Source of the DNA: an uncultured Gammaproteobacteria bacterium
GTDB taxonomy: Bacteria > Patescibacteriota > Patescibacteriia > UBA1558 > UBA10009
Assembly: GCA_964588165.1 (NCBI GenBank)
Contig: CAZPMS010000003.1
Span: 10,031 to 74,030, forward strand
Direction of reading: 5' to 3'
Length of the DNA: 64,000 nucleotides
Below the pieces are notes generated by a model, which made no database searches, had not been told where the DNA came from, and saw only the letters and a program-made list of their open reading frames with translations. Below, piece after piece: positions 1 to 64,000 of the stretch (the first letter of the stretch is position 1; each line of letters opens with the position of its first letter). The translations under genes and the position numbers were made by a program.

Positions 1-920
1 AAACCCAGCCCACTTTTTACAGGCTGCACAAAAAAAAGGCAGGCACTCCAACAATGGGCGGAGTGATAATTTGGCTGTCTGTTTTAATTTTAGCCCTTGC
101 CACTTTTTATTTATCAAAAATAATACCTTCCGATCTTATTAGGAACCTTAATTTTTTAACCAGGTCAGAAACCCTTTTGCCGCTTGGTGCCTTGGTTGCT
201 TCTGCCTTAGTGGGTTTAGTGGATGATTGGCTTGGTGTAAAAGGCATTGGAAAAAACGGCGGCGGATTAAGAATAAAACACCGGCTGCTTATCTACACAG
301 CCATTGCCATGGTGGGAGCCTATTGGTTTTATTTTAAGCTAGACTGGGATGTTTTACATATTCCTTTTTTAGGAAATTTTGAAATCGGCTGGTGGTATAT
401 CCCGATTTTTATTTTTATTCTGGTAGCTTCTGCTTTCTCGGTGAATGAAACTGATGGGCTGGATGGGCTGGCCGGCGGTGTGCTTTTAACCAGCTTTGGC
501 AGCATGGGTGCTATTTCATTTATTCTTGGCAAATACGATCTTGCCACTTTTTGTGCAGTAATAGTTGGCGCACTTTTAGCCTTTTTATGGTTTAACATTA
601 ATCCGGCCAGATTTTTTATGGGCGATACCGGGGCCATGTCACTCGGTATTACTTTAGGAATTGTAGCCATGTTAACCAATACTGCTCTCTATTTACCAAT
701 AATTGGTGCTGTTTTAGTAATTGAATCCTTATCGGTAATAATCCAAATGGTCTACAAAAAAATTACCGGTGGTAAGAAGGTTTTTTTATCTTCGCCGATC
801 CACCACCATTTTGAGGCTAAGGGATGGTCAGAACCCAAAGTGGTTATGCGTTTTTGGGTAATTTCCGGAGTTACATCGGTAATTGGATTTATCCTTTTCT
901 TATTAGATAAAGCTTGGTAG
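1..920 (+). CDS. mraY: Phospho-N-acetylmuramoyl-pentapeptide transferase MraY; 5' end runs off the window (frame is open from position 3, the first in-frame codon position)
   Basis: Polytopic membrane protein with the MraY signature NETDGLDGLAGG and a GDTGAMSLG-type motif. Sits at the head of a murD-ftsW-murG-murC-murB block. No stop codon upstream of the annotated Met at position 54. Confidence 0.85.
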   Translation, partial: TQPTFYRLHKKKAGTPTMGGVIIWLSVLILALATFYLSKIIPSDLIRNLNFLTRSETLLPLGALVASALVGLVDDWLGVKGIGKNGGGLRIKHRLLIYTAIAMVGAYWFYFKLDWDVLHIPFLGNFEIGWWYIPIFIFILVASAFSVNETDGLDGLAGGVLLTSFGSMGAISFILGKYDLATFCAVIVGALLAFLWFNINPARFFMGDTGAMSLGITLGIVAMLTNTALYLPIIGAVLVIESLSVIIQMVYKKITGGKKVFLSSPIHHHFEAKGWSEPKVVMRFWVISGVTSVIGFILFLLDKAW

Positions 921-964
921 TTGATATATACTGCTGAAACGAAATATTTTAAGAACATTATTAT

Positions 965-1522
965 ATGGAAAATACTAGACTTGAAAATGAGATTATAGAA
1001 ATAATATCAAAATCACCAGTTAAAACTGATTTACCTCATGCAAAATCAACTAGAAAATGGATTCTGAAATTAAAACCCGACGCAGATTATGCTCTTCAAA
1101 TTTCTGCTTTGGCACATGATATAGAAAGAGGTTTAGAACCTGATTATCATAATAAAACCAAAGAAAAATTCGATAACTATAAAGAACATAAACGTATACA
1201 CTCTGAAAAAAGTGCAAAAGTTATAGTTGAACTACTAGAAAAGTATAATTTTGATAAAGAATTTATTTCTAAAGTTAAACATCTGGTTTTAAAACATGAA
1301 TTTGGTGGTGATTTTGAATCTAATCTTTTAATGGATGCAGATAGTATTTCTTTTTTTGAAGAAAACTTAGTACAATACCATGAGAAATATGGAGAAGAAA
1401 AGACGAGAAAAAAGATTAAATTTATGTATAATAGGATGTCTGATAAAGCAAAAAGTTTAGTCAAAAATATTCAATATGATAATTCTAAATTAAATCTCAT
1501 TCTCAAGGAAGAAACTTCTTAA
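965..1522 (+). CDS. Hypothetical protein, possibly an HD-domain phosphohydrolase-like fold
   Basis: 185-aa ORF with an H...HD-like motif (ISALAHDIERG). Lys/Glu-rich. No stronger match recognised. Confidence 0.35.
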   Translation: MENTRLENEIIEIISKSPVKTDLPHAKSTRKWILKLKPDADYALQISALAHDIERGLEPDYHNKTKEKFDNYKEHKRIHSEKSAKVIVELLEKYNFDKEFISKVKHLVLKHEFGGDFESNLLMDADSISFFEENLVQYHEKYGEEKTRKKIKFMYNRMSDKAKSLVKNIQYDNSKLNLILKEETS

Positions 1523-1576
1523 TTTCGTAAGAGATAAATTGAAAAATATTTTTAAACAGAGTACAACACCCCATAA

Positions 1577-2899
1577 ATGAAACTATCTGACTTAAATAAT
1601 AAAAAAATAGCTTTCTTGGGGCTAGGGATTGAAAATGTATCCCTAGTTAAATTTTTATTATCAAAAAAGATAAAGGCTGATTTTACTATTTGTGATCAAC
1701 GTTCAAAAACACAGCTTCAATTAAGATATACCGGTTTTTCAAAAAATAAAAAAATAAAATGGCAGCTGGGTAAAAACTATGATTCTAACTTAGAAAGTTT
1801 TGATATTATCATAAGGTCGCCCGGTTATCCTTTATTCACAAAAAATATTTTAAAGGCAAAAAAAGCTGGAACGAAAATTACCAGCCCCATTAAGTTATTT
1901 TTTTCAATATCTCCAACCAAAAACATTATTGGCGTAACCGGCACTAAGGGGAAGGGGACAACCGCTTCCTTAATCCATTTTATTTTAAAATCAGCAGGTA
2001 AAGATTCTTACATTGGCGGCAATATAGGCATTCCGGTTTTTGACTTTTTTAAAAAGCTTAAAAAAAACAGCTGGGTGGTTTTAGAACTCTCCAGTTTTCA
2101 CTTAGAGGATTTAGATGTTAGCCCAAAAATTTCTGTAATCACAAACTTTTACAAAGAGCATTTAGCTCCAGCCGACACCTACAATCCTAATTTCCACAAA
2201 TCTTTAGCAGGTTATTGGAAATCAAAACTCAATATTGCCAAGCTTTTAGATAAAAAAAATATTACCATAGTCAATAAATCATTAAAGAAAAAAATTCAAG
2301 GCAAAAAATTAAATTCCAAAATAATTTATTTCTCAAAATCTAATTTACCATCTAAGCTAGTAGGGGAGCATAATAAAGAAAATATTGATGCAGCAATTAA
2401 AGTTGCAAAACTTATTGGTATTAAAGAAAAAAATATTGCCGATTCTGTTACAAAATTTAAAGGCCTGGAGCACAGGCTCGAATTTGTTAAAAAAACCAAA
2501 CAGGTTAAATTTTTTAATGATAGTTTTGCCACTACCGAAGAAAGTGCCATTACGGCAATTGAATCATTTAATCAGCCAATAATTTTATTAGCCGGTGGCG
2601 CTGATAAAGGAGCTGACTTTAAAAAATTAGTTAAAAAAATTAAGAACAAAGTAAAATATGTAGTTTTGTTTGATGGTGATGCCACGCCTAAGCTTAAAAA
2701 GGCTTTATTATCCATTAATTATTCAAAAACCAGCCTTAAAACCGTACACAACATGAAGCAGGCTGTAAAAACAAGTTTCTTAGCTTCTAAACCAAATGAT
2801 ATCATTCTGCTATCACCGGCCTGTGCCAGTTTTGGCATGTTTAAAAATTATAAAGAGCGCGGAAAACTATTTAAAAAAGAGGTAAAACTCCTAAAATAG
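1577..2899 (+). CDS. murD: UDP-N-acetylmuramoylalanine--D-glutamate ligase
   Basis: Mur-ligase P-loop GVTGTKGKGTT. Lies between mraY and ftsW. 440 aa. Confidence 0.85.
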   Translation: MKLSDLNNKKIAFLGLGIENVSLVKFLLSKKIKADFTICDQRSKTQLQLRYTGFSKNKKIKWQLGKNYDSNLESFDIIIRSPGYPLFTKNILKAKKAGTKITSPIKLFFSISPTKNIIGVTGTKGKGTTASLIHFILKSAGKDSYIGGNIGIPVFDFFKKLKKNSWVVLELSSFHLEDLDVSPKISVITNFYKEHLAPADTYNPNFHKSLAGYWKSKLNIAKLLDKKNITIVNKSLKKKIQGKKLNSKIIYFSKSNLPSKLVGEHNKENIDAAIKVAKLIGIKEKNIADSVTKFKGLEHRLEFVKKTKQVKFFNDSFATTEESAITAIESFNQPIILLAGGADKGADFKKLVKKIKNKVKYVVLFDGDATPKLKKALLSINYSKTSLKTVHNMKQAVKTSFLASKPNDIILLSPACASFGMFKNYKERGKLFKKEVKLLK

Positions 2900-2900
2900 T

Positions 2901-4067
2901 ATGAGAAAAAAAAGCTTGTCAGAAAAAATAAAAGATCTAATTGCTTATCCCTTGGGACATAAGTTTTATAATCATGGTCCCGATATTATTTTATTGGTAA
3001 CTTTGGGGCTGATAATTCTTTTTGGCCTAATGATGCTTTCTTCGGCCAGCTCTGTCCAAGCTTTCCAAAAATTCGGCGATAGTTATTATTTTTTCAAAAA
3101 TCAACTTTTAAAAGGTCTAATTCCGGGCCTGATTGCTTTTTATATTGCCTCCCGTATAGACTATAGAACTTGGAAAAAATATGCCTTTGTTATGCTGATA
3201 GTTTCTGTAGTTTTATTGATTTTGGTTTTTATACCAGGGTTTGGCGTAAGTTATGGCAAAGCCCAAAGCTGGCTTAAGATAGGGCCTATTGGTTTCCAAC
3301 CCACAGAAATTGTTAAGTTAACTTTTTTAGTTTATCTGGCTACTTGGCTAGAAAAAAGAGGGGAAAGGGGATTAAAAGACCCACAATACGGCTTATTGCC
3401 ATTTTTATTTGCTATGGGCGTAATTAGTTTTTTAATATTGGCCCAACCGGATATGGGCACTTTAATGATTATTATCGCCATTAGCTTTATAATTTATTTT
3501 ATTGCCGGCGCGCCTCCTAAATATATTCTTGGCATTACTGCCGGCGCTTTGGTTATTTTATTTATAGCTATTCAGGTGGCGCCTTACCGCCTGGCCAGAT
3601 TTACCACCTTTTTTAATGCAGATGCAGACCCACAAGGAGTTGGTTACCACATTAGCCAATCAAAGCTGGCTATCGGTTCTGGCGGCCTAATCGGCCTGGG
3701 CATTGGCAAATCACGCCAAAAATTCAATTACTTGCCAGAAGTTTATGGTGATTCTATTTTTGCCATTATTGCCGAAGAAATGGGTTTTGTTTTTTCCATA
3801 ATTTTAGTTTTATTATTCTTAACTTTTGCCATAAGGGGACTTAAAATAGGCCGGGCTTCTCCCGATATGTTCGCGAAACTACTGGCCATTGGCATAACCA
3901 GTTGGATAACTTTCCAAGCTTTCATTAATATTGGCGCCATGGTAGGCTTACTACCGTTAACAGGAATTCCTTTGCCATTTATAAGTTATGGCGGAACTTC
4001 GCTTACAATTTCTTTATTTGCGGTTGGTATTTTAATAAATATTTCCAAACAAACTAAAACTGTTTAA
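2901..4067 (+). CDS. ftsW: Peptidoglycan glycosyltransferase FtsW (SEDS family)
   Basis: About 10-TM SEDS protein with a conserved C-terminal block (PLPFISYGGTSL). dcw-cluster context. Confidence 0.85.
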   Translation: MRKKSLSEKIKDLIAYPLGHKFYNHGPDIILLVTLGLIILFGLMMLSSASSVQAFQKFGDSYYFFKNQLLKGLIPGLIAFYIASRIDYRTWKKYAFVMLIVSVVLLILVFIPGFGVSYGKAQSWLKIGPIGFQPTEIVKLTFLVYLATWLEKRGERGLKDPQYGLLPFLFAMGVISFLILAQPDMGTLMIIIAISFIIYFIAGAPPKYILGITAGALVILFIAIQVAPYRLARFTTFFNADADPQGVGYHISQSKLAIGSGGLIGLGIGKSRQKFNYLPEVYGDSIFAIIAEEMGFVFSIILVLLFLTFAIRGLKIGRASPDMFAKLLAIGITSWITFQAFINIGAMVGLLPLTGIPLPFISYGGTSLTISLFAVGILINISKQTKTV

Positions 4068-4107
4068 AAAAACTTGTCATTTAACAATTCAACAGGAGGA
4101 TAGGGGG

Positions 4108-4899
4108 ATGAAAAAAGCCTTCTTTTTTATTTTGATTTTTCTTCTTCCTCTCCAAATTACTGGCCAGGAAGAACGGATTATCTCCGAAGATTTAAGGTAT
4201 GATGTTTGGAAGATTGTTGTAGTGGCTAAAGCCAATTTTACAACTTCCAGCATTGGCAACGTCCACCAAATCAGCTATAACGGCAAAACCACAACCTTGG
4301 GTTGGATTATAAGCAAACTGGCTGGAAAAAAATTAATTCATAAAGAGGGTATTTGCACTTATAATCCTCAAACAGGCTTGCCTTTAGAGTTCCATCACTT
4401 TGACCGTGACCTAAACCGTTCACAAACCTGGCTGATTAATCAAGCAGAAAGTGTTTATCACACGTCATTCAACCACGGTGTTTTGCAAAGCAAAACTACG
4501 CATTACTTAAACGGCCATAATGTTCATGATATTCTAAGTGCTTTGCTTTATTTCAGAAAGCACTTAATTAATGAGTGGTCGCCCAGCGAAAAAGATGACT
4601 CTATCAACATGTTAGTTGTAAATAGTTCTACAGTTATCCAGGTGCCTATTATTTATTTGGGTAAACATGATGTTAAAATAAGGAATCAGAGGTTTAGCAC
4701 TCAACTATTTGATATTAACATCGGTAGCTTGGGCGAACAGCTTTTTGGCGGAGAAGGAAGCCTAAAGATGTATTGCACAACCGATAGTCTTCATTTACCA
4801 GTTAAAATGATGGCTAAAGTTAAAATAAACGGCAATCTCTTAGACATTTCAGCTAATCTAAACCTAGAAAGATCTTTTATTCCCAACTACAAACCTTAA
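4108..4899 (+). CDS. Hypothetical secreted protein with an N-terminal signal peptide
   Basis: Hydrophobic N-terminus MKKAFFFILIFLLPLQITG. Inserted between ftsW and murG. Good RBS (aggagga). Confidence 0.5.
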   Translation: MKKAFFFILIFLLPLQITGQEERIISEDLRYDVWKIVVVAKANFTTSSIGNVHQISYNGKTTTLGWIISKLAGKKLIHKEGICTYNPQTGLPLEFHHFDRDLNRSQTWLINQAESVYHTSFNHGVLQSKTTHYLNGHNVHDILSALLYFRKHLINEWSPSEKDDSINMLVVNSSTVIQVPIIYLGKHDVKIRNQRFSTQLFDINIGSLGEQLFGGEGSLKMYCTTDSLHLPVKMMAKVKINGNLLDISANLNLERSFIPNYKP

Positions 4900-4975
4900 A
4901 ACCCGTTTTTGAGCAAATTCATAGCGGGTTTTTTTATTTATTGATTTTTAATCATTTTTAAGTTATATTTGCTTC

Positions 4976-6013
4976 ATGAAAATTGTTTTAACTGGTGGCG
5001 GAACACTGGGTTCTGTTAGCCCGCTAATCGCCGTTTGGCAACAACTGGTAAAAAGGGATAATAGCCTAGAAACTTTATTTTTAGGTACTTTTTCCGGTCC
5101 TGAAAAAAACTTTTTAAATCAGTATTCTGATATTAAATTTAAACCAATTCCATCAGGCAAATTAAGAAGGTATTTTAGCCTTAAAAACTTTATAGATCCG
5201 TTTTTAATTGCAGCTGGCTTTTTTAGTTCATTTTTCATTTTATTAAAATTTAAGCCACAGGTAATTTTTTCAGCAGGAGGTTTTGTTTCGGTGCCTGTTA
5301 TTTTTGCCGGAAAACTTTTGGGTATAAAAATAATAATCCATCAGCTTGATATTGAGCCAACATTAAGTAACAAACTGGTACAAAATAAAGCTGATAAAAT
5401 TACGGTAACTTTTGAAAAATCCCTAAATGACTTTCCTAAAGAAAAAACAGTCTTGGTCGGTTCAGTCTTACGAGACGAAATTAAAAATTTGTCTCTTGTT
5501 TCTTGTCCCTTGTCTCTTTTGATCCTCGGTGGTGGTACCGGAGCATTAAGTTTAAATAAATTAATCCAACAAACCGTTCCTTTGCTTTCTAAAAAAATAA
5601 AAATTCACCACGTAACCGGCAAAGGCAAACAAACTAAAATCAAATCAGATAATTACCATCAATATGAATTACTAACTGATGATTATTATCAAAAAATTAC
5701 TGAAGCCAGCATGATTATTACCAGGGCCGGACTTTCAACTTTAATGGAACTTTCTTATTTAGCTAAGCCTTCAATCATCATACCCATACCTGATTCTCAC
5801 CAAGTAGCCAACGCTAAATATTTTTCGGATAAAAATGGAGGTATATATTTAGAGCAAAACAAATTATCGCCTCAAATTTGGGCTAATAAAATCAAAGCGC
5901 TTCTAGGAGATGAAAATAAAATAAAGGCATTAGGGAAATCAATTAATACTTCCATAAATCATGGTGGTGAAACTAAAATTGCAAATCTAATTTATGAATT
6001 CAAACAAAAATAA
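4976..6013 (+). CDS. murG: Undecaprenyl-PP-MurNAc-pentapeptide-UDPGlcNAc GlcNAc transferase
   Basis: GT28 N- and C-terminal halves (GGTLGS... and LGGGTGA motifs). dcw context. Confidence 0.85.
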   Translation: MKIVLTGGGTLGSVSPLIAVWQQLVKRDNSLETLFLGTFSGPEKNFLNQYSDIKFKPIPSGKLRRYFSLKNFIDPFLIAAGFFSSFFILLKFKPQVIFSAGGFVSVPVIFAGKLLGIKIIIHQLDIEPTLSNKLVQNKADKITVTFEKSLNDFPKEKTVLVGSVLRDEIKNLSLVSCPLSLLILGGGTGALSLNKLIQQTVPLLSKKIKIHHVTGKGKQTKIKSDNYHQYELLTDDYYQKITEASMIITRAGLSTLMELSYLAKPSIIIPIPDSHQVANAKYFSDKNGGIYLEQNKLSPQIWANKIKALLGDENKIKALGKSINTSINHGGETKIANLIYEFKQK

Positions 6014-6037
6014 AAAAGGTGCCCATTTTTGAACACC

Positions 6038-6445
6038 TTACGCAAATACTCTTTTATTCTTAAAGAGATTTACAAAATAGATAATTGCCATAACCATTAA
6101 TAGAAAATCAATCGTTGACAATGATACACTGGAAATCTGAATATCAAACAAGTAGATTGAAATTCTACTAATAAACGGCTCTTTAATTGCTACTGAAACT
6201 TTGTCTGCATTTCTTAGATAGTTCTCCAGCATAGTTAATGGACAATCACCACAAATTAAATTTGCAGGGAAAATACATAGCATTAAGCTGAAGCTAAGAT
6301 TCATGAATATAATTGTCCTTTTACTTGCCTGATTAACCAGCCTTCTGAAAACATAATAAACGTAAGTGGTAATTCCTGATAAAATCAAAAATATGTAGAT
6401 AAGATGAATTGATGCCACTATTCCAGCAAAAATTTTGAGTAGCAA
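6038..6445 (-). CDS. Small 4-TM membrane protein with a CxxC motif; possibly a DsbB/BdbC-like thiol-disulfide oxidoreductase
   Basis: 135 aa, hydrophobic, with ICGDCP in a loop. Convergent with murG and shares a hairpin terminator with it at 6010-6040. Confidence 0.4.
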   Translation of the reverse strand: MLLKIFAGIVASIHLIYIFLILSGITTYVYYVFRRLVNQASKRTIIFMNLSFSLMLCIFPANLICGDCPLTMLENYLRNADKVSVAIKEPFISRISIYLFDIQISSVSLSTIDFLLMVMAIIYFVNLFKNKRVFA

Positions 6446-6526
6446 TTTACACCTCCCATTTAATGAATAATTTTTAAATGTTATGCAATGATTTTAAAGA
6501 ATAATATCTAATTAGTCAATTTAAAA

Positions 6527-7900
6527 ATGGATTTAGCTAAAATTAAAAAAGTCCACTTAATAGGCATTGGAGGCATTGGAGTTTCTGCTATTGCCAAGCT
6601 TTTTTTGCATCATAAAAAAAAGGTTATTGGCTCTGATGTTCACTTAACAGAAATTACTGATGAACTTACAAACAGGGGAGTAACAATTTATAACAGCCAT
6701 CAACCAGGCAATTTAGCAGAAGATACCAGCTTAGTTGTTTTTTCACCGGCTGTACCGCCTGATAATCCTGAAAGGGCAAAAGCCAAAAAATTAAATATAG
6801 AACAGCTAAGTTATCCCGAATTTTTGGGTGAGCTTTCCCTTAAGTACCAAACTATTGCAATTTCCGGAACCAACGGCAAGTCCACCACTACCGCTATGGT
6901 TGGAAAAATTTTTGAAGCCGCCGGTTTTGATCCAACTGTAATAGTGGGCACCCAGGTTCCCGGTTTTGACGGAAACTTAAGAATTGGTAAATCCAGCTTT
7001 TTAATAGTAGAAGCCTGTGAATGGAAGGCACATATGCTTAAACTGGCACCGCAAACCATAGTTTTAACCAATTTAGAAGAAGACCATCTGGATTTTTACA
7101 AGGATTTGGATGATATTAAACACCATTTTCAAAAATTTATTGACCTTTTGCCAATTAAAGACGGGCTACTGGTTTATAACGGTAATGATGAAAATTTAAA
7201 ATCTTTAACTAAAGAAAAAGGCTATCAAATTGCTGGCTGGTCAGTTGATGAGGCTAAAATTGAAACTAAAAATAAAAAACAGCACTTTCAATATAATAAA
7301 ACTGATTTTACTCTGCAAATTCCAGGAAAATATAATGTAGCCAATGCCTTAGCAGCCATTACTGTGGCTAGGCAATATAATATTTCTGATGTAATTATAA
7401 AAAAAGCTTTGCCTGAATTTCCCAACTGTTGGAGAAGATTTGAAATTTTGGGCGCTGTAAAAAATAAAGCTAATACTTTATTAATATCAGACTATGCCCA
7501 TCATCCGGATGCCTTGGAGGGTTTATTAAAAGCAACTAAAAATTTTTATCCAGCCAACAGATTATTTGTAATTTTCCAGCCCCACCACTTTGATAGAACC
7601 TATAAATTATTTGGGGATTTTGTAAAAAGCTTTTCCGAAGCTGATTTAATTTTAATAAATGAAGTTTATGATGTAGCCGGCCGTAAAAAGGATGGGATTA
7701 GGACTGTTGGCTCGCAAAAGATGGTTAAAGAAGTTCAAAAAATAAATCCGGGAAAAGAAGTTATATTTTCGGCAGATTTAAAAAAAACAGAGCAGATAAT
7801 TTTAGAAAAAGTTAAAGAAAATGATATAGTTCTAATAGTAGGCGCGGGGGATATAGATGAAGTAGCCAGAAATTTAACAAAAAAATCCTCCGATATATAA
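6527..7900 (+). CDS. murC: UDP-N-acetylmuramate--L-alanine ligase
   Basis: GIGGIGVSAIA and GTNGKSTTTAM motifs. 457 aa. Confidence 0.9.
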   Translation: MDLAKIKKVHLIGIGGIGVSAIAKLFLHHKKKVIGSDVHLTEITDELTNRGVTIYNSHQPGNLAEDTSLVVFSPAVPPDNPERAKAKKLNIEQLSYPEFLGELSLKYQTIAISGTNGKSTTTAMVGKIFEAAGFDPTVIVGTQVPGFDGNLRIGKSSFLIVEACEWKAHMLKLAPQTIVLTNLEEDHLDFYKDLDDIKHHFQKFIDLLPIKDGLLVYNGNDENLKSLTKEKGYQIAGWSVDEAKIETKNKKQHFQYNKTDFTLQIPGKYNVANALAAITVARQYNISDVIIKKALPEFPNCWRRFEILGAVKNKANTLLISDYAHHPDALEGLLKATKNFYPANRLFVIFQPHHFDRTYKLFGDFVKSFSEADLILINEVYDVAGRKKDGIRTVGSQKMVKEVQKINPGKEVIFSADLKKTEQIILEKVKENDIVLIVGAGDIDEVARNLTKKSSDI

Positions 7901-7930
7901 TCAGAGGATGTTGGACTTACATCAAACTTG

Positions 7931-8167
7931 TTACCTCCAACGACCAGCATGTGTTGCTGATTCCACTTGTCCGTTGCCAAAATCGACACTTATTTTCCAG
8001 TTACAGCCATTAAGGCCAAAATTACAGCTGACCAGACTAATTTCTACATTATTTTCAGCTGATACAGCTTTGATCCTCCTTTGTAAATCTTCCTCGCAGT
8101 TTGCTCCGAGAGCAACGTCATCACGGATAGTAAATATTCGAGTATTTCCTGCAGTATCTACCGGCAT
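7931..8167 (-). CDS. Small Cys-rich hypothetical protein (78 aa) on a GC-rich insert between murC and murB
   Basis: RBS ggagg 6 nt upstream of the ATG (reverse complement of 8168-8185). A TTGACA -35 on the - strand at about 8217-8222. Local GC is clearly above the flanks. The opposite-strand ORF 7908..8201 is low-complexity. Confidence 0.4.
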   Translation of the reverse strand: MPVDTAGNTRIFTIRDDVALGANCEEDLQRRIKAVSAENNVEISLVSCNFGLNGCNWKISVDFGNGQVESATHAGRWR

Positions 8168-8237
8168 TTCTCCTCCAAGGGCTAGTTCACGTTCTCGGTA
8201 ATTTAAACCTAACTATTAATAAACAATTTGTCAATAT

Positions 8238-9191
8238 ATGCTAAATCCATTTAATAACCCAAAGGTTTTAGAAAACGAACCATTAAAAAACCATACTACT
8301 TTCCAAATTGGCGGTCCGGCCAAGTATTTTGTTGAATTATCTGAAACTGATGATTTAATCAATATCTTAAAAACTGCCAAAGATAATAAAATCTCTTATA
8401 TTTTTATTGGCGGCGGTAGTAATCTTTTGGTCAGCGACGACGGATTTGATGGCTTGGTAATAAAAATAAAGCCCTATAATATAAAAATTAACGGAACTGG
8501 AGTAGAAGTTGATGCAGGTTATCCTTTGGCCGGTTTAATAATGGAATGTCTAGACAACCAACTGACTGGCTTGGAATTTGCCGCCGGCGTACCCGGAACA
8601 GTTGGTGGTGCTATAAAAGGCAATGCTGGCACTTACGGTGAAGCTATGGATAAAGTAATTAAAGAAGTAACTTATCTTGATGAAAATTTAGAAGTTAAAA
8701 CTTTAAATAAAAAAGATTGTAGTTTTTCTTATAGGCACAGTATTTTTAAGGAAAATGAAAAATGGTTAATAATTTCAGCAATTTTGACGCTAGAAAAAGA
8801 TGGCAAAGAAGCTTCAAAAAAATTAATTGATGAAAGAATCCAAAAGCGGATGGATTCTCAGCCATATGGCCAACCTTCAGCCGGCTGTGCTTTTAAAAAT
8901 ATTATATACACTGATGAAATTGCCAAAAAAATGGAATCATTAGGCTGGGAACTTTCTGATAAATTCAAAAAATATAAAAAAATACCAGCAGCTTTTGTTA
9001 TTGAACAATTAGGTTTAAAAGGCAAAACAATTGGCAAGGCTCAAATCTCGGCCAAACATGCCAACTATATTGTAAATTTAGGTGGAGCAACCGCTGATGA
9101 TGTAGTCCAATTGATAAGTTATATTAAACAACAAGTAAGGGATAAAGTTGGCGTTCAGCTCCAGGAAGAAGTGAGGTATTTTGGTTTTTAA
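8238..9191 (+). CDS. murB: UDP-N-acetylenolpyruvoylglucosamine reductase
   Basis: FAD-binding N-terminus (FQIGGPAKYF), MurB C-terminal domain, dcw context. Confidence 0.85.
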   Translation: MLNPFNNPKVLENEPLKNHTTFQIGGPAKYFVELSETDDLINILKTAKDNKISYIFIGGGSNLLVSDDGFDGLVIKIKPYNIKINGTGVEVDAGYPLAGLIMECLDNQLTGLEFAAGVPGTVGGAIKGNAGTYGEAMDKVIKEVTYLDENLEVKTLNKKDCSFSYRHSIFKENEKWLIISAILTLEKDGKEASKKLIDERIQKRMDSQPYGQPSAGCAFKNIIYTDEIAKKMESLGWELSDKFKKYKKIPAAFVIEQLGLKGKTIGKAQISAKHANYIVNLGGATADDVVQLISYIKQQVRDKVGVQLQEEVRYFGF

Positions 9192-9193
9192 TA

Positions 9194-9226
9194 AACCGAG
9201 AATAAATTTCTCGGCTTCGTTTTTTT
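9194..9226 (+). terminator. Intrinsic terminator of murB
   Basis: Hairpin aaccgagaataaatttctcggctt followed by a T-run. Confidence 0.6.
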
Positions 9227-9339
9227 CTCCGAAATAGAACCTTTATAGTTCTGTCTAAGCGAACCATGAAGGTTCGCCTTCGTTTCTTGTGTCCGTAACA
9301 GAGGAACTTGTCCTCTAGAATTCATCTGTTTTAAATAAG

Positions 9340-9373
9340 AAAAAGACCTCCGGTGGAATGGAAGTCTTTTTGG
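9340..9373. terminator. Bidirectional hairpin terminator, probably serving prs on the - strand
   Basis: gacctccggtggaatggaagtc stem flanked by an A-run and a T-run. It is the last of a stack of five hairpins in 9194-9373. Confidence 0.45.
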
Positions 9374-9379
9374 TTTGGT

Positions 9380-10429
9380 TTAGTAATCGCGAAAGTATTC
9401 AGAACTAGGCTCATCATTTACCACCGATGTAATCAGGTCGCCAAAATAACCCGAGGCGTCTACCACAATAAATTTCTCTGGACCGAAATCCAAAAACTCT
9501 TGTGGAATCGGATTGGAATTGGTAGTAACAAACGCCGTCAACCAACCCTTATTAAAAGCCTCTTTTAAATTATCATACGTCTTACCGGGGGCCGGATCAA
9601 AATGAGGCGCAAAGGCATAAATGCCTTTATTGGTCTGCTGGCGAAGGCTTTTGCAGCCGCCCTTGAGAGTGCCCAGAGTAAGCGCCATGTCATCAAATAA
9701 TCCAATATTTTGGCCTACAACTTCACCAAAAAACTGCTGCCTGGAAAGTGAATTTTCAACCCGGTGATCATGCTCTTTGGCCGCTAAAACGATCGGCGTT
9801 TTAAGGCCTAAAAGGGTGCTAACCTTAATTGCCCTCGGGCTTGAGCCCCAATCAGTTGCCGAAACTTGGTCAATACCCATTTCCTTTGCTTTTTCAATCA
9901 GCAAGCTTAGCAAGTAAAATCGTCGCCGGTAGCATGGTGAAAAAAATCCAAGATGCGATGATTGATGCAGGTCAAAACAGTAAATTGACTTTGGCCCCAA
10001 GTTTGCAATCTCCCTGGCAATACTTACAGCATTGGGATCATGGCCGTCTGAATGATCAATATCATCTTTAGTGCAAAACCAAGAAAGAATAATATAAATC
10101 TCTTCAGCATTCGCGCAAGAGCTGTATATCTGCTTCAGCTCTTCAAGCGGCGATCCAATGCCGGTATACTGCAAACTGGTAACAATAAAAACCTGTTTTC
10201 CTTTAAAAGTTACACCATCTGGTCTAACACATCTGGGATAGCCATTCCCCCAAGGCTCAGTGTCAAAAAATACCGGCTCAACACCAATGTATTCACCTAT
10301 GCCACTAACCAGGGAATGATTTGTCCTGCCTGAAACTATGGCAAAATTCTGATGATTTAGTGCTTTACCTTTACTGTTCACGAGTCCACCCTCCTTATGA
10401 CCGTTATTTTTATGTGCTTTGATATTCAT
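9380..10429 (-). CDS. prs: Ribose-phosphate pyrophosphokinase (PRPP synthetase) family protein
   Basis: N-terminal Prs domain pattern (FAIVSGRTNHSLVSGIGEYIGV...DGV...GKQVFIVTSL). A DLHQ...GFF motif. A PRPP-binding loop, LFDDMALTLGTL. Confidence 0.65.
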   Translation of the reverse strand: MNIKAHKNNGHKEGGLVNSKGKALNHQNFAIVSGRTNHSLVSGIGEYIGVEPVFFDTEPWGNGYPRCVRPDGVTFKGKQVFIVTSLQYTGIGSPLEELKQIYSSCANAEEIYIILSWFCTKDDIDHSDGHDPNAVSIAREIANLGPKSIYCFDLHQSSHLGFFSPCYRRRFYLLSLLIEKAKEMGIDQVSATDWGSSPRAIKVSTLLGLKTPIVLAAKEHDHRVENSLSRQQFFGEVVGQNIGLFDDMALTLGTLKGGCKSLRQQTNKGIYAFAPHFDPAPGKTYDNLKEAFNKGWLTAFVTTNSNPIPQEFLDFGPEKFIVVDASGYFGDLITSVVNDEPSSEYFRDY

Positions 10430-10514
10430 ATATTATAACTCTACCAGAAATTGTCAAAGTGGACAAAATCTGTTAGAATTGGCTTACTTAATTTTTTACA
10501 AAATATCTTAAAAT

Positions 10515-13280
10515 ATGGGTTTTTTAGACAAATTATTTGGAGACGGTAATGAAAAATACCTAAAAACCCTCCAACCTACAATAGATAAAATTAATTCACT
10601 CGAAAAGGATTTCGAGAGTTTTTCTAATGATGAATTAAAGTCAAAAACTAATGACTTAAAATTAATGGTTAAGGATGGGAAAAAATTAGATGATATTTTA
10701 CCGGAAGCTTTTGCTTTAACCAAAGAAGCTGCCAAGCGGACTTTAAACATGAAGCACTATGATGTCCAACTTTTAGGAGGCATTGTGTTGCACCAAGGCC
10801 AGATTGCCGAAATGAAAACCGGTGAAGGTAAAACTATAACTGCCACTCTGCCGATATTCTTAAATGCTTTAGCCGGCAAAGGCGCCCATTTAATTACGGT
10901 AAATGATTATTTAGCCAGAAGAGACTCCGTTTGGATGGGGCAAATTTATAATATGCTGGGATTAACCATAGGTTGTATCCAGCATGACAGTGCTTTTATT
11001 TATGATGTTAATTATAAAGCTACAGAAGAAGTTGAAGAAGAAAGAGATAGGGGAATAGTGGTTAATGAAAACTATTTAAGGCCGGTGAGCAGGAAAGAAG
11101 CCTACGAGGCAGATATTACTTATGGCACCAATAATGAATTTGGCTTTGATTATTTGCGCGATAATATGGTCCAATCTTTAGAACAAAAAGTCCAACGGGA
11201 TTTGAATTATTGTATTGTAGATGAAGTGGACTCAATTTTAATTGATGAAGCCAGAACTCCGCTTATTATTTCTGCTCCGGATATGGAATCAACCGATAAA
11301 TACTTCCAATTTGCCAAACTGGTAAAAACTTTAAAGGAAAATGAAGATTACAATATTGATGAGAAAATGAAAGCGGCTACATTAACTGATAAAGGTATTG
11401 AAAATATTGAAAAAGCCTTAGGCGTAGATAATATCTACCAATCCAAAGGCATTCAAACGGTTCATCATTTAGAATCAGCCCTAAGGGCCGAAACTTTATT
11501 CAAAAAAGATAAGGATTACGTGGTAAAAGAAGGTGAAGTTATTATTGTTGATGAATTTACCGGCCGCATGATGTACGGCCGAAGATATTCCGAGGGCCTC
11601 CACCAAGCAATTGAGGCCAAAGAAGGTGTTAAGGTCCAACGTGAATCCAGGACTATGGCCACTATTACTTTCCAAAATTATTTTAGGCTTTATGAAAAAT
11701 TGGCCGGCATGACAGGTACGGCCGCCACCGAATCGGAAGAATTTTCTAAAATTTATAACCTGGAAGTAACAGTAGTACCTACTAATAAGCCAAATATCAG
11801 GAAAGATTTGAATGATTTAATTTACAAAAATGAAATAGCCAAATATAAGGCTGTTATTGAAGAAATTAAAAAAAGAAAGGCAGCTGGCCAGCCGGTTTTG
11901 GTTGGTACTATTTCCATTGAAAAAAATGAACTCCTGGCACAGCTTTTAGAGCAAGGCGGTGTTGAATATAATGCTTTAAATGCAAAAAACCACGCTAAAG
12001 AAGCGGAAATTATCGCCCAGGCCGGTAAAAAAGGTTCTGTTACCCTGGCCACTAACATGGCCGGCAGGGGAGTTGATATTATATTAGGCGGCAACCCAAC
12101 TGACGATAAAGAAGCAGAAGATATTAAAGCTTTGGGCGGTTTGCACGTGATTGGTACAGAAAGGCATGAATCCAGAAGAATTGATAACCAGTTAAGAGGT
12201 AGGTCCGGCAGGCAAGGGGATCCGGGATCAACCCAGTTTTTTGTCTGCATGGATGATGATTTAATGAGAATTTTCGGTTCCGATAGGATGAAAAACATTA
12301 TGACCACTCTAAAAGTTCCGGAAGATATGCCCATTGAAAATAAATTAATTACTAAATCTTTAGAATCAGCCCAAAAAAAAGTGGAAGGCAATAATTTTGA
12401 TATTAGGAAACATCTGGTTGAATATGATGATGTTATCAGCAAGCAACGGGAGGTAATTTATAAAAAAAGAAATCAAGTCTTAAAGCTTTCAGCCGGAGAA
12501 CAAACTGATGAATATAAATCTACCAAGGAAATGGTTTTGGAAATGCTAGCCGAAGAAATTACAAATCTGGTAAATTTCCATGCTGTTTCTGAAAATAATT
12601 CCGGCATTAACTATAAAGAGATTACAGAAACTATTGGCGCTATGTTCCCGCTGGATGATGAGATAAAAGAAAAAATTAACCAAGAAAAAACTCAGGAAAG
12701 TTTAACTGACTATTTAGTTAACTTAACTAAAGATAAATACCAACAGGTAGAAACAGATGTGGCTGGCATGCAGGAACTCCAAGGTGAAGCTGATCCTTTA
12801 AGAAACGTGGAAAAATCTTTAATCCTAAATACCATTGATACTTTTTGGGTGGAACATTTAGAAAATATTGACCATTTAAGAACCGGTATTGGCTTAAGAG
12901 GTTATGGCCAGCGTGATCCTTTAATTGAATTTAAAAAAGAATCATACCAACTGTTCCAATCATTGCTTTCGGCCGTCCAAAACCAGGTTATTTCTACTAT
13001 TTTTAAAATTGGCAAAGCAGCCCAAGTTACTCTTTCACCAATTGCTACTGCCAATATGAAATTCAGCGGTGCCGCTAAAACTGCTATTGATAATAGAAGC
13101 AGCATCCAGAGAATGGCCCAAAATACCAACCAGCCTCAAAAACCAGCTCCTGCTAAAAAACTTGAATCAAAACCTAAAGATGAATCTGGCAAAAAAGTTG
13201 GCCGGAATGATCCATGCCCCTGTGGAGCGGTTAAATCGAACGGCACTCCAAAAAAGTATAAGCATTGCCATGGAAAGTAG
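10515..13280 (+). CDS. secA: Preprotein translocase ATPase SecA
   Basis: 921 aa with DEAD-like motor motifs (MKTGEGKT, DEVDSILIDEARTPLIIS) and a C-terminal zinc finger CPCG...KYKHCHGK. The last 18 codons appear to be element-derived (see findings). Confidence 0.95.
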   Translation: MGFLDKLFGDGNEKYLKTLQPTIDKINSLEKDFESFSNDELKSKTNDLKLMVKDGKKLDDILPEAFALTKEAAKRTLNMKHYDVQLLGGIVLHQGQIAEMKTGEGKTITATLPIFLNALAGKGAHLITVNDYLARRDSVWMGQIYNMLGLTIGCIQHDSAFIYDVNYKATEEVEEERDRGIVVNENYLRPVSRKEAYEADITYGTNNEFGFDYLRDNMVQSLEQKVQRDLNYCIVDEVDSILIDEARTPLIISAPDMESTDKYFQFAKLVKTLKENEDYNIDEKMKAATLTDKGIENIEKALGVDNIYQSKGIQTVHHLESALRAETLFKKDKDYVVKEGEVIIVDEFTGRMMYGRRYSEGLHQAIEAKEGVKVQRESRTMATITFQNYFRLYEKLAGMTGTAATESEEFSKIYNLEVTVVPTNKPNIRKDLNDLIYKNEIAKYKAVIEEIKKRKAAGQPVLVGTISIEKNELLAQLLEQGGVEYNALNAKNHAKEAEIIAQAGKKGSVTLATNMAGRGVDIILGGNPTDDKEAEDIKALGGLHVIGTERHESRRIDNQLRGRSGRQGDPGSTQFFVCMDDDLMRIFGSDRMKNIMTTLKVPEDMPIENKLITKSLESAQKKVEGNNFDIRKHLVEYDDVISKQREVIYKKRNQVLKLSAGEQTDEYKSTKEMVLEMLAEEITNLVNFHAVSENNSGINYKEITETIGAMFPLDDEIKEKINQEKTQESLTDYLVNLTKDKYQQVETDVAGMQELQGEADPLRNVEKSLILNTIDTFWVEHLENIDHLRTGIGLRGYGQRDPLIEFKKESYQLFQSLLSAVQNQVISTIFKIGKAAQVTLSPIATANMKFSGAAKTAIDNRSSIQRMAQNTNQPQKPAPAKKLESKPKDESGKKVGRNDPCPCGAVKSNGTPKKYKHCHGK

Positions 13281-13442
13281 TCTCTACATTATAATTACTT
13301 AGTATTAGCTAAGTTTAAATTAAGTTCATATATAACACGGTGTATACGAAAAAACAGCTCACTTCTTGAGCTATTTTCTGCAAATTTGACTTATTTTTCT
13401 ATTATCAGTATTATATAAATATACTAATATATTTATATTACT

Positions 13443-13661
13443 ATGCGTAAAATAGATTTAAAAAATGTAATCTGGAAAGAAGGCAAATATTACGTGGCAC
13501 AATGTCTTAATGTTGATGTGTCTAGTTTTGGTAAAACAAAAAAAGAAGCTCTAGCTAATTTAGATGAGGCATTAGAGTTATATTTTGAAGATGTACAAAT
13601 ATCCAAGGTTACCAAAGTAGAAAGACCAGAGGTGGTAAGGCTATCCCTACGCTATGCCTAA
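13443..13661 (+). CDS. hicB: HicB-family antitoxin (UPF0150-like)
   Basis: 72 aa with the pattern KEGKYYVAQC...GKTKKEALANLDEALELYFE, typical of HicB N-domains. Overlaps the downstream hicA by 8 nt. Confidence 0.7.
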   Translation: MRKIDLKNVIWKEGKYYVAQCLNVDVSSFGKTKKEALANLDEALELYFEDVQISKVTKVERPEVVRLSLRYA

Positions 13662-13872
13662 ACTTTATTCATCTAGTAAAATTATCAAAGTCCTATTATC
13701 TAAGGGCTTTATTTTTATATCCCAAAAAGGCTCTCATGCCAAATATCGCAAATTCAATAGACTAGTTTTAACGGTTATTGTGCCTATTGGTAAAAAAGAA
13801 ATTCCAATAGGAACTTTTAAATCTATTTTACGCCAAGCAAATTTAATAGAAGAAGATTTCAAGAAAAAATAA
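13654..13872 (+). CDS. hicA: HicA-family mRNA interferase toxin
   Basis: 72 aa with KIIKVLLSKGF...QKGSHAKY...IPIGTFKSILRQANL, the HicA/YcfA consensus. Confidence 0.75.
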   Translation: MPKLYSSSKIIKVLLSKGFIFISQKGSHAKYRKFNRLVLTVIVPIGKKEIPIGTFKSILRQANLIEEDFKKK

Positions 13873-13926
13873 GTCAAAATTCGCATCCGCACACAAGTTA
13901 TATGAAATAATTAAATTTTTAGAACA

Positions 13927-14190
13927 AAAAAACACCTAGGCCAATAATGACAGCCTAGGTGCTACGAATAAGCTTACCTTGCAGCTCTGAGCTGGGTGCG
14001 ATACAGTCTCCAGCTAGTATTGTTACTTCTCCCAGTTGGCCTGCTTCTTCTAAAGAAAAAAGGAAGAAAGCTTAAGGTAGTTATTTGATACCAGCCTGGG
14101 CACATCATGTTCGCGTAAGACAGCAGAGGTCAGAAGGTGCTAGCTAGCATTTTGCTTATCCGGTTTTGATCCCTTTGTATAAAAAAACTT
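13927..14190 (-). ncRNA. Putative sRNA of about 264 nt, GC-rich relative to the host, convergent with hicBA
   Basis: On the - strand, TTGACA (complement of 14222-14227), a 17-bp spacer, then TATATT (complement of 14199-14204). It ends at an intrinsic terminator: hairpin cacctaggc/gcctaggtg at 13934-13962 followed by a U-run (plus-strand A-run 13927-13933). There is no convincing ORF (best is 47 aa without an RBS). Confidence 0.4.
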
Positions 14191-14374
14191 AAATACTAAT
14201 ATATAATATATTTAATATTTTGTCAATAGTAAGTAATAGCTCAATCAAAACAAAATTAAAAAAATTAAATAAGAAAAACCGCCGAGTTGTGTAACTAGGC
14301 GGTTTTGTGATACCTCAACACTCATCATTTTTTTCTTCTTAGAGAATCTATTCTAACTGCACTACCGAATCTCT

Positions 14375-14452
14375 CGGAATGATCCATGCCCATGCGGAGC
14401 GATTAAAGATGATGGAACTCCAAAAAAATACAAACATTGTCACGGAAAATAA
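14375..14452 (+). pseudogene. Displaced 3'-terminal fragment of secA (zinc-finger tail [25 protein letters not shown]), an attR-like remnant
   Basis: 17 nt identical to secA 13203-13219 (cggaatgatccatgccc), then synonymous-diverged codons for the same C-terminal peptide, ending in TAA. There is an in-frame stop immediately upstream, so it is not a complete gene. Confidence 0.65.
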
Positions 14453-14631
14453 TTCTTTTTTAAAAAAATCCTGTATCCACCATAATAAAGTGATGAAAAC
14501 AGGATTTAATGATTGTAATTATAGCCAAGTGCCTGAAGGACTAACTGGTCCTTAGGTTGGCTTGTAGCCAGCGATCCAAAAGCCGGAATCCCAATAGTAA
14601 CCGAAGATAATTCTCGCTCTGGGCTTACCGC

Positions 14632-15003
14632 TTAAATTATCGAATCGCGCGTTACACCAGTACCCATCTCTATTCTTCCAGTGGGTCCCGTTGGGGAATT
14701 CCTCGGCGAAAATCGGTTTTGTTCATTAAGCGTAGCTAGTGTAAAAGGATCAACAACACGCAGGCCACGTTCTTCACAATAAATGTCAACTTCTTCGTCA
14801 GTGGTCATACCAGATTTTAGTTCGAACAAGAAAACATCGATTTCCCCGCCACTACCCCTCGGCATTTGTTCAATCAACCTATGGCCAATAATCTCTCGGC
14901 CAGTACCCTCTAGCACATTCAATGAAGTACGGCTACAATCCACACTGACACGACAGACTATCATGTCGCCATGGTCGCTCTGGATAAATTTAAAAGACAT
15001 GGT
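14632..15003 (-). CDS. Hypothetical protein (island cassette gene 1); probable start MSFKF at 15003
   Basis: RBS agaaaggataatacc before the ATG at 15003. The first 17 residues of the tracked ORF are read-through of the shared repeat. GC-rich. A terminator hairpin and U-run lie downstream at 14465-14510, so the gene may be frameshifted or longer. Confidence 0.45.
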   Translation of the reverse strand, partial: TMSFKFIQSDHGDMIVCRVSVDCSRTSLNVLEGTGREIIGHRLIEQMPRGSGGEIDVFLFELKSGMTTDEEVDIYCEERGLRVVDPFTLATLNEQNRFSPRNSPTGPTGRIEMGTGVTRDSII

Positions 15004-15021
15004 ATTATCCTTTCTTGTTGT

Positions 15022-15140
15022 TGAATGAATTGTACGAATAATAAAGCACTGCATCAGATTCCAGCTATATTGTCAATAATCTATATAAAATAAAAAACCA
15101 CCTTAAGCTATGTCGAAAGGCGGTTTTGTAATAACCAAAA
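15022..15140. repeat. Direct repeat copy 1: promoter, 5' UTR and terminator module of the island cassettes
   Basis: About 119 bp, near-identical to 16161-16280. Contains an upstream terminator (aaaaaaccacc...ggcggtttt) and a leftward TTGACA promoter. Confidence 0.8.
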
Positions 15141-15148
15141 TTAGCTAT

Positions 15149-15400
15149 TTAAGTAAACAATAAGATGCCGGCGATTAGTATGCCAATGATTGGGATGCCA
15201 AATAGAATTATGCGTGTACGAAGTTTTTGCCTGGCTATCAATACGCTTCTACCTGCCTTACCTTGCCTCTGGCACTTATAGCATACACCGTCTTTATGAT
15301 GGATTGTATACCATCTTTCGCCACAATGGATGCAATCTTCCATCTCATCCCTTGATCCTTCAGCCAGTTCGGCCATTAAGTCACCTGTATGGTCGCCCAT
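15149..15400 (-). CDS. Small zinc-ribbon protein with a C-terminal TM helix (island cassette gene)
   Basis: CIHCG...CYKCQ double CxxC plus a hydrophobic tail. - strand promoter TTGACA-17-TATTAT (complement of about 15445-15473). Confidence 0.5.
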   Translation of the reverse strand: MGDHTGDLMAELAEGSRDEMEDCIHCGERWYTIHHKDGVCYKCQRQGKAGRSVLIARQKLRTRIILFGIPIIGILIAGILLFT

Positions 15401-15622
15401 AATCTACCTATGTTTGTTGGATTTAAAAAAACGTTAACATCGAATAATAACATAAACAAATAAACTTGTCAATAATCTATTTAAAATTAATTCATTGGAA
15501 AGCTTAAATAATTACGATAACGATTTAAGAATATATAAAATCCCTTAAAAAATTTATCATAAATAAAAGCGTAAATCATGTAGACTTACGCTTGTAATTC
15601 AGAAACTTTCTAAATTTTCTAC

Positions 15623-16126
15623 TCATTGATCCTGATAAAAGCCGATCCAAAATACACCGCCTAGTACAAAAAATAATACGTACAAAACTAGGAAAAGCCA
15701 TTGGTACGGAAAAATAACAATTTTGGTTGGCTTAATAACATGAGAGCTTTCATCAACTAAGACTTCTCGAATCTTCATTAAAGCAATGCCTTGTTCTGAT
15801 TGCGTTACAGTTAATGAATCAATTTTAAAACGTCTTATGATTGTTGATGTGGTTTGTTTGGCTCCCTGAATTTGTGAATACCAAATAGCAACATCATTAC
15901 TAGGTCGAAAGAAGGCAAAAGCAGAGTGACCACTAGTCAAGCCTCTCTCTTCGATTTTCAGAAGAGCATTGTTAAGAAACTCATCAGCGCGCTCTATGCT
16001 CGGAGCCTCAGCTGCTAACTTAAGCCAATCGCCGATATCACGATCAAAGGTGTAGTCAAGAATGCAGTGGTAAACACTAAGGCCCAGAAAGAAAAGAGTA
16101 AAAGCTATGGCAATAAACTGTTTCAT
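15623..16126 (-). CDS. Hypothetical membrane protein (island cassette gene 2); start MKQF at 16126
   Basis: N-terminal and C-terminal TM segments. The upstream residues of the tracked ORF are encoded by the repeat (GTG start). Uses the shared promoter/UTR module. Confidence 0.5.
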   Translation of the reverse strand: MKQFIAIAFTLFFLGLSVYHCILDYTFDRDIGDWLKLAAEAPSIERADEFLNNALLKIEERGLTSGHSAFAFFRPSNDVAIWYSQIQGAKQTTSTIIRRFKIDSLTVTQSEQGIALMKIREVLVDESSHVIKPTKIVIFPYQWLFLVLYVLFFVLGGVFWIGFYQDQ

Positions 16127-16160
16127 CTCTAAATCCTTTCGCCCTATTAAGAGCTTTTCT

Positions 16161-16280
16161 TTGAATGAATTGTACGAATAATAAAGCACTGTATCAGATT
16201 CCAGCTATATTGTCAATAATCTATATAAAATAAAAAACCACCTTAAGCTATGTCGAAAGGCGGTTTTGTAATACCTCAAT
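16161..16280. repeat. Direct repeat copy 2 of the promoter/UTR/terminator module
   Basis: Near-identical to 15022-15140 (1-2 mismatches). A third, partial and diverged copy lies at 16583-16650. Confidence 0.8.
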
Positions 16281-16304
16281 TCATTGCTTTCTCTTATTGG
16301 TGAT

Positions 16305-16577
16305 TTAATTAGAATCTATTCTAACTGCAACACCGAATTTCTCGGAGTGATGCATAATTAGATCACCAACTGCTTTATATGGAACCTTGCCAGCTGCCCA
16401 AATTCCAGGCTTTCCCTCAATGCATGCATGATAGTCAGCTGTTCTTTTTGTGACAACGATAACTATGGTCTTTTCTTTGGGCCGCCCGCTAAGGTATATG
16501 AAGAAAAAAAGTACCCAAGCCAACAAAGCGCCAACCCCGCCAACAATAATGTAGGTTACCAGGTCTTCCATGACCAT
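16305..16577 (-). CDS. Small membrane protein (island cassette gene 3); start MVMEDL at 16577 with a ggag RBS
   Basis: One TM helix. The C-terminal codons are supplied by the element-end/att-like repeat (16311-16355). Confidence 0.4.
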   Translation of the reverse strand: MVMEDLVTYIIVGGVGALLAWVLFFFIYLSGRPKEKTIVIVVTKRTADYHACIEGKPGIWAAGKVPYKAVGDLIMHHSEKFGVAVRIDSN

Positions 16578-16726
16578 CTCCGAAGTTGAATGAATTGTGC
16601 GAATAATAAAGCACAATATCATATTCTAGTCATATTGTCAATAGTAGTACAAAAAAACATTAAACAAAACACCCATACAAAAGCTTGCATTTTTTTAGTA
16701 ATTACTCTAAAATAGTACGCAAGATT

Positions 16727-18427
16727 ATGGCAAATAAAGTAAAAGTAGTTACCAGAAGAAAAATCTGGCTAAGTTTCTTAGCCGTTTTAGTTTTGGCCTT
16801 ATTTTGCGGCTTTGTTGTTTATCCTAACTTACCCCAATCATTCCCGGGTAAGTCTTTTTTTAGCGGATTTTATCCACATTTGGGCTTAGATTTACAAGGC
16901 GGAACCCATTTGGTTTACCAAGCTGATGTTTCTACCATAGAATCCGGTGATCAAGATTCAGCCTTAGAAGGCGTAAGGGATGTTATAGAAAGGCGGGTAA
17001 ATGCTTTTGGAGTTTCTGAACCTTTGGTCCAGACCAAATCCGGCAACCGCTTAATAGTAGAACTGGCCGGTGTCCATGATGTAAATGAAGCTATCAAGCA
17101 AATAGGTGAAACACCCTTGTTGGAATTCAAAGAATTGGATGAAACCATGCCGGAACCTTTAACTGATGAGGAAAAAGCCGAGGCTATTGAATATAATAAA
17201 GGTGTTCTGGATAAAGCTAATGAATTAATATCCAGAATTAATTTAGGTGAAGATTTTGCCACCTTAGCCACTGAATTTTCCGAAGATCCTGGAAACAAAG
17301 ATAACGGAGGTGATTTAGGCTTTGCCAAAAGGACAACTTATGTAGAAGAGTTTGATAAAGCAATTTTTGAAGATTTACGCATAGGCCAAACCACCAGCCA
17401 GCCGGTTAAAACCCAGTTTGGCTATCATATAATTAAAAAGGAAGAAGAAAGGGGAGAGGCTGAAAATTTAGAAGTTAGGGCCAGGCATATTTTACTCACC
17501 ACTAAAAATGAGTTTACCAAAGAAGCTCCTCCGGCTGATTGGAAAAATACCCAGCTTTCCGGAAAAAACCTGCAAAAAGCCCAAGTGGAATTTGATCCAA
17601 ATACCGGCCAGCCAAATGTTGCTTTAGATTTTGATAGTGAGGGACAAAACCTGTTTGCCGAGTTAACCAAAAGAAACCTGCAAAAGCCAATCGCCATATT
17701 TTTGGACGGCAGTGCCATTTCTGTGCCAACAGTACAAGAAGAAATTTCACAAGGCAGGGCTATAATCTCCGGCAATTTTAATATAAATGAAGCCAAGCTT
17801 TTAGTGCAAAGGCTTAACGCCGGTGCCTTGCCGGTTCCTATAGATCTTATCAGCCAGCAAACTGTCGGGCCAACTTTAGGCAAAATTTCTTTACAAAAAA
17901 GTTTAATGGCCGGTTTAATCGGCCTGATTGCCGTTATCTTTTTTATGCTTTTCTATTACCGCTTATTGGGTTTGTTTGCTGTTTTAGCTTTACTAATCTA
18001 CGGCTTAGTTACTTTGGCCATATTTGAGGCGTGGCCCGTAACTTTAACCCTTTCGGGAATTGCCGGTTTTATTCTTTCCATAGGTATGGCTGTTGATGCC
18101 AATGTTTTAATATTTGAAAGAACCAAGGAAGAATTAAAAAACGGCAAACCGCTGGGAACTTCTATAGAAGAAGGGTTTGCCAGGGCTTGGCCTTCTATAA
18201 GGGATTCTAATATTTCCAGCATAATAACCTGTTTAATTTTATTCTGGTTTGGTTCCAGCATTATAAAAGGATTTGCCATAACGCTGGGCGTTGGTATTAT
18301 TATTTCCATGTTTTCCGCCATTACCGTAACCAGGACATTCTTGAGGTTAACCTCTGGCAATTTCTTCTCCAAACACCTTGCTTTATTTGGCATTAAAACA
18401 AAACCAACAGATAAATTTCCTACCTAA
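16727..18427 (+). CDS. secD: Protein-export membrane protein SecD with an embedded parvulin/PpiC-type PPIase-like domain in the periplasmic head
   Basis: SecD TM1, P1 head and C-terminal 6-TM bundle. Residues roughly 150-260 carry GGDLGF..FDKAIF...TQFGYHIIK and ARHILL, the parvulin rotamase signature. The Met at 16727 is preferred over 16685. Confidence 0.85.
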   Translation: MANKVKVVTRRKIWLSFLAVLVLALFCGFVVYPNLPQSFPGKSFFSGFYPHLGLDLQGGTHLVYQADVSTIESGDQDSALEGVRDVIERRVNAFGVSEPLVQTKSGNRLIVELAGVHDVNEAIKQIGETPLLEFKELDETMPEPLTDEEKAEAIEYNKGVLDKANELISRINLGEDFATLATEFSEDPGNKDNGGDLGFAKRTTYVEEFDKAIFEDLRIGQTTSQPVKTQFGYHIIKKEEERGEAENLEVRARHILLTTKNEFTKEAPPADWKNTQLSGKNLQKAQVEFDPNTGQPNVALDFDSEGQNLFAELTKRNLQKPIAIFLDGSAISVPTVQEEISQGRAIISGNFNINEAKLLVQRLNAGALPVPIDLISQQTVGPTLGKISLQKSLMAGLIGLIAVIFFMLFYYRLLGLFAVLALLIYGLVTLAIFEAWPVTLTLSGIAGFILSIGMAVDANVLIFERTKEELKNGKPLGTSIEEGFARAWPSIRDSNISSIITCLILFWFGSSIIKGFAITLGVGIIISMFSAITVTRTFLRLTSGNFFSKHLALFGIKTKPTDKFPT

Positions 18428-18433
18428 CCTCCT

Positions 18434-19501
18434 ATGTTCAAAATAATTCAAAAAAGAAAAATTTGGTTCTCATTCTCCGGTCTTTTAGTATTATTAAGTA
18501 TTTTAGCTTTAATTTTTTGGGGACTTAATTTAGGCATAGATTTTACCGGTGGTAGCCTTTTAGAACTTAAGTTTAATGCCAATAGGCCGGATAACTCCCA
18601 AATTCAAGAAGCTGTTGCCGGTTTAGAATTGCCCAATATTTATATCCAGCCGATTGACGATGACGGAATTTTAGTTAGAACTGTTTCTTTATCCGAAGAA
18701 CAACATCAAGATATTTTAAAAGCAATAGATAAAATCGGTTCTGACGAAACAACCGCTACAGAAGATAATTTACACCCAGAGGCTAAAAATTTGAGTGCTG
18801 AAAATTTCGGCATCACAGGCGAAGGACTGGAAAATCTTAAAATAGAAACTATTGGGTCCGGCGGTGAAATGATTGATTTTAATTTAATAGATGATCAGCC
18901 AACAGCTGGTAATTTTAATAGCTTCGAAGAGCTTAGATTTGATTCTATCGGGCCAATTATCGGCCAAGAGCTTAAACAAAAAGCTATCTACGCCATTATT
19001 ATTGTTTTAATTGCGATTATTTTATACATAGCTTATGCATTTAGAAAAGTTTCCCATCCTGTTGAATCTTGGAAATTCGGCTTATCCGCTATTGTTGCCT
19101 TGGCCCATGATATTATCATAATCACCGGCATCTTTGCGGTTTTAGGCCACTTTTTAAATATCCAGTTAGATTCTTATTTTGTTACCGCCCTTTTAACGGT
19201 TTTAGGTTTTTCGGTCCATGATACCATTGTAACTTTTGATAGGACCAGAGAAAATTTGCGCAGGCACCAAGATAAAACTTTTGAAGATGTAGTTAACTTA
19301 AGCGTTAATGAAACAATCGTCCGTTCCCTCAATACTTCCTTAACAACTATATTTGTTTTGCTGGCCATTATTTTATTTGGCGGTGAAACTATTAAATATT
19401 TTGTTTTAGCTTTAATGATGGGTGCCATAGTTGGAACTTACTCATCAATCTTCCTGGCAAGTCCGCTATTAATGATTTGGTATAAAATAAAAAAATATTA
19501 A
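18434..19501 (+). CDS. secF: Protein-export membrane protein SecF
   Basis: SecF TM topology and conserved C-terminal bundle. Directly follows secD. Confidence 0.9.
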   Translation: MFKIIQKRKIWFSFSGLLVLLSILALIFWGLNLGIDFTGGSLLELKFNANRPDNSQIQEAVAGLELPNIYIQPIDDDGILVRTVSLSEEQHQDILKAIDKIGSDETTATEDNLHPEAKNLSAENFGITGEGLENLKIETIGSGGEMIDFNLIDDQPTAGNFNSFEELRFDSIGPIIGQELKQKAIYAIIIVLIAIILYIAYAFRKVSHPVESWKFGLSAIVALAHDIIIITGIFAVLGHFLNIQLDSYFVTALLTVLGFSVHDTIVTFDRTRENLRRHQDKTFEDVVNLSVNETIVRSLNTSLTTIFVLLAIILFGGETIKYFVLALMMGAIVGTYSSIFLASPLLMIWYKIKKY

Positions 19502-19535
19502 AAAAAGAACCAGGGTTTATTGGACCTTGATTCTT

Positions 19536-19566
19536 ATGAGTAAACTAGGTTTTAAAACCTAGTTTT
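19536..19566 (+). terminator. secF intrinsic terminator
   Basis: aaactaggtttt/aaaacctagttt hairpin followed by a T-run. Confidence 0.6.
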
Positions 19567-20281
19567 TTTGATGTAGGAAAAAAGTAAAAATGAAGATTAT
19601 AGTTGGTTGTGAAAAAGTTGAGATAGAGAAAGATGAAGATAAAAGTATTAATGATCTTGGCAAAAACAGAAACTAAAGGATGGATATAAACGGAAAAGAT
19701 TATAGAGGATAGAATTTCATGAATTTAGATTGGTCAGGGAATTAAGGATAGGAATTTAAGAAAATGATTAATAACAGAAAAATAAGTGGCGAAAAAAGAT
19801 ATAGGCGTCAGAAAAAATAAAGAGATGATTAAAGGAAGTAATGAGAAGTGGAGTAGTGGTTTTAGAAAGTATATCAGAATTAAGGAGAAAAAAGCATTAT
19901 TAGGTAGTATAAGTAGTAAAGTAAATGGATTTCAGGGAAAAGAGGAATAAGAATGAGGTGAGGATTTTTATCTTCGGGGTATAATTTCACAACTGGCTAT
20001 TAAATTTTCAATTTACATTTTTTTGAGTCTTCTTCCAGAAAGAACTAAGGTTGGCTTTTCTATCCCGCAAAACTATGGAGGAACCATAGCGCGGCAAGGG
20101 ATATTTATTGGAGATTAAGACTAAAAATAGTCATAACCTCCACCCCCGCAGGGGACCTAGTAATTTACTTATAGAATATATTTACAAATTAATCAATACT
20201 TGACGAATATAAGCTTTTATGCTATATTTTAAATATTATAAAAAAATCAATGATTTTGAGGGGAATTAACCAATATTTTTT

Positions 20282-21367
20282 ATGGAAGAATCAATTTTAG
20301 ACAAAGTAATAGATAGCCAAAAATCAGCTGTGGTAATGGATTTCAACCCACAGCAAATTTTAAATTCCTTATTTAAACCATTAAACCAAAGGGAGGTTGA
20401 TGTTTTAACTTTAAGGCATGGCCTGGAAGACAATAAAAAAAAGACTTTAGAAGAAATAGGCAACAAATTTAATGTTACTAGAGAAAGAATCAGGCAAATA
20501 GAAAATACCGCCTTAAAAAAAGTTAGAAATAACGAAAACTTAGATGAACTTCTTAGGCCTGTTGAAGTAATTATAAACCAAACCCTAGAGGAGCATGGAG
20601 GAATTATGCAAGAAGATTCTTTAGTTAAAAAAGTTCTCTTGATTCCGGGTGAAAGCAAAGCGAGCTTCTCCTCCACCAAATTTATCCTTTCCCAACTTTT
20701 AAGCGAAAAATTACACTTTATTTGTACTGATGATAATCTTCATAATTGCTGGAAATTGCCAACTACTTCCATAGAAGAAATACAATCTATTATAAATAAA
20801 CTTATTGGCCAAATTGAAAAAGAAAATCAGCCTTTAGCAACCCAAAACATTATCCAACATTTGGAAGAAGATATGGAGGAGCATGTAGCTGAATCACTTT
20901 TAGAAATTAGCAAAAATGTTTCTACCAATCCTTTTAACGAATGGGGGATGGTTAACTGGAATTCCATTTCTTTAAAAAGAATGAGCGATAAAATTTTCTT
21001 AATTCTAAAAAAAGAAGCCAAGCCGCTTCATTTTACCGATATCGCAAAAAAGATTAACCAAGCCGGCTTTGACCATAAAAAAGCCAACCCTGCTACAATC
21101 CATAACGAACTTATTTTGGATAAAAAATATATTTTAATTGGCAGGGGAATTTATGCTCTAGAAGAATGGGGTTACAAACCAGGCGTTGTTGCCGAAGTAA
21201 TTTCGGAAGTTTTAAAAGAAGCCGGCATTCCTCTTTCTAGGGAAGAAATTATAGAAAAGGTTTTAGAAAAAAGAATGGTAAAAAGAAGTACCATTATTTT
21301 GGCGCTTATGAACAAAGATAAGTTTGCAAAAAATGAATCTGGTGAATATTTAATTGCTTCAAATTAA
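20282..21367 (+). CDS. Sigma-70 region-4-type HTH domain protein with a roughly 270-aa C-terminal region of unknown function
   Basis: N-terminal LTLRHGL...KTLEEIGNKFNVTRERIRQIENTALKKVR, the sigma region 4.2 consensus. A TTGACG-17-TATATT promoter lies at about 20199-20227. Confidence 0.55.
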   Translation: MEESILDKVIDSQKSAVVMDFNPQQILNSLFKPLNQREVDVLTLRHGLEDNKKKTLEEIGNKFNVTRERIRQIENTALKKVRNNENLDELLRPVEVIINQTLEEHGGIMQEDSLVKKVLLIPGESKASFSSTKFILSQLLSEKLHFICTDDNLHNCWKLPTTSIEEIQSIINKLIGQIEKENQPLATQNIIQHLEEDMEEHVAESLLEISKNVSTNPFNEWGMVNWNSISLKRMSDKIFLILKKEAKPLHFTDIAKKINQAGFDHKKANPATIHNELILDKKYILIGRGIYALEEWGYKPGVVAEVISEVLKEAGIPLSREEIIEKVLEKRMVKRSTIILALMNKDKFAKNESGEYLIASN

Positions 21368-21412
21368 ACTTTAAATTTTTATTGGCTATATTTGGCCTAA
21401 ACAAAAACAAAA

Positions 21413-22951
21413 ATGGATATTACTATCGATTTAAGCAGATTTTTTGAACTGATTAATGAAGAGCCAGCTAGCCTTTTATGGTTTTTATTTACCCATGGCG
21501 GTTGGCTTGTTTTAATTATCGTAATTTTATCAATCTTCCTTTATCTTCGTTTATATAACCAGCAAAAAAAATATCTAGAGTCTGTAGAACAAACAATCTT
21601 GGCCATAGATATCCCTAAAGATAATGAACAAAGTTTAGTGGCAGCAGAACAAATATTCGCCAGCCTAGCCGGTATAAAACGCAGCGGCACTTTGGTTGAT
21701 AAATACTGGCACGGCAAAACACAGCTTTCTTTTAGTTTGGAAATTATTTCCCTGGAAGGCTATATTCAATTCTTAATCAGAACCCCTGTCCGATTTAAAG
21801 ATTTGGTAGAAGCTGCTATTTATGCCCAATATCCGGAAGCCGAAATTACCGAAGTAGAGGACTATGTTAAATCTATCCCGGATGATGTACATGAATTGGA
21901 TTCAGATTATAAACTTTGGGGTACAGAATTTAGATTGGATAAATTCAGCGCCTATCCTATAAAAACCTACCGAAGTTTTGAACATCCTTTAACTCAAACT
22001 TTTATAGACCCAATGGCTTCTATGCTGGAAGTAATGAGCAAGCTTGGCCCCGGTGAACAACTGGGCCTCCAGTTTGTAATTGCACCGGTAAATAATAAAT
22101 GGAAAGAAAGAGGCTACCAGCTTATAAAAAAATTAATTGGTGAAAAAGTTGATGCTAACAAAAATTTAGGAGATAAATTAGTAGAGTCTTCTGTAGAAGG
22201 TTTGGGAAAATTCAGCGAATCAATTTATAAAATTTGGGGCGATATTGAAGAAAAAAGAGATGATGATTCTGCGCATCCTAATTTATACCAATATTTAACT
22301 CAAAATCAAAAATTTGTGGTAGAAGCCATAGAAAACAAGCTCTCCAAAATTTCTTTTGCTACAACCTTTAGGGTTTATTATTTAGCCAACACTCAGCGCT
22401 ACCAAAGAGGCAAAGGTGTTAACCCAATAATTGGAGCCATTAACCAATTTAATTCATCCGATTTAAACTCATTCAAAAAAAATAAGAGGTTCACAACCGA
22501 TGCCCACTATTTTTTTGTGGATAAAAGAATTTCTAGAGTTCAAAAAAAACTGTTAAAATTATATAAGAAAAGATCCAGGAAAGGAACTTATGAATTTTAT
22601 TTAGGCACCGAAGAGCTGGCTACCTTATATCATTTCCCTATTATAACTGTTAAAGCTCCTTTACTAAAAAGAACGGAATCTAAAAAAGCAGAAGCTCCAA
22701 CTGCATTGCCTTTGGAGCAGCAAAGAGCCAGCGAGCTTTTTAACCCGCCCACTGAAGATATTTTACCCGCAGATGATGAAGAAAAGTTAGGGGAGCCGGA
22801 CCATAAAATTACCGAATCTTTGCCAGGCTATGATTTTGATAATGACTATTTTGAAGAAAAATTTAAAAAAGACGATTCTACAATAAAAACTCCCAGCCAG
22901 GAATTATCAAAAAAGGAGGACCCTCCCTCAAATTTACCAATTAGCCACTAA
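21413..22951 (+). CDS. Hypothetical membrane-anchored protein (N-terminal TM, large soluble domain, acidic C-terminal tail)
   Basis: 512 aa with a single N-terminal TM (WLVLIIVILSIFLYL). Tightly coupled (8-nt gap) to the downstream ATPase. Confidence 0.5.
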   Translation: MDITIDLSRFFELINEEPASLLWFLFTHGGWLVLIIVILSIFLYLRLYNQQKKYLESVEQTILAIDIPKDNEQSLVAAEQIFASLAGIKRSGTLVDKYWHGKTQLSFSLEIISLEGYIQFLIRTPVRFKDLVEAAIYAQYPEAEITEVEDYVKSIPDDVHELDSDYKLWGTEFRLDKFSAYPIKTYRSFEHPLTQTFIDPMASMLEVMSKLGPGEQLGLQFVIAPVNNKWKERGYQLIKKLIGEKVDANKNLGDKLVESSVEGLGKFSESIYKIWGDIEEKRDDDSAHPNLYQYLTQNQKFVVEAIENKLSKISFATTFRVYYLANTQRYQRGKGVNPIIGAINQFNSSDLNSFKKNKRFTTDAHYFFVDKRISRVQKKLLKLYKKRSRKGTYEFYLGTEELATLYHFPIITVKAPLLKRTESKKAEAPTALPLEQQRASELFNPPTEDILPADDEEKLGEPDHKITESLPGYDFDNDYFEEKFKKDDSTIKTPSQELSKKEDPPSNLPISH

Positions 22952-22959
22952 TTAAAATA

Positions 22960-24555
22960 ATGAAAAATGAAATAACAACTTTTGCCAAAACTAACTTCCG
23001 CAATCAGGAAACGAAATTTGGGATAAAAACCGACGACAGGCGTCGGCATATGTATTTGTTAGGCAAAACAGGCATGGGTAAATCAGTTACCTTGGAGAAT
23101 ATGATTATCCAAGATATTAAAAACGGCAAAGGCGTAGCTGTAGTAGATCCCCATGGAGAGCTGGCAGAAAAGGTTATAAAATTTATTCCCAAAGATAGGA
23201 TAAATGATGTTGTTTATATTAACCCGGCGGACTTGGATTTTCCGGTTGCTTTTAATGTTTTAGAACAAGTGGCGCCGGAGCACCGGCATTTGGTTGCCTC
23301 TGGCTTGCTCGGGGTATTTAAGAAAATTTGGGCAGATTCTTGGGGACCTAGATTAGAATATGTTTTAAATAATGCCATTATGGCCCTTTTGGAATACCCA
23401 GGAAGTACGCTTTTAGGAATTATGCGGATGTTAACTGATAAAGTTTTTAGGAAAAAAGTGGTTAACAAAATCAGCGATCCTGTGGTTAAAGCCTTTTGGG
23501 TGGATGAATATTCAAAATATCCAGATAGGTTCCAAGCCGAAGCAATAGCCCCTATCCAAAATAAAGTTGGCAGATTTTTATCCTCTTCTATGATGAGAAA
23601 TATCGTTGGCCAAGTAAAATCTTCTATTGATTTAAGAAAGGTAATGGACGAAAAGAAAATCTTGCTTTTAAACCTTTCTAAAGGCAGAATTGGTGAAGAT
23701 AACTCCGCTCTTTTAGGAGCGATGATTATTACCAAAATTCAGCTGGCAGCCATGAGTAGGGTAGAGATGTCTGAAGATAAACGGGAAGACTTCTACCTTT
23801 ACGTTGATGAATTCCAAAATTTTTCAACCGAAAGTTTCGCTAATATTTTATCTGAAGCAAGAAAATATAGGTTGAATATTATAATGGCGCACCAATATAT
23901 TGAACAGCTAAAAGATGAAACCAGAGCAGCTGTATTTGGCAATGTTGGCACTATTATCTCATTTAGGATTGGGGCAGAAGATGCAGAATTTTTAGCTAAA
24001 GAATTTAACCCCAGATTTGATGAAATTGATCTGGTTAACTTAAGCAAATACCATATTTATTTAAAGCTGATGATAGATGGAGTTTCATCTGAACCTTTTT
24101 CTGCAACTACTTTGCCGCCTGCTACAGAACCGGAAGAATGGGAAGAAAATTTAAAAAAAATAGTTGATGTTTCCAGGGAGAGATATTCTACCAAAAGGCC
24201 TGTTATAGAAGAAAAAATTTCCCGTTGGGCAAACTTGGAAACTGATTCTACCGATGATTCTCCCGATAAAGGCACCAGTAAAAATTACCGTGGCAGCAAT
24301 CCAAGATCAAATAATGATCAAGATCAGCCCAGGGTAGTGGCTACTTGCGATAATTGTGGCAATAAAACCATTTTAAATTTTGAACCTGATTTAAATAAGC
24401 CCATCTACTGCAAGGACTGCTTAAAGAAAAAATATAAAACTCCGGCCAAAAAAGAAGGCCTTGGTGAAAAAACCCAAAAACAAGAATCTATTTCACTTAA
24501 AAATGCTATGGACCAAAAGGTCCAGGATTTTAAAGGCGGCAGGAATAAAAATTAG
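22960..24555 (+). CDS. VirD4/TraG/TrwB-like type IV coupling-protein-family ATPase, soluble, with a C-terminal zinc ribbon
   Basis: Walker A LGKTGMGKS. VDPHGE and DVVYINPAD...FNVLEQ blocks. A DEFQNF...EARKYRLNIIMAHQYIEQL C-terminal AAD-like block. C-terminal CDNCGN...CKDC. No TM segment. Confidence 0.55.
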   Translation: MKNEITTFAKTNFRNQETKFGIKTDDRRRHMYLLGKTGMGKSVTLENMIIQDIKNGKGVAVVDPHGELAEKVIKFIPKDRINDVVYINPADLDFPVAFNVLEQVAPEHRHLVASGLLGVFKKIWADSWGPRLEYVLNNAIMALLEYPGSTLLGIMRMLTDKVFRKKVVNKISDPVVKAFWVDEYSKYPDRFQAEAIAPIQNKVGRFLSSSMMRNIVGQVKSSIDLRKVMDEKKILLLNLSKGRIGEDNSALLGAMIITKIQLAAMSRVEMSEDKREDFYLYVDEFQNFSTESFANILSEARKYRLNIIMAHQYIEQLKDETRAAVFGNVGTIISFRIGAEDAEFLAKEFNPRFDEIDLVNLSKYHIYLKLMIDGVSSEPFSATTLPPATEPEEWEENLKKIVDVSRERYSTKRPVIEEKISRWANLETDSTDDSPDKGTSKNYRGSNPRSNNDQDQPRVVATCDNCGNKTILNFEPDLNKPIYCKDCLKKKYKTPAKKEGLGEKTQKQESISLKNAMDQKVQDFKGGRNKN

Positions 24556-24590
24556 TTTATATTACCGGCAAAATATGTTATAATTTTGCC

Positions 24591-25535
24591 ATGGAAAACC
24601 CGAAAACAACCGCAAAAAAAATTAAAGAGCTTAATATACAAGGAGCCCGAGCTATTGCCGTGGCTTCTTTATTATCGCTAAAAACATCAAGACGCGAAGG
24701 CGCTGAGTCGCAAAAGCGCAAAAGCGCAAAAGCTCAAAAACAATTTATTACCTCAATCAAAAAGGATGTTAATTTGCTAATTGATGCACGGCCCACCGAA
24801 CCTTTAGTCCAAAATACTCTTAATTTTGTTTTAACCCAAGTTAAACTTTATAAAAAATCAGATGTTAAAGGTTTAATTAATGTTGTTAAAGACACGGTTG
24901 ATTATCTGCTGGATGTTCTAAAAAATGCCCGCCTGGAAATTATCAAAACAGGGGAGAAGCTGATTAAATCTAAGCAAAACGTTTTTACCCATTGCCATTC
25001 ATCTACAGTTGAAGCAATTTTGATTAATGCCTGGAAAAATAATAAAAAATTTAAAGTTTTTAATACCGAAACCAGGCCACTGTTCCAAGGCAGATTAACG
25101 GCTAAGGCCTTAAGAAAACAAAATATTCCGGTTACTATGGTAGCAGATAGTGCTGCTTCGTTTTTAATTTCAGAAACTTCCGGCAAACAATTAATGATGG
25201 ATAAAATTTTACTGGGAGCAGACGCTGTTTTACCAGATGGATCTGTGATAAATAAAATTGGCAGTTTTGGCATTGCCCAAAGCGCCCATTTAAATAAAGT
25301 TCCGCTTTATGTGGTAACCAACTTGCTTAAATATGATACTGACGGCATTATTCCGATTGAGATACGAGCCGAAGAAGAAGTCTGGAAAAACAAACCTAAA
25401 GGTTTAAAAATTATTAACTTTGCTTTTGATACTATTCCAGCAAAATATATAACAGGTATTATTTGTGAATTCGGCGTTATAAAACCTTCTAAAATAAAAA
25501 CATTAATAAAAACTAACTATCCTTGGTTAAAGTAG
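24591..25535 (+). CDS. Ribose-1,5-bisphosphate isomerase (e2b2 / eIF-2B alpha-beta-delta-like family)
   Basis: eIF-2B-like fold signature GADAVLPDGSVINKIGSFGIA. Directly upstream of the RuBisCO gene. Confidence 0.7.
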   Translation: MENPKTTAKKIKELNIQGARAIAVASLLSLKTSRREGAESQKRKSAKAQKQFITSIKKDVNLLIDARPTEPLVQNTLNFVLTQVKLYKKSDVKGLINVVKDTVDYLLDVLKNARLEIIKTGEKLIKSKQNVFTHCHSSTVEAILINAWKNNKKFKVFNTETRPLFQGRLTAKALRKQNIPVTMVADSAASFLISETSGKQLMMDKILLGADAVLPDGSVINKIGSFGIAQSAHLNKVPLYVVTNLLKYDTDGIIPIEIRAEEEVWKNKPKGLKIINFAFDTIPAKYITGIICEFGVIKPSKIKTLIKTNYPWLK

Positions 25536-25624
25536 CCACTACGAATTACTAATCAATACGAATATACCAATAATTTGTAATTCGTATATTTGTACAAATT
25601 CGTAATTAGTAGTAATTAAAACAT
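25536..25624. repeat. Palindromic TACGAAT/ATTCGTA intergenic element, copy A (between the R15P isomerase and rbcL)
   Basis: actacgaattactaat..tacgaatata...ttcgtatatt...attcgtaattagtagt, nested inverted repeats. Confidence 0.6.
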
Positions 25625-26887
25625 ATGAAAAAAACAAACTATATAAATCTAAAATACAAACCTGATCTTAAAAACGAAATTTTGGCTGAATATTACGTTG
25701 AATCAACTTTACCAATAAAACAGATTGCTGTAGAAGTTGCTAAAGAAAGTTCTATTGGAACTTGGACCAAACTGGCCGCTTTGGAAAGTAAATATTTCAA
25801 CAAACTGGCTCCACAGGTCTATTCAATAGATTCCAGAAAAAAAATCATAAAAATTGCTTACCCGTTGGATTTGTTTGAAATGAATAGTATTCCTCAACTT
25901 TTATCCAGTTTAGCCGGCAATATTTTTAGTATGAAGGTAGTTACTAAATTGAGGCTTTTAGACTTACACTTTCCGGAAAAATATATTAACAGCTACCAAG
26001 GTCCGGCTTTTGGCATTGATGGCATACGGAAAAAAATGGGCATTAAAAAACGACCACTCTTGGGATCAATTATAAAACCTAAAGTTGGTTTAACCTCTAC
26101 CGAACATGCCAACTTAGCTTATACCATTTGGAAAAGTGGAGTGGATGTGGTTAAAGATGATGAAAATTTAACAGACCAGCCATTTAACAGATTTACAGAT
26201 AGAGTAAGAAAGGTTATTAAACTCCGGAAGAAAGTAGAAAAAGAAACAGGCAAAAAAAAGCTTCATGTTTTTAATGTTACCGGCACTTCGGATATGATGT
26301 TAAAACGAGCCAAGTATGTTAAAAAAATGGGCGGTAAATGTGTAATGGTGGATATAGTTTCTACAGGACTTGATAATGTTCAATTTTTAAGAAAATGGAA
26401 TTTAGGTTTAATAATCCACGGCCACAGAGCAGGGCATTCCATGTTTACCCGCGACGAACACCACGGCATGACAATGTTAGTACTGGCTAAACTTGCACGC
26501 TTGGCAGGTATTGATCAATTACATACCGGTACAGTTGTTGGTAAAATGGATGGAGATAAAAAAGAAGTAACCACCATTAATAAATTATTAAAGGAAGACT
26601 GGAAGCATCATAACGCTCTAAAAGATAATTGGTCTAAGTTAAAACCAACCATGCCAATCGCCTCGGGCGGTTTACATCCTGCTTTAGTTGAAAAGATGAT
26701 AAAAATTTTAGGTAATGATGTTATCGTCAATTTTGGTGGGGGCTTACACGGCCATCCAGACGGAGCTGCCGCAGGTGCCAAAGCCTGCTTGGATGCAGTA
26801 ATGGCCACTCAAAAAAAATATACTTTAAAACAATACGCCAACAATCATCCTGAGCTAAAGAAGGCTTTGGAGTATTGGAAAGTCTAA
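25625..26887 (+). CDS. rbcL: RuBisCO large subunit, form II/III type
   Basis: Carbamylation-site block VVKDDENL (KDDE). GGLHP and GGGLHGHP active-site loops. 420 aa with no small subunit nearby. Confidence 0.85.
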   Translation: MKKTNYINLKYKPDLKNEILAEYYVESTLPIKQIAVEVAKESSIGTWTKLAALESKYFNKLAPQVYSIDSRKKIIKIAYPLDLFEMNSIPQLLSSLAGNIFSMKVVTKLRLLDLHFPEKYINSYQGPAFGIDGIRKKMGIKKRPLLGSIIKPKVGLTSTEHANLAYTIWKSGVDVVKDDENLTDQPFNRFTDRVRKVIKLRKKVEKETGKKKLHVFNVTGTSDMMLKRAKYVKKMGGKCVMVDIVSTGLDNVQFLRKWNLGLIIHGHRAGHSMFTRDEHHGMTMLVLAKLARLAGIDQLHTGTVVGKMDGDKKEVTTINKLLKEDWKHHNALKDNWSKLKPTMPIASGGLHPALVEKMIKILGNDVIVNFGGGLHGHPDGAAAGAKACLDAVMATQKKYTLKQYANNHPELKKALEYWKV

Positions 26888-27021
26888 TTTTAAGCTGATT
26901 TTATTGATATAATCAATTAATTCGCATATATAGTGTTATGTGACATGGTGCTTTTATAGCATAATAAAAACCCGCCGTTCGTACTAAACTACTAAGCGGG
27001 TAATAATGAGAGATGCCTGGA

Positions 27022-27201
27022 TCATTTTTCCTCGTATTCAATACAAGCAACGACGGGCCCACCGCGACCAATCTGACCATCTTCAGCAAGAGTCACACGG
27101 GTGACAGTCACCTCAATACCCCTATCCTTACGATTCTGAATGAACCATTTTGTAACCAGCATCTCAATCGTGCTTGCCTGAACTGTTGTTGTGTTTTTCA
27201 C
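27022..27201 (-). CDS. Small hypothetical protein (about 60 aa, GTG start) on a GC-rich insert
   Basis: RBS aggagg plus a 7-nt gap before GTG. Perfect - strand promoter TTGACA (complement of 27267-27272), 17-bp spacer, TATTAT (complement of 27244-27249). Confidence 0.4.
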   Translation of the reverse strand: MKNTTTVQASTIEMLVTKWFIQNRKDRGIEVTVTRVTLAEDGQIGRGGPVVACIEYEEK

Positions 27202-27243
27202 AATCAATCCTCCTGTGTAGGTATTAATATTTTGTAACAAGGA

Positions 27244-27272
27244 ATAATAGCATACAAAAATTATTCTGTCAA
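27244..27272 (-). promoter_or_regulatory. Consensus sigma-70-type promoter for the 27022..27201 ORF
   Basis: TTGACA-17-TATTAT read on the - strand. Confidence 0.5.
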
Positions 27273-27448
27273 TAGTAAGTTAACTTAATTATTCTGTAGT
27301 TAATGCACCACATCACATAACATCCCATATGCGGTTCTGTGTCCTTTCCCTTTCAGCTATAATTAAAAAAATAACATGAAATCAATTTTAGAATCAAAAT
27401 CAGCGTTAATAATAAAATCTTATAAAAAATAAACTAACAAATATATTT

Positions 27449-27871
27449 ATGAAAAATTACCATGAGGTTCCAAATATTTCAGTAGATAAAGCCCTGGAAG
27501 CTGTACAACATGCAGTTAGTATTGGTGCAGAACTTGGAGTTAAAGTATCAGTTTCAGTTGTAGATAAATCAATGAATTTAATTGCTTTTGCCAAAGCTGA
27601 TGGCGCAACTCCGCATAGTACTGATACCAGTAGAAAAAAGGCTAATACAGCTTCTTCTACCAGCAAAGCAACAGGCTGGATGAGTTCTGATATTGCAATT
27701 ACTCTGCCCATGGGAAGCAATAACAGGCTTACCAATGTTAATGGCGGTTCACCACTAATTTTTGACGGTAAGGTAGTCGGAGGCATTGGTGTTGCCGGCG
27801 GAACAGTAGATCAAGATCAAGAAGTAGTATCTAAGGTAATTGAAAAAATAGGTTCAGAGTTACCAAAATAA
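27449..27871 (+). CDS. GlcG/HbpS-like (DUF336) heme-binding family protein
   Basis: 140 aa with GGSPLIFDGKVVGGIGVAGGTVDQDQ, the DUF336/GlcG signature. Confidence 0.65.
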   Translation: MKNYHEVPNISVDKALEAVQHAVSIGAELGVKVSVSVVDKSMNLIAFAKADGATPHSTDTSRKKANTASSTSKATGWMSSDIAITLPMGSNNRLTNVNGGSPLIFDGKVVGGIGVAGGTVDQDQEVVSKVIEKIGSELPK

Positions 27872-29110
27872 ATGAAACAAAATAAATACAGTTTAGCAGT
27901 AATAGGTGGTGGGCCGGCAGGCATGATGGCAGCCGGACACGCAGCAGAAAATGGAGCCAAAGTAATCTTGCTGGAAAAAAATGAAAGTTTAGGTGTAAAA
28001 CTGCAAATAACCGGTAAAGGCAGATGTAACATTACCAATGCCGAAGAAGATTTAAAAAAAATCATTGCCGTCTATGGCAAAAATGGAAGATTTTTATATT
28101 CTGCCTTAAATAAATTTTCTAATAAAGATGTTGTAGATTTTTTTGAAAAAAGGGGAATTAAAACCAAAGTGGAAAGAGGCAATAGAATATTTCCGGTTTC
28201 TAATAATTCTAAAACAGTTATTGATTGTTTAAAAAAGTATTTATTGGATAACGGAGTTTTAATAAAATTCAACCGTCCGGTAGAAAAAGTGGTAACTGAT
28301 GGTAAAAAAATAACAAAAGTTATTTTAAAAAATGGTGATAAAGTGGAAGCAGAAAATTTTGTTATTGCCACTGGCGGAAAGTCATACCCAGGAACCGGTT
28401 CTACAGGCGATGCCTATAAATGGTTAAAGCAAATAGGACATACTATAGTTGAACCAAAGCCAGTTTTAACACCGGTTATTGTAAAAGAGAAAATTGTAAA
28501 AAAGCTTGAAGGCTTAAGTTTAAAAAATGTAGAAGTAAGTTTATTTAATGGTAAAAAGATATGTTCACATTTTGGAGAAGCTTTATTTACCGCTAACGGC
28601 CTAAGCGGGCCAATTATTTTAAACTTAAGTAAAACGATTAGCGAAATTGATGAGAAGAATCTTAAACTGATTATTGACTTTAAACCGGCATTAGACTTCC
28701 CAACTTTAGATAAAAGGATTCAAAAAGATTTTGAAGAGCAAAATAAAAAGCAATTTAAAAACAGTTTGGATAAACTTTTGCCTAAAAAACTGATTCCGGT
28801 TATTATTGAACTTTCCGGTATTGATGAAAATAAAAAGGTAAACGAGGTAACTAAAGAAGAAAGAAAAAAACTAATTAAGTTATTAAAAGAATTTGAGTTG
28901 ACTGTTGATGGCTTAATTGGTTTTGAAAAAGCAATTGTAACGCAGGGCGGGGTAAATTTAAAAGAAGTTGATCCTAAAACCTTAAAGTCTAAACTGATCG
29001 ATAATTTATACTTTGCAGGGGAAGTATTGGATATTAACGGTCCCACCGGCGGTTATAATCTGCAGATAGCCTGGAGTACTGGCTACGCAGTTGGAGAAAA
29101 TAAATTTTAA
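27872..29110 (+). CDS. HI0933/BaiN-like NAD(P)/FAD-dependent flavoprotein
   Basis: N-terminal Rossmann AVIGGGPAGMMAAGHAA. About 410 aa, typical of the aminoacetone-oxidase-like family. Confidence 0.7.
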   Translation: MKQNKYSLAVIGGGPAGMMAAGHAAENGAKVILLEKNESLGVKLQITGKGRCNITNAEEDLKKIIAVYGKNGRFLYSALNKFSNKDVVDFFEKRGIKTKVERGNRIFPVSNNSKTVIDCLKKYLLDNGVLIKFNRPVEKVVTDGKKITKVILKNGDKVEAENFVIATGGKSYPGTGSTGDAYKWLKQIGHTIVEPKPVLTPVIVKEKIVKKLEGLSLKNVEVSLFNGKKICSHFGEALFTANGLSGPIILNLSKTISEIDEKNLKLIIDFKPALDFPTLDKRIQKDFEEQNKKQFKNSLDKLLPKKLIPVIIELSGIDENKKVNEVTKEERKKLIKLLKEFELTVDGLIGFEKAIVTQGGVNLKEVDPKTLKSKLIDNLYFAGEVLDINGPTGGYNLQIAWSTGYAVGENKF

Positions 29111-29166
29111 CAAAAAGAAAACCGGGACAGTTTTGTAACCGTCCCGGAAAAAATCATGAATCATTA

Positions 29167-29358
29167 CTAAAACTTCACACACATGCCAGCTTCATTCTCA
29201 TCATGAGAACATCCAGCACTTCCGGATTGAAAGTGTACACAACCATTGACTTCACAATGACAGATAAATTGCACGTCATCATTAGGTGTGCCAATCTCCT
29301 CGGTACTCTCATTAGTACTTAAAGGATCAGTACTAATAGAATTGTCATGAGCTAACAT
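29167..29358 (-). CDS. Small Cys/His-rich peptide (63 aa) with an acidic N-terminal half
   Basis: RBS caggagg. - strand promoter TTGACG-17-TATAAA. The C-terminal half is FICHCEVNGCVHFQSGSAGCSHDENEAGMCVKF (5 Cys, 4 His). Confidence 0.45.
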   Translation of the reverse strand: MLAHDNSISTDPLSTNESTEEIGTPNDDVQFICHCEVNGCVHFQSGSAGCSHDENEAGMCVKF

Positions 29359-29537
29359 GGTTCCAACCTCCTGAATTGATCTATGAATTTGAATGAAATG
29401 TGCTTTTGCTTAATAAATATTTATATCATAAATAAATAATTTCGTCAATAATAAACATAATTAGAATGCCAGGATGTCAGTTTTATTACTAACCTCCTAA
29501 CCTCCTGACATCCTAATTTCCTAACCTCCTAAAACCT

Positions 29538-31034
29538 ATGGCCTTATTTCTAAAAGCAAAAAAACTGGATTTTGAAACAGGCAAACAACTTATTGCCCTT
29601 ATGAATGAAGAAGAAGCCCACAACTTTGGCGTCCAGGCAGGAGACAAAGTTTCTTTAACCTGGCGTGGTAATAAAAAAATTAATGTAGAAATCAATTTAA
29701 GTGATAAAAAAATCAAGCCGGGCTCTATAGGCCTTTATGAAGATATCTGGAAAAAACATTCAGTTGAGTTGAATGAAATTATGGAAATCCATATTTTAAG
29801 CCGGCCTGATTCAATTTTGGCCATTAAAGATAAACTTTTAGGCAAAAAACTTAATTACGACCAAATAAATTCCATTATGCGCGATATCACCGAAAACCGC
29901 CTATCCAATATCGGCATAACTTACTTTGTAGCTTCCAGCTTTTTTTATCCTTACTCAGATGATGAGCTGTATTACATGGCCAAGGCCATTGCCGAAAATG
30001 GGGAAATTATTAAATTCGGCAAAGGCATAGTGGCAGATAAACATTCAGTTGGGGGAGTGGCCGGCAACAGGACCACTATGGTGGCCATTCCTATTATAGC
30101 TTCTCTGGGAATTAAAATTCCCAAAACTTCATCCAGGGCCATTACTTCACCAGCCGGCACAGCTGATACTATGGAGGTTTTAGCCCCGGTAAGTTTTTCT
30201 GCCGAAGAAATGAAAGAGATTGTAAAAAAAACCAACGGCTGTTTGGTTTGGGGCGGGGGATTTAACCTGGCTCCGGCTGACGATAAAATTTTAAAGGTTA
30301 CTTATCCTTTATCTTTAGAGCCTTATGATAAGCTGATTGTAAGCATTATGGCCAAAAAAATTGCCACCTCGGTAACTCATTTGGTAATAGATATGCCGGT
30401 TGGAAAAACCACCAAGATTCCCAACCTGGCCCACGCTAAAGATATTAAAAGAAAGTTTGAGGTAGTGGCTAAAAAATACGGCATTAAAATTAAAGTTATT
30501 ATCACAGAGAGTTCTGATCCGGTGGGCAGGGGAGTTGGACCCGCTTTGGAAGCTAGGGATGTATTAAGGGTACTTCAGCAAAAAGAAAGAAAGCCCTTGG
30601 ATTTGGAAGCCAAAAGCGTAATGATGGCCGGAGAACTTTTAGAAGTCTGCGGCAAAGCCAAGAAAGGCCAAGGTAAAAAACTGGCTAAAGAGCAACTTAC
30701 CAATGGCCAAGCCTGGAAAAAAATGTCAGAAATTATTGCAGCCCAAGGCGGAAAAGCAGACCTTGATTCAGAAGATGTAACCATTGGCGCCATAAAGCAT
30801 TATGTAAATAGCCCTAAAGCCGGCACTATACAAATGGTAAACAACAGGCGCATTAATGATATCTGCAGGATTTTAGGCGCGCCAAAGGATAAACTGGGCG
30901 GTATTTTCTTAAATAATGAAATTGACGACATCGTAAAAAAAGGCGACAGGCTATTTACCCTTTATGCCCGTAACGAAGCCAGAATGTCACTTGCTAAAGA
31001 AGCCATTAAAAAGCTAAATGTTTTTGAATATTAA
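29538..31034 (+). CDS. deoA: AMP phosphorylase (thymidine-phosphorylase family with the N-terminal AMPpase extension)
   Basis: Pyrimidine-nucleoside-phosphorylase core (SVGGVAGN, TSSRAITSPAGTADT) plus an N-terminal extension of about 85 aa, characteristic of archaeal-type AMP phosphorylases. Confidence 0.75.
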   Translation: MALFLKAKKLDFETGKQLIALMNEEEAHNFGVQAGDKVSLTWRGNKKINVEINLSDKKIKPGSIGLYEDIWKKHSVELNEIMEIHILSRPDSILAIKDKLLGKKLNYDQINSIMRDITENRLSNIGITYFVASSFFYPYSDDELYYMAKAIAENGEIIKFGKGIVADKHSVGGVAGNRTTMVAIPIIASLGIKIPKTSSRAITSPAGTADTMEVLAPVSFSAEEMKEIVKKTNGCLVWGGGFNLAPADDKILKVTYPLSLEPYDKLIVSIMAKKIATSVTHLVIDMPVGKTTKIPNLAHAKDIKRKFEVVAKKYGIKIKVIITESSDPVGRGVGPALEARDVLRVLQQKERKPLDLEAKSVMMAGELLEVCGKAKKGQGKKLAKEQLTNGQAWKKMSEIIAAQGGKADLDSEDVTIGAIKHYVNSPKAGTIQMVNNRRINDICRILGAPKDKLGGIFLNNEIDDIVKKGDRLFTLYARNEARMSLAKEAIKKLNVFEY

Positions 31035-31087
31035 GAACTTGCCAAAAAAGCAAATTTAGCTTAAGATAGTTTGCTACAACTAACCCT

Positions 31088-32575
31088 ATGAAAGAAAGAA
31101 CAAAAATTAGATTTTTTGAAATCCTGCCGGGTTCCATAACCTGGCTGACTTTTATTTTAGCCATTGTGTCTTCTATCTGGCTACCAATTTGGGCCATCTT
31201 TTTTATTATAATTTTTGACTTCCTGTGGCTAACCAGAGTTTTTTATTTAGTTATCCACCAGATAACTTCCTGGACCAGGTTTAGAAAAGAAGTAAAAATA
31301 GACTGGCTTGATAAGGTAAAAAATTATAGTAAAAAAAACTGGCAGGATTATTGCCATGTTATATTTTTGCCAACCTACCAGGAGCCCCTAAATGTGGTTG
31401 ATAAAACTTTTGAAAATTTATCCAGAGTAAAATACAACAAACAAAAATTTATAGTTGTTTTGGCCGGAGAAGAAAAAGATAAAAGCAATTTTTTAAGTAT
31501 TGCCAAAAAAATAGAGGAAAAGTACAAAGGCACTTTTTTAAAAATTTTAGTAACCCTTCATCCACAAAACTTGCCAAATGAAATTCCGGGCAAGGGTTCT
31601 AATATAAATTACGCCGGACATGAGGTAAAAAAACTTATAGACCAGCTAAAAATTCCTTATGAAAAAGTTATTGTTTCCACTTTTGATATTGATACTAACG
31701 CCCATCCGCAATATTTTGCCCATTTAACCTATAGATATTTAACTCATCCAAAGCCTACTAGGGTAAGTTATCAACCTTTAGCCCTGTACCACAATAATAT
31801 TTGGGAATCTGATCCCTTAACCAGAGTGGTTGCCAATTCTACCACCTTTTGGCTTATGACGGATTTAGCCCGCAGTGATAGGCTGTTTACTTTTTCTTCC
31901 CACAGTATGAGCTTTAAGGCCCTGGTTGATGTTGGCTTTTGGGAAAAAGATATAGTTTCGGAAGATTCCAGAATTTTTTTGCAATGCCTGTTAAAATATA
32001 ATGGCGATTACAAAGTGGAACCAATGTATATTCCGGTTTCTATGAACACAGTAAGTACCGGTAGCTTTTGGCAAGCCATTGCCGACCAATATAAACAGAT
32101 GAGGCGCTGGGCCTGGGGAGTAGAGCACATTCCTTATATGATTAAAAATTTCAAAGACCGCCCTAAAATGCCTTTTACTAAAAAACTAAAACATTTTTTT
32201 AATCAAATGGAAGGCATGTGGTCTTGGGCTACGGCGCCAATTTTAATTACCATAATGGGCAGGCTGCCTTTATGGGTGGCCTCTAAAGATGTCCATGCCA
32301 CAGCCATTGCCCAAACTACACCTTTAATTTTGCAATGGCTGATGACTTTTGCCTTAATCGGCCTTATTTTAAATGCCATCTTAAGTACTTTTTTACTGCC
32401 CGAGAGACCCCGAGGCAAAAAATCTTGGTATAAATATCCTCAAATGCTTTTGGAATGGATTTTATTCCCTATAACTATGATAGTTTTTGGCTCTATTCCG
32501 GCTACTGATGCCCAAACTAGGCTACTGCTTGGCGGTAAATTTAAGCTTGGCTTTTGGGTAAGCGGCAAAAAATAA
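31088..32575 (+). CDS. Processive GT2-like membrane glycosyltransferase (CesA/BcsA-like)
   Basis: Multiple TM segments, DxD-type motifs and a Q(Q/R)xRW block (QYKQMRRWAWG). Confidence 0.5.
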   Translation: MKERTKIRFFEILPGSITWLTFILAIVSSIWLPIWAIFFIIIFDFLWLTRVFYLVIHQITSWTRFRKEVKIDWLDKVKNYSKKNWQDYCHVIFLPTYQEPLNVVDKTFENLSRVKYNKQKFIVVLAGEEKDKSNFLSIAKKIEEKYKGTFLKILVTLHPQNLPNEIPGKGSNINYAGHEVKKLIDQLKIPYEKVIVSTFDIDTNAHPQYFAHLTYRYLTHPKPTRVSYQPLALYHNNIWESDPLTRVVANSTTFWLMTDLARSDRLFTFSSHSMSFKALVDVGFWEKDIVSEDSRIFLQCLLKYNGDYKVEPMYIPVSMNTVSTGSFWQAIADQYKQMRRWAWGVEHIPYMIKNFKDRPKMPFTKKLKHFFNQMEGMWSWATAPILITIMGRLPLWVASKDVHATAIAQTTPLILQWLMTFALIGLILNAILSTFLLPERPRGKKSWYKYPQMLLEWILFPITMIVFGSIPATDAQTRLLLGGKFKLGFWVSGKK

Positions 32576-32616
32576 AAAACCTCAGAAAATAAATTCTGAG
32601 GTTTGAAATAAAACAC

Positions 32617-33327
32617 TTAGGGTAATGAAAATGTAGCACTGGTGAATCTTACACCAGATCCAGCCAGTTGCGGCTCCAAAAAATCGCTGATTAAGCGGGA
32701 AAAATCTTCCTGCTGTTTTTTGTCCAGTGGATTATAAAAATAGGCCAGTTTCTTACTGCTAGAATCATTAAATTCATAAAGCTGATATTCCAGCCAACTA
32801 TTTAAACTACTATGGACTAAAATCTTATAGGAAAGATCGTTAACAGTAGTATAGCTATTTCCAAAAGACAGAAATCCTTCACCAAACAAAAGAAAATCTT
32901 CAGGTGTACCATTCGCTTCAACAACCACGTTGTAAGCCAATCTTCGAACTTTTGGATTTTCTGTAATCGGACTTACAGACATTTGTACAGTGTGTATAAA
33001 CGCAGAATAACTTTTAACTTCCCTGCCGCTTATACGAATATCCCATGGCCACAAATGAGAATCTTCAGTAAAAACAGTTGAAACTAAATTATTCTCAGTA
33101 TCATAGACTAGCGACTCACCAGGGATATTCTCAACGGTGAATGCAAATAATAAGACAGATAAGAGGCCTATAAAAACTGTTGAAATGCCCATTGCATGAA
33201 GCCTGTCCTTTTTACTTGCAAATCCCTTCCATCGAGCTAAGTAAAAAATAGCTGACACCAGAATTGTTAAGCTTAAAGCCAGTTGAGCCCAAATAGGCTG
33301 ATGAATAGCTTGCCAAATCGCTTCCAT
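32617..33327 (-). CDS. Hypothetical membrane-anchored protein
   Basis: N-terminal TM helices then a soluble domain. No recognisable motif. Confidence 0.4.
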   Translation of the reverse strand: MEAIWQAIHQPIWAQLALSLTILVSAIFYLARWKGFASKKDRLHAMGISTVFIGLLSVLLFAFTVENIPGESLVYDTENNLVSTVFTEDSHLWPWDIRISGREVKSYSAFIHTVQMSVSPITENPKVRRLAYNVVVEANGTPEDFLLFGEGFLSFGNSYTTVNDLSYKILVHSSLNSWLEYQLYEFNDSSSKKLAYFYNPLDKKQQEDFSRLISDFLEPQLAGSGVRFTSATFSLP

Positions 33328-33396
33328 GATACTTCCTCCTGTTATGTGTTTTAATGTGCTGACGTAATCTTACACTATCTAAAACTAAATGTCAAT

Positions 33397-34317
33397 TTAT
33401 TTAAAATAGCCGTTTATAAATTCATCTGCTGACATTTCTTTTTTGCCTTCTACCTGAAGTTTAATAATAATTAATGATCCTTTACCACAGCGGACAACTA
33501 ACTGTCCGTTTTTGGTTTGAAATTCGCCAATTTCTCCCTCAATATCATCGCTAACTTTAGCCGATAAGATTTTAATCCTTAGTCCTTGATCCTTAGTTTT
33601 AAATTCAGCAAAGCTACCCGGCCAAGGAGTATAAGCCCTAACTTGACATTCGATCTCATCAGCTGACTTAGTCCAGTTAATTTCACCATCTTCCCGTTTT
33701 AAAATTTTTGAAAAAGTAGCTTTTGAATCATCTTGAGGTACTGGCTTGATTTCGCCTGACAAATATTTTGGCAAAGTATCAACTAATAATCCAGCACCTT
33801 TTTGAGCCAATTTATCATGCAAATCTTCTGATGTATCGTTATCTGATACACGATATACGATTTGCGATACAATATCACCATGATCCATCTGCTCATCAAG
33901 TTTAATAATAGAAACACCTGTTTCTTCTTCACCATTTAATATGGCTTGCTGGATAGGGGAAGGCCCACGGTATTTTGGCAATAATGAAGGATGGATATTC
34001 AAACAGCCTTTAGAAAATATATTTAAAATTTCTTGGGGAATAATTTTTCCATAAGCCACAACTACACCAACCTCAGCATTGCAATCTTCTAGTCTTTTAA
34101 TCTTTAAATCATCCGCAATTTCCAACCCCATCTTTTCTGCCTCAACCTTAACTGGCGATGGAGTTAGTACCTGCTTCCTGCCAACGGGCTTATCCGGCTG
34201 CGTAACCACTAAACAAATATTAAACCCTTCGCTATGAAGGGCCTGTAATGTTGGTACTGCAAATTCCGGTGTACCGAAAAAAACAATTTTAGTTTTTTTA
34301 TTCATATTAAATTTCAT
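33397..34317 (-). CDS. fmt: Methionyl-tRNA formyltransferase
   Basis: Formyltransferase N-domain (IVFFGTPEFAVPTL, HPSLLP). Overlaps def by 11 nt. Confidence 0.9.
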   Translation of the reverse strand: MKFNMNKKTKIVFFGTPEFAVPTLQALHSEGFNICLVVTQPDKPVGRKQVLTPSPVKVEAEKMGLEIADDLKIKRLEDCNAEVGVVVAYGKIIPQEILNIFSKGCLNIHPSLLPKYRGPSPIQQAILNGEEETGVSIIKLDEQMDHGDIVSQIVYRVSDNDTSEDLHDKLAQKGAGLLVDTLPKYLSGEIKPVPQDDSKATFSKILKREDGEINWTKSADEIECQVRAYTPWPGSFAEFKTKDQGLRIKILSAKVSDDIEGEIGEFQTKNGQLVVRCGKGSLIIIKLQVEGKKEMSADEFINGYFK

Positions 34318-34825
34318 CAGGCTGGTCCGCCTTAATGCGAGACAAGCCCTGCTTTTTTAATTCTTCAAGCTTTTTTCTGCCTTTGGTATACTTAATAATT
34401 TTATCAATAAATAAAATTCCTTTTATATGGTCTACTTCATGCTGTAAAACTCTGGCCAATAAACCTTTGGCCCTTAAATGCCTTAGCCTGCCTTTACTAT
34501 CACGGTACAATAAGCGGATGCAAATCGGCCTCTTAACCATACCAAAAATTCCTGGAAAAGAAAGGCAGCCTTCTTCACCGATTTCTTTAGCCCATGATTT
34601 GTAATAAATTCTGGGGTTAATAAAAATCTTTGGTTTGTTCTTATAATTTACAGCCAACATCCGCCAGTCTTTATTTAACTGGTTGGCTGCCAAGCCAATA
34701 CCGTCTTCTTTAAGCATGGTTTCTTTTAGATCAGCAATAAAACTTTGAATTTCTGGATTCTTAATATTAGCCACCTTGTGTGACCTTTTCCTTAATATTT
34801 TATTGGGATATTTTATTATATTCAT
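34307..34825 (-). CDS. def: Peptide deformylase
   Basis: EGCLSFPG and HEVDHIKG motifs. Confidence 0.9.
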   Translation of the reverse strand: MNIIKYPNKILRKRSHKVANIKNPEIQSFIADLKETMLKEDGIGLAANQLNKDWRMLAVNYKNKPKIFINPRIYYKSWAKEIGEEGCLSFPGIFGMVKRPICIRLLYRDSKGRLRHLRAKGLLARVLQHEVDHIKGILFIDKIIKYTKGRKKLEELKKQGLSRIKADQPDEI

Positions 34826-34962
34826 AACTCTTATATCTTAAATGGTGTAGGGTATATCGTATATTATTACTTAAAAAAATTCAAGGATATGTAATATACG
34901 ATTTATGATACACGTTACATCATTTGTGTTATAATTCTACTATAAATTAACTTAATAATAAA

Positions 34963-35232
34963 ATGGATGAAAATAACGGTTTCCAGAAAATAGGAGATAT
35001 TAAAAAGGCGAAAACCATTAAACCACCGGCTTACCAGTGGCAGGATTTAGCCTTAAGAATAATAAATGAGCTGAGAGTGCCTGGTTTTAAGCGTAATTCT
35101 GTTTTTAAAGTCTGCAAAGAAAACCATAAAACCCATATAGAAAGGTGTTTAAATGACACCAAAGAACTCTGCACAGAGGGTGAAAAATGGAAATACTTTT
35201 TTAAATTAATTAATGAAAAAGCCCCTGATTAA
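34963..35232 (+). CDS. Small hypothetical protein. Its 3' end is duplicated at 36695-36768.
   Basis: 89-aa ORF. The C-terminal ...GEKWKYFFKLINEKAPD-coding sequence recurs downstream of the neighbouring ATP-grasp gene. Confidence 0.4.
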   Translation: MDENNGFQKIGDIKKAKTIKPPAYQWQDLALRIINELRVPGFKRNSVFKVCKENHKTHIERCLNDTKELCTEGEKWKYFFKLINEKAPD

Positions 35233-35266
35233 AAAATTAGGGATTTTTATTTTTTTACAATCTATG

Positions 35267-36607
35267 TTATTCAGTGGCAATTTGAATTGCTTTTTCTGTC
35301 CTTCTGATATCTGCCAATAAGCCGGATCGTTTTTTATTAAAAAGAATTAACTCCAATACACATTTACCGCCATTTTTAGCGAAATTGCATCTTTCGCCGA
35401 TTTTTTTATTGGTTTTAGAACCATGATAAGAAGAAAGCTCTTTTATTTTGATTACTCCAAGAAGCTGGGATAAGACACCTTCGTTTTTAGGATAAAATTT
35501 AAGCACCGCCGAATAACCTTTAACTGTTTTCCTAACAACGGGCTGTTTAGGAATCCTAACTAATAAATCATTCAGGGCGTGATCAAAATTATAAGAAAGC
35601 TGGTACAACTGATGTCTAAAGCCGCCCATTCTGGCACCGGCCTCAATCACTTTCCAGCCAGCCTCGGTTTTCATTAATTCTATATGAACAGTAGTGCTTC
35701 TTAAGCCCAAGGCTAAAACTGACTTGGCCGCTATAACCTGGGCTTCTTTTTCTGATTCATTATTTAATAATGTGGGAGTTATCTGAGTGTAGCCAAAAAA
35801 GTCATCAAATCCTATTGAACGTCCGGTTTTAACATTCACTGTGGGGCAAAATATAATCTTGCCGGCAGCTGAAACATAGGCATCTATTGAATATTGTTCG
35901 CCATCTAAAAATTTTTCCACCAAAACCTTGGGTTCTTCTTTTCTTTTATTCTCTTTATAGATGCTATTTATCTTTTTAAAAACAGTATTTAAAGATTTTT
36001 CCAGCTCTTCCTCATGAAAACAAATAGTTACCAGCAAGCTAGAAGCCAAGCCTGCCGGTTTAATAACCAAAGGAAAGCCGACTTTTTCTTTTATTTCTTT
36101 GATTGAAGATTTATTACTGCCGGTAGCTACAATAAATTTAGGACAAATTTCTTTATCATAATTAAAAAGATATTGCCTCATCATTAATTTATCAGTAGAT
36201 CTGATTAAAGAATCATCAGTTGGCGCATTTAGATAAGGCAAATGTGGTATAACTTTTGCAAAATTTAAAATCTGCCTTTCTTCACGGCAACTAACTACCA
36301 TAATCCTTTCTTGATATTTTGCCAAAGCCTCAGCTATTTTAAGAGGCTTATAAAGATCGCAATCAATGTATAAATCTACGTTGCTGTTGCCATTCTCTTT
36401 TAACGAAGGTAATCTAGAATCTCTTATCACAGCCAGCTTTAGCTTTTTCTTTAAAATCTTACCAAGTTTTTTAACTGCTTCAACATTTTCATCCCTTATT
36501 TCATTGATAAATAATACTATATCTTTATCCTTATTTTTATCTTCTTTGGTAGGATCTAATTCTTCTGCGAACTTTTTAATTAAGGTTAAAACATTGCTCT
36601 TTGGCAT
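35267..36607 (-). CDS. ATP-grasp domain enzyme (carboxylate-amine ligase-like)
   Basis: ATP-grasp core blocks (LVEKFLDGEQYSIDAYV, TVHIELMKTEAGWKVIEAGARMGG). Flanked by imperfect direct repeats of about 60 bp. Confidence 0.55.
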   Translation of the reverse strand: MPKSNVLTLIKKFAEELDPTKEDKNKDKDIVLFINEIRDENVEAVKKLGKILKKKLKLAVIRDSRLPSLKENGNSNVDLYIDCDLYKPLKIAEALAKYQERIMVVSCREERQILNFAKVIPHLPYLNAPTDDSLIRSTDKLMMRQYLFNYDKEICPKFIVATGSNKSSIKEIKEKVGFPLVIKPAGLASSLLVTICFHEEELEKSLNTVFKKINSIYKENKRKEEPKVLVEKFLDGEQYSIDAYVSAAGKIIFCPTVNVKTGRSIGFDDFFGYTQITPTLLNNESEKEAQVIAAKSVLALGLRSTTVHIELMKTEAGWKVIEAGARMGGFRHQLYQLSYNFDHALNDLLVRIPKQPVVRKTVKGYSAVLKFYPKNEGVLSQLLGVIKIKELSSYHGSKTNKKIGERCNFAKNGGKCVLELILFNKKRSGLLADIRRTEKAIQIATE

Positions 36608-36939
36608 ATGATTTATTTAAAAATATAAAAAAATATGAAGTCTATATTATACTTTCTTTAAACAAATAATGCAATATAAAGATATTTGAACTGTCGGTGA
36701 AAAATGGAAGTATTTTTTTAAACTGGTTAATAAAAAAACCCTGATTAAGAAATCCGGGTTTTTGTTTTCTTTCTGTTGTCAATAAAAACATAGATAATAA
36801 GCAAAAAGAAAACTGCTCCGGGACCCAAAAAAATAAAAAGTGCTAGTGATACAAACATAAGGACTATTAATCCCAGAAACTGTGAACCAAACATGGTTTC
36901 CTCCGACTATTTCAAAAAACTATTTCTTCCAAAACCTTA

Positions 36940-37140
36940 TCACTTGATTGGGTTTGGGTGTTTAGAATATAACTCGCAGGCCTTATTGATAGAGTCCACT
37001 AGGCTCTGAAAAGCAAAAAACTCGGCTAACTGCCTATTGCCAAGCACCTCTTCGCTTGGAGCTTTTGGTCTTGGCAGCCGGCGAAGGCAAACTGGCCTAC
37101 TAATACTAATTGGCAAGTTACTGCCATTTCTACGAGACAT
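36940..37140 (-). CDS. Small hypothetical protein (66 aa), GC-rich
   Basis: RBS ggaggtatgt before the ATG. No homology recognised. Confidence 0.3.
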   Translation of the reverse strand: MSRRNGSNLPISISRPVCLRRLPRPKAPSEEVLGNRQLAEFFAFQSLVDSINKACELYSKHPNPIK

Positions 37141-37178
37141 ACATACCTCCGTGTAATGTACAAAAACTATTTAAACTT

Positions 37179-37967
37179 TTATAAACTAAAGTTCGCTGTT
37201 AAATAACCTACGCCAAACGGACTCTCATAACTCAAAACTTCTGGTTGATAATTAATTTCCGAAAAAGCACCAAGTAATATTAAAATGGATCTTAGGCCGC
37301 ATTCGCCGGCTTCTTCTATTAATTTTTTATCTAATTTTAAAATATCTTCGGTTTTTTTGTTTTTCAAAAATTCAATCAGCTTATCGTCAAATTCTTTACC
37401 TTTGGCACTGTAGCCTGCCGGTGCATCTTTTGTCAAACGGTGGGATAAATCACCAGAAGCAATTATGGCCACCCGCTTGGTGGTTTTATCCAATTGTTTC
37501 CTAATCTGGTGGCCAAAATCAAGATGGTCTTTAAATGACTGCAAGGAGTAACCAATCGGAATTACCTTAACTTCTTTTAAGTGCTGGGTTAAATAATAAA
37601 GAGGTACGGTTGAACCATGGTCCAATTCATCTTCAGTAGTTAAAACTACCGGCATCTTAGTTTCCAAACGTTCGCGCAGCTGATAACCCAAGCCCAGATC
37701 GTTTTTAAATTCTAAAGTTGTTTCCAAATCACCAAAATCTTTAAAACCGCCTTTTAAAACAGGGGAGTGGTTTATGGTAAAAGCTTCGGAAGTTAAATTG
37801 CCATGAGGTGAAACAATAATAATCGTATCAGGCTTTTTTGAATACAAACTGTTTTCCAGCTCTTCTAAAGCTTCTTTGGTTTTAGAAATCTGTTTTAAAT
37901 TGTCCTGGCCGATAGTCGGAATTAATATCGGAGGATGGGGGCATATGGCCCCAAAAATAAGCGGCAT
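37179..37967 (-). CDS. LigB/Memo-superfamily protein (class III extradiol-dioxygenase-like), candidate AmrB-type partner
   Basis: 262 aa with MP..FG..CPHPP and IIIVSPHG motifs, and a SGDLSHRL block typical of the LigB/Memo fold. Confidence 0.5.
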   Translation of the reverse strand: MPLIFGAICPHPPILIPTIGQDNLKQISKTKEALEELENSLYSKKPDTIIIVSPHGNLTSEAFTINHSPVLKGGFKDFGDLETTLEFKNDLGLGYQLRERLETKMPVVLTTEDELDHGSTVPLYYLTQHLKEVKVIPIGYSLQSFKDHLDFGHQIRKQLDKTTKRVAIIASGDLSHRLTKDAPAGYSAKGKEFDDKLIEFLKNKKTEDILKLDKKLIEEAGECGLRSILILLGAFSEINYQPEVLSYESPFGVGYLTANFSL

Positions 37968-38062
37968 AAACTACGAATTACTAATTTGTACCAATATACG
38001 AATAAAATATTTTATCAGGCATCTAAAATTCGTATATTAGTAATGATTTGTAATTAGTAGTT
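37965..38062. repeat. Palindromic TACGAAT/ATTCGTA intergenic element, copy B
   Basis: Outer arms actacgaattactaat / attagtag plus inner tacgaata / attcgtata pairs. Same architecture as 25536-25624. Confidence 0.6.
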
Positions 38063-39641
38063 AACTTGGGTTGTCATTCAAACTCTCTACCTCATCAATA
38101 ACTTCTTCTGTAGCAGTTGGATTTTCTGCTTCTAATGCCTCGCCTTCTTCTACCAGACTTTCAATTTCATCATCATTATCGGCCCAACCGGGTATTAAGG
38201 AGGTGTCTAAATATTCCAAGGTTTCTCCGGTTGGATGAATATCTATTGCCTGCTTGTTTGTTTCAATTATTTTATTCCATTGGTAATCCCTGGAGGTAAA
38301 CGAAGTCTCGTCAGCAATTGGCAGCTTGCGTCCGTTTGATATAACATAAACCACATCACTTTCATCTGACTTCACCAAAACGCCATCTTTAAATTTAACG
38401 GCTTCACCCTTGGGATATTTGGCCAGTTCATCTGTATGGCCGGATAAAATCGTTTGGTTTGGATAATTAACTTTTAGAATTTCCTGTGAAAATATTGGGT
38501 ACTTAATGCCGCTGTTAACATAATATATTCCGCCCGAAGTTGCATCTTTAATTAAAGCGCCAGTAGGATAAGCCGAAGTTAAAGTAATTTCAGCTCCAAA
38601 AGAAAGGCCGGCTAAATCTGCATCGGTTACTTCTTCCACTTCTTCCGGGTTAAAGCCTAAAGTTCTAAAAACTTCCATTTCGGCAATTTTTCTTAAAGAG
38701 TCATCAACTAACAAATAAATATCTCCGGCGGAATTTTTTAAAAGTGAATATTGAGGAAATTTAATTTCTGCGCCAAGTTCATATTGGTCCAGTTCCGTAG
38801 AATCAACCGTAATTATATTTGAAGGGTCATATCTTGTAACTAAAGAACTAAAAGTGGCAAACGGACGCTTTAGGCCATTATAGATTAAATAAACTTTATC
38901 ACTATCTGCTGACTTTAATAAAGAGCCAGCCGGCCTAAAAACTGATTGCTCAAACCAGCTGTTCCAAATTTTCCAAAAATTATAATTGGCGCCAATTTTA
39001 TAGCCATCCACTACAGTGCCGCCTCTGTAAGGATTATAAGTATATAAAGCTGCTGTAATTTTATTTTGTGGAATAATTAATTGGTAATCCTGGGTTTCTT
39101 TAGGATCGCCTATACACCACTTGGTAAAAGTGCAATAATAATTTTTTTTATGAAGCCCTTTAACGTTAAGGTCGGCAATATAGTTGTTTATGATTTTATT
39201 GGCCATTGACCTTATCTGCATGCCAAAGCCTTTGTATTTATCCAAACAAATTCCGCCATAGCAACTGTAGCCTACAGCCCAATCGTATTGGCTTTGCGAA
39301 GGATTGTTATCTGTTACCAAACTTTGTTCTTTTTGCAGCATGGTTAAAATAAATTTTGGGCTGATTTTAAATTCCTGTGCTGTTTGCCATATAACCCAAT
39401 AAGCCGGCAATTTAACCACCGGGTCTATATATGTGCCCAGGGTGCCTCCCTTGGAATCTACAAAATCCCGAATCTGCTCAACAGTCATGGAATTGTAATC
39501 GCCTAAAGAAGCATCTGATAGTATGTTATTGGGATTGAAATCTAGGTTGGTTTCATAAAAAGAAACGCCTGCCAAAACAGGCAGGATTGGGTAAAAAAGT
39601 AATCCAAATAGAATAGATATAATTATCCTTTTATTTTTCAT
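38061..39641 (-). CDS. Large secreted hypothetical protein with an acidic C-terminal tail
   Basis: Signal peptide (ISILFGLLFYPILPVLAG), 526 aa, acidic (E/D-rich) C-terminus. Confidence 0.5.
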   Translation of the reverse strand: MKNKRIIISILFGLLFYPILPVLAGVSFYETNLDFNPNNILSDASLGDYNSMTVEQIRDFVDSKGGTLGTYIDPVVKLPAYWVIWQTAQEFKISPKFILTMLQKEQSLVTDNNPSQSQYDWAVGYSCYGGICLDKYKGFGMQIRSMANKIINNYIADLNVKGLHKKNYYCTFTKWCIGDPKETQDYQLIIPQNKITAALYTYNPYRGGTVVDGYKIGANYNFWKIWNSWFEQSVFRPAGSLLKSADSDKVYLIYNGLKRPFATFSSLVTRYDPSNIITVDSTELDQYELGAEIKFPQYSLLKNSAGDIYLLVDDSLRKIAEMEVFRTLGFNPEEVEEVTDADLAGLSFGAEITLTSAYPTGALIKDATSGGIYYVNSGIKYPIFSQEILKVNYPNQTILSGHTDELAKYPKGEAVKFKDGVLVKSDESDVVYVISNGRKLPIADETSFTSRDYQWNKIIETNKQAIDIHPTGETLEYLDTSLIPGWADNDDEIESLVEEGEALEAENPTATEEVIDEVESLNDNPS

Positions 39642-39686
39642 TTTTATTATTATTTATTAATTATCCATCTCTATGGTACCATTTTT

Positions 39687-40724
39687 TCAGGCTTTTTTCA
39701 ATGGCAGCTTAAATTTGCACTTAACACACTTGCCATTTTCATCATGTAAAGTTATTTGATAGCCTAATCTCTTTATTACCAGCTCATTGCATTTAGGGCA
39801 AAAACTATTTTCCCTCTTATCACCATAAACATTCCCCACATAAATATAATTTAATCCCGCTTGCTTGCCAATTTGATAAACCTGATCAATTAGCTTATCA
39901 GAAGTTTCTTGGCCATCGTGCAATTTGTAAGAAATTTCCGGAGAGAATTTAGAAATATGCCAAGGTACATCATTAGATAGTTTCCGGCTGATAAATTCAG
40001 CAATCATTTTCGGCTGGCCATTAATATCAGTTAATCCGGGAATTAGCAAAGTAGTTACCTCCAGTAATACATTTTGCCGGCTTAAATATTTCAAATTTTC
40101 CAAAATCGGTTCCAGTTTACAGCCACAATTTTTTAAATATATTATATTATCAAAAAATTTCAAATCAATATTAATGGCATCAAGATAGGGGAGAATAGCT
40201 TTAAAAGCAATCTGGCTCATGTAGCCATTAGAAACCCATACATTAAACAAACCTTCTTGTTTTGCCAGCTTCATGCAATTTAGGGCAAAGTCGGTAAAAA
40301 TTGTCGGCTCGGTGTAAGTGTATGAGATCGACTGACATCCAAAATCAACTGCTCTTTTAACAACTTCTTCAGCTGTCACTTTATAGCCAGGCAAGCTTGT
40401 CCCCCTTCCCTTATCCCTTGTCCCTAACTTAGATCCTTGGCTTATTTGCCAATTCTGGCAGTTGTCACATCTTAAGTTACAGCCGATAGTGGCAATGGAA
40501 TAAGTTTTGCTGCCGGGTAAAAAATGGAAAATCGGCTTTTTCTCAATTGGATCCACCTCCTCAGTGATCAGACGGCCATAATTCAAACTCATTAGTTTAC
40601 CGTTAATATTTTGCCTAACTCCGCAAATACCTAAATCACCGTCACCTAACAGGCAATAATGATTGCATAAAAGGCATTTAACTTGCCGGGTGCCTTTTTT
40701 TTCATAAAATTGGGATTCTATCAT
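39687..40724 (-). CDS. AmmeMemoRadiSam-system radical SAM enzyme (AmrS-like)
   Basis: N-terminal CLLCNHYC and a radical-SAM cluster CNLRCDNCQNWQIS, characteristic of AmrS/pyruvate-formate-lyase-activase-like enzymes. Confidence 0.7.
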   Translation of the reverse strand: MIESQFYEKKGTRQVKCLLCNHYCLLGDGDLGICGVRQNINGKLMSLNYGRLITEEVDPIEKKPIFHFLPGSKTYSIATIGCNLRCDNCQNWQISQGSKLGTRDKGRGTSLPGYKVTAEEVVKRAVDFGCQSISYTYTEPTIFTDFALNCMKLAKQEGLFNVWVSNGYMSQIAFKAILPYLDAINIDLKFFDNIIYLKNCGCKLEPILENLKYLSRQNVLLEVTTLLIPGLTDINGQPKMIAEFISRKLSNDVPWHISKFSPEISYKLHDGQETSDKLIDQVYQIGKQAGLNYIYVGNVYGDKRENSFCPKCNELVIKRLGYQITLHDENGKCVKCKFKLPLKKA

Positions 40725-41038
40725 AAATTAATTATAGCAAAATTAAAACCGTCGAGCGAAAGCCCAACGGTTAGGTGAGAAAAAGAGCCAAAAAATTAAC
40801 ATTCATTTTGTCTTTTACCTCCAAAAATCCATCCGATATACGCTAAACAACCCAGAGTTATTAGGCTATAAAAAACAAAATAACCTCCAGCGTTGCCTGC
40901 TAAACCTGCTCTAGCGATAAATTCTTCCCAAATCATGGCATCCTCCAGTAAAAACAAGTTTGGCAACTAACTTAAACTTAAATAATATTTTTAATTATGT
41001 CAATTGAATATTAACCTTTAAAATGTTAAAATAAGCCC

Positions 41039-41587
41039 ATGAAAAGAGTATTTTTAGGTATTGATTTACCGGAAAAATTAAAAGAAAAAATTCAAAAATT
41101 AAAAATGGAAAGCGGGCTTAAAGCTTTGCCAATTAAACTGGTAGAGCCCGAAAACAGCCATATTGCCATTAAATTTTTAGATGAGCTTTCTGATGTGCAA
41201 ATTGAACAACTGGATAACATAGTAAACCAAACAATTGCCGGGTTTAAAAGCTTTGAAATTAAAATTGAAAATGTCTTGGCTTTCCCTAATTTCTTCCAGC
41301 CGCGGGTGTTGTCTTTAAAAATAAATAGCATCAACTTAGAAGGCTTGGTAAAAAAACTTTCCAGTAATTTTAGCCAGCTGGATTTTATTTCTGATGAGGA
41401 AAAAAAATACACTCCCCACATTACTTTAGGCAGGATCAAAGATAAGCTTTCTAAAATTGATTCGGAAAAAATTGCAAAAATTATTTTTGAAGATGAAGTT
41501 ATTATTAATGAAATTCATTTATTTGCCAGCCAGCTAACTGCCGAAGGTCCTATTTACACTATTTTAAAAACTTACAACCTTAGATAA
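41039..41587 (+). CDS. thpR: 2'-5' RNA ligase / 2H phosphoesterase (ThpR/LigT family)
   Basis: Two H-x-T/S-type motifs (SHIAIKF, PHITLGR), 182 aa. Confidence 0.6.
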   Translation: MKRVFLGIDLPEKLKEKIQKLKMESGLKALPIKLVEPENSHIAIKFLDELSDVQIEQLDNIVNQTIAGFKSFEIKIENVLAFPNFFQPRVLSLKINSINLEGLVKKLSSNFSQLDFISDEEKKYTPHITLGRIKDKLSKIDSEKIAKIIFEDEVIINEIHLFASQLTAEGPIYTILKTYNLR

Positions 41588-41589
41588 CC

Positions 41590-42471
41590 ATGAAAGTAGA
41601 TATTCTAGGAACTCAAATTGATTCTCTTACTCAAGCCCAGGCTCTTGATAAAATCGACTTATTTCTTAATCATCAGCCATTAGCCATCCGGCCTCAACGG
41701 CAGGCAGGTAGTCATCAAATAATCACTGCAAATCCGGAAATTATTTTAGAAGCCTGGGCTAACAAAAAATACCGGGAGCTAATCAATAAAGCAAATTTAG
41801 TTTTGGCTGACGGCATTGGCGTATTATGGGCTGCTAAATTTTTATCTTTAAAATCTGATTCAATTTTTACAACTGTAGCCCAGCTGATTGTGAGCTTATT
41901 CAGTTTAGTTTTCCAACCGGATTATTGCAGGGAAGTTTTGCCCCAAAGAATCGCCGGCGTGGATATAATGGAAAAAATTTGTGAACAAGCTTCTAAACAA
42001 AATAAAAAAGTTTATTTACTGGGAGCAGAGGAGGGGGTGGCTAAAAAAACTGCCGATATTTTAAAAAAGAAATATTTAAATTTGAACATAGTCGGTTCAG
42101 AACCTGGACCAATTTTACAAACTACAACCTACCCACTACAACCTACAAATAACATCCAAGAAACAATAAATAAAATAAAAGATGTTCAACCCGATATATT
42201 GTTTGTAGCTTTTGGCGCCCCTAAACAAGACTTTTTTATAAACCAGTATCTTAATCAAATACCTTCGGTTAAAGTAGCCATAGGGGTGGGGGGCGCCTTT
42301 GACTTTATTTCCGGCAAAGCCAAGCGGGCTCCGCAAGTTTACCGTGATCTGGGCTTAGAATGGCTGCACCGGTTTTTTCATGAACCAAAAAGAGCCGTTA
42401 GAATTTTTAACGCCACTATTAAATTTATTTATAAAATAGTAATATTAAAAAATTATGGACAAAAAAATTGA
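41590..42471 (+). CDS. tagA: WecB/TagA/CpsF-family glycosyltransferase
   Basis: Family block VAFGAPKQDFFI and ADGIGVLWAAKF. Confidence 0.7.
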   Translation: MKVDILGTQIDSLTQAQALDKIDLFLNHQPLAIRPQRQAGSHQIITANPEIILEAWANKKYRELINKANLVLADGIGVLWAAKFLSLKSDSIFTTVAQLIVSLFSLVFQPDYCREVLPQRIAGVDIMEKICEQASKQNKKVYLLGAEEGVAKKTADILKKKYLNLNIVGSEPGPILQTTTYPLQPTNNIQETINKIKDVQPDILFVAFGAPKQDFFINQYLNQIPSVKVAIGVGGAFDFISGKAKRAPQVYRDLGLEWLHRFFHEPKRAVRIFNATIKFIYKIVILKNYGQKN

Positions 42472-42649
42472 TTGGAAACTTACTTTAGGAATTTTAGGCT
42501 GGTTTTTAATTGTCTTGGTCTGGATTTGGCAAACCCAAAGGTATTTTGAAAAAGATGACTTAGTTGGTGGAATTCTGCACATTCTAGTCGCCTTAACTTG
42601 GACTATTTTTGGTTTTGTTAGTACTAAAAAATATTTAAACAGTAAATAA
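42455..42649 (+). CDS. Small 2-TM membrane protein
   Basis: 64 aa, two hydrophobic helices. Overlaps the tagA stop. Confidence 0.3.
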   Translation: MDKKIDWKLTLGILGWFLIVLVWIWQTQRYFEKDDLVGGILHILVALTWTIFGFVSTKKYLNSK

Positions 42650-42703
42650 ATTTAAATAAAAAAGCCCAGATTTTTAATCTGGACTAATTGATTCCTTACA
42701 CGA

Positions 42704-42925
42704 TTAACTTTCTTGGACTGAAATAAATGTGCCGCTGGCTTCACAAAAAGAAGCTTCATGTCTATGAGATCGCAACATTTCTTCCCTTGGAATTTCACCG
42801 TCTTCAACCAAAAAATTCCTATCGCATATAAAGCATTTAATAAACTGTAGCCTAGGGCCGTTCCGAGTTTGAATTCTGATTCTAAAAAATGGCCACTTCG
42901 CGAAAGTAATCAATTGAAGTTTCAC
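42704..42925 (-). CDS. Small zinc-finger-like protein (GTG start after a ggaggg RBS)
   Basis: CFICD...HRHEASFC arrangement. GC-richer than the flanks. Confidence 0.3.
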   Translation of the reverse strand: MKLQLITFAKWPFFRIRIQTRNGPRLQFIKCFICDRNFLVEDGEIPREEMLRSHRHEASFCEASGTFISVQES

Positions 42926-43011
42926 AACACCCTCCAAGGTTTTTGGTACAATTTTATAAAAAAAATATATCACCTAATTAAAATTCAGTCAACATCTGCT
43001 ATAATAACTTT

Positions 43012-44457
43012 ATGACTAAAATTAAAACCAGATTTGCGCCTTCACCAACCGGTTACTTGCATATCGGCGGTTTAAGGACAGCTTTATATAATTACCTTTT
43101 TGCCAAACAAAATAAAGGCCAATTTGTTTTAAGAATAGAAGATACTGACCAGTCCAGGGAGGTAAAAGGAGCTACCCAAGATCTGATTCAAACCATGCAA
43201 AAAACCGGCCTAAATTGGGACGAAGGTCCATTTGTGAATAAAACCCTGAATATCACGGAAAAAGGCCAAAATAGCCCATATTTTCAGTCAAAAAGGCTTA
43301 AAATCTACCAAGAATATGCTGAGATGCTGGTTTCTGATAAAAAGGCTTATTATTGCTATTGCAGTCCGGAAAGATTGGTCAAGTTACGCAAGGATCAGGA
43401 GGCTAAAAAACTGGCTCCCAAATATGATGGCTGTTGCCGAGATAAAAATCAAAAACCAAAATCTGGCGATAAATATGTTATCAGGCTTAAAGTTCCTAAG
43501 GATGGGGAAGTAGTTTGTGATGATTTAATCAGGGGCAAAGTTAAAATTGACTACAGTGAAATTGACGACCAGGTTTTAATAAAATCTGACGGTTTTCCAA
43601 CTTACCATTTAGCTAATGTTATTGACGACCATTTAATGGGCATTACCCACGTTATCAGGGGAGAGGAATGGCTGCCTTCTACACCTAAGCATATTTTATT
43701 GTATGAAGCTTTTGGCTGGGACAAACCGATTTTTGCCCATCTGCCGCTTTTATTAAATAAAGATAAATCCAAACTTTCTAAACGCCAAGGTGATGTGGCA
43801 GTGGAAGATTATTTAACTAAAGGTTATCTGCCGGAGGCTTTGATAAATTATGTGGCCCTGCTTGGCTGGCATCCTAAAGATGATAGGGAATTATTTAGCT
43901 TAAAAGATTTGATAAAACATTTTTCTTTAAATAAAGTCCAAAAAGGTGGAGCCATTTTTGATACTGAAAAACTAAATTGGTTTAATTGCGAATATATTAA
44001 ACAAAAACCTGATAAAGAATTAATAAAATTGGTTAAAAAATTTCTACCTAATGCTGATGATAACTTTTTGGGAAAAATTATCAGAATTGAAAAACAACGT
44101 ATTAATTCTTTGTCAGAAATTTGTGAGAAAACCAGATACTTTTTTTCACAACCAAACTTTAACTCAAATATTCTAATATTTAAAAAATCAGATAAAGCCA
44201 AGACTTTAAATAGTTTAAAACTGGTTTTAGCTCAACTGACCAAGTTAAAAGAAGCCAAATGGAAAATAAAACATCTTCATAAAATTTTAGAAAAGATAGT
44301 AAAGCTTAACCAACTGACTAACGGCGATGTTTTTTGGCCTACAAGAGTAGCCGTTTCCGGATTGGAAAAGTCACCTTCACCGGAAGAAATCATAGAGGCC
44401 TTAGGCAAAGAAGAAAGCTTAACCAGAATAAAAAAAGCTATTGATAAACTGACATAG
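43012..44457 (+). CDS. gltX: Glutamyl-tRNA synthetase
   Basis: Class I HIGH (PTGYLHIGG) and KMSKS-like (KLSKR) motifs. Confidence 0.9.
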   Translation: MTKIKTRFAPSPTGYLHIGGLRTALYNYLFAKQNKGQFVLRIEDTDQSREVKGATQDLIQTMQKTGLNWDEGPFVNKTLNITEKGQNSPYFQSKRLKIYQEYAEMLVSDKKAYYCYCSPERLVKLRKDQEAKKLAPKYDGCCRDKNQKPKSGDKYVIRLKVPKDGEVVCDDLIRGKVKIDYSEIDDQVLIKSDGFPTYHLANVIDDHLMGITHVIRGEEWLPSTPKHILLYEAFGWDKPIFAHLPLLLNKDKSKLSKRQGDVAVEDYLTKGYLPEALINYVALLGWHPKDDRELFSLKDLIKHFSLNKVQKGGAIFDTEKLNWFNCEYIKQKPDKELIKLVKKFLPNADDNFLGKIIRIEKQRINSLSEICEKTRYFFSQPNFNSNILIFKKSDKAKTLNSLKLVLAQLTKLKEAKWKIKHLHKILEKIVKLNQLTNGDVFWPTRVAVSGLEKSPSPEEIIEALGKEESLTRIKKAIDKLT

Positions 44458-44491
44458 ATCACTTTTGTTCATTACATAAAGAAACAGGGGT

Positions 44492-44731
44492 TTGAAAGTG
44501 GAAAAGAAGAGCGAAAAAACTGCGACAGATAGTATTGATATTAATTGGACTTTGATTATAACTTTCGGTATCGCGATTATTATAGGTACACTGGTAGCAG
44601 TTTATTTTCCTGACTCTCATATTTCTACAAATAATCCAAATATTGAAATTACAGCGAGATGCCTATTTGGCTTCGTGGCATGTATTATTTCGGTGCCAAT
44701 AATTGGTGCCTTGGCCGGTGCCGTGAATTAA
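44492..44731 (+). CDS. Small 2-TM membrane protein
   Basis: 79 aa. Followed by terminator hairpin ctccgtttaatcataacgacggag plus a T-run. Confidence 0.4.
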   Translation: MKVEKKSEKTATDSIDINWTLIITFGIAIIIGTLVAVYFPDSHISTNNPNIEITARCLFGFVACIISVPIIGALAGAVN

Positions 44732-44766
44732 CCCCACTAATCCTTAACTCCGTTTAATCATAACGA

Positions 44767-44852
44767 CGGAGTTTTTATTTATATTGACAAAATTCTTAAT
44801 ATTTTATAGAATAAATTGATTTGTTCATCTGATTAACAGGAGGACCAAAGCC
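44767..44852 (+). promoter_or_regulatory. Promoter/leader module A (TTGACA, TATAGAAT, shared leader, AGGAGG)
   Basis: Near-identical to 45112-45187, including the first codons ATG ACA. Confidence 0.6.
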
Positions 44853-45080
44853 ATGACAAGCAATAACTACCCGTGCGTTGGTAAAGTTGTTGCTGAAACA
44901 GGTCTACACATTCAAAATCAACCAAAATCTAAAAGGCAAGGGCAGGCCACTAATCATCCAATGATTACTACTACAGAAAAGGAGAAAAAAAATCATGATT
45001 TTGGCTGTTTTTTAGTTTATCTGCTGCATGACCGCCCGGATCATTGGCCAGGACACCAACCTTCATTCAGTAAAAAATAA
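44853..45080 (+). CDS. Small hydrophilic hypothetical protein (75 aa)
   Basis: Driven by module A. Followed by terminator actccggtt...aactggagt plus a T-run. Confidence 0.4.
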   Translation: MTSNNYPCVGKVVAETGLHIQNQPKSKRQGQATNHPMITTTEKEKKNHDFGCFLVYLLHDRPDHWPGHQPSFSKK

Positions 45081-45111
45081 TAGACTCCGGTTAGTATTAA
45101 TAACTGGAGTT

Positions 45112-45187
45112 TTTTATATTGACAAAAGCTTGCATATTTTATAGGATAAATTGATTTGTTCATCAGATTAACAGGAGCACCAAAACC
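45112..45187 (+). promoter_or_regulatory. Promoter/leader module B (duplicate of module A)
   Basis: tattgacaaaagcttgcatattttataggataaattgatttgttcatcagattaacaggagcacc, about 90% identical to module A. Confidence 0.6.
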
Positions 45188-45451
45188 ATGACATACTTAA
45201 AGAAGAGGTTAGTAGATAACTTTTCTACTTGGTTAGTGGCTGTACTGATATTATTGGGGGGAATATTATCAACAGTTTTTTTTCTCAATAGCTTTATACT
45301 GTTCCTAAAATATCCAACTTGGGCATCGGGCGCACCAGTATTTAGTTCTTTATGTGCAATGATATTATCCTCGGTAGTTTCTTTTGTATACGGAATAAAG
45401 AAAAGCTCGAGCGAACAAAGAAACAAACACAGACCGATGCCAACTTTCTAA
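45188..45451 (+). CDS. Small 2-TM membrane protein (87 aa)
   Basis: Driven by module B. Unrelated in sequence to the 44853 ORF. Confidence 0.45.
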   Translation: MTYLKKRLVDNFSTWLVAVLILLGGILSTVFFLNSFILFLKYPTWASGAPVFSSLCAMILSSVVSFVYGIKKSSSEQRNKHRPMPTF

Positions 45452-45537
45452 CTACTTGGAATTTATTCCAAAAAGACCTTGTAACAATTTGAGGTCTTTT
45501 ATTATTCAAAAATGATTTATGGTATAATGTAGGGTAG

Positions 45538-46797
45538 ATGAGAAATAAATTTCAAAAAATTAGCCTAACAATTTTGGCTCTATTTATAGCAGTCAATTTT
45601 TTGTTACCCGCGTCACTATTGGCTCAAGACGGGCAGGGGAGTACTGATGAATTTGTCCAGCAGTTTGATCCGGAAATCCAAAGGTTAAAGGACGAAATCC
45701 AGGATTACCAAGACCAGCTGGATGAATTAACTAAACAACGCCAAGCTTACGAGCACAGCATTAATGCCAAACGGCAAGAAATAAATAACTTAAGGAACCA
45801 AGTTGGCATTTTAGAAGATAGCATGGCTAAATACGCCTTGGAAATTCAATCTACAGAATTACAGATAGAAAAAACCAATTTGGAAATAGAAAACACCCAG
45901 TTGGAAATAAACCATAAAGAGCAAGAAATTGTAAATCAGCGCCAAAAAATGTCCGACGTGATAAATACTATCAATAAAATGGATAGGAAGAAAAGTTATT
46001 TGGAAGTATTAATTTTAAAAGGTGATTTAGGCAGTTTTTTTAAGGAAGTAAATGAACTTCAGGTATTAGAAGAAAGCTTAAATGAAGATTTAAATATTTT
46101 AGCCGAACTAAAAAAACAGTTAGATACTAAAAAAAATATTTTTGAAAAAAGGCGTGATCAATTAAACAGCCTTAAAGATAAGCTGGAAGCCAATAATGAA
46201 CGCTTAGTAATAGATAGAAATGTTAAAAATCAAATTGTTGCACAAACATTGGGACAAGAGGCAAATTTTCAACAGCTTTTGGAAGAAGTGAAAGCCGAGC
46301 AATCCCAAATAAATGCTGATATCCAAAATTTAGAAATAGTAGCCCGAAAAAGGCTTTTAGAAACCGAGGGGGTTTTACCCAATGATGACGGTTTTATCTG
46401 GCCTATTCCTTCCAGAAGAGTCACAGCTTATTTTCATGATCCGGATTATCCTTACCGTTACATTTTTGAACACCCGGCCATTGATATAGGTAGTACGCCG
46501 CAAGGCACGCCCATTAGGGCAGCACGTTCCGGTTATGTAGCTAGAGTAAAATTTGATGGAAGTTCTAAGTATGGCTATATTTTAGTGGTTCATACAGATG
46601 GGCTTTCTACTGTTTATGGCCATATAAGTAAACCATATATAAATGAAGATGATTTCGTGGTCCAGGGCGAAGTAATAGCTTTATCCGGTGGCAGTCCAGG
46701 AACTTCAGGTGCTGGCAGTTTAACTACAGGTGCTCATTTACATTTCGAAGTAAGATTAAATGGTATTCCAGTTGACCCGTTAAACTATTTGCCTTAA
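45538..46797 (+). CDS. M23/LytM-family peptidoglycan endopeptidase with an N-terminal coiled coil (EnvC-like)
   Basis: Signal/TM, a long coiled-coil region, and a C-terminal HxxxD...GxHLHFE LytM domain. Confidence 0.8.
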   Translation: MRNKFQKISLTILALFIAVNFLLPASLLAQDGQGSTDEFVQQFDPEIQRLKDEIQDYQDQLDELTKQRQAYEHSINAKRQEINNLRNQVGILEDSMAKYALEIQSTELQIEKTNLEIENTQLEINHKEQEIVNQRQKMSDVINTINKMDRKKSYLEVLILKGDLGSFFKEVNELQVLEESLNEDLNILAELKKQLDTKKNIFEKRRDQLNSLKDKLEANNERLVIDRNVKNQIVAQTLGQEANFQQLLEEVKAEQSQINADIQNLEIVARKRLLETEGVLPNDDGFIWPIPSRRVTAYFHDPDYPYRYIFEHPAIDIGSTPQGTPIRAARSGYVARVKFDGSSKYGYILVVHTDGLSTVYGHISKPYINEDDFVVQGEVIALSGGSPGTSGAGSLTTGAHLHFEVRLNGIPVDPLNYLP

Positions 46798-47131
46798 TAT
46801 TTTGCGACACTAAAAATATCAACCAAATAAAAAACAGGGGATTAAAAGCCCTATTTTTTAATTTTTATGATACTAGTCGTCCAAGATATTCCAGAAGGCC
46901 AAGATGCCGATTATAAAAAATATATAAACCCAAACCGAAACATTATTTTGCATCAAAATAAATAAAACAACAATTGAAAATAGAAGTAATATTATTTTTT
47001 TACCCATTTATATATTATTTTAATTATTATTAATAACTACGGTAGGGAAAAGGGCTTTTTTAGTATATTTTAAGATAGTAGATGTGTCGCACAATATATC
47101 TTATACGAACCTATAATATAGGCTTTAGCCT

Positions 47132-47986
47132 TTACTTATATATAACCTGGTTTTCTACCCTTAAATTAATATAATTTACTTTGTTTAAATCTATCTTGCC
47201 TACCAATAAAGATTGTTTAAGTTTATTTATTTGGCTGCCAAAACTTGTAAGATAATTAACGTGGATTTCAAAACCTTGTTTTGTGACAATTTTTATATAA
47301 TTACTATCTGGGCTATCTACTTTAAAATAATCTAAATCAATAACCGGCAGCTCATAACTGGTAAAAGTTTGATAACTTTCCAAAATTAAGTCTACCAGCT
47401 GCTTATTTACCAATTGTTGGTTTATATCAAATAAAACATTGGATGAATCATATATAACCGGCACTTCTACATTTACCAGGTCCTTTATTGGAAGTTGTTT
47501 TTCTATAATCCCTTCTAAATTAAGTATATAAAATTGTTCGTTAGAAATCCAGATCATCTGGCCCAGCTTATCAGTTAAGTTAATATTTAAAGTATGCGGA
47601 AATTTCTTTTTTATTTCCAATTCAACCAACAAGCCTTGTTCATCAAATTTATCTTGGATTCTTTTGGTTTTAACAAAAAAATAGTTATCGCCAGGGAATA
47701 AACCAAGTCTTGACTGTTCCAAGGCCTGCCAAACGAAATTTTCCACTTCTTCTGTTGCCACTTCCGAATTTCTGGAAATGTTTAAATATAAAATCCTAAA
47801 ATATTTAGAATAAAAAAACAAGTATCCCAAGTAGGCCAAAATTAAAATAAATGCAATTACAAATACTTTTTTTCTTAGCCTAACCGCAGATTCAAAATCA
47901 AACTCATGAGTCCGCTTGCTGCGGTTTCTTAATAATTGGGAAGGCCTTCTTTTACCATAAGAAAGCCTGGAAAATTTATTAGACAT
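47132..47986 (-). CDS. ftsQ: Cell-division protein FtsQ/DivIB-like (TM + POTRA)
   Basis: Cytoplasmic basic N-terminus, a single TM, a POTRA-like region. Directly downstream of ddl (conserved ddl-ftsQ order). Confidence 0.55.
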   Translation of the reverse strand: MSNKFSRLSYGKRRPSQLLRNRSKRTHEFDFESAVRLRKKVFVIAFILILAYLGYLFFYSKYFRILYLNISRNSEVATEEVENFVWQALEQSRLGLFPGDNYFFVKTKRIQDKFDEQGLLVELEIKKKFPHTLNINLTDKLGQMIWISNEQFYILNLEGIIEKQLPIKDLVNVEVPVIYDSSNVLFDINQQLVNKQLVDLILESYQTFTSYELPVIDLDYFKVDSPDSNYIKIVTKQGFEIHVNYLTSFGSQINKLKQSLLVGKIDLNKVNYINLRVENQVIYK

Positions 47987-48998
47987 TTATATTTGAACCT
48001 AATTCAAACGTGGTTTTTAACCTATTTTTCTCCTGATGGCGTTCTACAGCTAAATTTATTAATTCGTCCAACAATTTTTCATACGGCAAACCAGAGGCCT
48101 CCCATAGTTTTGGATACATACTTATTTTTGTAAAACCGGGTATGGTATTAACCTCATTTATAAAAATTTTATCTTTATTAATTAAAAAATCTACTCTGGC
48201 CATACCGCATAAATCTAAAGCCTTAAATGCCTTTATAGACATTTCCTGAACGTTTTTAATTATTTTGGCAGAAAGTTCGGCTGGAATTACTAACTTGGTC
48301 TTATTATCTATATACTTATCATTATAACTGTAAAAATCATCATCTGGAATTATTTCACCAAGAACCGATGCTTTAGGCTCATCATTGCCTAAAACTGCAC
48401 ATTCAATTTCATTACAGTTTTCTATGGATTCTTCTATAATAATCCTTCTATCATATTTAACTGCTTCATTAATTGATTCAACAAGTTCTTTTTTATTATT
48501 AACCTTATTAATTCCCACAGATGAACCTAAATTGGCCGGTTTTACAAATATTGGATAGTTTAAACTTGATTCAATTTGATCTATAATTTCAGATTGATTT
48601 TTCTGCCAATCTTTTGACAAAAAATGCTCAAAATTTACATTATTTAAGCCAGCTGTCTCAAAAAGCTGTTTCGCAACTATTTTATCCATAGCCGCAGCCG
48701 AACCAATCACACCAGCGCCAACATAAGGCAGATTGGCCATTTCTAATAAACCTTGAATTTTTCCATCTTCGCCGTAAGTACCATGCAGGATAGGTAAAAT
48801 CACATCAAAACTCTGCTGGTTTGGATCTGCTGATATAATATTGTTGGACCATTTGCCGTCTTTGGTAATTGTTATTGGTACAGCATCATATTTATTTTTA
48901 TCTAAGGAGTTAATAACCGACTTACCTGAAACCAAAGAAACTTCGTATTCCCCACTCATACCTCCCATTATTACCCCTACCCTCTTTTTTGATGACAT
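47979..48998 (-). CDS. ddl: D-alanine--D-alanine ligase
   Basis: ATP-grasp Ddl blocks ([31 protein letters not shown]). Confidence 0.9.
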
Positions 48999-49019
48999 AG
49001 TTCTATGCGTCGTAAAATA

Positions 49020-49412
49020 TTAATCATTAATTATCAAATCTTTAATTTTACATTTTTTTATTTCTCCATCAACTTTAAGAATTATCCAGGTTTCTGCCCC
49101 ATAAAAATTTATTAACTCTTTACAAGTTTGGCAGGGCGTTATAATAGTTGGTTTTTTCACGTCCCTCATTTGGATTGAAACTATTGTATCAAATTCTTTT
49201 TCTCCATTTGATGCTGCCATTCCTATTGCTACATGCTCTGCACAAACATCAACATTTTGAGATTCAAGGTGAACTCCGGCATAAGTTTGCCCAGATTTTG
49301 CCCTAACAGCAGCGCCAACATGATGCTTGCCTAATAAAAAATTATTCTGGATAACTTTTGTAGCCACATCAATCAACTCTTGATCTTCTTCTGTGATATT
49401 AATAAATTTCAT
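49020..49412 (-). CDS. cdd: Cytidine/deoxycytidylate deaminase-family zinc enzyme
   Basis: CAE...PCQTC zinc-binding arrangement. 130 aa. Confidence 0.6.
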
Positions 49413-49430
49413 TTTTTATAGCACCAATTT

Positions 49431-50162
49431 CTATTTAATTAATAAAGTTAAGGCACTTATAATTATTACAATAATAAAAGCTCTTTTTATCCAAACATTC
49501 CCTAGCTTAATTCCTAATATAGCACCTACCCAGGCACCCAGTCCAGTAGCCACAAACATAGTTGCAGCTACCTGCCAATCAACTAATCCAGCAAATATCA
49601 ATATTACAACCGAAACTAATCCTACTGATAATGCTGCTATTTTCCTAGTTGCTGCAGATTGTAAAAATGTTAGACCTAAAAAAATATACAAATATGTAAA
49701 CCATAAACCGGTTAAAGCAAAGAGGCCTCCTAAAAAACCAGCTACTATCGCTAAAAACCAACCTATTATAAATCTAATTTTAGTGATTTTTATCTCTTTA
49801 ATTCCGATTTTAGATTTATAAAATATTAAAATCAATGAAATAATAATTACTAGGCCGATTAGCTTCTCAAATAATTCCTGATTTATCTCAATGACTATAT
49901 AAGTCCCGAGTATTGTTCCAATTAATGTTGGTATAAGAAGTAAAACCCCTAGCTTCCATTTTACTAAGTTAAACTGATTGAATTTTATTAATGAAAAATT
50001 ATGAGAGAGCGCTCCAAATCTATTTGTGGCAATTGCTTCGGACGGTGACAGACCAAAAAATATTAGTAATGGCAATAGTATCATTCCTCCGCCACCAACA
50101 GTAACACTTATAATTCTCACAAGAAAAGTTATAACAAATATTATTGATAACTCCAAAAACAT
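49431..50162 (-). CDS. TauE/SafE (DUF81) family anion exporter
   Basis: 7-8 TM with Gly-rich repeats (VGGGGMILLPLLIFFG, GAILGIKLG). Confidence 0.65.
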   Translation of the reverse strand: MFLELSIIFVITFLVRIISVTVGGGGMILLPLLIFFGLSPSEAIATNRFGALSHNFSLIKFNQFNLVKWKLGVLLLIPTLIGTILGTYIVIEINQELFEKLIGLVIIISLILIFYKSKIGIKEIKITKIRFIIGWFLAIVAGFLGGLFALTGLWFTYLYIFLGLTFLQSAATRKIAALSVGLVSVVILIFAGLVDWQVAATMFVATGLGAWVGAILGIKLGNVWIKRAFIIVIIISALTLLIK

Positions 50163-50164
50163 AA

Positions 50165-51328
50165 TTACTTAATTATCTTCCTTGGCAACAACGGATTTAT
50201 CCTGGTTACCACTTCGTAATTAATAGTATTTAATTTATTGGCCATTTCATCAACCGTAATTTCCTCTATCCCACGTCCCGAACCTTGTTGAGGGGCCTGC
50301 CTGCCTATTAAAACTACTTCATCTTCCACTTTTATATCATCTATATCAGTAACATCAACCATGCACATATTCATACAAATTCGGCCTAAAATTTTAGCCC
50401 GCAGGCCTTTTATTAAAACATTGCCAATATTGGAATATCCCCTATCCAGACCATCCCAATAACCCACTGGCAAAATGGCTATCTTAGAATCTCTGTTTAA
50501 TCTTTCGCTGCAGCCATAACCGATTGGCATATCTTTTTTAATAGTTTTAATTTGAGCAATAAATGTTTTCCAAGATAAAACTTGCTTTAGGGTTAATAGC
50601 TTCCGATGTTTTTCGGCTGTTAGCCTGGTTTCGTTACTGCTCCAAAGGCCATAAGTGCTTATGCCGGGCCTTACCAGATCAAAATGAGTCTGTTTATATA
50701 AAATTGTGGCTGCACTGCAGGCGGTGTGCTTTAAAGGGATTTTTATTTTATGCTCATCAAGTAAATAGATAGTATTATTAAAAATTTCTAATTGTTTAAA
50801 GGCAAAACTGTGGTCCAGAGTATCTTCAATATTAGCAAAGTGGGTATATAAGCCTTCAATTTTAATATGAGAAAACTTTTTTATACTGTTTATGAAATCT
50901 AAAATATCTGCCGGGTCTATTCCCTGCCGGCCCGTTCCGGTTTCTAGTTTTAAATGAACCTTAATTGATTTTTTTAACTGGCCTAATTTTTTTATGGTAG
51001 CCAAATTATAAACCACCAAGGCAACATCTTTTAATTTAACTAAATCGGATAGTTCATCCAGCTTAACATAGCCTAAAATTAAAATTGGTTTTAAAATTTT
51101 ATGGCTTCTTAATATTTGTGCCTCGGCCAAAGAATTTACGCCAAAAAAATCCACACCGTCTTTTACTAAAACTTTAGTGGTTTCAACTAAGCCGTGCCCA
51201 TAAGCATTGGCTTTTACCGGCACCATAAGTTTAACCTTTGTGCCGATTAATTTCCTGAATTGTGCTAAATTATGAATTAAGGCAGGCTCGCTTATTTCAA
51301 CCCAGCTATTTTTATATATCATTGACAA
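50165..51328 (-). CDS. alr: Alanine racemase
   Basis: PLP-lysine motif VKANAYGHG. 387 aa. Confidence 0.9.
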   Translation of the reverse strand: MSMIYKNSWVEISEPALIHNLAQFRKLIGTKVKLMVPVKANAYGHGLVETTKVLVKDGVDFFGVNSLAEAQILRSHKILKPILILGYVKLDELSDLVKLKDVALVVYNLATIKKLGQLKKSIKVHLKLETGTGRQGIDPADILDFINSIKKFSHIKIEGLYTHFANIEDTLDHSFAFKQLEIFNNTIYLLDEHKIKIPLKHTACSAATILYKQTHFDLVRPGISTYGLWSSNETRLTAEKHRKLLTLKQVLSWKTFIAQIKTIKKDMPIGYGCSERLNRDSKIAILPVGYWDGLDRGYSNIGNVLIKGLRAKILGRICMNMCMVDVTDIDDIKVEDEVVLIGRQAPQQGSGRGIEEITVDEMANKLNTINYEVVTRINPLLPRKIIK

Positions 51329-51536
51329 TAACTTATTAATATATTATGATAAGATATCATTGTTCATCAACGAGGCACAAAATGTCCGGACAAACCATAG
51401 TCGTAAAAGGAAACGATATTATTTCACACCTATTGAGGTGGTACTTATCAATCTCAAACCGTGAAATTGTATTAAGAATTCCCGTTGGCATTTGGACTGT
51501 TGACCATTGGTCACACTTTGCCACTATACGTCGATA

Positions 51537-52787
51537 CTAACTATCGGCGTTTTTTATTTTTTCTAAGCCTAAAAATTTTTGTAGAACTTTAGGAACTTTT
51601 ACTGAACCGTCTTTTTGCTGGAACTGTTCTAAAATTGCCGGAATAAGTCTGGATGTTGCCAATCCGGATGCATTTAGAGTATGAACAAATTCTTTTTTAC
51701 CGTTATCTTTAAATTTGACGTTGCCTCTTCTTGCTTGATAATCCAAAGCATTGGAAACGCTTGATACTTCTTTATAAACTTTCATGGAAGGAATCCAAAC
51801 TTCCAAGTCAACAGTTTTAGCCATAGCGGCACTGGCATCCCCGGCAGCCAAAAGCGATGTTTGGAAATGCAAACCCAAACCCTCAACAAGTTCCTGAGCT
51901 TGTTTTAGTAATTCATCAAAGGCCTGCCAGGAATCTTCAGGCTTGGTAAACTGGAACATTTCTATTTTGTTAAATTGATGCCCTCTGATCATACCTCTTT
52001 CTTCTGCCCTATAACTTCCTGCCTCTCTCCTAAAACAGGTAGAAAAAGCAAAATATTTTAACGGCAGCTTCTCCGCATCTAAAATTTCATCCCTATGATA
52101 ATTGCCCAACATCATTTCAGCTGTGGCATTTAAACAAGTTTTGTCCTGGGTCCAAAACAGATCATCTTTAAATTTTGGCAGATGTCCTGAAACATAAGCT
52201 GACTCCTCGTTTAGTAAATATGGAGGAATTAAAAATGTATATTTGTTCTTCCTATGAAATTCAATAAAATAATTTAACAGTGCCCACTCCAGCAAAGCAC
52301 CATTGCCAGTGTAAGCCCAAAAACCTGTGCCGGACATTTTAACTGCCCTTTCGTAATCAATTAAGCCTAAAGTGGTTGCCAGTTCTATATGGTCTTTGGC
52401 CTTAAATTTAAACTCAGGTTTTTTGCCAAAAGAATCATCCAAAACTTCATTTTTTTCCTTGCCACCGGCCGGAACACCATCAGCCGGGATATTTGGCAAA
52501 GCCGACATTAACTTATTTAATTTACCTTGGACATCTAAAACATTAGCATCTGCATCCTTAATCTCTCTTTTTAAAGTTCTCAATCTTTTAATAACCTGCG
52601 GTTCCGGTTTAGATTTAGATAATTTATTTTGTTCTGCTTTTAATTCTTCAGCTTTAACTATAAATTTGCGACGCTGTTCGTCCAAATTTAAAATTTTATC
52701 TAAATCCAAATCAGCTTTGGGCATTCTTTTTAGTAAAGCCTTGGCTACTTCATTTTTATTCTCTTTGATTTTATTAATGTCTAGCAT
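51537..52787 (-). CDS. serS: Seryl-tRNA synthetase
   Basis: N-terminal coiled-coil arm plus class II core motifs (FRREAGS, GLATSR). Confidence 0.9.
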   Translation of the reverse strand: MLDINKIKENKNEVAKALLKRMPKADLDLDKILNLDEQRRKFIVKAEELKAEQNKLSKSKPEPQVIKRLRTLKREIKDADANVLDVQGKLNKLMSALPNIPADGVPAGGKEKNEVLDDSFGKKPEFKFKAKDHIELATTLGLIDYERAVKMSGTGFWAYTGNGALLEWALLNYFIEFHRKNKYTFLIPPYLLNEESAYVSGHLPKFKDDLFWTQDKTCLNATAEMMLGNYHRDEILDAEKLPLKYFAFSTCFRREAGSYRAEERGMIRGHQFNKIEMFQFTKPEDSWQAFDELLKQAQELVEGLGLHFQTSLLAAGDASAAMAKTVDLEVWIPSMKVYKEVSSVSNALDYQARRGNVKFKDNGKKEFVHTLNASGLATSRLIPAILEQFQQKDGSVKVPKVLQKFLGLEKIKNADS

Positions 52788-52852
52788 ATTTTGAAAATTA
52801 AGGATTAAGGATTAAGGAAGAATTTAATCAATCCTTAGTCCTTAGTCCTGAA

Positions 52853-53437
52853 TTATAGAAACTTCACAATCTCTTCTATATTTTTTCTGCGATGGTTAAT
52901 TTGATTATATTCATCATCAGTAAGTTCTGATAAATTTTTATTAAAAACTTTCTCTATAAAAAATGCGCGGTACGGGAAGCCTTCCGGGTAATTATCATTA
53001 TATTCATCTGTTAAAAAACCTTCTATGGAATTGGTTGAACAATGCAAATCGCTATTTGATTTTGCCAAACACAGAGTAGCGGTAAATTTAGCCTGGCGTT
53101 TATCCTCTGGAATTCTTTTTACTACCTTCTGCAAATGATCCACAATTTCTTGGTCTGTTGCCTCAAATCCCATCCATCTGCGGGATTTCACGCCCGGTTC
53201 ACCATTTAGATAATCAATAGTAAAGCCTCCGTCTTCAGCTAAAGTTGGCATTTTAGCTAAATTATAATAAAAGCTGGCTTTATCTTCTGCGTTGGCTTTA
53301 AAAGTGTCTTTATTTTCTTCAAACTTATCAGTTATGCCCAAAGTGTTTAAGGTTTCCACTTTAAAGTCTTTTTCCACCAAAATCCTTTTGTAATCTTTTA
53401 TTTTAGCAGGATTGTGAGTGGCAATTAAAACCTTCAT
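52853..53437 (-). CDS. rdgB: Non-canonical purine NTP pyrophosphatase (Ham1/RdgB)
   Basis: N-terminal ATHNPAKIKDY and the Ham1 fold pattern. Confidence 0.8.
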   Translation of the reverse strand: MKVLIATHNPAKIKDYKRILVEKDFKVETLNTLGITDKFEENKDTFKANAEDKASFYYNLAKMPTLAEDGGFTIDYLNGEPGVKSRRWMGFEATDQEIVDHLQKVVKRIPEDKRQAKFTATLCLAKSNSDLHCSTNSIEGFLTDEYNDNYPEGFPYRAFFIEKVFNKNLSELTDDEYNQINHRRKNIEEIVKFL

Positions 53438-55351
53438 CTAATTAAATAATTTAAAGTCTTTGGTTAATTTTTTAACTGAATCAATCTTGCCATAAACCAG
53501 AGCACCTAAATATTCAACTTCTTCATGTTTTTTTTGTGAAGTTATTTTGGCAATTTTTTTATCATCAGTGGTTTCTAACATTTCTCTGGTGAACTCTGCA
53601 ATCTCCAATTCCTTTTCTTTAGCTTTGTTAATTAGTTTTAAAATATCTTTGTTGGATTTTGCCTCTTTTATCATTATGGCATGCTGAATATTGAGTTTAA
53701 TTTCATCATTATCTTTTGTAAAAATTGAATCTTGTTGCAATAAATCTTTACCTTCTCTGGCGCCAAAAGCTGCAGTTAAATGAGCCACTGTATTCATTTC
53801 TTCCCAATCCTCTAAATCTAATTCTTTATTTACAAGAATCACCGCCATCATGGTTTCTTTAGATTTGCCTGCTTTACTAACTTTTTGGCCTTCTGGTTTT
53901 AGGGTTGGGAACAAAATTACTTCTTTAATATTGTGTGTGTTTGTAAGAATATTAACCAGCCTATCAATCCCCATGCCAAGTCCGGCTGTTGGCGGCATGC
54001 CATATTTTAAGGCTTCTATAAATTCATCGTCCTTACCCATGGCTTCTTCATCACCTTTGGCCGTTAAGCTCTGTTGGAACTTAAACCTTTCTTCTTGGTC
54101 TATTGGATCATTAAGTTCAGAAAAAGCGTTCATTAGTTCAATTTTGCCCCCAACAATAAGTTGGAAACGTTCTACATAATTTTCTCGGCCGACAATTTTT
54201 TTTGCCAGTGGTGAAAGCTCTATTGGATGATTAATTATATAAGTTGGGTTTATCATATTAGTCCGGACAAACTTCTTAAATAATTCATCAGCTATTTTAC
54301 CTTTGCCCCAAAACTCTTCTACTCTTAAACCTTTTTTCTTAGCTTCTTTAGTTAATGATTTGGCATCATGCTTATCTAAATCAATCTTTGCTTCTTTAAG
54401 CAAAGCTTCTCTAAAATCCAATCTGGGATACGGCCCTTTGAAATCAATTTTATGTCCGTCGTACTCCACTTTGGTTTTACCGACTACGTTTTTTACCAAC
54501 GCCGGCATAAACTTTTCCATAAACTTCATTAAGCCTTCATAATCCTGGTAAGCCCAATAAAATTCTATTTGGCTAAACTCCGGATTATGGGCATAATCAA
54601 CCCCTTCATTCCTAAAACATCTGGCAATTTCAAAAACCTTTTCGTAACCGCCAACAATTAATTCTTTTAAATACAGTTCCGGCGCAATCCTTAAATACAT
54701 ATCCGTATCCAAAGCATTATGATGGGTTTTAAACGGCTTTGCTATAGCCCCAGAAGCCACTTGCTGCAAAATTGGCGTATCAACCTCTATAAAACCTTCT
54801 TTAATGAAATAATCTCTAATAAATTGGATTAACTTGCTTCTTACGCTGAAAATATTTTTTACTTCCGGGTTTGAAATAAGGTCTAAATATCTTTTTCTGA
54901 ATCTGGTTTCTACATCAGAAAGGCCGTGCCATTTTTCTGGCAATGGCAAAATTGACTTTGTTAACATTTTAAAGTTTTTTACTAAAACTGACTTCTCTCC
55001 CCTCTTGGTGGTAAAAGGGCTGCCGGTTATTTCTATAAAATCACCAACATCAAATGAATTTTTGAAGAATCTGTAATCTTTATCGCCCACTTCATCTTTT
55101 TTAAAGTAAGCCTGGATTTTGCCCGATTCGTCTTCTAAATTCACAAAACACGAACCACCATGCAACCTGATTGACCTTAGCCGGCCAACAATGGTGAATT
55201 TCTTCAATTTTTTAAAATCAGCCAAAACCTGGCCAATTTGATGAGTTCTTTTTACTTCTTTGGGATAAGGATTAATACCATTTTTTTTGATTGTTTTCAG
55301 ACGATTTAACCTAATTTTGTTTTCATCTGAATAGTTTATTTTTTCCGTCAT
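53438..55351 (-). CDS. lysS: Lysyl-tRNA synthetase (class II) with a C-terminal extension of about 140 aa
   Basis: OB-fold anticodon domain, class II motifs (FRNEG, GMGIDRL). 637 aa against a typical length of about 500. Confidence 0.85.
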   Translation of the reverse strand: MTEKINYSDENKIRLNRLKTIKKNGINPYPKEVKRTHQIGQVLADFKKLKKFTIVGRLRSIRLHGGSCFVNLEDESGKIQAYFKKDEVGDKDYRFFKNSFDVGDFIEITGSPFTTKRGEKSVLVKNFKMLTKSILPLPEKWHGLSDVETRFRKRYLDLISNPEVKNIFSVRSKLIQFIRDYFIKEGFIEVDTPILQQVASGAIAKPFKTHHNALDTDMYLRIAPELYLKELIVGGYEKVFEIARCFRNEGVDYAHNPEFSQIEFYWAYQDYEGLMKFMEKFMPALVKNVVGKTKVEYDGHKIDFKGPYPRLDFREALLKEAKIDLDKHDAKSLTKEAKKKGLRVEEFWGKGKIADELFKKFVRTNMINPTYIINHPIELSPLAKKIVGRENYVERFQLIVGGKIELMNAFSELNDPIDQEERFKFQQSLTAKGDEEAMGKDDEFIEALKYGMPPTAGLGMGIDRLVNILTNTHNIKEVILFPTLKPEGQKVSKAGKSKETMMAVILVNKELDLEDWEEMNTVAHLTAAFGAREGKDLLQQDSIFTKDNDEIKLNIQHAIMIKEAKSNKDILKLINKAKEKELEIAEFTREMLETTDDKKIAKITSQKKHEEVEYLGALVYGKIDSVKKLTKDFKLFN

Positions 55352-55453
55352 AATAGAAAAATTATAGCTAAAAATTGATTATTTTACAATAGGTTATTGA
55401 ATTGTCCACAAATAGTGTTTGACAAAAATAAGATGATGTTTTAAACTTTAGAT

Positions 55454-55553
55454 TCTCCTCTCTCCATGTTCGCATGGAGTTCCGCGCCCGCCCGGTCTTC
55501 GGACCGGGCTCCTACAACAACAGGTTCAGAAACACATCTCTGAACCTTTTTTC
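55454..55553 (+). ncRNA. Putative sRNA unit 1
   Basis: TTGACA (55419-55424), 17-bp spacer, TAAACT. Two UUCG-capped hairpins (ctccatgTTCGcatggag, cccggtcTTCGgaccggg). Terminator ggttcagaaacacatctctgaacc plus U7. Confidence 0.4.
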
Positions 55554-55628
55554 TTTGTTTTAAAAAATTGCTAATTAATACCTTTGGGATGCCTTGACAA
55601 AAACTATAGATTAATATATAGTAATTTT

Positions 55629-55756
55629 TGCCTCCTGTTTATCTTTGTCTTCACCCAAGCATGAGGCATCTTCACTATATGTGAAGGAAAACTTGCCGGT
55701 CACTTACATCAGTAAGTGACGGAAAGGCTCAGAAGCGCAACTCTGGGCCTTTTTCT
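55629..55756 (+). ncRNA. Putative sRNA unit 2
   Basis: TTGACA (55594-55599), 17-bp spacer, TATAGT. Hairpin cacttacATCAGtaagtg. Terminator ggctcagaagcgcaactctgggcc plus a U-run. Confidence 0.4.
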
Positions 55757-55824
55757 TTGGTAAAAAAAATATAGAGCCATTAAGCTATCTTGACAAAAAT
55801 AAGCATTAATGTATAATGTTTTTG

Positions 55825-55947
55825 TCTCTTAATCAATCTCCACCCGATTTTGAGACGCCTCCCCAATTCGACCTGGGGAACTAACTGAGTCGCTTTCATC
55901 AGAAAGTGGCGAAAAGGTTCAGAAACACATCTCTGAACCTTTTTTTA
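55825..55947 (+). ncRNA. Putative sRNA unit 3
   Basis: TTGACA (55790-55795), 16-bp spacer, TATAAT. Hairpin gctttcATCAGaaagtg. Terminator identical to unit 1. Confidence 0.4.
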
Positions 55948-55988
55948 TCCACTTGTTGCAATTTTACTTTTCAAGATATAATTAAACT

Positions 55989-56152
55989 AATCATAGGAGA
56001 TTTTAATAACATTCGGTGAACCCACTCCCTTTTAGTTTTGTCAGACTGACCACCCCTTATTGAGCCTTCGGGGTTGACAATTCATACGCATACCGGGTAC
56101 ACCGAAACAATCAAAACGAGCCTGGCACTTTCCCCGTCAGGCTCTTATATTT
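55989..56152 (+). ncRNA. Putative sRNA unit 4
   Basis: TTGCAA, about 15-bp spacer, TATAAT. Terminator gagcctggcactttccccgtcaggctc. No ORF. Confidence 0.3.
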
Positions 56153-56184
56153 GACAACAATATTAAATCTTTTATAATAAAAAT

Positions 56185-56450
56185 ACCCTGGAATCATGTG
56201 CCAGGTTTAGTGCGAGTTTGGTAGGCTTGCGCTATCGCGCCTGGGTTGTTATCTGGCGGATTGAGTACCGTCAAATAACTTGCTGGTTGTGGGACCAACA
56301 AACCCGTGCGTGAACTCCCTCACTGCCCGTCAGCGTCCTGTTGACGGGAGCAAACAACTTACTTCTAATACACATCAACTTCAACCAAGGAGATTACTGA
56401 AGGTTTCCATATCATCTACAAAAGCTTAACATCAGTTAAGCTTTTTATTT
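56185..56450 (+). ncRNA. Putative sRNA unit 5 (about 265 nt)
   Basis: TTGACA (56151-56156), 16-bp spacer, TATAAT (56173-56178). Terminator aaaagcttaacATCAGttaagctttt plus a U-run. GC-rich, structured, no ORF. Confidence 0.4.
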
Positions 56451-57235
56451 TTGTACTTAAAATAATATTTCAGCCAACTCAATAAATGGGTTCTGGCTGA
56501 CTTTGAAAAAATTGATGAAAATAAATTGCCTTCTGCTGAGATCCTTTGATGGTAATGGATAACACTTGCTTCTGCCACATACCACACTTCCCATTTTTTT
56601 TCCCAAAACCGCCGGCACCAGTCTAAATCTTCCATATATAAAAAATATCTTTCATCCAATAAGCCAACTTCATCAATGGCACTTTTTCTAACCATCAAAC
56701 AAGCGCCAAATAGCCAATCAACTTTGGCATTAGACATATGGTCCCAATCCATCATTAAATAGTGTTCGTTCCATTTTTTCCCTTTCTTTGTTCTGGATAA
56801 AAATGTCCTCCTATAAAAAGGCAGTTTCCAGTCTGGGAATCTGGAGCAAGTAAACTGGATAGAGCCATCCGGATTTTTAATTTTTGGCCCGGCAATGCCT
56901 ATCCGCAAATTAGCCTCCATAAACTTATATAATTTGGTAATTGCATCTGATAAAATAGTAACATCGGGATTTAAAATTAATATATATTTTCCTTTGGCAA
57001 TTTTTATTCCTAAATTATTTCCTGCCGCATAACCCCTGTTCTCTGCAGCTCTAATAAATTTAACATCAATGAATTCATTTTTAACCATCTCTTCTATATT
57101 ATCTCCGGAGTTATTATCAACCACAATAATTTCATAATCTAAAGGAATATTTAAAGACCTTAAACCTTTTAAGCTTTGTTTTACCAGCCCTTTTTGCTTA
57201 TAGCTTAATATTATAATTGATAAATCTTTACTCAT
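56432..57235 (-). CDS. GT2-family glycosyltransferase
   Basis: N-terminal GT-A fold (SIIILSYKQ...VVDNNSGD...DxD). Confidence 0.75.
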   Translation of the reverse strand: MSKDLSIIILSYKQKGLVKQSLKGLRSLNIPLDYEIIVVDNNSGDNIEEMVKNEFIDVKFIRAAENRGYAAGNNLGIKIAKGKYILILNPDVTILSDAITKLYKFMEANLRIGIAGPKIKNPDGSIQFTCSRFPDWKLPFYRRTFLSRTKKGKKWNEHYLMMDWDHMSNAKVDWLFGACLMVRKSAIDEVGLLDERYFLYMEDLDWCRRFWEKKWEVWYVAEASVIHYHQRISAEGNLFSSIFSKSARTHLLSWLKYYFKYKNKKLN

Positions 57236-58268
57236 ACCATTTTTCTAAACTGCTTGGCTTTATTTTAACCATATTCTTAAAAATATATTTTCGTTTTTTC
57301 TTATTGTTTTTCCGCTGTTTTAAAAACATTTTTAAACCCTCCAATGTTTGCTGTTCAAATAAAAAAATAAAGATTATTTTTTTAAACTCATACCAAAATA
57401 TATGAAAAAAGTACTTAAGAAAATTTGCCCTGAATTCATTTTTAAAAAGCATTAATAAATGATTTTTGTATGAATAAATTTTTACCATCCTGTCTTTGCG
57501 TTTTCTGCTTTCTTTTACTGCCTTATCGCGTAAATCTTTGCCAGCTTTTATTGTCCTATCATGATAAGCCTTGGCTTCGGGCAGATAAAAGGAATTAAAG
57601 CCGGCCAGGCGTAATCTGAATGATAAATCAACATCTTCTTTGTAGGCAAAAAAATCTTCATCAAAATATTCTTGGTGTGAATAGTTTTTAGATAAGCTGA
57701 TCTTTATTTTTTCCAAAGCTGACCTTCGGTATGTTGGCAAAGCTCCGGAAAGCCCAAAAACCTCTTTTGTTTTATCATATTGGCCCTTATCTATCTCCCC
57801 CTGCCCTACTTCTATTACACGATGATTTTTAAAAATTTTCAAACCCAATGAATCAATATATTTAGTCTTGCTGTTGGTGCCAAAATCCCATCTTAATATT
57901 TTACCGCCAACGGCTGCAGCTTCTGGATGATTTTCTAAATATTTTATTATTTTCTCTAGATAATCCGGTTCCAATATAATATCCTGGTTTAGCAAAGTTA
58001 TATATTTACTATTAGACCAAGAAATTGCCTGGTTATGAGTTTTAGTAAAGCCCAAATTTTTTGGATAGCTAACAACTTTAACTTGAGGATAATTTTCTGC
58101 CAAAAAACTCAAGGTATTATCAGAAGAACCGTTATCAATAACAAGCAGGTTAAAATCAGTAAAAGTCTGCTTAAAAACAGAACCCAAACAAAACGGCAAA
58201 TACTTTTCCGCATTATAAGTAACTAAATTTAAACTTAGTTTAGTTTGCTCTTTCATCATTTTTCTCAA
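57228..58268 (-). CDS. GT2-family glycosyltransferase
   Basis: LSLNLVTYN...VIDNGSSDNT and DxD blocks. Confidence 0.75.
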   Translation of the reverse strand: MRKMMKEQTKLSLNLVTYNAEKYLPFCLGSVFKQTFTDFNLLVIDNGSSDNTLSFLAENYPQVKVVSYPKNLGFTKTHNQAISWSNSKYITLLNQDIILEPDYLEKIIKYLENHPEAAAVGGKILRWDFGTNSKTKYIDSLGLKIFKNHRVIEVGQGEIDKGQYDKTKEVFGLSGALPTYRRSALEKIKISLSKNYSHQEYFDEDFFAYKEDVDLSFRLRLAGFNSFYLPEAKAYHDRTIKAGKDLRDKAVKESRKRKDRMVKIYSYKNHLLMLFKNEFRANFLKYFFHIFWYEFKKIIFIFLFEQQTLEGLKMFLKQRKNNKKKRKYIFKNMVKIKPSSLEKWYE

Positions 58269-59679
58269 TTAAACAAAATATAATTGCGCTTGCCAGCATA
58301 ATAAAACCTATGCCTAAAGGATGGTTTAAATATGGGCTAAATGTATTGGTAACAACCAAGGCAGTAAGCGAAATGAAAATTATCACGCCTGTTGCACCTA
58401 TATTCAAGCTGTCTTTGGCTATTTTAATCAATAATCCAAAATAAGCAAGCAGGCCCAGTAATCCAATTTTAAGCCAAATATCCAGATAACCCCATTCAAA
58501 GGCATAAGTTGTGTAATTGCCGTCTGGATGTTGGTTCCTAATTCTTGGATCATCACTTACATAAGTAACTTCTGTGCCAAAGCCTGAACCTAAAATAGGC
58601 TTTTTAAAAATTGCAGTTGATAATGGTTTAAGCTGCTGCAACCGGCTAGCAGATGCGGGCCCCTCTTTCAACTGAGCTCCTCTTCCGATACTAATAGAGT
58701 TGAAGCCATCAAAAATAACTGAAAGTAAGCCAATTTCTATTACGATTACAATAATAATAACCAAAACTGTTTTAACAATTTTTTTTATAGAAAATTTATA
58801 TTTAACTATTAATAAAATAAACAACATTATCAATCCGCCGATTATACCCAGCCAAAAACTTCTGGATAGGCTAATTAGAATTACCAGGCTGGATAAAACC
58901 GAAATAATTATCAAAGGCACTTTATCTTTTTTTGAATATTTCTTTAAAATAAGCAAGGTTAAGGTAAATAAAAAACCAATCATCACATAAAAATGGGCTT
59001 GGAAAAATATTCTATAAAAATTATCGGTAACTTGGGTAACTTCGGCCACTCCACTATCTCGCAACCATTTATAAAAAACTTCTCCTATTTCAACGTATTT
59101 AAAAGCAAATAAAAACAGAAAGCTGATGGTTTTTAGGCATAAATAAAAAACTGAAGCCAATAAAATGATAAAAATATTGTTAACTACCCTGCCCTCTTTT
59201 ATTACGGCATAAAAAACAGGGACCATTAAAAAATATATCCAGCCATTAGCATCAAAAATCAGATTGCTTAATCCATTATTTAATAAACCATTGGTTGTTC
59301 CCAAAGTAATAAAAATAAAAATGGCTAAATAATAGGTCAGCCACTTTGTCTTAAAAAATTCTAAGGATTTGCCCCGTAAAACATTAAACAACCAAACTGC
59401 AAATATTACTGAAAATAAACCAATCCTTATAGAAAACCTTTCATCATCTATATCCAAAAAAAATAGATGCCCTTTGGAACCTATAAAAAGTTCGGCTAAA
59501 AATATATATAGTCCATATTCCAATTTTTTTAATGATAAAAACGCCGTTAAAGAACATATTAAGACAAAGGTGATAATATTAACTACTGTAAATTGGTGAG
59601 CTAAAAATGAAAGTATTTCAAAAATCAAAATTAAAACAAAGGTAATAGCAAATTTTTTTTCGAAAAGATTATTTAACAT
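58240..59679 (-). CDS. O-antigen ligase/polymerase-like (Wzy/WaaL-type) polytopic membrane protein
   Basis: At least 10 TM with a large periplasmic loop, embedded in the GT cluster. Confidence 0.5.
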   Translation of the reverse strand: MLNNLFEKKFAITFVLILIFEILSFLAHQFTVVNIITFVLICSLTAFLSLKKLEYGLYIFLAELFIGSKGHLFFLDIDDERFSIRIGLFSVIFAVWLFNVLRGKSLEFFKTKWLTYYLAIFIFITLGTTNGLLNNGLSNLIFDANGWIYFLMVPVFYAVIKEGRVVNNIFIILLASVFYLCLKTISFLFLFAFKYVEIGEVFYKWLRDSGVAEVTQVTDNFYRIFFQAHFYVMIGFLFTLTLLILKKYSKKDKVPLIIISVLSSLVILISLSRSFWLGIIGGLIMLFILLIVKYKFSIKKIVKTVLVIIIVIVIEIGLLSVIFDGFNSISIGRGAQLKEGPASASRLQQLKPLSTAIFKKPILGSGFGTEVTYVSDDPRIRNQHPDGNYTTYAFEWGYLDIWLKIGLLGLLAYFGLLIKIAKDSLNIGATGVIIFISLTALVVTNTFSPYLNHPLGIGFIMLASAIIFCLIEKNDERAN

Positions 59680-60508
59680 TCTTAGATTTTATTGAAGATA
59701 ATAATAAACTAACGGGTGAAAGAATTAAAACAATAAAATAAATAAATGGATTTTGGTGCTTAGCTATATAGCGTAACCTGCTTTTATTATAGATCCACTG
59801 TTTTTTAAGATTGAATAACTGCCTAAAACTTTGGCCTCCATAATGAATTATACTAACCTGGCTAAAAAATAAAATCTGGTAACCGGCTTTTTTAACACGC
59901 TTACAATAATCTACTTCTTCAAACCAAATATAATACTTTTCATCTAAATATCCAACTTGTTCAAAAACCTTTCTGCTAATTACAAAAAAAGCGCCCATAA
60001 CCTGGTCTACCTCGGCAGTCTTATTATAGTTGAAATCTTTTGCTAAATATTTTTTTAAAGGGAATAGATGGTGCAGCTTAAACATCATTACTAAATGGTC
60101 TAAAAACTTAGGAAACCTACGAACCGAAGCTTGCAGAGTTAAATCATGGTTTAATAATTTACAGCCTAAAACACCCACCTTAGAATTTGTATCCAAAAAA
60201 TCTATAACTTTCTTTAATGAATTATCTTTTAATTTAGTATCAGGATTTAACAACAATAAATATTTTCCGGAAGATTTTTTAATTCCTAAATTATTGGCTT
60301 TGGCAAAGCCTAAATTAATTTTATTGGCTATTAATTTTACCTGCGGAAAGCTTTGCCCTGCCATTTCTACCGTGCCATCGCCTGAATCATTATCTATTAC
60401 TATAACTTCAAAATTAATCTGACTGGTGTGTTCAAAAATAGACTCTAGACATTGCTTAAGTAAATCCTTTACCCTCCAAGATACAATGATAATTGATAAA
60501 TCCTTCAT
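59669..60508 (-). CDS. GT2-family glycosyltransferase
   Basis: LSIIIVSWR...VIDNDSGDGT and DxD blocks. Confidence 0.75.
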   Translation of the reverse strand: MKDLSIIIVSWRVKDLLKQCLESIFEHTSQINFEVIVIDNDSGDGTVEMAGQSFPQVKLIANKINLGFAKANNLGIKKSSGKYLLLLNPDTKLKDNSLKKVIDFLDTNSKVGVLGCKLLNHDLTLQASVRRFPKFLDHLVMMFKLHHLFPLKKYLAKDFNYNKTAEVDQVMGAFFVISRKVFEQVGYLDEKYYIWFEEVDYCKRVKKAGYQILFFSQVSIIHYGGQSFRQLFNLKKQWIYNKSRLRYIAKHQNPFIYFIVLILSPVSLLLSSIKSKNVK

Positions 60509-60518
60509 ATTTATTATT

Positions 60519-61685
60519 TTATAATTTTTGTAATATCAAATCCATAATTCTCTCTACTCTTTTTAACCAACTATGATCCTTAATTATATTTAACCTCTTC
60601 TCCCTCAATTTTTCATTATCTTTAGAAATAGACTGGTTTATTAATTTATTAAACTGCTGGAAATCATCAGTAATTCCAATAAATTCTTTAAACATTTCTA
60701 CGCCTGATCCTTTGGTAGAAACTACCGGCTTGCCGCAAGCCAAATATTCATATATTTTCATGGGATTAGTTGATTCAACAAATTTATCTACCTTATGGGG
60801 AATTATTCCGACATCAAACTGCTGAATATACATAGGCACTTCTTGATAGCTTTTTCTGCCTAAAAAATAGATATTTTTATAAATTGAAAATTTATTTTTA
60901 ATTTCTTTGTACCAAACCGGACCTACCATTACAAATGATTTATCAGGATTTGTTTTTACCAAATATTCTAGCAGCTCTTGGTCCATTCTATCCTGGATTG
61001 TACCAACATAACCGATAATCGGTTTTGCTATCTCACCAATATCCCTGTTAACAACTGGGTAGTCTCCTTGATAATGCTTAAGGTCTACCCCATTGGGAAT
61101 CCAATGGACTTTTTCTCGGTTAGCATAAAGGCTTTGAAGTTCATCAGCCACTGTTAAAATTAAATTAGCTTTTTGGTCAATAATTTTATAATTTTCCTGT
61201 AACCTCTGTTTAAATTTTATATATGAAGGATGTTCAGACCAATTATCAACTGTATCAAATACAAACAGCTGGGGTTTGAGTTTTTCAAAATAATCCACCT
61301 CTAAGGGGTAATAAGACCAAACTATATAATCTTTAAAATTCAACTTTTTCAAAAACTTTTTTAATTCCTCATAAAATTTATTTTTTGAAAATATTGAAAG
61401 CACGGATGAATAAACAGTCAGCTGTTGATCAATCTCTATTGCTTTAGAAAAAGGGCTTCTAAAAACAACTTTGCTGTCTGAAATTTTTAAAATATTCTCT
61501 TTATAATTTTTTAAGCTTCTTTTAAAATTATGCGGCAAATAATCAATAGCAACAATCTTGCCAATTTTGCCATTGGCTCTTAAATTTTTCAAAATATGGA
61601 AATTGCGGTTCTGGATTCCCCTTTCCCATTCCGAAAAAGCGGACATATTAAATATTACGATATTTATTTTTTCATTTTTTTTCAT
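60519..61685 (-). CDS. GT4-like glycosyltransferase (start moved to MKKNEK at 61685)
   Basis: C-terminal GT-B block (GYVGTIQDRMD...GIIPH). The tracked N-terminal 26 codons lie in a GC-rich palindrome and are rejected. Confidence 0.55.
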   Translation of the reverse strand: MKKNEKINIVIFNMSAFSEWERGIQNRNFHILKNLRANGKIGKIVAIDYLPHNFKRSLKNYKENILKISDSKVVFRSPFSKAIEIDQQLTVYSSVLSIFSKNKFYEELKKFLKKLNFKDYIVWSYYPLEVDYFEKLKPQLFVFDTVDNWSEHPSYIKFKQRLQENYKIIDQKANLILTVADELQSLYANREKVHWIPNGVDLKHYQGDYPVVNRDIGEIAKPIIGYVGTIQDRMDQELLEYLVKTNPDKSFVMVGPVWYKEIKNKFSIYKNIYFLGRKSYQEVPMYIQQFDVGIIPHKVDKFVESTNPMKIYEYLACGKPVVSTKGSGVEMFKEFIGITDDFQQFNKLINQSISKDNEKLREKRLNIIKDHSWLKRVERIMDLILQKL

Positions 61686-61689
61686 AGTT

Positions 61690-61795
61690 TTTTTGTCTGA
61701 GACTAGCCTGCGCCTGTCCGTGTCGTCCGTGGGTGCCTGTGTAAGTCCGTGACGGACAAACACGGACGACGCGGTCTTACACTGACCAACACGGA
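61690..61795. repeat. GC-rich palindromic element (gtccgtg/cacggac repeats) between the glycosyltransferase genes
   Basis: ctgtccgtgtcgtccgtg ... cacggacgacgcgg ... cacggac. Local GC is far above the roughly 30% background. Confidence 0.5.
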
Positions 61796-61796
61796 C

Positions 61797-62894
61797 TTAA
61801 CTTAATTTATTATTTAATTTCTCCGCTTGAATTTCCCAATTAAATTTTTCCTTAATCATTTTTTGTCCATTTGAAGCAAGTTGATTGCCTTTTTTTTGAT
61901 CACTAAATAACTCAAAAATCTTTTGTGATAAATCCAAAACATTATCTGGAACTACCAATAAGCCGGTTTGATTATCAATTACTACCTCTGGAACGCCACC
62001 ACTATTTCCGGCAACCACAGGCAGCCCAAAACTTATAGCCTCCAAATAAACCATGCCAAAGCCTTCAACATCGCCATCAATATCCCTAGAAGACATTACA
62101 AACACATCAGCCAACTGATAATAAGTTGGTAACTCTTCGTCAGAAACACTTTTAATGATTTTTACATTGTCTTCTATTTTTAATTTTTGACTTATACTTT
62201 TTAAGTTTTTTTCGATTGGACCACTGCCGATAATTAAATATATCAAATTTGGGAAACTTTCTAAAAGCCGTGGCATAGCCTTAATAACCATATCCTGACC
62301 CTTTCTTTCTACCAATCTGCCAACTGTAAGTAAAACCTTTTTATCTTTAAGATTTAACTTCTCTTTGATTAACTCTATTTGATTATGGTTTATGGATTTT
62401 GGATTATTACTAATATGACAACCTGGATAAACTACTTCAACTTTATTATCATCAATATTGAGTTTTATTAATTCATTCTTTGTAAATTGACTGTTGCTGG
62501 TAATAAATTTAGCCTCTGCTAAAATCTTCTTCATTAACTTTTCTTTTTTTAAAGACTTTTGTGGCAACATAATATCCATACCATGGGTTGAAACAAAATA
62601 AGGAATCTTAAATTTCTTTTTAATTAAATAAGCTACGGTTCCAACAGGAAGAATTTGGCCAACCCAAATAATATCAGGACGATTTTTTTTGACTATTTTT
62701 TTTATCTCAAAATACAACTTCAGCCATTTTGGCCAAAAAAATTTGTAAAATGACTTTCCACTAGCTTTAAAAACTTCAACTTGATGATTATCAAGGTTTT
62801 TGACTAAATTATAATAATAATTCCCTACTCCACCCTTATCTGGCGGATATTCCATTGTTATCAATAATATTTTCATGAAATCTTTTTTACCCAA
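61797..62894 (-). CDS. GT4-family glycosyltransferase
   Basis: GT-B C-domain with an EX7E-like block (VMSSRDIDGDVEGFGMVYLEAISFGLPVV). Confidence 0.7.
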   Translation of the reverse strand: MGKKDFMKILLITMEYPPDKGGVGNYYYNLVKNLDNHQVEVFKASGKSFYKFFWPKWLKLYFEIKKIVKKNRPDIIWVGQILPVGTVAYLIKKKFKIPYFVSTHGMDIMLPQKSLKKEKLMKKILAEAKFITSNSQFTKNELIKLNIDDNKVEVVYPGCHISNNPKSINHNQIELIKEKLNLKDKKVLLTVGRLVERKGQDMVIKAMPRLLESFPNLIYLIIGSGPIEKNLKSISQKLKIEDNVKIIKSVSDEELPTYYQLADVFVMSSRDIDGDVEGFGMVYLEAISFGLPVVAGNSGGVPEVVIDNQTGLLVVPDNVLDLSQKIFELFSDQKKGNQLASNGQKMIKEKFNWEIQAEKLNNKLS

Positions 62895-63679
62895 CCCTTT
62901 AAAATTTTCTTTATTTCATCTAAATGATTTTTGTCAACAAAAGTATGTGGCGCATCTTTAATAATATACATTTCTTTTTCTCCAATTAAATTATTATATA
63001 AATATTTATTTGCTTCCATAGCTTTATCATTATCTCCAACTATTATTATAACCGGCATCGTCAATTTTTCTATTTCGGGTATTAAATCATATTTTAACTT
63101 GTCTTCCATATGCGACCATGGCAATTTCGTTATTAGGTCTGGTCTAGTTGTACTTTTTCTACTTTGCCAACCCGTTTTTTTCCAATTCTCTATTTCTTCT
63201 TTTGCTCTTTGTTTTAGTGACAATTTACCAGAAACAGTAGTTGATATTGGTGCTAGCGCCTTTACACTTTCTGGAAATTTCTCTGCATATAAAGCCGTAC
63301 AAATTCCTCCCAAACTATGTCCAGCCAAAATAAATGGCTCCTGATACCATTTTTGCTCTTTTGACCAGCTAATAACATCTTCCAAATCTTCATAATAATT
63401 TGTTATAGTAGCATCTTCGTATTTACCGTCGCTTTCACCGAAAGTGTTAGTTGTATCAAATCTAACAACTGTATATCCGTTTTCAAAAAATGCTTCAGAA
63501 AAAACTTGTATATGATTCTGCTCTTTATAGCCACTGAGTCCATGCATAACAAAAGCCAAACCTTTTTGTTTATCATTTAGTTCCAGTAAAACAACAATAT
63601 TTTGCCCCTTACGATTTTTTATTGATATCTTCATAAACTTCTTTCCTTTTTTACAAAACTTCGCCACAACAACAAGCAA
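62873..63679 (-). CDS. Alpha/beta-hydrolase fold protein
   Basis: Nucleophile elbow AGHSLGG and catalytic-triad spacing. Confidence 0.6.
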   Translation of the reverse strand: MLVVVAKFCKKGKKFMKISIKNRKGQNIVVLLELNDKQKGLAFVMHGLSGYKEQNHIQVFSEAFFENGYTVVRFDTTNTFGESDGKYEDATITNYYEDLEDVISWSKEQKWYQEPFILAGHSLGGICTALYAEKFPESVKALAPISTTVSGKLSLKQRAKEEIENWKKTGWQSRKSTTRPDLITKLPWSHMEDKLKYDLIPEIEKLTMPVIIIVGDNDKAMEANKYLYNNLIGEKEMYIIKDAPHTFVDKNHLDEIKKILKGWVKKIS

Positions 63680-64000
63680 TCGTCTTTAGTGTAGCCTTTT
63701 ATTAAATATAGAATTCCAAAATAGATTAAACCTCCAAGTGGAATCAATAAAATAAAATTAACGAATGATAAAAGATAAATAATAGCCAAATACATTAGTA
63801 AGCCGGAGAAAATGATTTTAGTGAATTTGCCAGCCAAAAACTTGCCGGAAAATGGCGTAATTTGTTTGGCCACATAAAACTGCAGTAAAAACATTAGAAA
63901 TGTACTAATTGATGAAGCAATGGCCGCACCAACATAACTGTATTTAGGAATTAAGATTACATTAAGGATTATGTTTGCCAGCATTACGATTCCAATATGG
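63631..64000 (-). CDS. Polysaccharide-biosynthesis flippase (Wzx/MATE-like), C-terminal part; the gene continues past the window end
   Basis: Hydrophobic multi-TM C-terminus. The reading frame is open through 64000. Confidence 0.45.
   Translation of the reverse strand, partial: HIGIVMLANIILNVILIPKYSYVGAAIASSISTFLMFLLQFYVAKQITPFSGKFLAGKFTKIIFSGLLMYLAIIYLLSFVNFILLIPLGGLIYFGILYLIKGYTKDDCLLLWRSFVKKERSL

Follow-up and report, generated by a model that had tools for sequence, protein, structure and literature searches.

A membrane-anchored DUF8128 protein and a TrwB-like ATPase as two parts of a putative split translocase on a Patescibacteria chromosome

One motor ATPase is encoded in two parts by a pair of tightly coupled genes on a Patescibacteria (CPR) chromosome, as a membrane protein with a DUF8128 domain and a soluble ATPase of the TrwB/VirD4 type. 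The genes lie in the window, the 64-kb stretch of DNA analysed here, and are preceded by a gene for a protein with HTH domains (Table 1). All three open reading frames are on the + strand, with spacers of 45 nt and 8 nt, and both the ORFs and every ATPase motif quoted in the sequence-only reading of this DNA were present as described. With fair confidence we regard the pair as encoding a split, membrane-anchored P-loop translocase from the VirB4/VirD4 branch of the FtsK-HerA superfamily that would thread a polymer, most likely DNA. The architectural part of this proposal, one machine derived from an ancestral single chain and split in two, is near certain; DNA as the substrate of the motor is roughly an even bet. 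The main new result is a family of fused DUF8128-ATPase proteins of ~850 aa.

Table 1. Features of the locus; coordinates count from the first nucleotide of the window
Feature	Coordinates	Strand	Basis or remark
secD (with rotamase insert) and secF	16685..19501	+	Pfam; conserved upstream neighbours of the block
Three-hairpin structured element	20053..20164	.	Upstream of promoter-like site; fold and covariation
Sigma-70-like promoter TTGACG-17-TATATT upstream of HTH gene	20200..20228	+	Best-scoring in scan, 10/12 matches, TG extension
Sigma-70 region-4 and HARE-HTH protein, 361 aa	20282..21367	+	Frequent upstream neighbour; putative adaptor or regulator
Membrane-anchor and N-terminal-domain subunit, Pfam DUF8128 (PF26449), 512 aa	21413..22951	+	Homologues carry PF26449
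Single membrane helix of DUF8128 protein, residues 18-50	21464..21562	+	Kyte-Doolittle 19-residue maximum 2.35
EELATLYHFP motif, end of DUF8128 domain	22610..22639	+	E401, H407, F408, P409 invariant in alignment A1
Tail motifs of split form	22829..22942	+	YDFDNDYFEEKF (22829-22864) and C-terminal PPSNLPI (22922-22942)
Soluble TrwB/VirD4-type P-loop ATPase subunit, 531 aa	22960..24555	+	Pfam, NCBIfam matches
Walker A GKTGMGKS, residues 35-42	23062..23085	+	G35 to K41 invariant in alignment A2
Walker B block DEFQNF, residues 283-288	23806..23823	+	Invariant in alignment A2
Zinc ribbon CxxC-x17-CxxC, residues 463-487	24346..24420	+	zf_Tbcl_2 / TIGR04272

The two proteins of the pair

The second product of the pair is a soluble ATPase whose catalytic motifs are intact; it contains a helical insert of the TrwB kind and has gained a zinc ribbon. 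Its parts follow each other in the order nucleotide-binding domain, which includes the helical insert (residues ~106-230), disordered linker, zinc ribbon and tail. In the structural model eight helices at residues 106-230, between Walker A and Walker B, form an all-alpha insert of the coupling-protein type. Walker A was found in 119/119 split and 117/117 fused proteins (see below) and the Walker B block in 118/119 and 117/117, respectively; further blocks are VDPHGE at residues 62-67, DVVYINPAD at residues 83-91 and ARKYRLNIIMAHQ at residues 300-312. No membrane segment was detected in the chain, in agreement with the earlier reading: the 19-residue hydropathy maximum was 1.38, and Walker A begins at residue 35. 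The C-terminal CxxC...CxxC ribbon that had been pointed out matched Pfam zf_Tbcl_2 (7.7e-10) and NCBIfam (4.2e-10), and the same domain binds zinc in small proteins of M. mazei (PMC12704099). It was present in 116/119 close homologues and 38/51 ATPases from GTDB loci, and in none of the 117 fused paralogues. More than 8,000 homologues of the ATPase were found, the top 120 at 61-81% identity.

Pfam, the comparison of profiles and the predicted fold all place the ATPase nearest to the coupling protein TrwB/VirD4. The Pfam models TrwB_AAD_bind (2.5e-10, 40.2 bits, cut-off 20.5; profile positions 10-288 covered), T4SS-DNA_transf (4e-8, 32.9 bits, cut-off 20.1) and TraG-D_C (4e-6, 27.3 bits, cut-off 22) all exceeded their cut-offs, as did DUF87 (7e-11), which was on a par with the coupling-protein models. 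A search of PDB sequences returned TrwB and DotL as sole matches, TrwB being the better (E 1.4e-5). Foldseek placed TrwB first (E 1.8e-11, TM 0.6 normalised to the target) and HerA second, followed by DotL, Cag-beta and the VirB4 C-terminal domain (2.9e-8). The domain and structure searches thus bore out the coupling-protein likeness that had been proposed, and an assignment to HerA or FtsK only was not seen. With the type IV coupling proteins (TrwB of R388, VirD4, TraD/TraG, DotL, Cag-beta) the window ATPase shares the Walker A and B blocks, the helical insert and the TraG-D_C region. Unlike them, it has no N-terminal membrane helices and carries the zinc ribbon, and the ~350-aa DUF8128 domain, which is absent from those proteins, resides on a separate protein. 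Scores against curated coupling-protein equivalogs were below the cut-offs (conju_CD1115 45.8 bits, cut-off 250; SXT_TraD 45.1 bits, cut-off 366).

Other assignments of the ATPase were rejected. A VirB4 type was excluded by hhalign, which gave 94-95% for TrwB against 3% for the VirB4 protein TrwK, and by an AAA_10 score of 19.4 bits, below the cut-off of 27.5. HerA and FtsK/SpoIIIE share the superfamily of the ATPase, as seen in the DUF87 and HerA fold matches, but their family models remained far under their cut-offs: the HerA equivalog scored 14.8 bits (cut-off 970) and FtsK_SpoIIIE 14.5 bits (cut-off 24), the latter over the P-loop only. No NurA-like neighbour was found, and the window protein has neither an FtsK gamma domain nor a multi-helix membrane anchor. 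The CedD model reached 35.3 bits (cut-off 600) over residues 14-92 only, and there was no CedA-like gene nearby.

The first protein of the pair comprises a short N-terminus, one membrane helix, an alpha/beta domain of ~350 aa predicted to be cytoplasmic and a disordered tail with short motifs. The single N-terminal transmembrane segment noticed earlier was confirmed as the only hydrophobic segment of the chain, and in the AlphaFold2 model (mean pLDDT 79.5) a helix occupies residues 18-57. Because the membrane helix is followed by the basic stretch YLRLYNQQKKY, the positive-inside rule predicts a single-pass protein in N-out/C-in orientation, the DUF8128 domain of which would sit in the cytoplasm. 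The sequence-only reading had described a large domain of unknown function and had taken the protein for the membrane anchor of the motor. The domain is indeed a DUF, Pfam DUF8128, with 3,441 cluster representatives at E<=1e-3; it is not just an anchor, however, but makes up the N-terminal part of the enzyme family to which the ATPase belongs. The ATPase domain of the fused paralogues starts ~30 residues past the EELATLYHFP motif. In the tail N507 and P509 are invariant in alignment A1, and an N[LIV]P ending was found in 64/75 DUF8128 ORFs versus 0/117 fused proteins. This ending of the DUF8128 proteins showed no co-variation with the zinc ribbon.

The likeness of this predicted cytoplasmic domain to the VirB4 N-terminal domain is confined to the fold level. 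In one Foldseek search of the PDB the top nine matches of the DUF8128 model were all TrwK/VirB4 (E 2e-5 to 5e-3) at low TM-scores of 0.26-0.36, and TrwK chains were the sole significant matches. The overall layout of membrane helix, large N-terminal domain and ATPase is also shared with VirB4 (TrwK) taken together with VirB3. Moreover, pGO1 encodes the VirB4-N-terminal-like TrsD just upstream of the ATPase TrsE (PMC12102498), as in the window pair. In contrast, the likeness found no support at the sequence level, either when the DUF8128 profile was compared with TrwK, TrsD and TrsE, when PDB sequences were searched with a profile, or when 50 members were scanned with Pfam; the window ATPase is nearer to TrwB than to TrwK, and VirB6 or VirB8 partners are absent from the window.

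Fused relatives in Patescibacteria and Bacillus phages

The same genomes contain a large paralogous family in which membrane helix, DUF8128 and TrwB-like ATPase are joined in one chain of ~850 aa. At least 120 clusters of this length carried both PF26449 and PF10412. In phmmer comparisons the proteins L070:1560-4130 and L016:51-2609 matched DUF8128 (E 6e-24 and 6e-22) and, in the same chain, the ATPase (E 6e-117 and 4e-128). The window pair has the layout of this family and is homologous to it in both parts, with the two parts on adjacent genes. Since DUF8128 and the ATPase are fused in one chain in the paralogues and in phages, the window pair is best understood as one machine split in two.

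The DUF8128-ATPase family extends beyond CPR bacteria and includes Bacillus phages. SPO1-like and G-like phages possess a fused version without the membrane helix (gp27.4, gp156), and SPO1 gp27.4, 0305phi8-36 orf201 and phage G gp156 (phrog_5156) show true homology to the window pair in both halves. Phrog_5156 spans the two (DUF8128 1.6e-15, ATPase 1.1e-63), and hhalign of phage G gp156 gave 97.5% (E 7e-12) with the DUF8128 profile, 99.9% with the ATPase and 100% with the fused profile. The phage proteins are 22-24% identical to the fused CPR protein over 85-88% of the length. They differ from the window pair in being single chains without N-terminal membrane helix and in having a relaxase-like HTH protein and an actin-like one as neighbours. 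A role as coupling ATPase has been proposed for them, within a putative DNA translocation operon of the phages (PMC3357382). In 0305phi8-36 the operon can be deleted without a growth defect in the laboratory. No type IV secretion gene is annotated beside the homologue at the phage SP8 locus examined.

Gene order and neighbours

The pair is chromosomal, located amid housekeeping genes and very strongly conserved. The ATPase gene directly follows the DUF8128 gene in 52 of 70 species-level loci (74%), with a median spacer of 4 nt across related loci, so that the gene pair proposed earlier is indeed syntenic in relatives. In about a quarter of the loci the two genes do not adjoin, which counts against the proposal. 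The ATPase, at a median identity of 61% in the same loci, surpasses SecD (55%) and SecF (43%) in conservation. Type IV secretion, relaxase or mobile-element genes were not found among the called ORFs of the window, which agrees with the earlier remark that no other T4SS components are nearby, and the related loci listed likewise had no relaxase or mating-pair-formation gene among those called. In this context, too, the pair differs from type IV coupling proteins. The idea of a coupling-protein-like motor separated from its membrane anchor and outside conjugation is considerably strengthened by the TrwB-type profile and fold, by the synteny of the pair, by the fused paralogues and by the lack of T4SS genes.

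Frequent but looser neighbours of the pair are secDF and the HTH gene. SecF is encoded upstream in 33/59 loci, and when the HTH gene is counted as well, one or other of the two is present in 54/59; secA lies further upstream of secDF in the window and in the related loci L002, L087 and L068. The window also contains a cell-wall and division gene cluster, and a HicA toxin gene is located 7 kb upstream. In several lineages AMP-salvage genes come after the pair.

The sigma-70 region-4 HTH previously recognised in the upstream protein was recovered (Pfam Sigma70_r4, residues 34-83, E 9e-15), and a HARE-HTH domain was found in addition at residues 237-280 (E 1.3e-8, 35.6 bits, cut-off 25.9). A sigma-70 factor was rejected as a candidate: region 4 alone matches (residues 22-90), there is no region 2, and all sigma equivalog models are far under their cut-offs. 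RNA polymerase delta was likewise rejected (TIGR04567, 37.6 bits, cut-off 42). The HTH gene adjoins the DUF8128 gene in 48/73 loci with a median spacer of 107 nt. The three-gene module suggested earlier is hence tight in its DUF8128-ATPase part, whereas the HTH gene is a frequent, looser neighbour and may be a putative member of the unit.

Upstream of this gene, the region 20040-20160 had been read as a hairpin-rich leader. It folds better than shuffled sequences (z -3.2 on the + strand, -5.0 on the - strand), and three relatives carry compensatory changes in hairpin 1. Among 90 sources searched with a covariance model of this structure, only the window, L087/L088, L089 and L001 gave matches, in other words close relatives, and there was no Rfam match. 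The promoter-like site is situated between the element and the HTH start codon. It falls in the best-conserved block of an intergenic alignment with L087, L089 and L001, and was recovered by blastn in L050, L001 and L002. The structure is thus real and confined to close relatives; since the conserved promoter-like site separates it from the gene, a leader is improbable, and the element is probably not part of the module.

Possible mechanism and substrate

Almost certainly, an ancestral single chain, running from a membrane helix through the DUF8128 N-terminal domain to a TrwB-like ATPase, was split into two polypeptides. DUF8128 would hold the ATPase at the membrane, where the latter may assemble into a ring, as do TrwB, VirB4 and HerA, to which it is related. 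ATP-driven threading of a polymer, most likely DNA or nucleoprotein as the earlier reading had suggested, would take place at or across the cytoplasmic membrane, the polymer passing via a putative channel. The HTH protein might have the part that TrwA plays for TrwB, loading or selecting the DNA, or might simply regulate transcription.

The superfamily relatives of the motor pump DNA, which leans towards this substrate. VirD4-family ATPases such as DotL and Cag-beta, however, also export proteins, which counts against it, as does the fact that SecD/SecF are the most persistent membrane neighbours; these would fit a protein-related role. Two DNA-binding-type domains predicted in the upstream protein lean towards DNA, and so would the genes adjoining the fused paralogue (dnaX, uvrB, uvrD and rmuC) and, by analogy, the place of the phage homologues in the proposed DNA translocation operon. 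The dnaX, uvrD and HTH neighbours may nevertheless mirror conserved housekeeping gene order and not shared function. Nor is the HTH protein related to the relaxase-like gp27.3 of the phages, and a nuclease domain is lacking from it; both points count against the proposal. CedB/CedD of the archaeal Sulfolobales show the same layout as the window pair (membrane helix, VirB4-N-terminal-like domain and HerA/VirB4-type ATPase) and, like it, stand outside classical conjugation; by experiment they are needed for DNA import (PMC11868833), which again leans towards DNA. They differ in being archaeal, in the weak and local CedD-model match and in the CedA-like channel and Ups pili genes, which are lacking near the bacterial pair.

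Alternatively, the pair might be the true coupling protein of a Patescibacteria type IV secretion system, encoded away from virB4 and bringing that system its substrates, with DUF8128 docking to the membrane complex. This would fit the TrwB/VirD4 type of the ATPase domain and the Southlakia type IV secretion cluster, in which no coupling protein is recognisable (PMC10633639). Coupling-protein genes are, moreover, often found away from virB4: among 3,035 Patescibacteria genomes, 2,918 (~96%) have such homologues, 5,713 in all, and only 148 of these are near virB4 (PMC12102498). The same figures speak for a motor independent of type IV secretion. Yet these homologues, about two per genome, are present in more genomes than the Patescibacteria VirB4 clade (2,407 genomes), and the homologue of Ca. 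Southlakia, which may or may not belong to the DUF8128-ATPase family, is dispensable while the secretion genes are essential (PMC12102498); its dispensability counts against the explanation that we prefer as well. Fused relatives without a membrane segment in lytic Bacillus phages, with the SP8 locus devoid of annotated type IV secretion genes, speak against a coupling protein as well, and extreme conservation in a housekeeping context is unlike accessory secretion genes. We therefore consider this explanation unlikely.

The motor could also handle the cell's own chromosome (segregation, dimer clearance at division, or repair) as a membrane-tethered FtsK/SftA-like pump that moves no DNA across the membrane. 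Membership of the FtsK-HerA superfamily, near-universal occurrence and high conservation, as expected for a cell-cycle function, would agree with this, as would the DNA-related neighbours of the fused paralogue and the cell-wall and division genes of the window. The FtsK_SpoIIIE score and the missing gamma domain do not, FtsK itself has been reported in Saccharibacteria, and phage copies fit host chromosome segregation poorly; such a role seems quite improbable.

Somewhat greater doubt attaches to a motor acting on proteins or the envelope with Sec/SecDF or another export route, for instance by unfolding or feeding substrates. The upstream secD-secF genes and the more distant secA could be seen in this light, as could DotL and Cag-beta among the structural matches and the disordered tails with short motifs on both proteins, which recall adaptor-binding coupling proteins. 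However, the SecDF link is gone in many lineages that retain the pair, the neighbours of the phage and fused proteins are DNA-related and not Sec genes, and we know of no Sec accessory factor with this fold. Finally, a defence or mobile-element module that is chromosomal by chance, such as a HerA-type anti-phage ATPase, is very hard to credit: weak PADLOC matches to mad8 (6e-16) and HerA models (2.5e-11), the phage homologues and the HicA toxin gene are outweighed by a stable position between housekeeping genes over many lineages, by the higher identity of the ATPase than of SecF, by the presence of a coupling-protein homologue in nearly all Patescibacteria genomes and by the lack of a nuclease or other effector partner and of any PADLOC match for DUF8128.

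The split membrane-anchored translocase that we prefer can tentatively be extended, though with considerable doubt, to a third, unrecognised branch of the VirB4/VirD4 ATPases, common in Patescibacteria and borrowed by large Bacillus phages: a T4SS-free cytoplasmic motor that would pull DNA across the single membrane, with the HTH protein as DNA-loading adaptor. If this is true, the combination of a VirB4-like N-terminal domain with a VirD4-like motor would be a relic of the VirB4/VirD4 split. Such a motor could serve uptake and the scavenging of nucleic acids, which would fit the AMP-salvage genes downstream.

Gene order and upstream region of the module

The window (G+C content about 35%) had its best protein matches in Patescibacteria, above all in Komeilibacteria, and housekeeping gene content throughout. 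It carried mraY, murD, ftsW, murG, murC, murB and secA as well as fmt, def, tRNA synthetases and glycosyltransferases. An accessory insert was followed by secD and secF and then by the three ORFs of the module; genes similar to those for ribose-1,5-bisphosphate isomerase, RuBisCO and AMP phosphorylase were located downstream. The ORFs called in the 64 kb yielded no gene for type IV secretion, for a relaxase or for an integrase, the window contained no paralogue of any of the three module proteins, and a search of its DNA for tRNA and tmRNA found none.

Coordinates of the module, its surroundings and the compared features in other genomes
Feature	Locus	Position	Length	Remarks
HTH-protein ORF	window	20282-21367	361 aa	co-oriented with the next two ORFs
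DUF8128 membrane-protein ORF	window	21413-22951	512 aa	45 nt after the HTH ORF
ATPase ORF	window	22960-24555	531 aa	8 nt after the DUF8128 ORF
Hairpin element	window	20040-20160		three hairpins, 20053-20164
Promoter-like site	window	20200-20228		TTGACG-17-TATATT
Accessory insert	window	13281-16684		between secA and secD
DUF7387 ORF	window	13443-13661	72 aa	precedes the HicA toxin gene
HicA toxin	window	13654-13872		Pfam 3e-16; in accessory insert
SecD	window	16685-18427		rotamase domain at residues 172-254
AMP-salvage genes	window	24591-31034		directly after the ATPase
Class II tRNA synthetase	window	53438-55351		Asp/Lys/Asn type
Fused paralogue	L070	1560-4130
Fused paralogue	L016	51-2609
Small gene upstream of fused paralogue	L070	1057-1554
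Small gene upstream of fused paralogue	L090	7409-7990
Small gene upstream of fused paralogue	L091	7499-7990
Small gene upstream of fused paralogue	L092	7414-7935
Phage G gp155-gp156	L094	4321-8463
SP8 region with fused homologue	L093	4836-10346

A DUF8128-based scan with one genome per species gave at least 573 loci, and the 80 that were named as Patescibacteria lineages or bore placeholder names were kept. In 52 of the 70 loci with sufficient sequence, the ATPase gene lay directly downstream of the DUF8128 gene on the same strand; the median gap was 4 nt (30 nt or less in 38 of the 52). On the other side, the HTH gene directly preceded DUF8128 in 48 of 73 loci (median gap 107 nt); SecF was encoded upstream in 33 of 59 loci, and either SecF or the HTH gene in 54 of 59. 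In one subclade, to which a genome named Candidatus Falkowbacteria belongs, the HTH gene adjoined DUF8128 and a glycosyltransferase gene stood in the place of the ATPase gene. Identity to the window's protein across the compared loci was highest for the ATPase (61%), followed by SecD (55%), SecF (43%), the HTH protein (40%) and DUF8128 (39%). No conserved channel candidate was found beside the pair.

The sequence-only reading had described a three-gene module preceded by a structured leader. The module proved essentially right; the leader was not borne out. The hairpin element is indeed structured, and hairpin 1 showed compensatory changes across three relatives, while a covariance model of the element matched in close relatives of the window only. 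The best-scoring promoter-like site of the HTH gene, which falls within the best-conserved block of the alignment with these relatives, sits downstream of the element, and for this reason the element is probably not the leader of the module. It lies at the end of the secF-HTH intergenic region, which is 0.8-1.1 kb long, shows little sequence conservation and is strongly depleted in C: C makes up 5.5% of 19570-20040 but on average 18% of the window, and 9-13% of the corresponding regions of the close relatives (L087:6300-7090, L089:3150-3660 and L001:4400-5010). Rfam searches, run on the whole window with gathering thresholds and on 19450-20330 with E<=5, returned no family for the supposed leader or the long intergenic region.

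The HTH protein contains a sigma region 4 and a HARE-HTH domain, has no sigma region 2 and scored under the cut-off for RNA polymerase delta. It may serve the pair as adaptor or regulator; alternatively, it may be a general transcription protein that conserved gene order keeps nearby.

Other features of the neighbourhood deserve mention. After the DUF7387 and HicA genes the accessory insert has several small minus-strand ORFs without family match; related loci have at most a small HD-domain gene at the secA-secD position. Inside its external P1 region SecD has a rotamase domain (a peptidyl-prolyl isomerase of the PPIC type), and this insert was present in all related loci examined. The AMP-salvage set (IF-2B-family isomerase-like, RuBisCO-like and AMP-phosphorylase-like genes) directly follows the ATPase gene not only in the window but also in several lineages (7 of the 59 species loci and further ones, with examples in L003, L005, L016, L020, L021, L040, L052, L087, L089 and L096). 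The class II tRNA synthetase has a C-terminal DUF2000 domain (E 1.6e-18).

The ATPase and its membrane partner

Each ATPase motif quoted in the sequence-only reading was found where it had been placed. Pfam assigned the protein to DUF87 (7e-11), TrwB_AAD_bind (2.5e-10), T4SS-DNA_transf (4e-8) and TraG-D_C (4e-6), and its ribbon to the treble-clef zinc finger zf_Tbcl_2 (8e-10); this CxxC-x17-CxxC domain binds zinc in small proteins of Methanosarcina (PMC12704099). The protein fell far under every cut-off of the curated NCBIfam models for coupling proteins, CedD, VirB4 and HerA. Its only sequence matches in the PDB were TrwB and DotL, and profile comparison gave a probability of 94% for TrwB versus 3% for the VirB4 protein TrwK. 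An AlphaFold2 model (pLDDT 77.9) likewise had TrwB as its top structural match (E 1.8e-11, TM 0.6 on target), followed by HerA, DotL, Cag-beta and the DndH C-domain, and later by the VirB4 C-terminal domain (2.9e-8). Since there is no hydrophobic segment and Walker A starts at residue 35, the classical membrane domain of coupling proteins is absent. Walker A and the DEFQN block were invariant among the ATPases.

The C-terminal ends of the family vary. Split ATPases without the zinc ribbon (L006, L007, L009, L015-L018, L023 and others) end in a conserved KPGQV(I/V)x(F/I), and most members have an ISLxxAL tail motif, which in the window reads ISLKNAM near residue 510.

The product of the preceding gene had no match in a Pfam scan. 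Its homologues carry the newer family PF26449 (DUF8128), which no paper mentions according to a full-text literature search; the DUF8128 profile found 3,441 representatives at 50% clustering. The protein has a single hydrophobic segment (residues 18-50) followed by basic residues, so that by the positive-inside rule the remainder of the chain is predicted to be cytoplasmic. The AlphaFold2 model (pLDDT 79.5) showed a long helix (18-57), a well-predicted alpha/beta region (60-405) and a disordered stretch (413-465). Conserved in the alignment were a short motif, LAIDIPKDNEQS, right behind the membrane helix, EELATLYHFP closing the domain, a tail motif, YDFDNDYFEEKF, and an invariant PPxNLP at the extreme C-terminus. 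Both proteins have conserved short motifs in their disordered tails, PPxNLP in DUF8128 and ISLxxAL and KPGQVIxF in the ATPase, and these suggest further partners. A pairing of the NLP tail with the zinc ribbon was ruled out, as 10 of 11 zinc-less ATPases still had an NLP-tailed DUF8128 partner.

In a Foldseek search of the PDB the best nine matches of the DUF8128 model were TrwK/VirB4 chains of R388 (E 2e-5 to 5e-3), with low TM-scores of 0.26-0.36; the next were unrelated ferredoxin-like folds (E >8e-3). The link to VirB4 is without sequence support, because hhalign gave the profile a probability of at most 1.6% with TrwK, TrsD and TrsE, a profile search of PDB sequences gave 0 matches at E<=10, and Pfam scans of 50 members at E<=10 returned no VirB4-related family. 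The modelled likeness of DUF8128 to the VirB4 N-terminal domain is a good lead, not an established relationship.

Fused paralogues and phage relatives

When the neighbours of DUF8128 were clustered across the 80 species-representative genomes, two fused proteins of about 850 aa emerged. Both consist of a membrane helix, DUF8128 and a TrwB-like ATPase (phmmer E 6e-24 and 6e-117 in L070; 6e-22 and 4e-128 in L016), and in both the ATPase starts directly after the HFP motif. Used as the query of a database search, one of the two proteins gave at least 120 clusters of 835-905 aa; those listed came from Kuenen-, Buchanan-, Kerfeld- and Parcubacteria, all were annotated with PF26449 and nearly all with PF10412 too. 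There were no fusions in the best 150 representatives among the close DUF8128 relatives. All 117 fused proteins compared kept the catalytic motifs; the DUF8128 tail motif and the zinc ribbon occurred in none. Fused form and split pair coexist in single genomes (L016, L070 and L068), in line with the roughly two coupling-protein homologues per Patescibacteria genome given in the literature.

The fused gene was always preceded by a small gene whose product, of 163-193 aa, has a conserved C-terminal motif, FLEQEAKIKADKI, and matches no Pfam family; comparison ruled out that this product is a relative of the HTH protein. CorA was also encoded upstream, and UvrB, DnaX, UvrD and RmuC were encoded nearby in two of three loci looked up.

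Relatives were also present in phages. The PHROGs family phrog_5156 (824 positions, function unknown) matched DUF8128 (1.6e-15), the ATPase (1e-63) and the fused protein (1.7e-88), and tblastn found homologues in 42 phage genomes, including Bacillus phage G (gp156) and many SPO1-like phages, with 22-24% identity over 85-88% of the fused protein. In profile comparisons gp156 reached 97.5% with DUF8128 and 99.9% with the ATPase; the SP8 protein reached 99.6% with the fused family over 738 columns and 8.8% with a DUF8128-only profile. Both phage proteins lack the N-terminal membrane helix. A scan of viral metagenome contigs with the fused protein found nothing. Pathria et al. described SPO1 gp27.4 and orf201 of 0305phi8-36 as a coupling ATPase resembling VirD4, whose N-terminal domain is non-membrane and of unknown nature. 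It adjoins gp27.3, a relaxase-like HTH protein, within an operon proposed for DNA translocation, and deletion of this operon causes no laboratory growth defect (PMC3357382). In Bacillus phages (the phage G and SP8 loci) the fused homologue lies beside other ATPase genes and genes for actin-like and relaxase-like HTH proteins; gp155 of phage G had a P-loop match to the ATPase only. Kinship of the HTH protein of the CPR bacteria with gp27.3 was ruled out (hhalign 0.1-0.3%).

The DUF8128 and ATPase genes encode one machine, in which a soluble ATPase of TrwB type, its catalytic motifs intact, is combined with an N-terminal module anchored in the membrane. The genes of this tightly coupled pair are fused elsewhere and are independent of type IV secretion genes. 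The sequence-only reading, a coupling-protein-like motor split from its membrane anchor and serving translocation unrelated to conjugation, is supported in part and sharpened to this machine of DUF8128 and a TrwB-like ATPase.

Possible substrate and significance

The ATPase would form a ring at the membrane and drive polymer translocation with ATP. DNA is the likeliest cargo, on circumstantial evidence: the superfamily, the parallel with the Ced system, the operon context in phages, the genes around the fused paralogue and the neighbouring protein of DNA-binding type. The closest functional parallel is archaeal CedB/CedD, which is required for DNA import and combines a membrane helix, a VirB4-N-terminal-like domain and a HerA/VirB4-type ATPase (PMC11868833). 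The motor may instead have a protein-related role, in keeping with the SecA/SecDF neighbourhood of the pair and with the protein exporters that the VirD4 family includes. A defence system was rejected, PADLOC giving only weak matches (HerA, mad8) and none for DUF8128.

The pair is a split, zinc-ribbon-bearing architectural variant of a barely described family of DUF8128 and TrwB-like ATPase proteins within a known superfamily, and this family is abundant and strongly conserved in Patescibacteria. Quinonero-Coronel et al. counted 5,713 VirD4-type homologues in 2,918 of 3,035 Patescibacteria genomes (96%), 148 of them near virB4; this 2025 survey considered them possibly "exapted" for another function and did not describe the partner, the fused form or the phage relatives (PMC12102498). 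These orphan coupling-protein homologues are now given a partner or N-terminal domain, DUF8128, coexisting split and fused forms, and relatives in phages, and are known to be better conserved than SecD or SecF.

Patescibacteria account for a large part of bacterial diversity; they are unable to synthesise nucleotides of their own and live attached to other cells. Should the motor move DNA, these organisms might use it for DNA uptake, export or segregation, and it would be a bacterial counterpart of the archaeal Ced importer. Whether or not it is a DNA mover, the motor is an abundant target, and a well-defined one, for the handful of genetic systems that now exist in Patescibacteria.

Follow-up and report, generated by a model that had tools for sequence, protein, structure and literature searches.

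Organization of the lysS–glycosyltransferase intergenic region

We analyzed a 64-kb stretch of DNA (the window; all coordinates are positions within it) from the streamlined genome (approx. 35% GC) of a representative of the Patescibacteria (CPR). An ORF-free gap of 1080 nt, flanked by lysS on one side and by the gene of a GT2 glycosyltransferase (GT) on the other, contains five consecutive units, named U1 to U5 in + strand order, where the initial annotation had placed them. All of the units lie on the + strand, and their predicted transcription runs toward the glycosyltransferase operon from its 3′ side. The features are listed below; promoters are given with the number of matches to the 12 consensus positions of σ70 promoters, and z denotes the fold z-score computed against dinucleotide shuffles.

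53438–55351, − strand, lysS (tRNA-synt_2 plus DUF2000)
55352–56431, ORF-free gap
55419–55447, + strand, predicted U1 promoter, TTGACA-17-TAAACT, 10/12
55454–55553, + strand, predicted U1 RNA, approx. 100 nt (ends predicted), 55% GC, z −6.4/−7.2
55522–55547, + strand, U1 terminator, followed by a U-run
55594–55622, + strand, predicted U2 promoter, TTGACA-17-TATAGT, 11/12
55629–55756, + strand, predicted U2 RNA, approx. 128 nt, four hairpins, z −5.0
about 55726–55749, + strand, U2 terminator, followed by a U-run
55790–55817, + strand, predicted U3 promoter, TTGACA-16-TATAAT, 12/12
55824–55947, + strand, predicted U3 RNA, approx. 124 nt, paralogue of U2, z −7.2
55916–55939, + strand, U3 terminator, followed by a U-run
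55956–55982, + strand, predicted U4 promoter, TTGCAA-15-TATAAT, 10/12, beginning 10 nt past the U3 terminator tail
55989–56152, + strand, predicted U4 RNA, approx. 164 nt, z −3.8/−4.0
56118–56144, + strand, U4 terminator with a weak U-tract, UUAUAUUU
56151–56178, + strand, predicted U5 promoter, TTGACA-16-TATAAT, 12/12, overlapping the U4 terminator tail
56185–56452, + strand, predicted U5 RNA, approx. 268 nt, z −4.2
56420–56445, + strand, U5 terminator, itself a C-AUCA-G hairpin (11 bp), followed by a U-run
56432–57235, − strand, GT2 glycosyltransferase gene

The gap region was 100% identical in independent ENA, JGI and Logan contigs, seven of which cover the entire gap, and an assembly artefact is therefore excluded. 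The sole variation among the copies is one SNP located immediately 3′ of the −10 hexamer of U2. All of the copies belong to a single population, carried for example by the samples ENA ERZ23499059 and ERZ23499057 and JGI 3300009374 and 3300009405.

Promoters and terminators

Each unit is preceded by a near-consensus σ70 promoter (10/12 to 12/12 matches), composed, as had been described, of a TTGACA or TTGCAA −35 hexamer, a 15–17-bp spacer and a TATAAT-like −10 hexamer. The promoters of U3 and U5 are the only 12/12 matches in the 64-kb window, both strands included, and three of the 13 matches of at least 11/12 are located within this 1 kb; judged by their consensus match, the promoters of U1–U5 are probably strong and constitutive. 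Five intrinsic terminators, one per unit, could likewise be found. The terminator identity of U1 and U3 noted in the initial annotation extends over 31 nt, and the first 14 nt of the promoters of these two units (TTGACAAAAATAAG) are also identical. The U1 terminator is also recognized by its score in the − strand orientation, and the U5 terminator includes the stop codon (56432–56434) of the GT gene, which converges on it.

Riboswitches or 5′ UTR leaders were considered and rejected, since all units are closed off by a terminator, GT (− strand) as the next gene is convergent, and lysS is divergent.

Structure and coding potential of the units

The GC content of the locus alternates between 44–55% in the bodies of the units and 12–24% in the spacers between them. 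The fold z-scores of the five units range from −3.8 to −7.2, compared with an average of −0.16 for random 125-nt windows, and in five of five units the + strand folds better than the − strand. The claim that the units are structured and ORF-free, with lengths of 100–265 nt, was upheld, with predicted lengths of approx. 100–268 nt.

According to the predicted folds, U1 is composed of a free 5′ segment (UCUCCUCU), two hairpins capped by UUCG tetraloops (at 55469 and 55498; both hairpins had been recognized earlier), a linker (CAACAACA) and the terminator with its U-run. U2 and U3 share a single layout: hairpin H1 with an exposed loop (UCUUCACCC in U2, UCUCCACCC in U3), hairpin H2, a C-AUCA-G hairpin (H3 of U2, 55699–55720; 55889–55910 in U3) and the terminator, which in U3 is identical to that of U1. 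U4 would form a hairpin that is long and irregular and exposes an internal loop (ACUCCCUUUU), followed by the terminator, and U5 a multi-stem 5′ domain and an exposed linker (CUCCCUCAC) that precede the terminator, which is the AUCA hairpin itself.

No ORF of at least 15 aa led by a Shine-Dalgarno (SD) sequence is present on the + strand of the gap. In genuine small genes at other places in the window, by contrast, a clear GGAGG precedes the start codon. A pseudogene or small ORF in the gap was ruled out, as none was found; nor did the gap contain any remnant of the protein gene that occupies the same site in the related locus L011.

Relationships among the units

U2 and U3 can be aligned over their full length, with approx. 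60% identity and the same four hairpins. Of the 28 base pairs that they share, 17 are the same, three carry one-sided and eight two-sided changes, and none is broken. The alignment of H2 was guided by structure; when this hairpin is omitted, 22 pairs remain, with three two-sided and three one-sided changes and again no broken pair. Judging from this alignment, U2 and U3 are clear paralogues. U1 and U3 have the promoter core (14 nt) and the terminator (31 nt) in common around unrelated bodies, and no sequence similarity of U4 or U5 to the other units was detectable. The picture of one tandem family of five genes thus has to be abandoned: homology over the whole length is confined to U2 and U3, U1 resembles U3 only at its ends, and U4 and U5 are unrelated. 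Sibling sRNAs are defined by the presence of at least two homologous sRNA genes in one genome, and the pair U2/U3 constitutes such a case; at the level of sequence prediction, the units also represent independent non-coding transcription units.

A recurrent AUCA-loop hairpin

The hairpins of U2, U3 and U5 had been described as having an AUCAG pentaloop. The recurrence of the element in these units was confirmed, but the element has an AUCA tetraloop with a closing C-G pair, on stems of 9, 9 and 11 bp, respectively. Within the window, the + strand has no further AUCA hairpins with stems of at least 7 bp. The hairpin adjoins the terminator in U2 and U3 and forms the terminator in U5, and the predicted ensemble leaves its loop entirely unpaired.

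A search of related loci for the loop hairpin had been proposed earlier. The hairpin–terminator module is also present in an RNA of unrelated sequence encoded at the same locus of another genus (L031), but this module scores only 0.5 bits with the U2/U3 covariance model. Beyond C[AUCA]G, the stems conserve nothing. The hairpin was defined on U2 and U3 and found again in U5 and L031, that is, twice against 0.008 expected (P approx. 3e-5, a post hoc value); with this post hoc caveat, the motif statistics indicate that the AUCA-loop hairpin is a real, non-random common element.

Search for known families and relatives

Rfam 15 gave no matches at the gathering score over the whole window, and within 55300–56600 the matches listed up to E = 10 (≤22 bits) comprised only unrelated families and terminator hairpins. 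ARAGORN detected neither tRNA nor tmRNA. The reported absence of tmRNA, RNase P, SRP, 6S and 5S signatures therefore holds for the Rfam matches both at the gathering score and as listed up to E = 10.

The units appear to be orphans. It had been suggested that the terminator shared by U1 and U3 might be traced beyond this genome; its pattern gave no matches in metagenome and viral collections. The H3-module pattern gave 16 matches in metagenomes, all random by context and without a complementary arm or terminator. Phages and plasmids yielded no blastn matches, and a covariance model (R1) run over 274 kb recovered only U2, U3 and the U1 terminator. In these scans, no orthologues were found at the syntenic GT–lysS site or elsewhere in related Patescibacteria. 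The closest LysRS among 5.8 billion proteins is 79% identical; since, in addition, one population only carries the units, there are no orthologues for a covariation test.

The order of GT and lysS is conserved in relatives, and we compared nine related GT–lysS loci, the gaps of which hold unrelated sequence, a protein gene or nothing. Four of them (L029, L030, L031 and L034) contain one or two promoter-plus-terminator units on the same strand, unrelated in sequence, L035 and L036 have gaps of merely 24–70 nt, and in L011 the site is occupied by a protein gene of the same orientation. BLAST comparisons between the gaps revealed promoter fragments only. RNase P-like motifs seen by eye in the L031 RNA were rejected, as P4 complementarity and an Rfam match were both lacking. 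A search of the flanks of the units revealed neither repeats nor mobility genes, and when the translations of small ORFs were read by eye, no gene for a chaperone or RNA-binding protein was recognized in the window.

Candidate pairing regions

In the predicted folds, each unit exposes one C/U-rich stretch of 8–10 nt, located at 55454–55461 in U1, 55648–55656 in U2, 55837–55845 in U3, 56024–56033 in U4 and 56315–56323 in U5. A pyrimidine-rich 8-mer (at least 4 C, probability of being unpaired ≥0.89) is present in five of five units, compared with 7–41% of shuffles, depending on the unit (joint probability approx. 1.6e-4, calculated post hoc). Only one of five RNAs encoded at the same locus in relatives has such an accessible C/U seed. 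Anti-SD 5-mers were not enriched after correction for composition (P = 0.6), and the duplex energies of the units with translation-start regions were no better than with the coding background. In 74 kb of the genome, we found no complementarity of at least 14 nt to any start region; the longest complementarity (14 nt) involves a terminator arm, lies inside a coding region and was judged to be due to chance.

Possible functions of the units

U1–U5 are very probably real, independent ncRNA genes. Their promoters, terminators, structure and paralogy, the lack of ORFs and the recurrent motif can all be read from the DNA itself; that the units are transcribed, that they act in trans, where their seeds lie and that a protein binds them is inferred. 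The units probably represent lineage-specific, trans-acting sRNAs that in part form a sibling family.

The best explanation, in which we place about half of our confidence, is that of five separate ncRNA genes, with U1–U3 as siblings, that most likely encode trans-acting riboregulators with a common 3′ module. Transcription of each unit would start from a separate strong σ70 promoter and stop at a separate intrinsic terminator. U1, U2 and U3 may be products of local duplication or recombination, in the course of which U2 and U3 would have retained the common four-hairpin fold through compensatory changes; in U1, a body of its own is framed by the promoter core and terminator that U3 has. U4 and U5 would be unrelated RNAs that settled at the same site. 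The C/U-rich stretch in the variable 5′ bodies could pair with purine-rich ribosome-binding regions of mRNAs, and the 3′ module (C-AUCA-G hairpin, purine-rich linker and terminator; in U5 the hairpin would be the terminator) may act as a stability or protein-binding handle. That the units work by base pairing through their C/U-rich loops is a tentative proposal, which we do not hold to be the probable outcome. The near-consensus promoters of U4 and U5 have no space beside them for an activator site, which is unusual for stress-induced sRNAs and counts against a trans-riboregulatory function.

These same crowded promoters would suit protein-binding RNAs (sequestering RNAs, scaffolds or RNP components), produced constitutively as an abundant pool in the manner of CsrB/RsmZ- or 6S-type RNAs, with a common protein recognizing the C-AUCA-G hairpin beside the terminator. 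Such a function would also account for the fully unpaired AUCA loop and for its recurrence in otherwise unrelated RNAs (U5 and L031_A; two observed, 0.008 expected). We nevertheless consider it rather unlikely: U1 and U4 are devoid of the hairpin, there is one copy per RNA, unlike in multi-site sponge RNAs, stem conservation is limited to C[AUCA]G, the U5 loop overlaps the GT stop codon and is thus partly constrained by coding, the L031 module hardly fits the U2/U3 covariance model, and no candidate gene for an RNA-binding protein was seen in the window. In a cis role, promoter, terminator and position would be important, and the RNA sequence not: the strong convergent units would insulate the GT operon and lysS from each other or serve as an antisense brake between them, or else read-through from U5 would produce antisense RNA to the GT operon. 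The conserved synteny, with same-strand units in four relatives in which position but not sequence is kept, the overlap of the U5 terminator with the GT stop codon and the − strand score of the U1 terminator are all consistent with this. However, the compensatory changes in U2/U3 and folds far stronger than those of shuffles point to selection on the RNA itself, five units exceed the need of an insulator, which the short gaps of L035 and L036 dispense with, and the protein gene of L011 fits a cargo hot spot better; a role in cis is therefore decidedly unlikely.

Such a hot spot could hold cargo that is expressed yet dispensable, recently acquired or duplicated and fast-evolving, with no role in the cell, as might be suggested by the lack of homologues in the collections searched, the turnover of content among relatives and the 31-nt identity of U1 and U3 (indicative of recent recombination). 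This we regard as very unlikely, given that approx. 1 kb of non-coding DNA is costly for a streamlined CPR genome, that compensatory changes maintain the fold, that the best promoters of the 64 kb are found here, that the region is identical in many samples, and that neither flanking repeats nor mobility genes accompany it. Finally, it is extremely improbable that at least one unit is a highly divergent housekeeping RNA (6S, SRP, RNase P or tmRNA) or a gene for a tiny protein. The strong promoters, the long irregular hairpin of U4 with its central internal loop, and the sequence AGGAGAUU, present in both U4 and U5, would favour this reading. However, the Rfam matches listed up to E = 10 include no such family and ARAGORN found no tmRNA; the U4 hairpin is just approx. 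95 nt long, and the 5′ and 3′ ends of this RNA do not pair, unlike those of 6S RNA; no AUG, GUG or UUG is located 5–12 nt past the AGGAGA of U4 or U5, and the + strand lacks SD-led ORFs of at least 15 aa.

Relation to known systems

Of the claim of novelty, one part stands, since the units are orphans for which no relatives were found; the other does not, because tandem sibling sRNA genes are of a well-known kind, exemplified by OmrA/OmrB, PrrF1/PrrF2 and AbcR1/AbcR2 (reviewed in PMC4211561). Like these, the units are neighbouring genes that occupy a single intergenic region, have individual promoters and Rho-independent terminators, and suggest an origin by duplication; OmrA and OmrB have near-identical ends and divergent middle parts (PMC4211561), as do U1 and U3. 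In contrast to the OmrA/OmrB, PrrF and AbcR siblings, with which they share no sequence or Rfam relationship, the units number five, two of them are unrelated to the rest, and the host belongs to the Patescibacteria.

Some of the LhrC genes of Listeria monocytogenes are arranged in tandem. LhrC1-5 (PMC5880928) and the csRNAs of Streptococcus, some of which are also encoded in tandem (PMC4211561), are multicopy sRNAs of approx. 100 nt and in this respect resemble the units. The LhrC RNAs pair with Shine-Dalgarno regions through single-stranded CU-rich loops (PMC5880928), a feature comparable with the exposed C/U-rich stretch of each unit, although in the units it is weakly supported statistically and there is no homology. 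The LhrC and csRNA promoters depend on response regulators, whereas those of U1–U5 are near-consensus σ70 promoters.

A literature search for work on sRNAs or non-coding RNAs of CPR/Patescibacteria returned only the description of TIGR arrays with Tas proteins, which occur in CPR bacteria and phages (PMC12045711). That system resembles the present locus in that non-coding RNAs are encoded in tandem in a CPR genome, but a TIGR array yields a single transcript, which is made up of short repeat-spacer units and processed to 36-nt RNAs, and it adjoins a tas gene with a Nop domain (PMC12045711). The locus described here has units of 100–270 nt with their own promoters and terminators and no short periodic repeat. 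A TIGR or CRISPR-like array was accordingly rejected: TRF found no tandem repeat, and the neighbours encode LysRS and a GT2 glycosyltransferase.

In enterobacterial sRNAs, Hfq- or ProQ-type 3′ handles, consisting of a hairpin, terminator and U-tail, are common to different bodies. The 3′ module of the units would be similar in being conserved on differing bodies, but it is defined by the C-AUCA-G tetraloop hairpin, and the link is purely one of analogy. It might be imagined, although we consider it unlikely, that the units belong to a clade-specific riboregulatory system, in which changing sRNA bodies at the GT–lysS hot spot carry an AUCA 3′ handle read by a dedicated RNA-binding protein (a counterpart of Hfq or ProQ). 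With such a protein, CPR bacteria would have their first described sRNA-chaperone system, and if the hairpin–terminator handle were general, CPR sRNA genes could be found without sequence conservation; were the units merely lineage-specific cargo, the finding would be an ordinary one.

The CPR/Patescibacteria have tiny genomes with few recognizable regulators. That 1 kb is devoted to five structured RNAs with strong promoters suggests that regulation by RNA is of importance to these episymbionts, and the units, together with their common hairpin motif, are concrete candidates for metatranscriptome mining and pull-downs.

The gap between lysS and the glycosyltransferase gene

The host is a low-GC (~35%) member of the Patescibacteria (CPR), apparently placed in or near Komeilibacteria; homologues of its LysRS occur in MAGs of Patescibacteria and Komeilibacteria, and the closest in a collection of 5.8 billion proteins is only 79% identical. 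The five small-RNA units (U1-U5, in order) lie within a single intergenic gap:

53438-55351, minus strand: lysS, encoding a LysRS-DUF2000 fusion (left border)
55352-56431: ORF-free gap of 1080 nt, holding all five units
56432-57235, minus strand: GT2 glycosyltransferase (GT) gene, the last of a glycosyltransferase/Wzy cluster (right border)

This gap region is 100% identical in independent ENA, JGI and Logan contigs (seven cover it entirely), and it is therefore real sequence from one widespread population. The sole variant among all copies, an A to T change at window position 55623, lies one base past the −10 hexamer of U2 in a JGI contig (L028).

DUF2000 (PF09391) forms the C-terminal domain of the window LysRS (53438-55351, minus strand). 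The fusion occurs in a few relatives and is absent from most; in several of the latter that were checked, lysS is instead followed by a separate HD-domain gene. On the 5' side of lysS, the end of a conserved TATAAT lies only ~9 nt from the ATG, and the start has no Shine-Dalgarno sequence (window 55352-55366, minus strand, and related loci L011, L029, L030, L031 and L034); the lysS mRNA is probably leaderless or near-leaderless across the clade.

Architecture of the units

Each unit combines a sigma-70-type promoter with a GC-stem hairpin followed by a U-run, the tail being weak in U4 (UUAUAUUU).

Table. The units (plus strand): promoter start; distance from promoter to terminator hairpin; fold z versus dinucleotide shuffles; exposed C/U-rich stretch (predicted P(unpaired) at least 0.89)
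U1: 55419; about 100 nt; −6.4/−7.2; 5' UCUCCUCU
U2: 55594; about 128 nt; −5.0; UCUUCACCC
U3: 55790; about 124 nt; −7.2; UCUCCACCC
U4: 55956; about 164 nt; −3.8; ACUCCCUUUU
U5: 56151; about 268 nt; −4.2; CUCCCUCAC

When both strands of the 64 kb were scanned, the only perfect (12/12) promoter matches were those of U3 and U5, and 3 of the window's 13 matches of at least 11/12 fell within this 1 kb (shuffled sequence predicts 6.4 ± 2.7 such matches across the full 64 kb). The GC content alternates between transcribed bodies (44-55%) and promoter-bearing spacers (12-24%), a periodicity which delimits the five units. In all five the plus strand folds better than the minus strand; random 125-nt windows gave a mean z of −0.16. 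The gap contains no plus-strand ORF of at least 15 aa with a Shine-Dalgarno sequence, in contrast to small genes elsewhere in the window, which show an obvious GGAGG and then a start codon, and no remnant of the protein gene occupying this site in a relative (L011). The anatomy described in the initial annotation (five plus-strand units with promoters, terminators and ORF-free structured bodies) thus holds, except for the loop type, and we consider the units credible orphan ncRNA genes, as predicted from sequence.

Kinship among the units

The proposal of a single five-member family was not borne out. Structure-guided alignment of U2 and U3 revealed four common hairpins comprising 28 pairs: 17 unchanged, 3 with one-sided changes (all to or from G-U), 8 with two-sided changes and none broken. 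Without hairpin 2, whose alignment is based on structure alone, 22 pairs remained, with 3 two-sided changes and again none broken. Such unbroken pairs with two-sided changes argue for selection on the RNA fold. Judged by this alignment, U2 and U3 are paralogues. U1 and U3 have identical promoter cores of 14 nt (TTGACAAAAATAAG) and, as previously noted, an identical terminator (31 nt); their bodies are unrelated. Shared ends are likewise found in OmrA/OmrB (PMC4211561). Neither BLAST nor a covariance model built on U2/U3 detected similarity of U4 or U5 to other units. Since kinship is limited to U1-U3, the cluster is mixed, consisting of a small sibling family and two unrelated RNAs.

The AUCA hairpin-terminator module

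The recurring hairpin reported for U2, U3 and U5 is present, although its loop is not an AUCAG pentaloop: a C-G pair closes a four-nucleotide AUCA loop, on stems of 9, 9 and 11 bp, respectively. No other plus-strand hairpin with an AUCA tetraloop and a stem of 7 bp or more occurs in the window, and two of the three (U2/U3) are explained by descent. The U5 loop overlaps the GT stop codon.

Recurrence was tested with the motif defined on U2/U3 and scored on U1, U4, U5 and five RNAs of related loci (1523 nt). Two matches were found, versus 0.008 expected from a 564-kb background (P about 3e-5, in a test chosen post hoc): the U5 terminator, and a 6-bp hairpin directly 5' of the terminator in an unrelated ~320-nt RNA of locus L031, whose module scores only 0.5 bits with the U2/U3 model. 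This recurrence in unrelated RNAs points to a module in which a purine-rich linker joins the AUCA hairpin to the terminator, with the overlap of the U5 loop with the GT stop codon and the low L031 score as caveats.

The same site in relatives

GT and lysS remain syntenic in relatives with 69-79% LysRS identity, and the gap between the genes varies:

L036: 24 nt
L035: 70 nt
L011: gene for a 156-aa protein, oriented as the window units
L029 5474-5808, L030 577-832, L031 (L031/L032) 9554-10001 and L034 3713-4001, strand opposite lysS: gap RNA regions

The last four loci have gaps of 255-447 nt, each with one or two ORF-free, promoter-led and terminator-ended units on the strand opposite lysS. Their RNAs (93-326 nt; fold z −3.2 to −7.1) have no Rfam match and no sequence in common with the window units or among themselves. 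This variable content marks the site as an apparent hot spot for cargo that is lineage-specific and mostly non-coding; the window's five units are the heaviest load. No homologues of any unit were found in two metagenome pattern scans, in a viral scan or by blastn against phages and plasmids, nor beyond the cluster with the covariance model over 274 kb.

Possible function

We propose that the units most likely act in trans, as regulatory sRNAs. Their exposed C/U-rich stretches are reminiscent of LhrC sRNAs, whose CU-rich loops pair with Shine-Dalgarno regions (PMC5880928). Comparable stretches arise in 7-41% of shuffles per unit (joint probability about 1.6e-4, criteria chosen post hoc). Support for this mode of action is nevertheless weak: anti-SD 5-mers are not enriched in the units (P = 0.6), an accessible stretch of this kind occurs in only one of five RNAs of relatives, and neither duplex energies nor long-match searches in 74 kb of the genome yielded targets. 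The near-consensus promoters, which in U4 and U5 leave no space upstream for activator sites, suggest constitutive high expression. Because such expression would suit a protein-binding or housekeeping-like role about equally well, we retain that role as an unlikely alternative to trans-acting sRNAs. A purely positional role, as insulator or antisense, is less likely, given the compensatory changes in U2/U3 and the direct adjacency of GT and lysS in some relatives.

Tandem sibling sRNAs of the same kind are known from OmrA/B, PrrF1/2, AbcR1/2, LhrC1-5 and the csRNAs (PMC4211561, PMC5880928). The units belong to none of these and to no Rfam family; the novelty suggested in the initial annotation applies to them as sequence families, whereas in kind they are ordinary. 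The cluster stands out from routine cases by its streamlined CPR host, by how densely strong promoters are packed in it and by an AUCA hairpin-terminator motif that recurs across genera. TIGR, the only tandem RNA system found described for CPR, differs from the cluster, and a TIGR array was ruled out (no short periodic repeat, no Tas gene, a separate promoter for each unit).

Other features of the window

No tRNA, tmRNA or Rfam family at gathering score was found in window 1-64000. A variable region extends over 13200-16700, and several further features were observed:

13203-13279 and 14375-14451: duplicated fragment of a SecA C-terminal zinc-finger tail (81%)
13443-13872: HicB/HicA-like pair, judged by eye from translated sequences
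13931-14226, minus strand: 261-nt unit beside the hicAB-like pair, with an 11/12 promoter, a 13-bp terminator and no convincing ORF; a further sRNA candidate
13200-16700: promoter plus N-terminus module (M[Q/I]CFIIRTIHST...), three copies before different small genes
44775-44858 and 45110-45193, plus strand: tandemly duplicated 84-nt module (88% identical) of consensus-like promoter, 5' UTR, SD and ATG, driving two different small ORFs (75 and 87 aa)
19580-19960, plus strand: strongly purine-rich intergenic stretch of ~400 nt with no clear ORF, in a kilobase with a GC skew of +0.28
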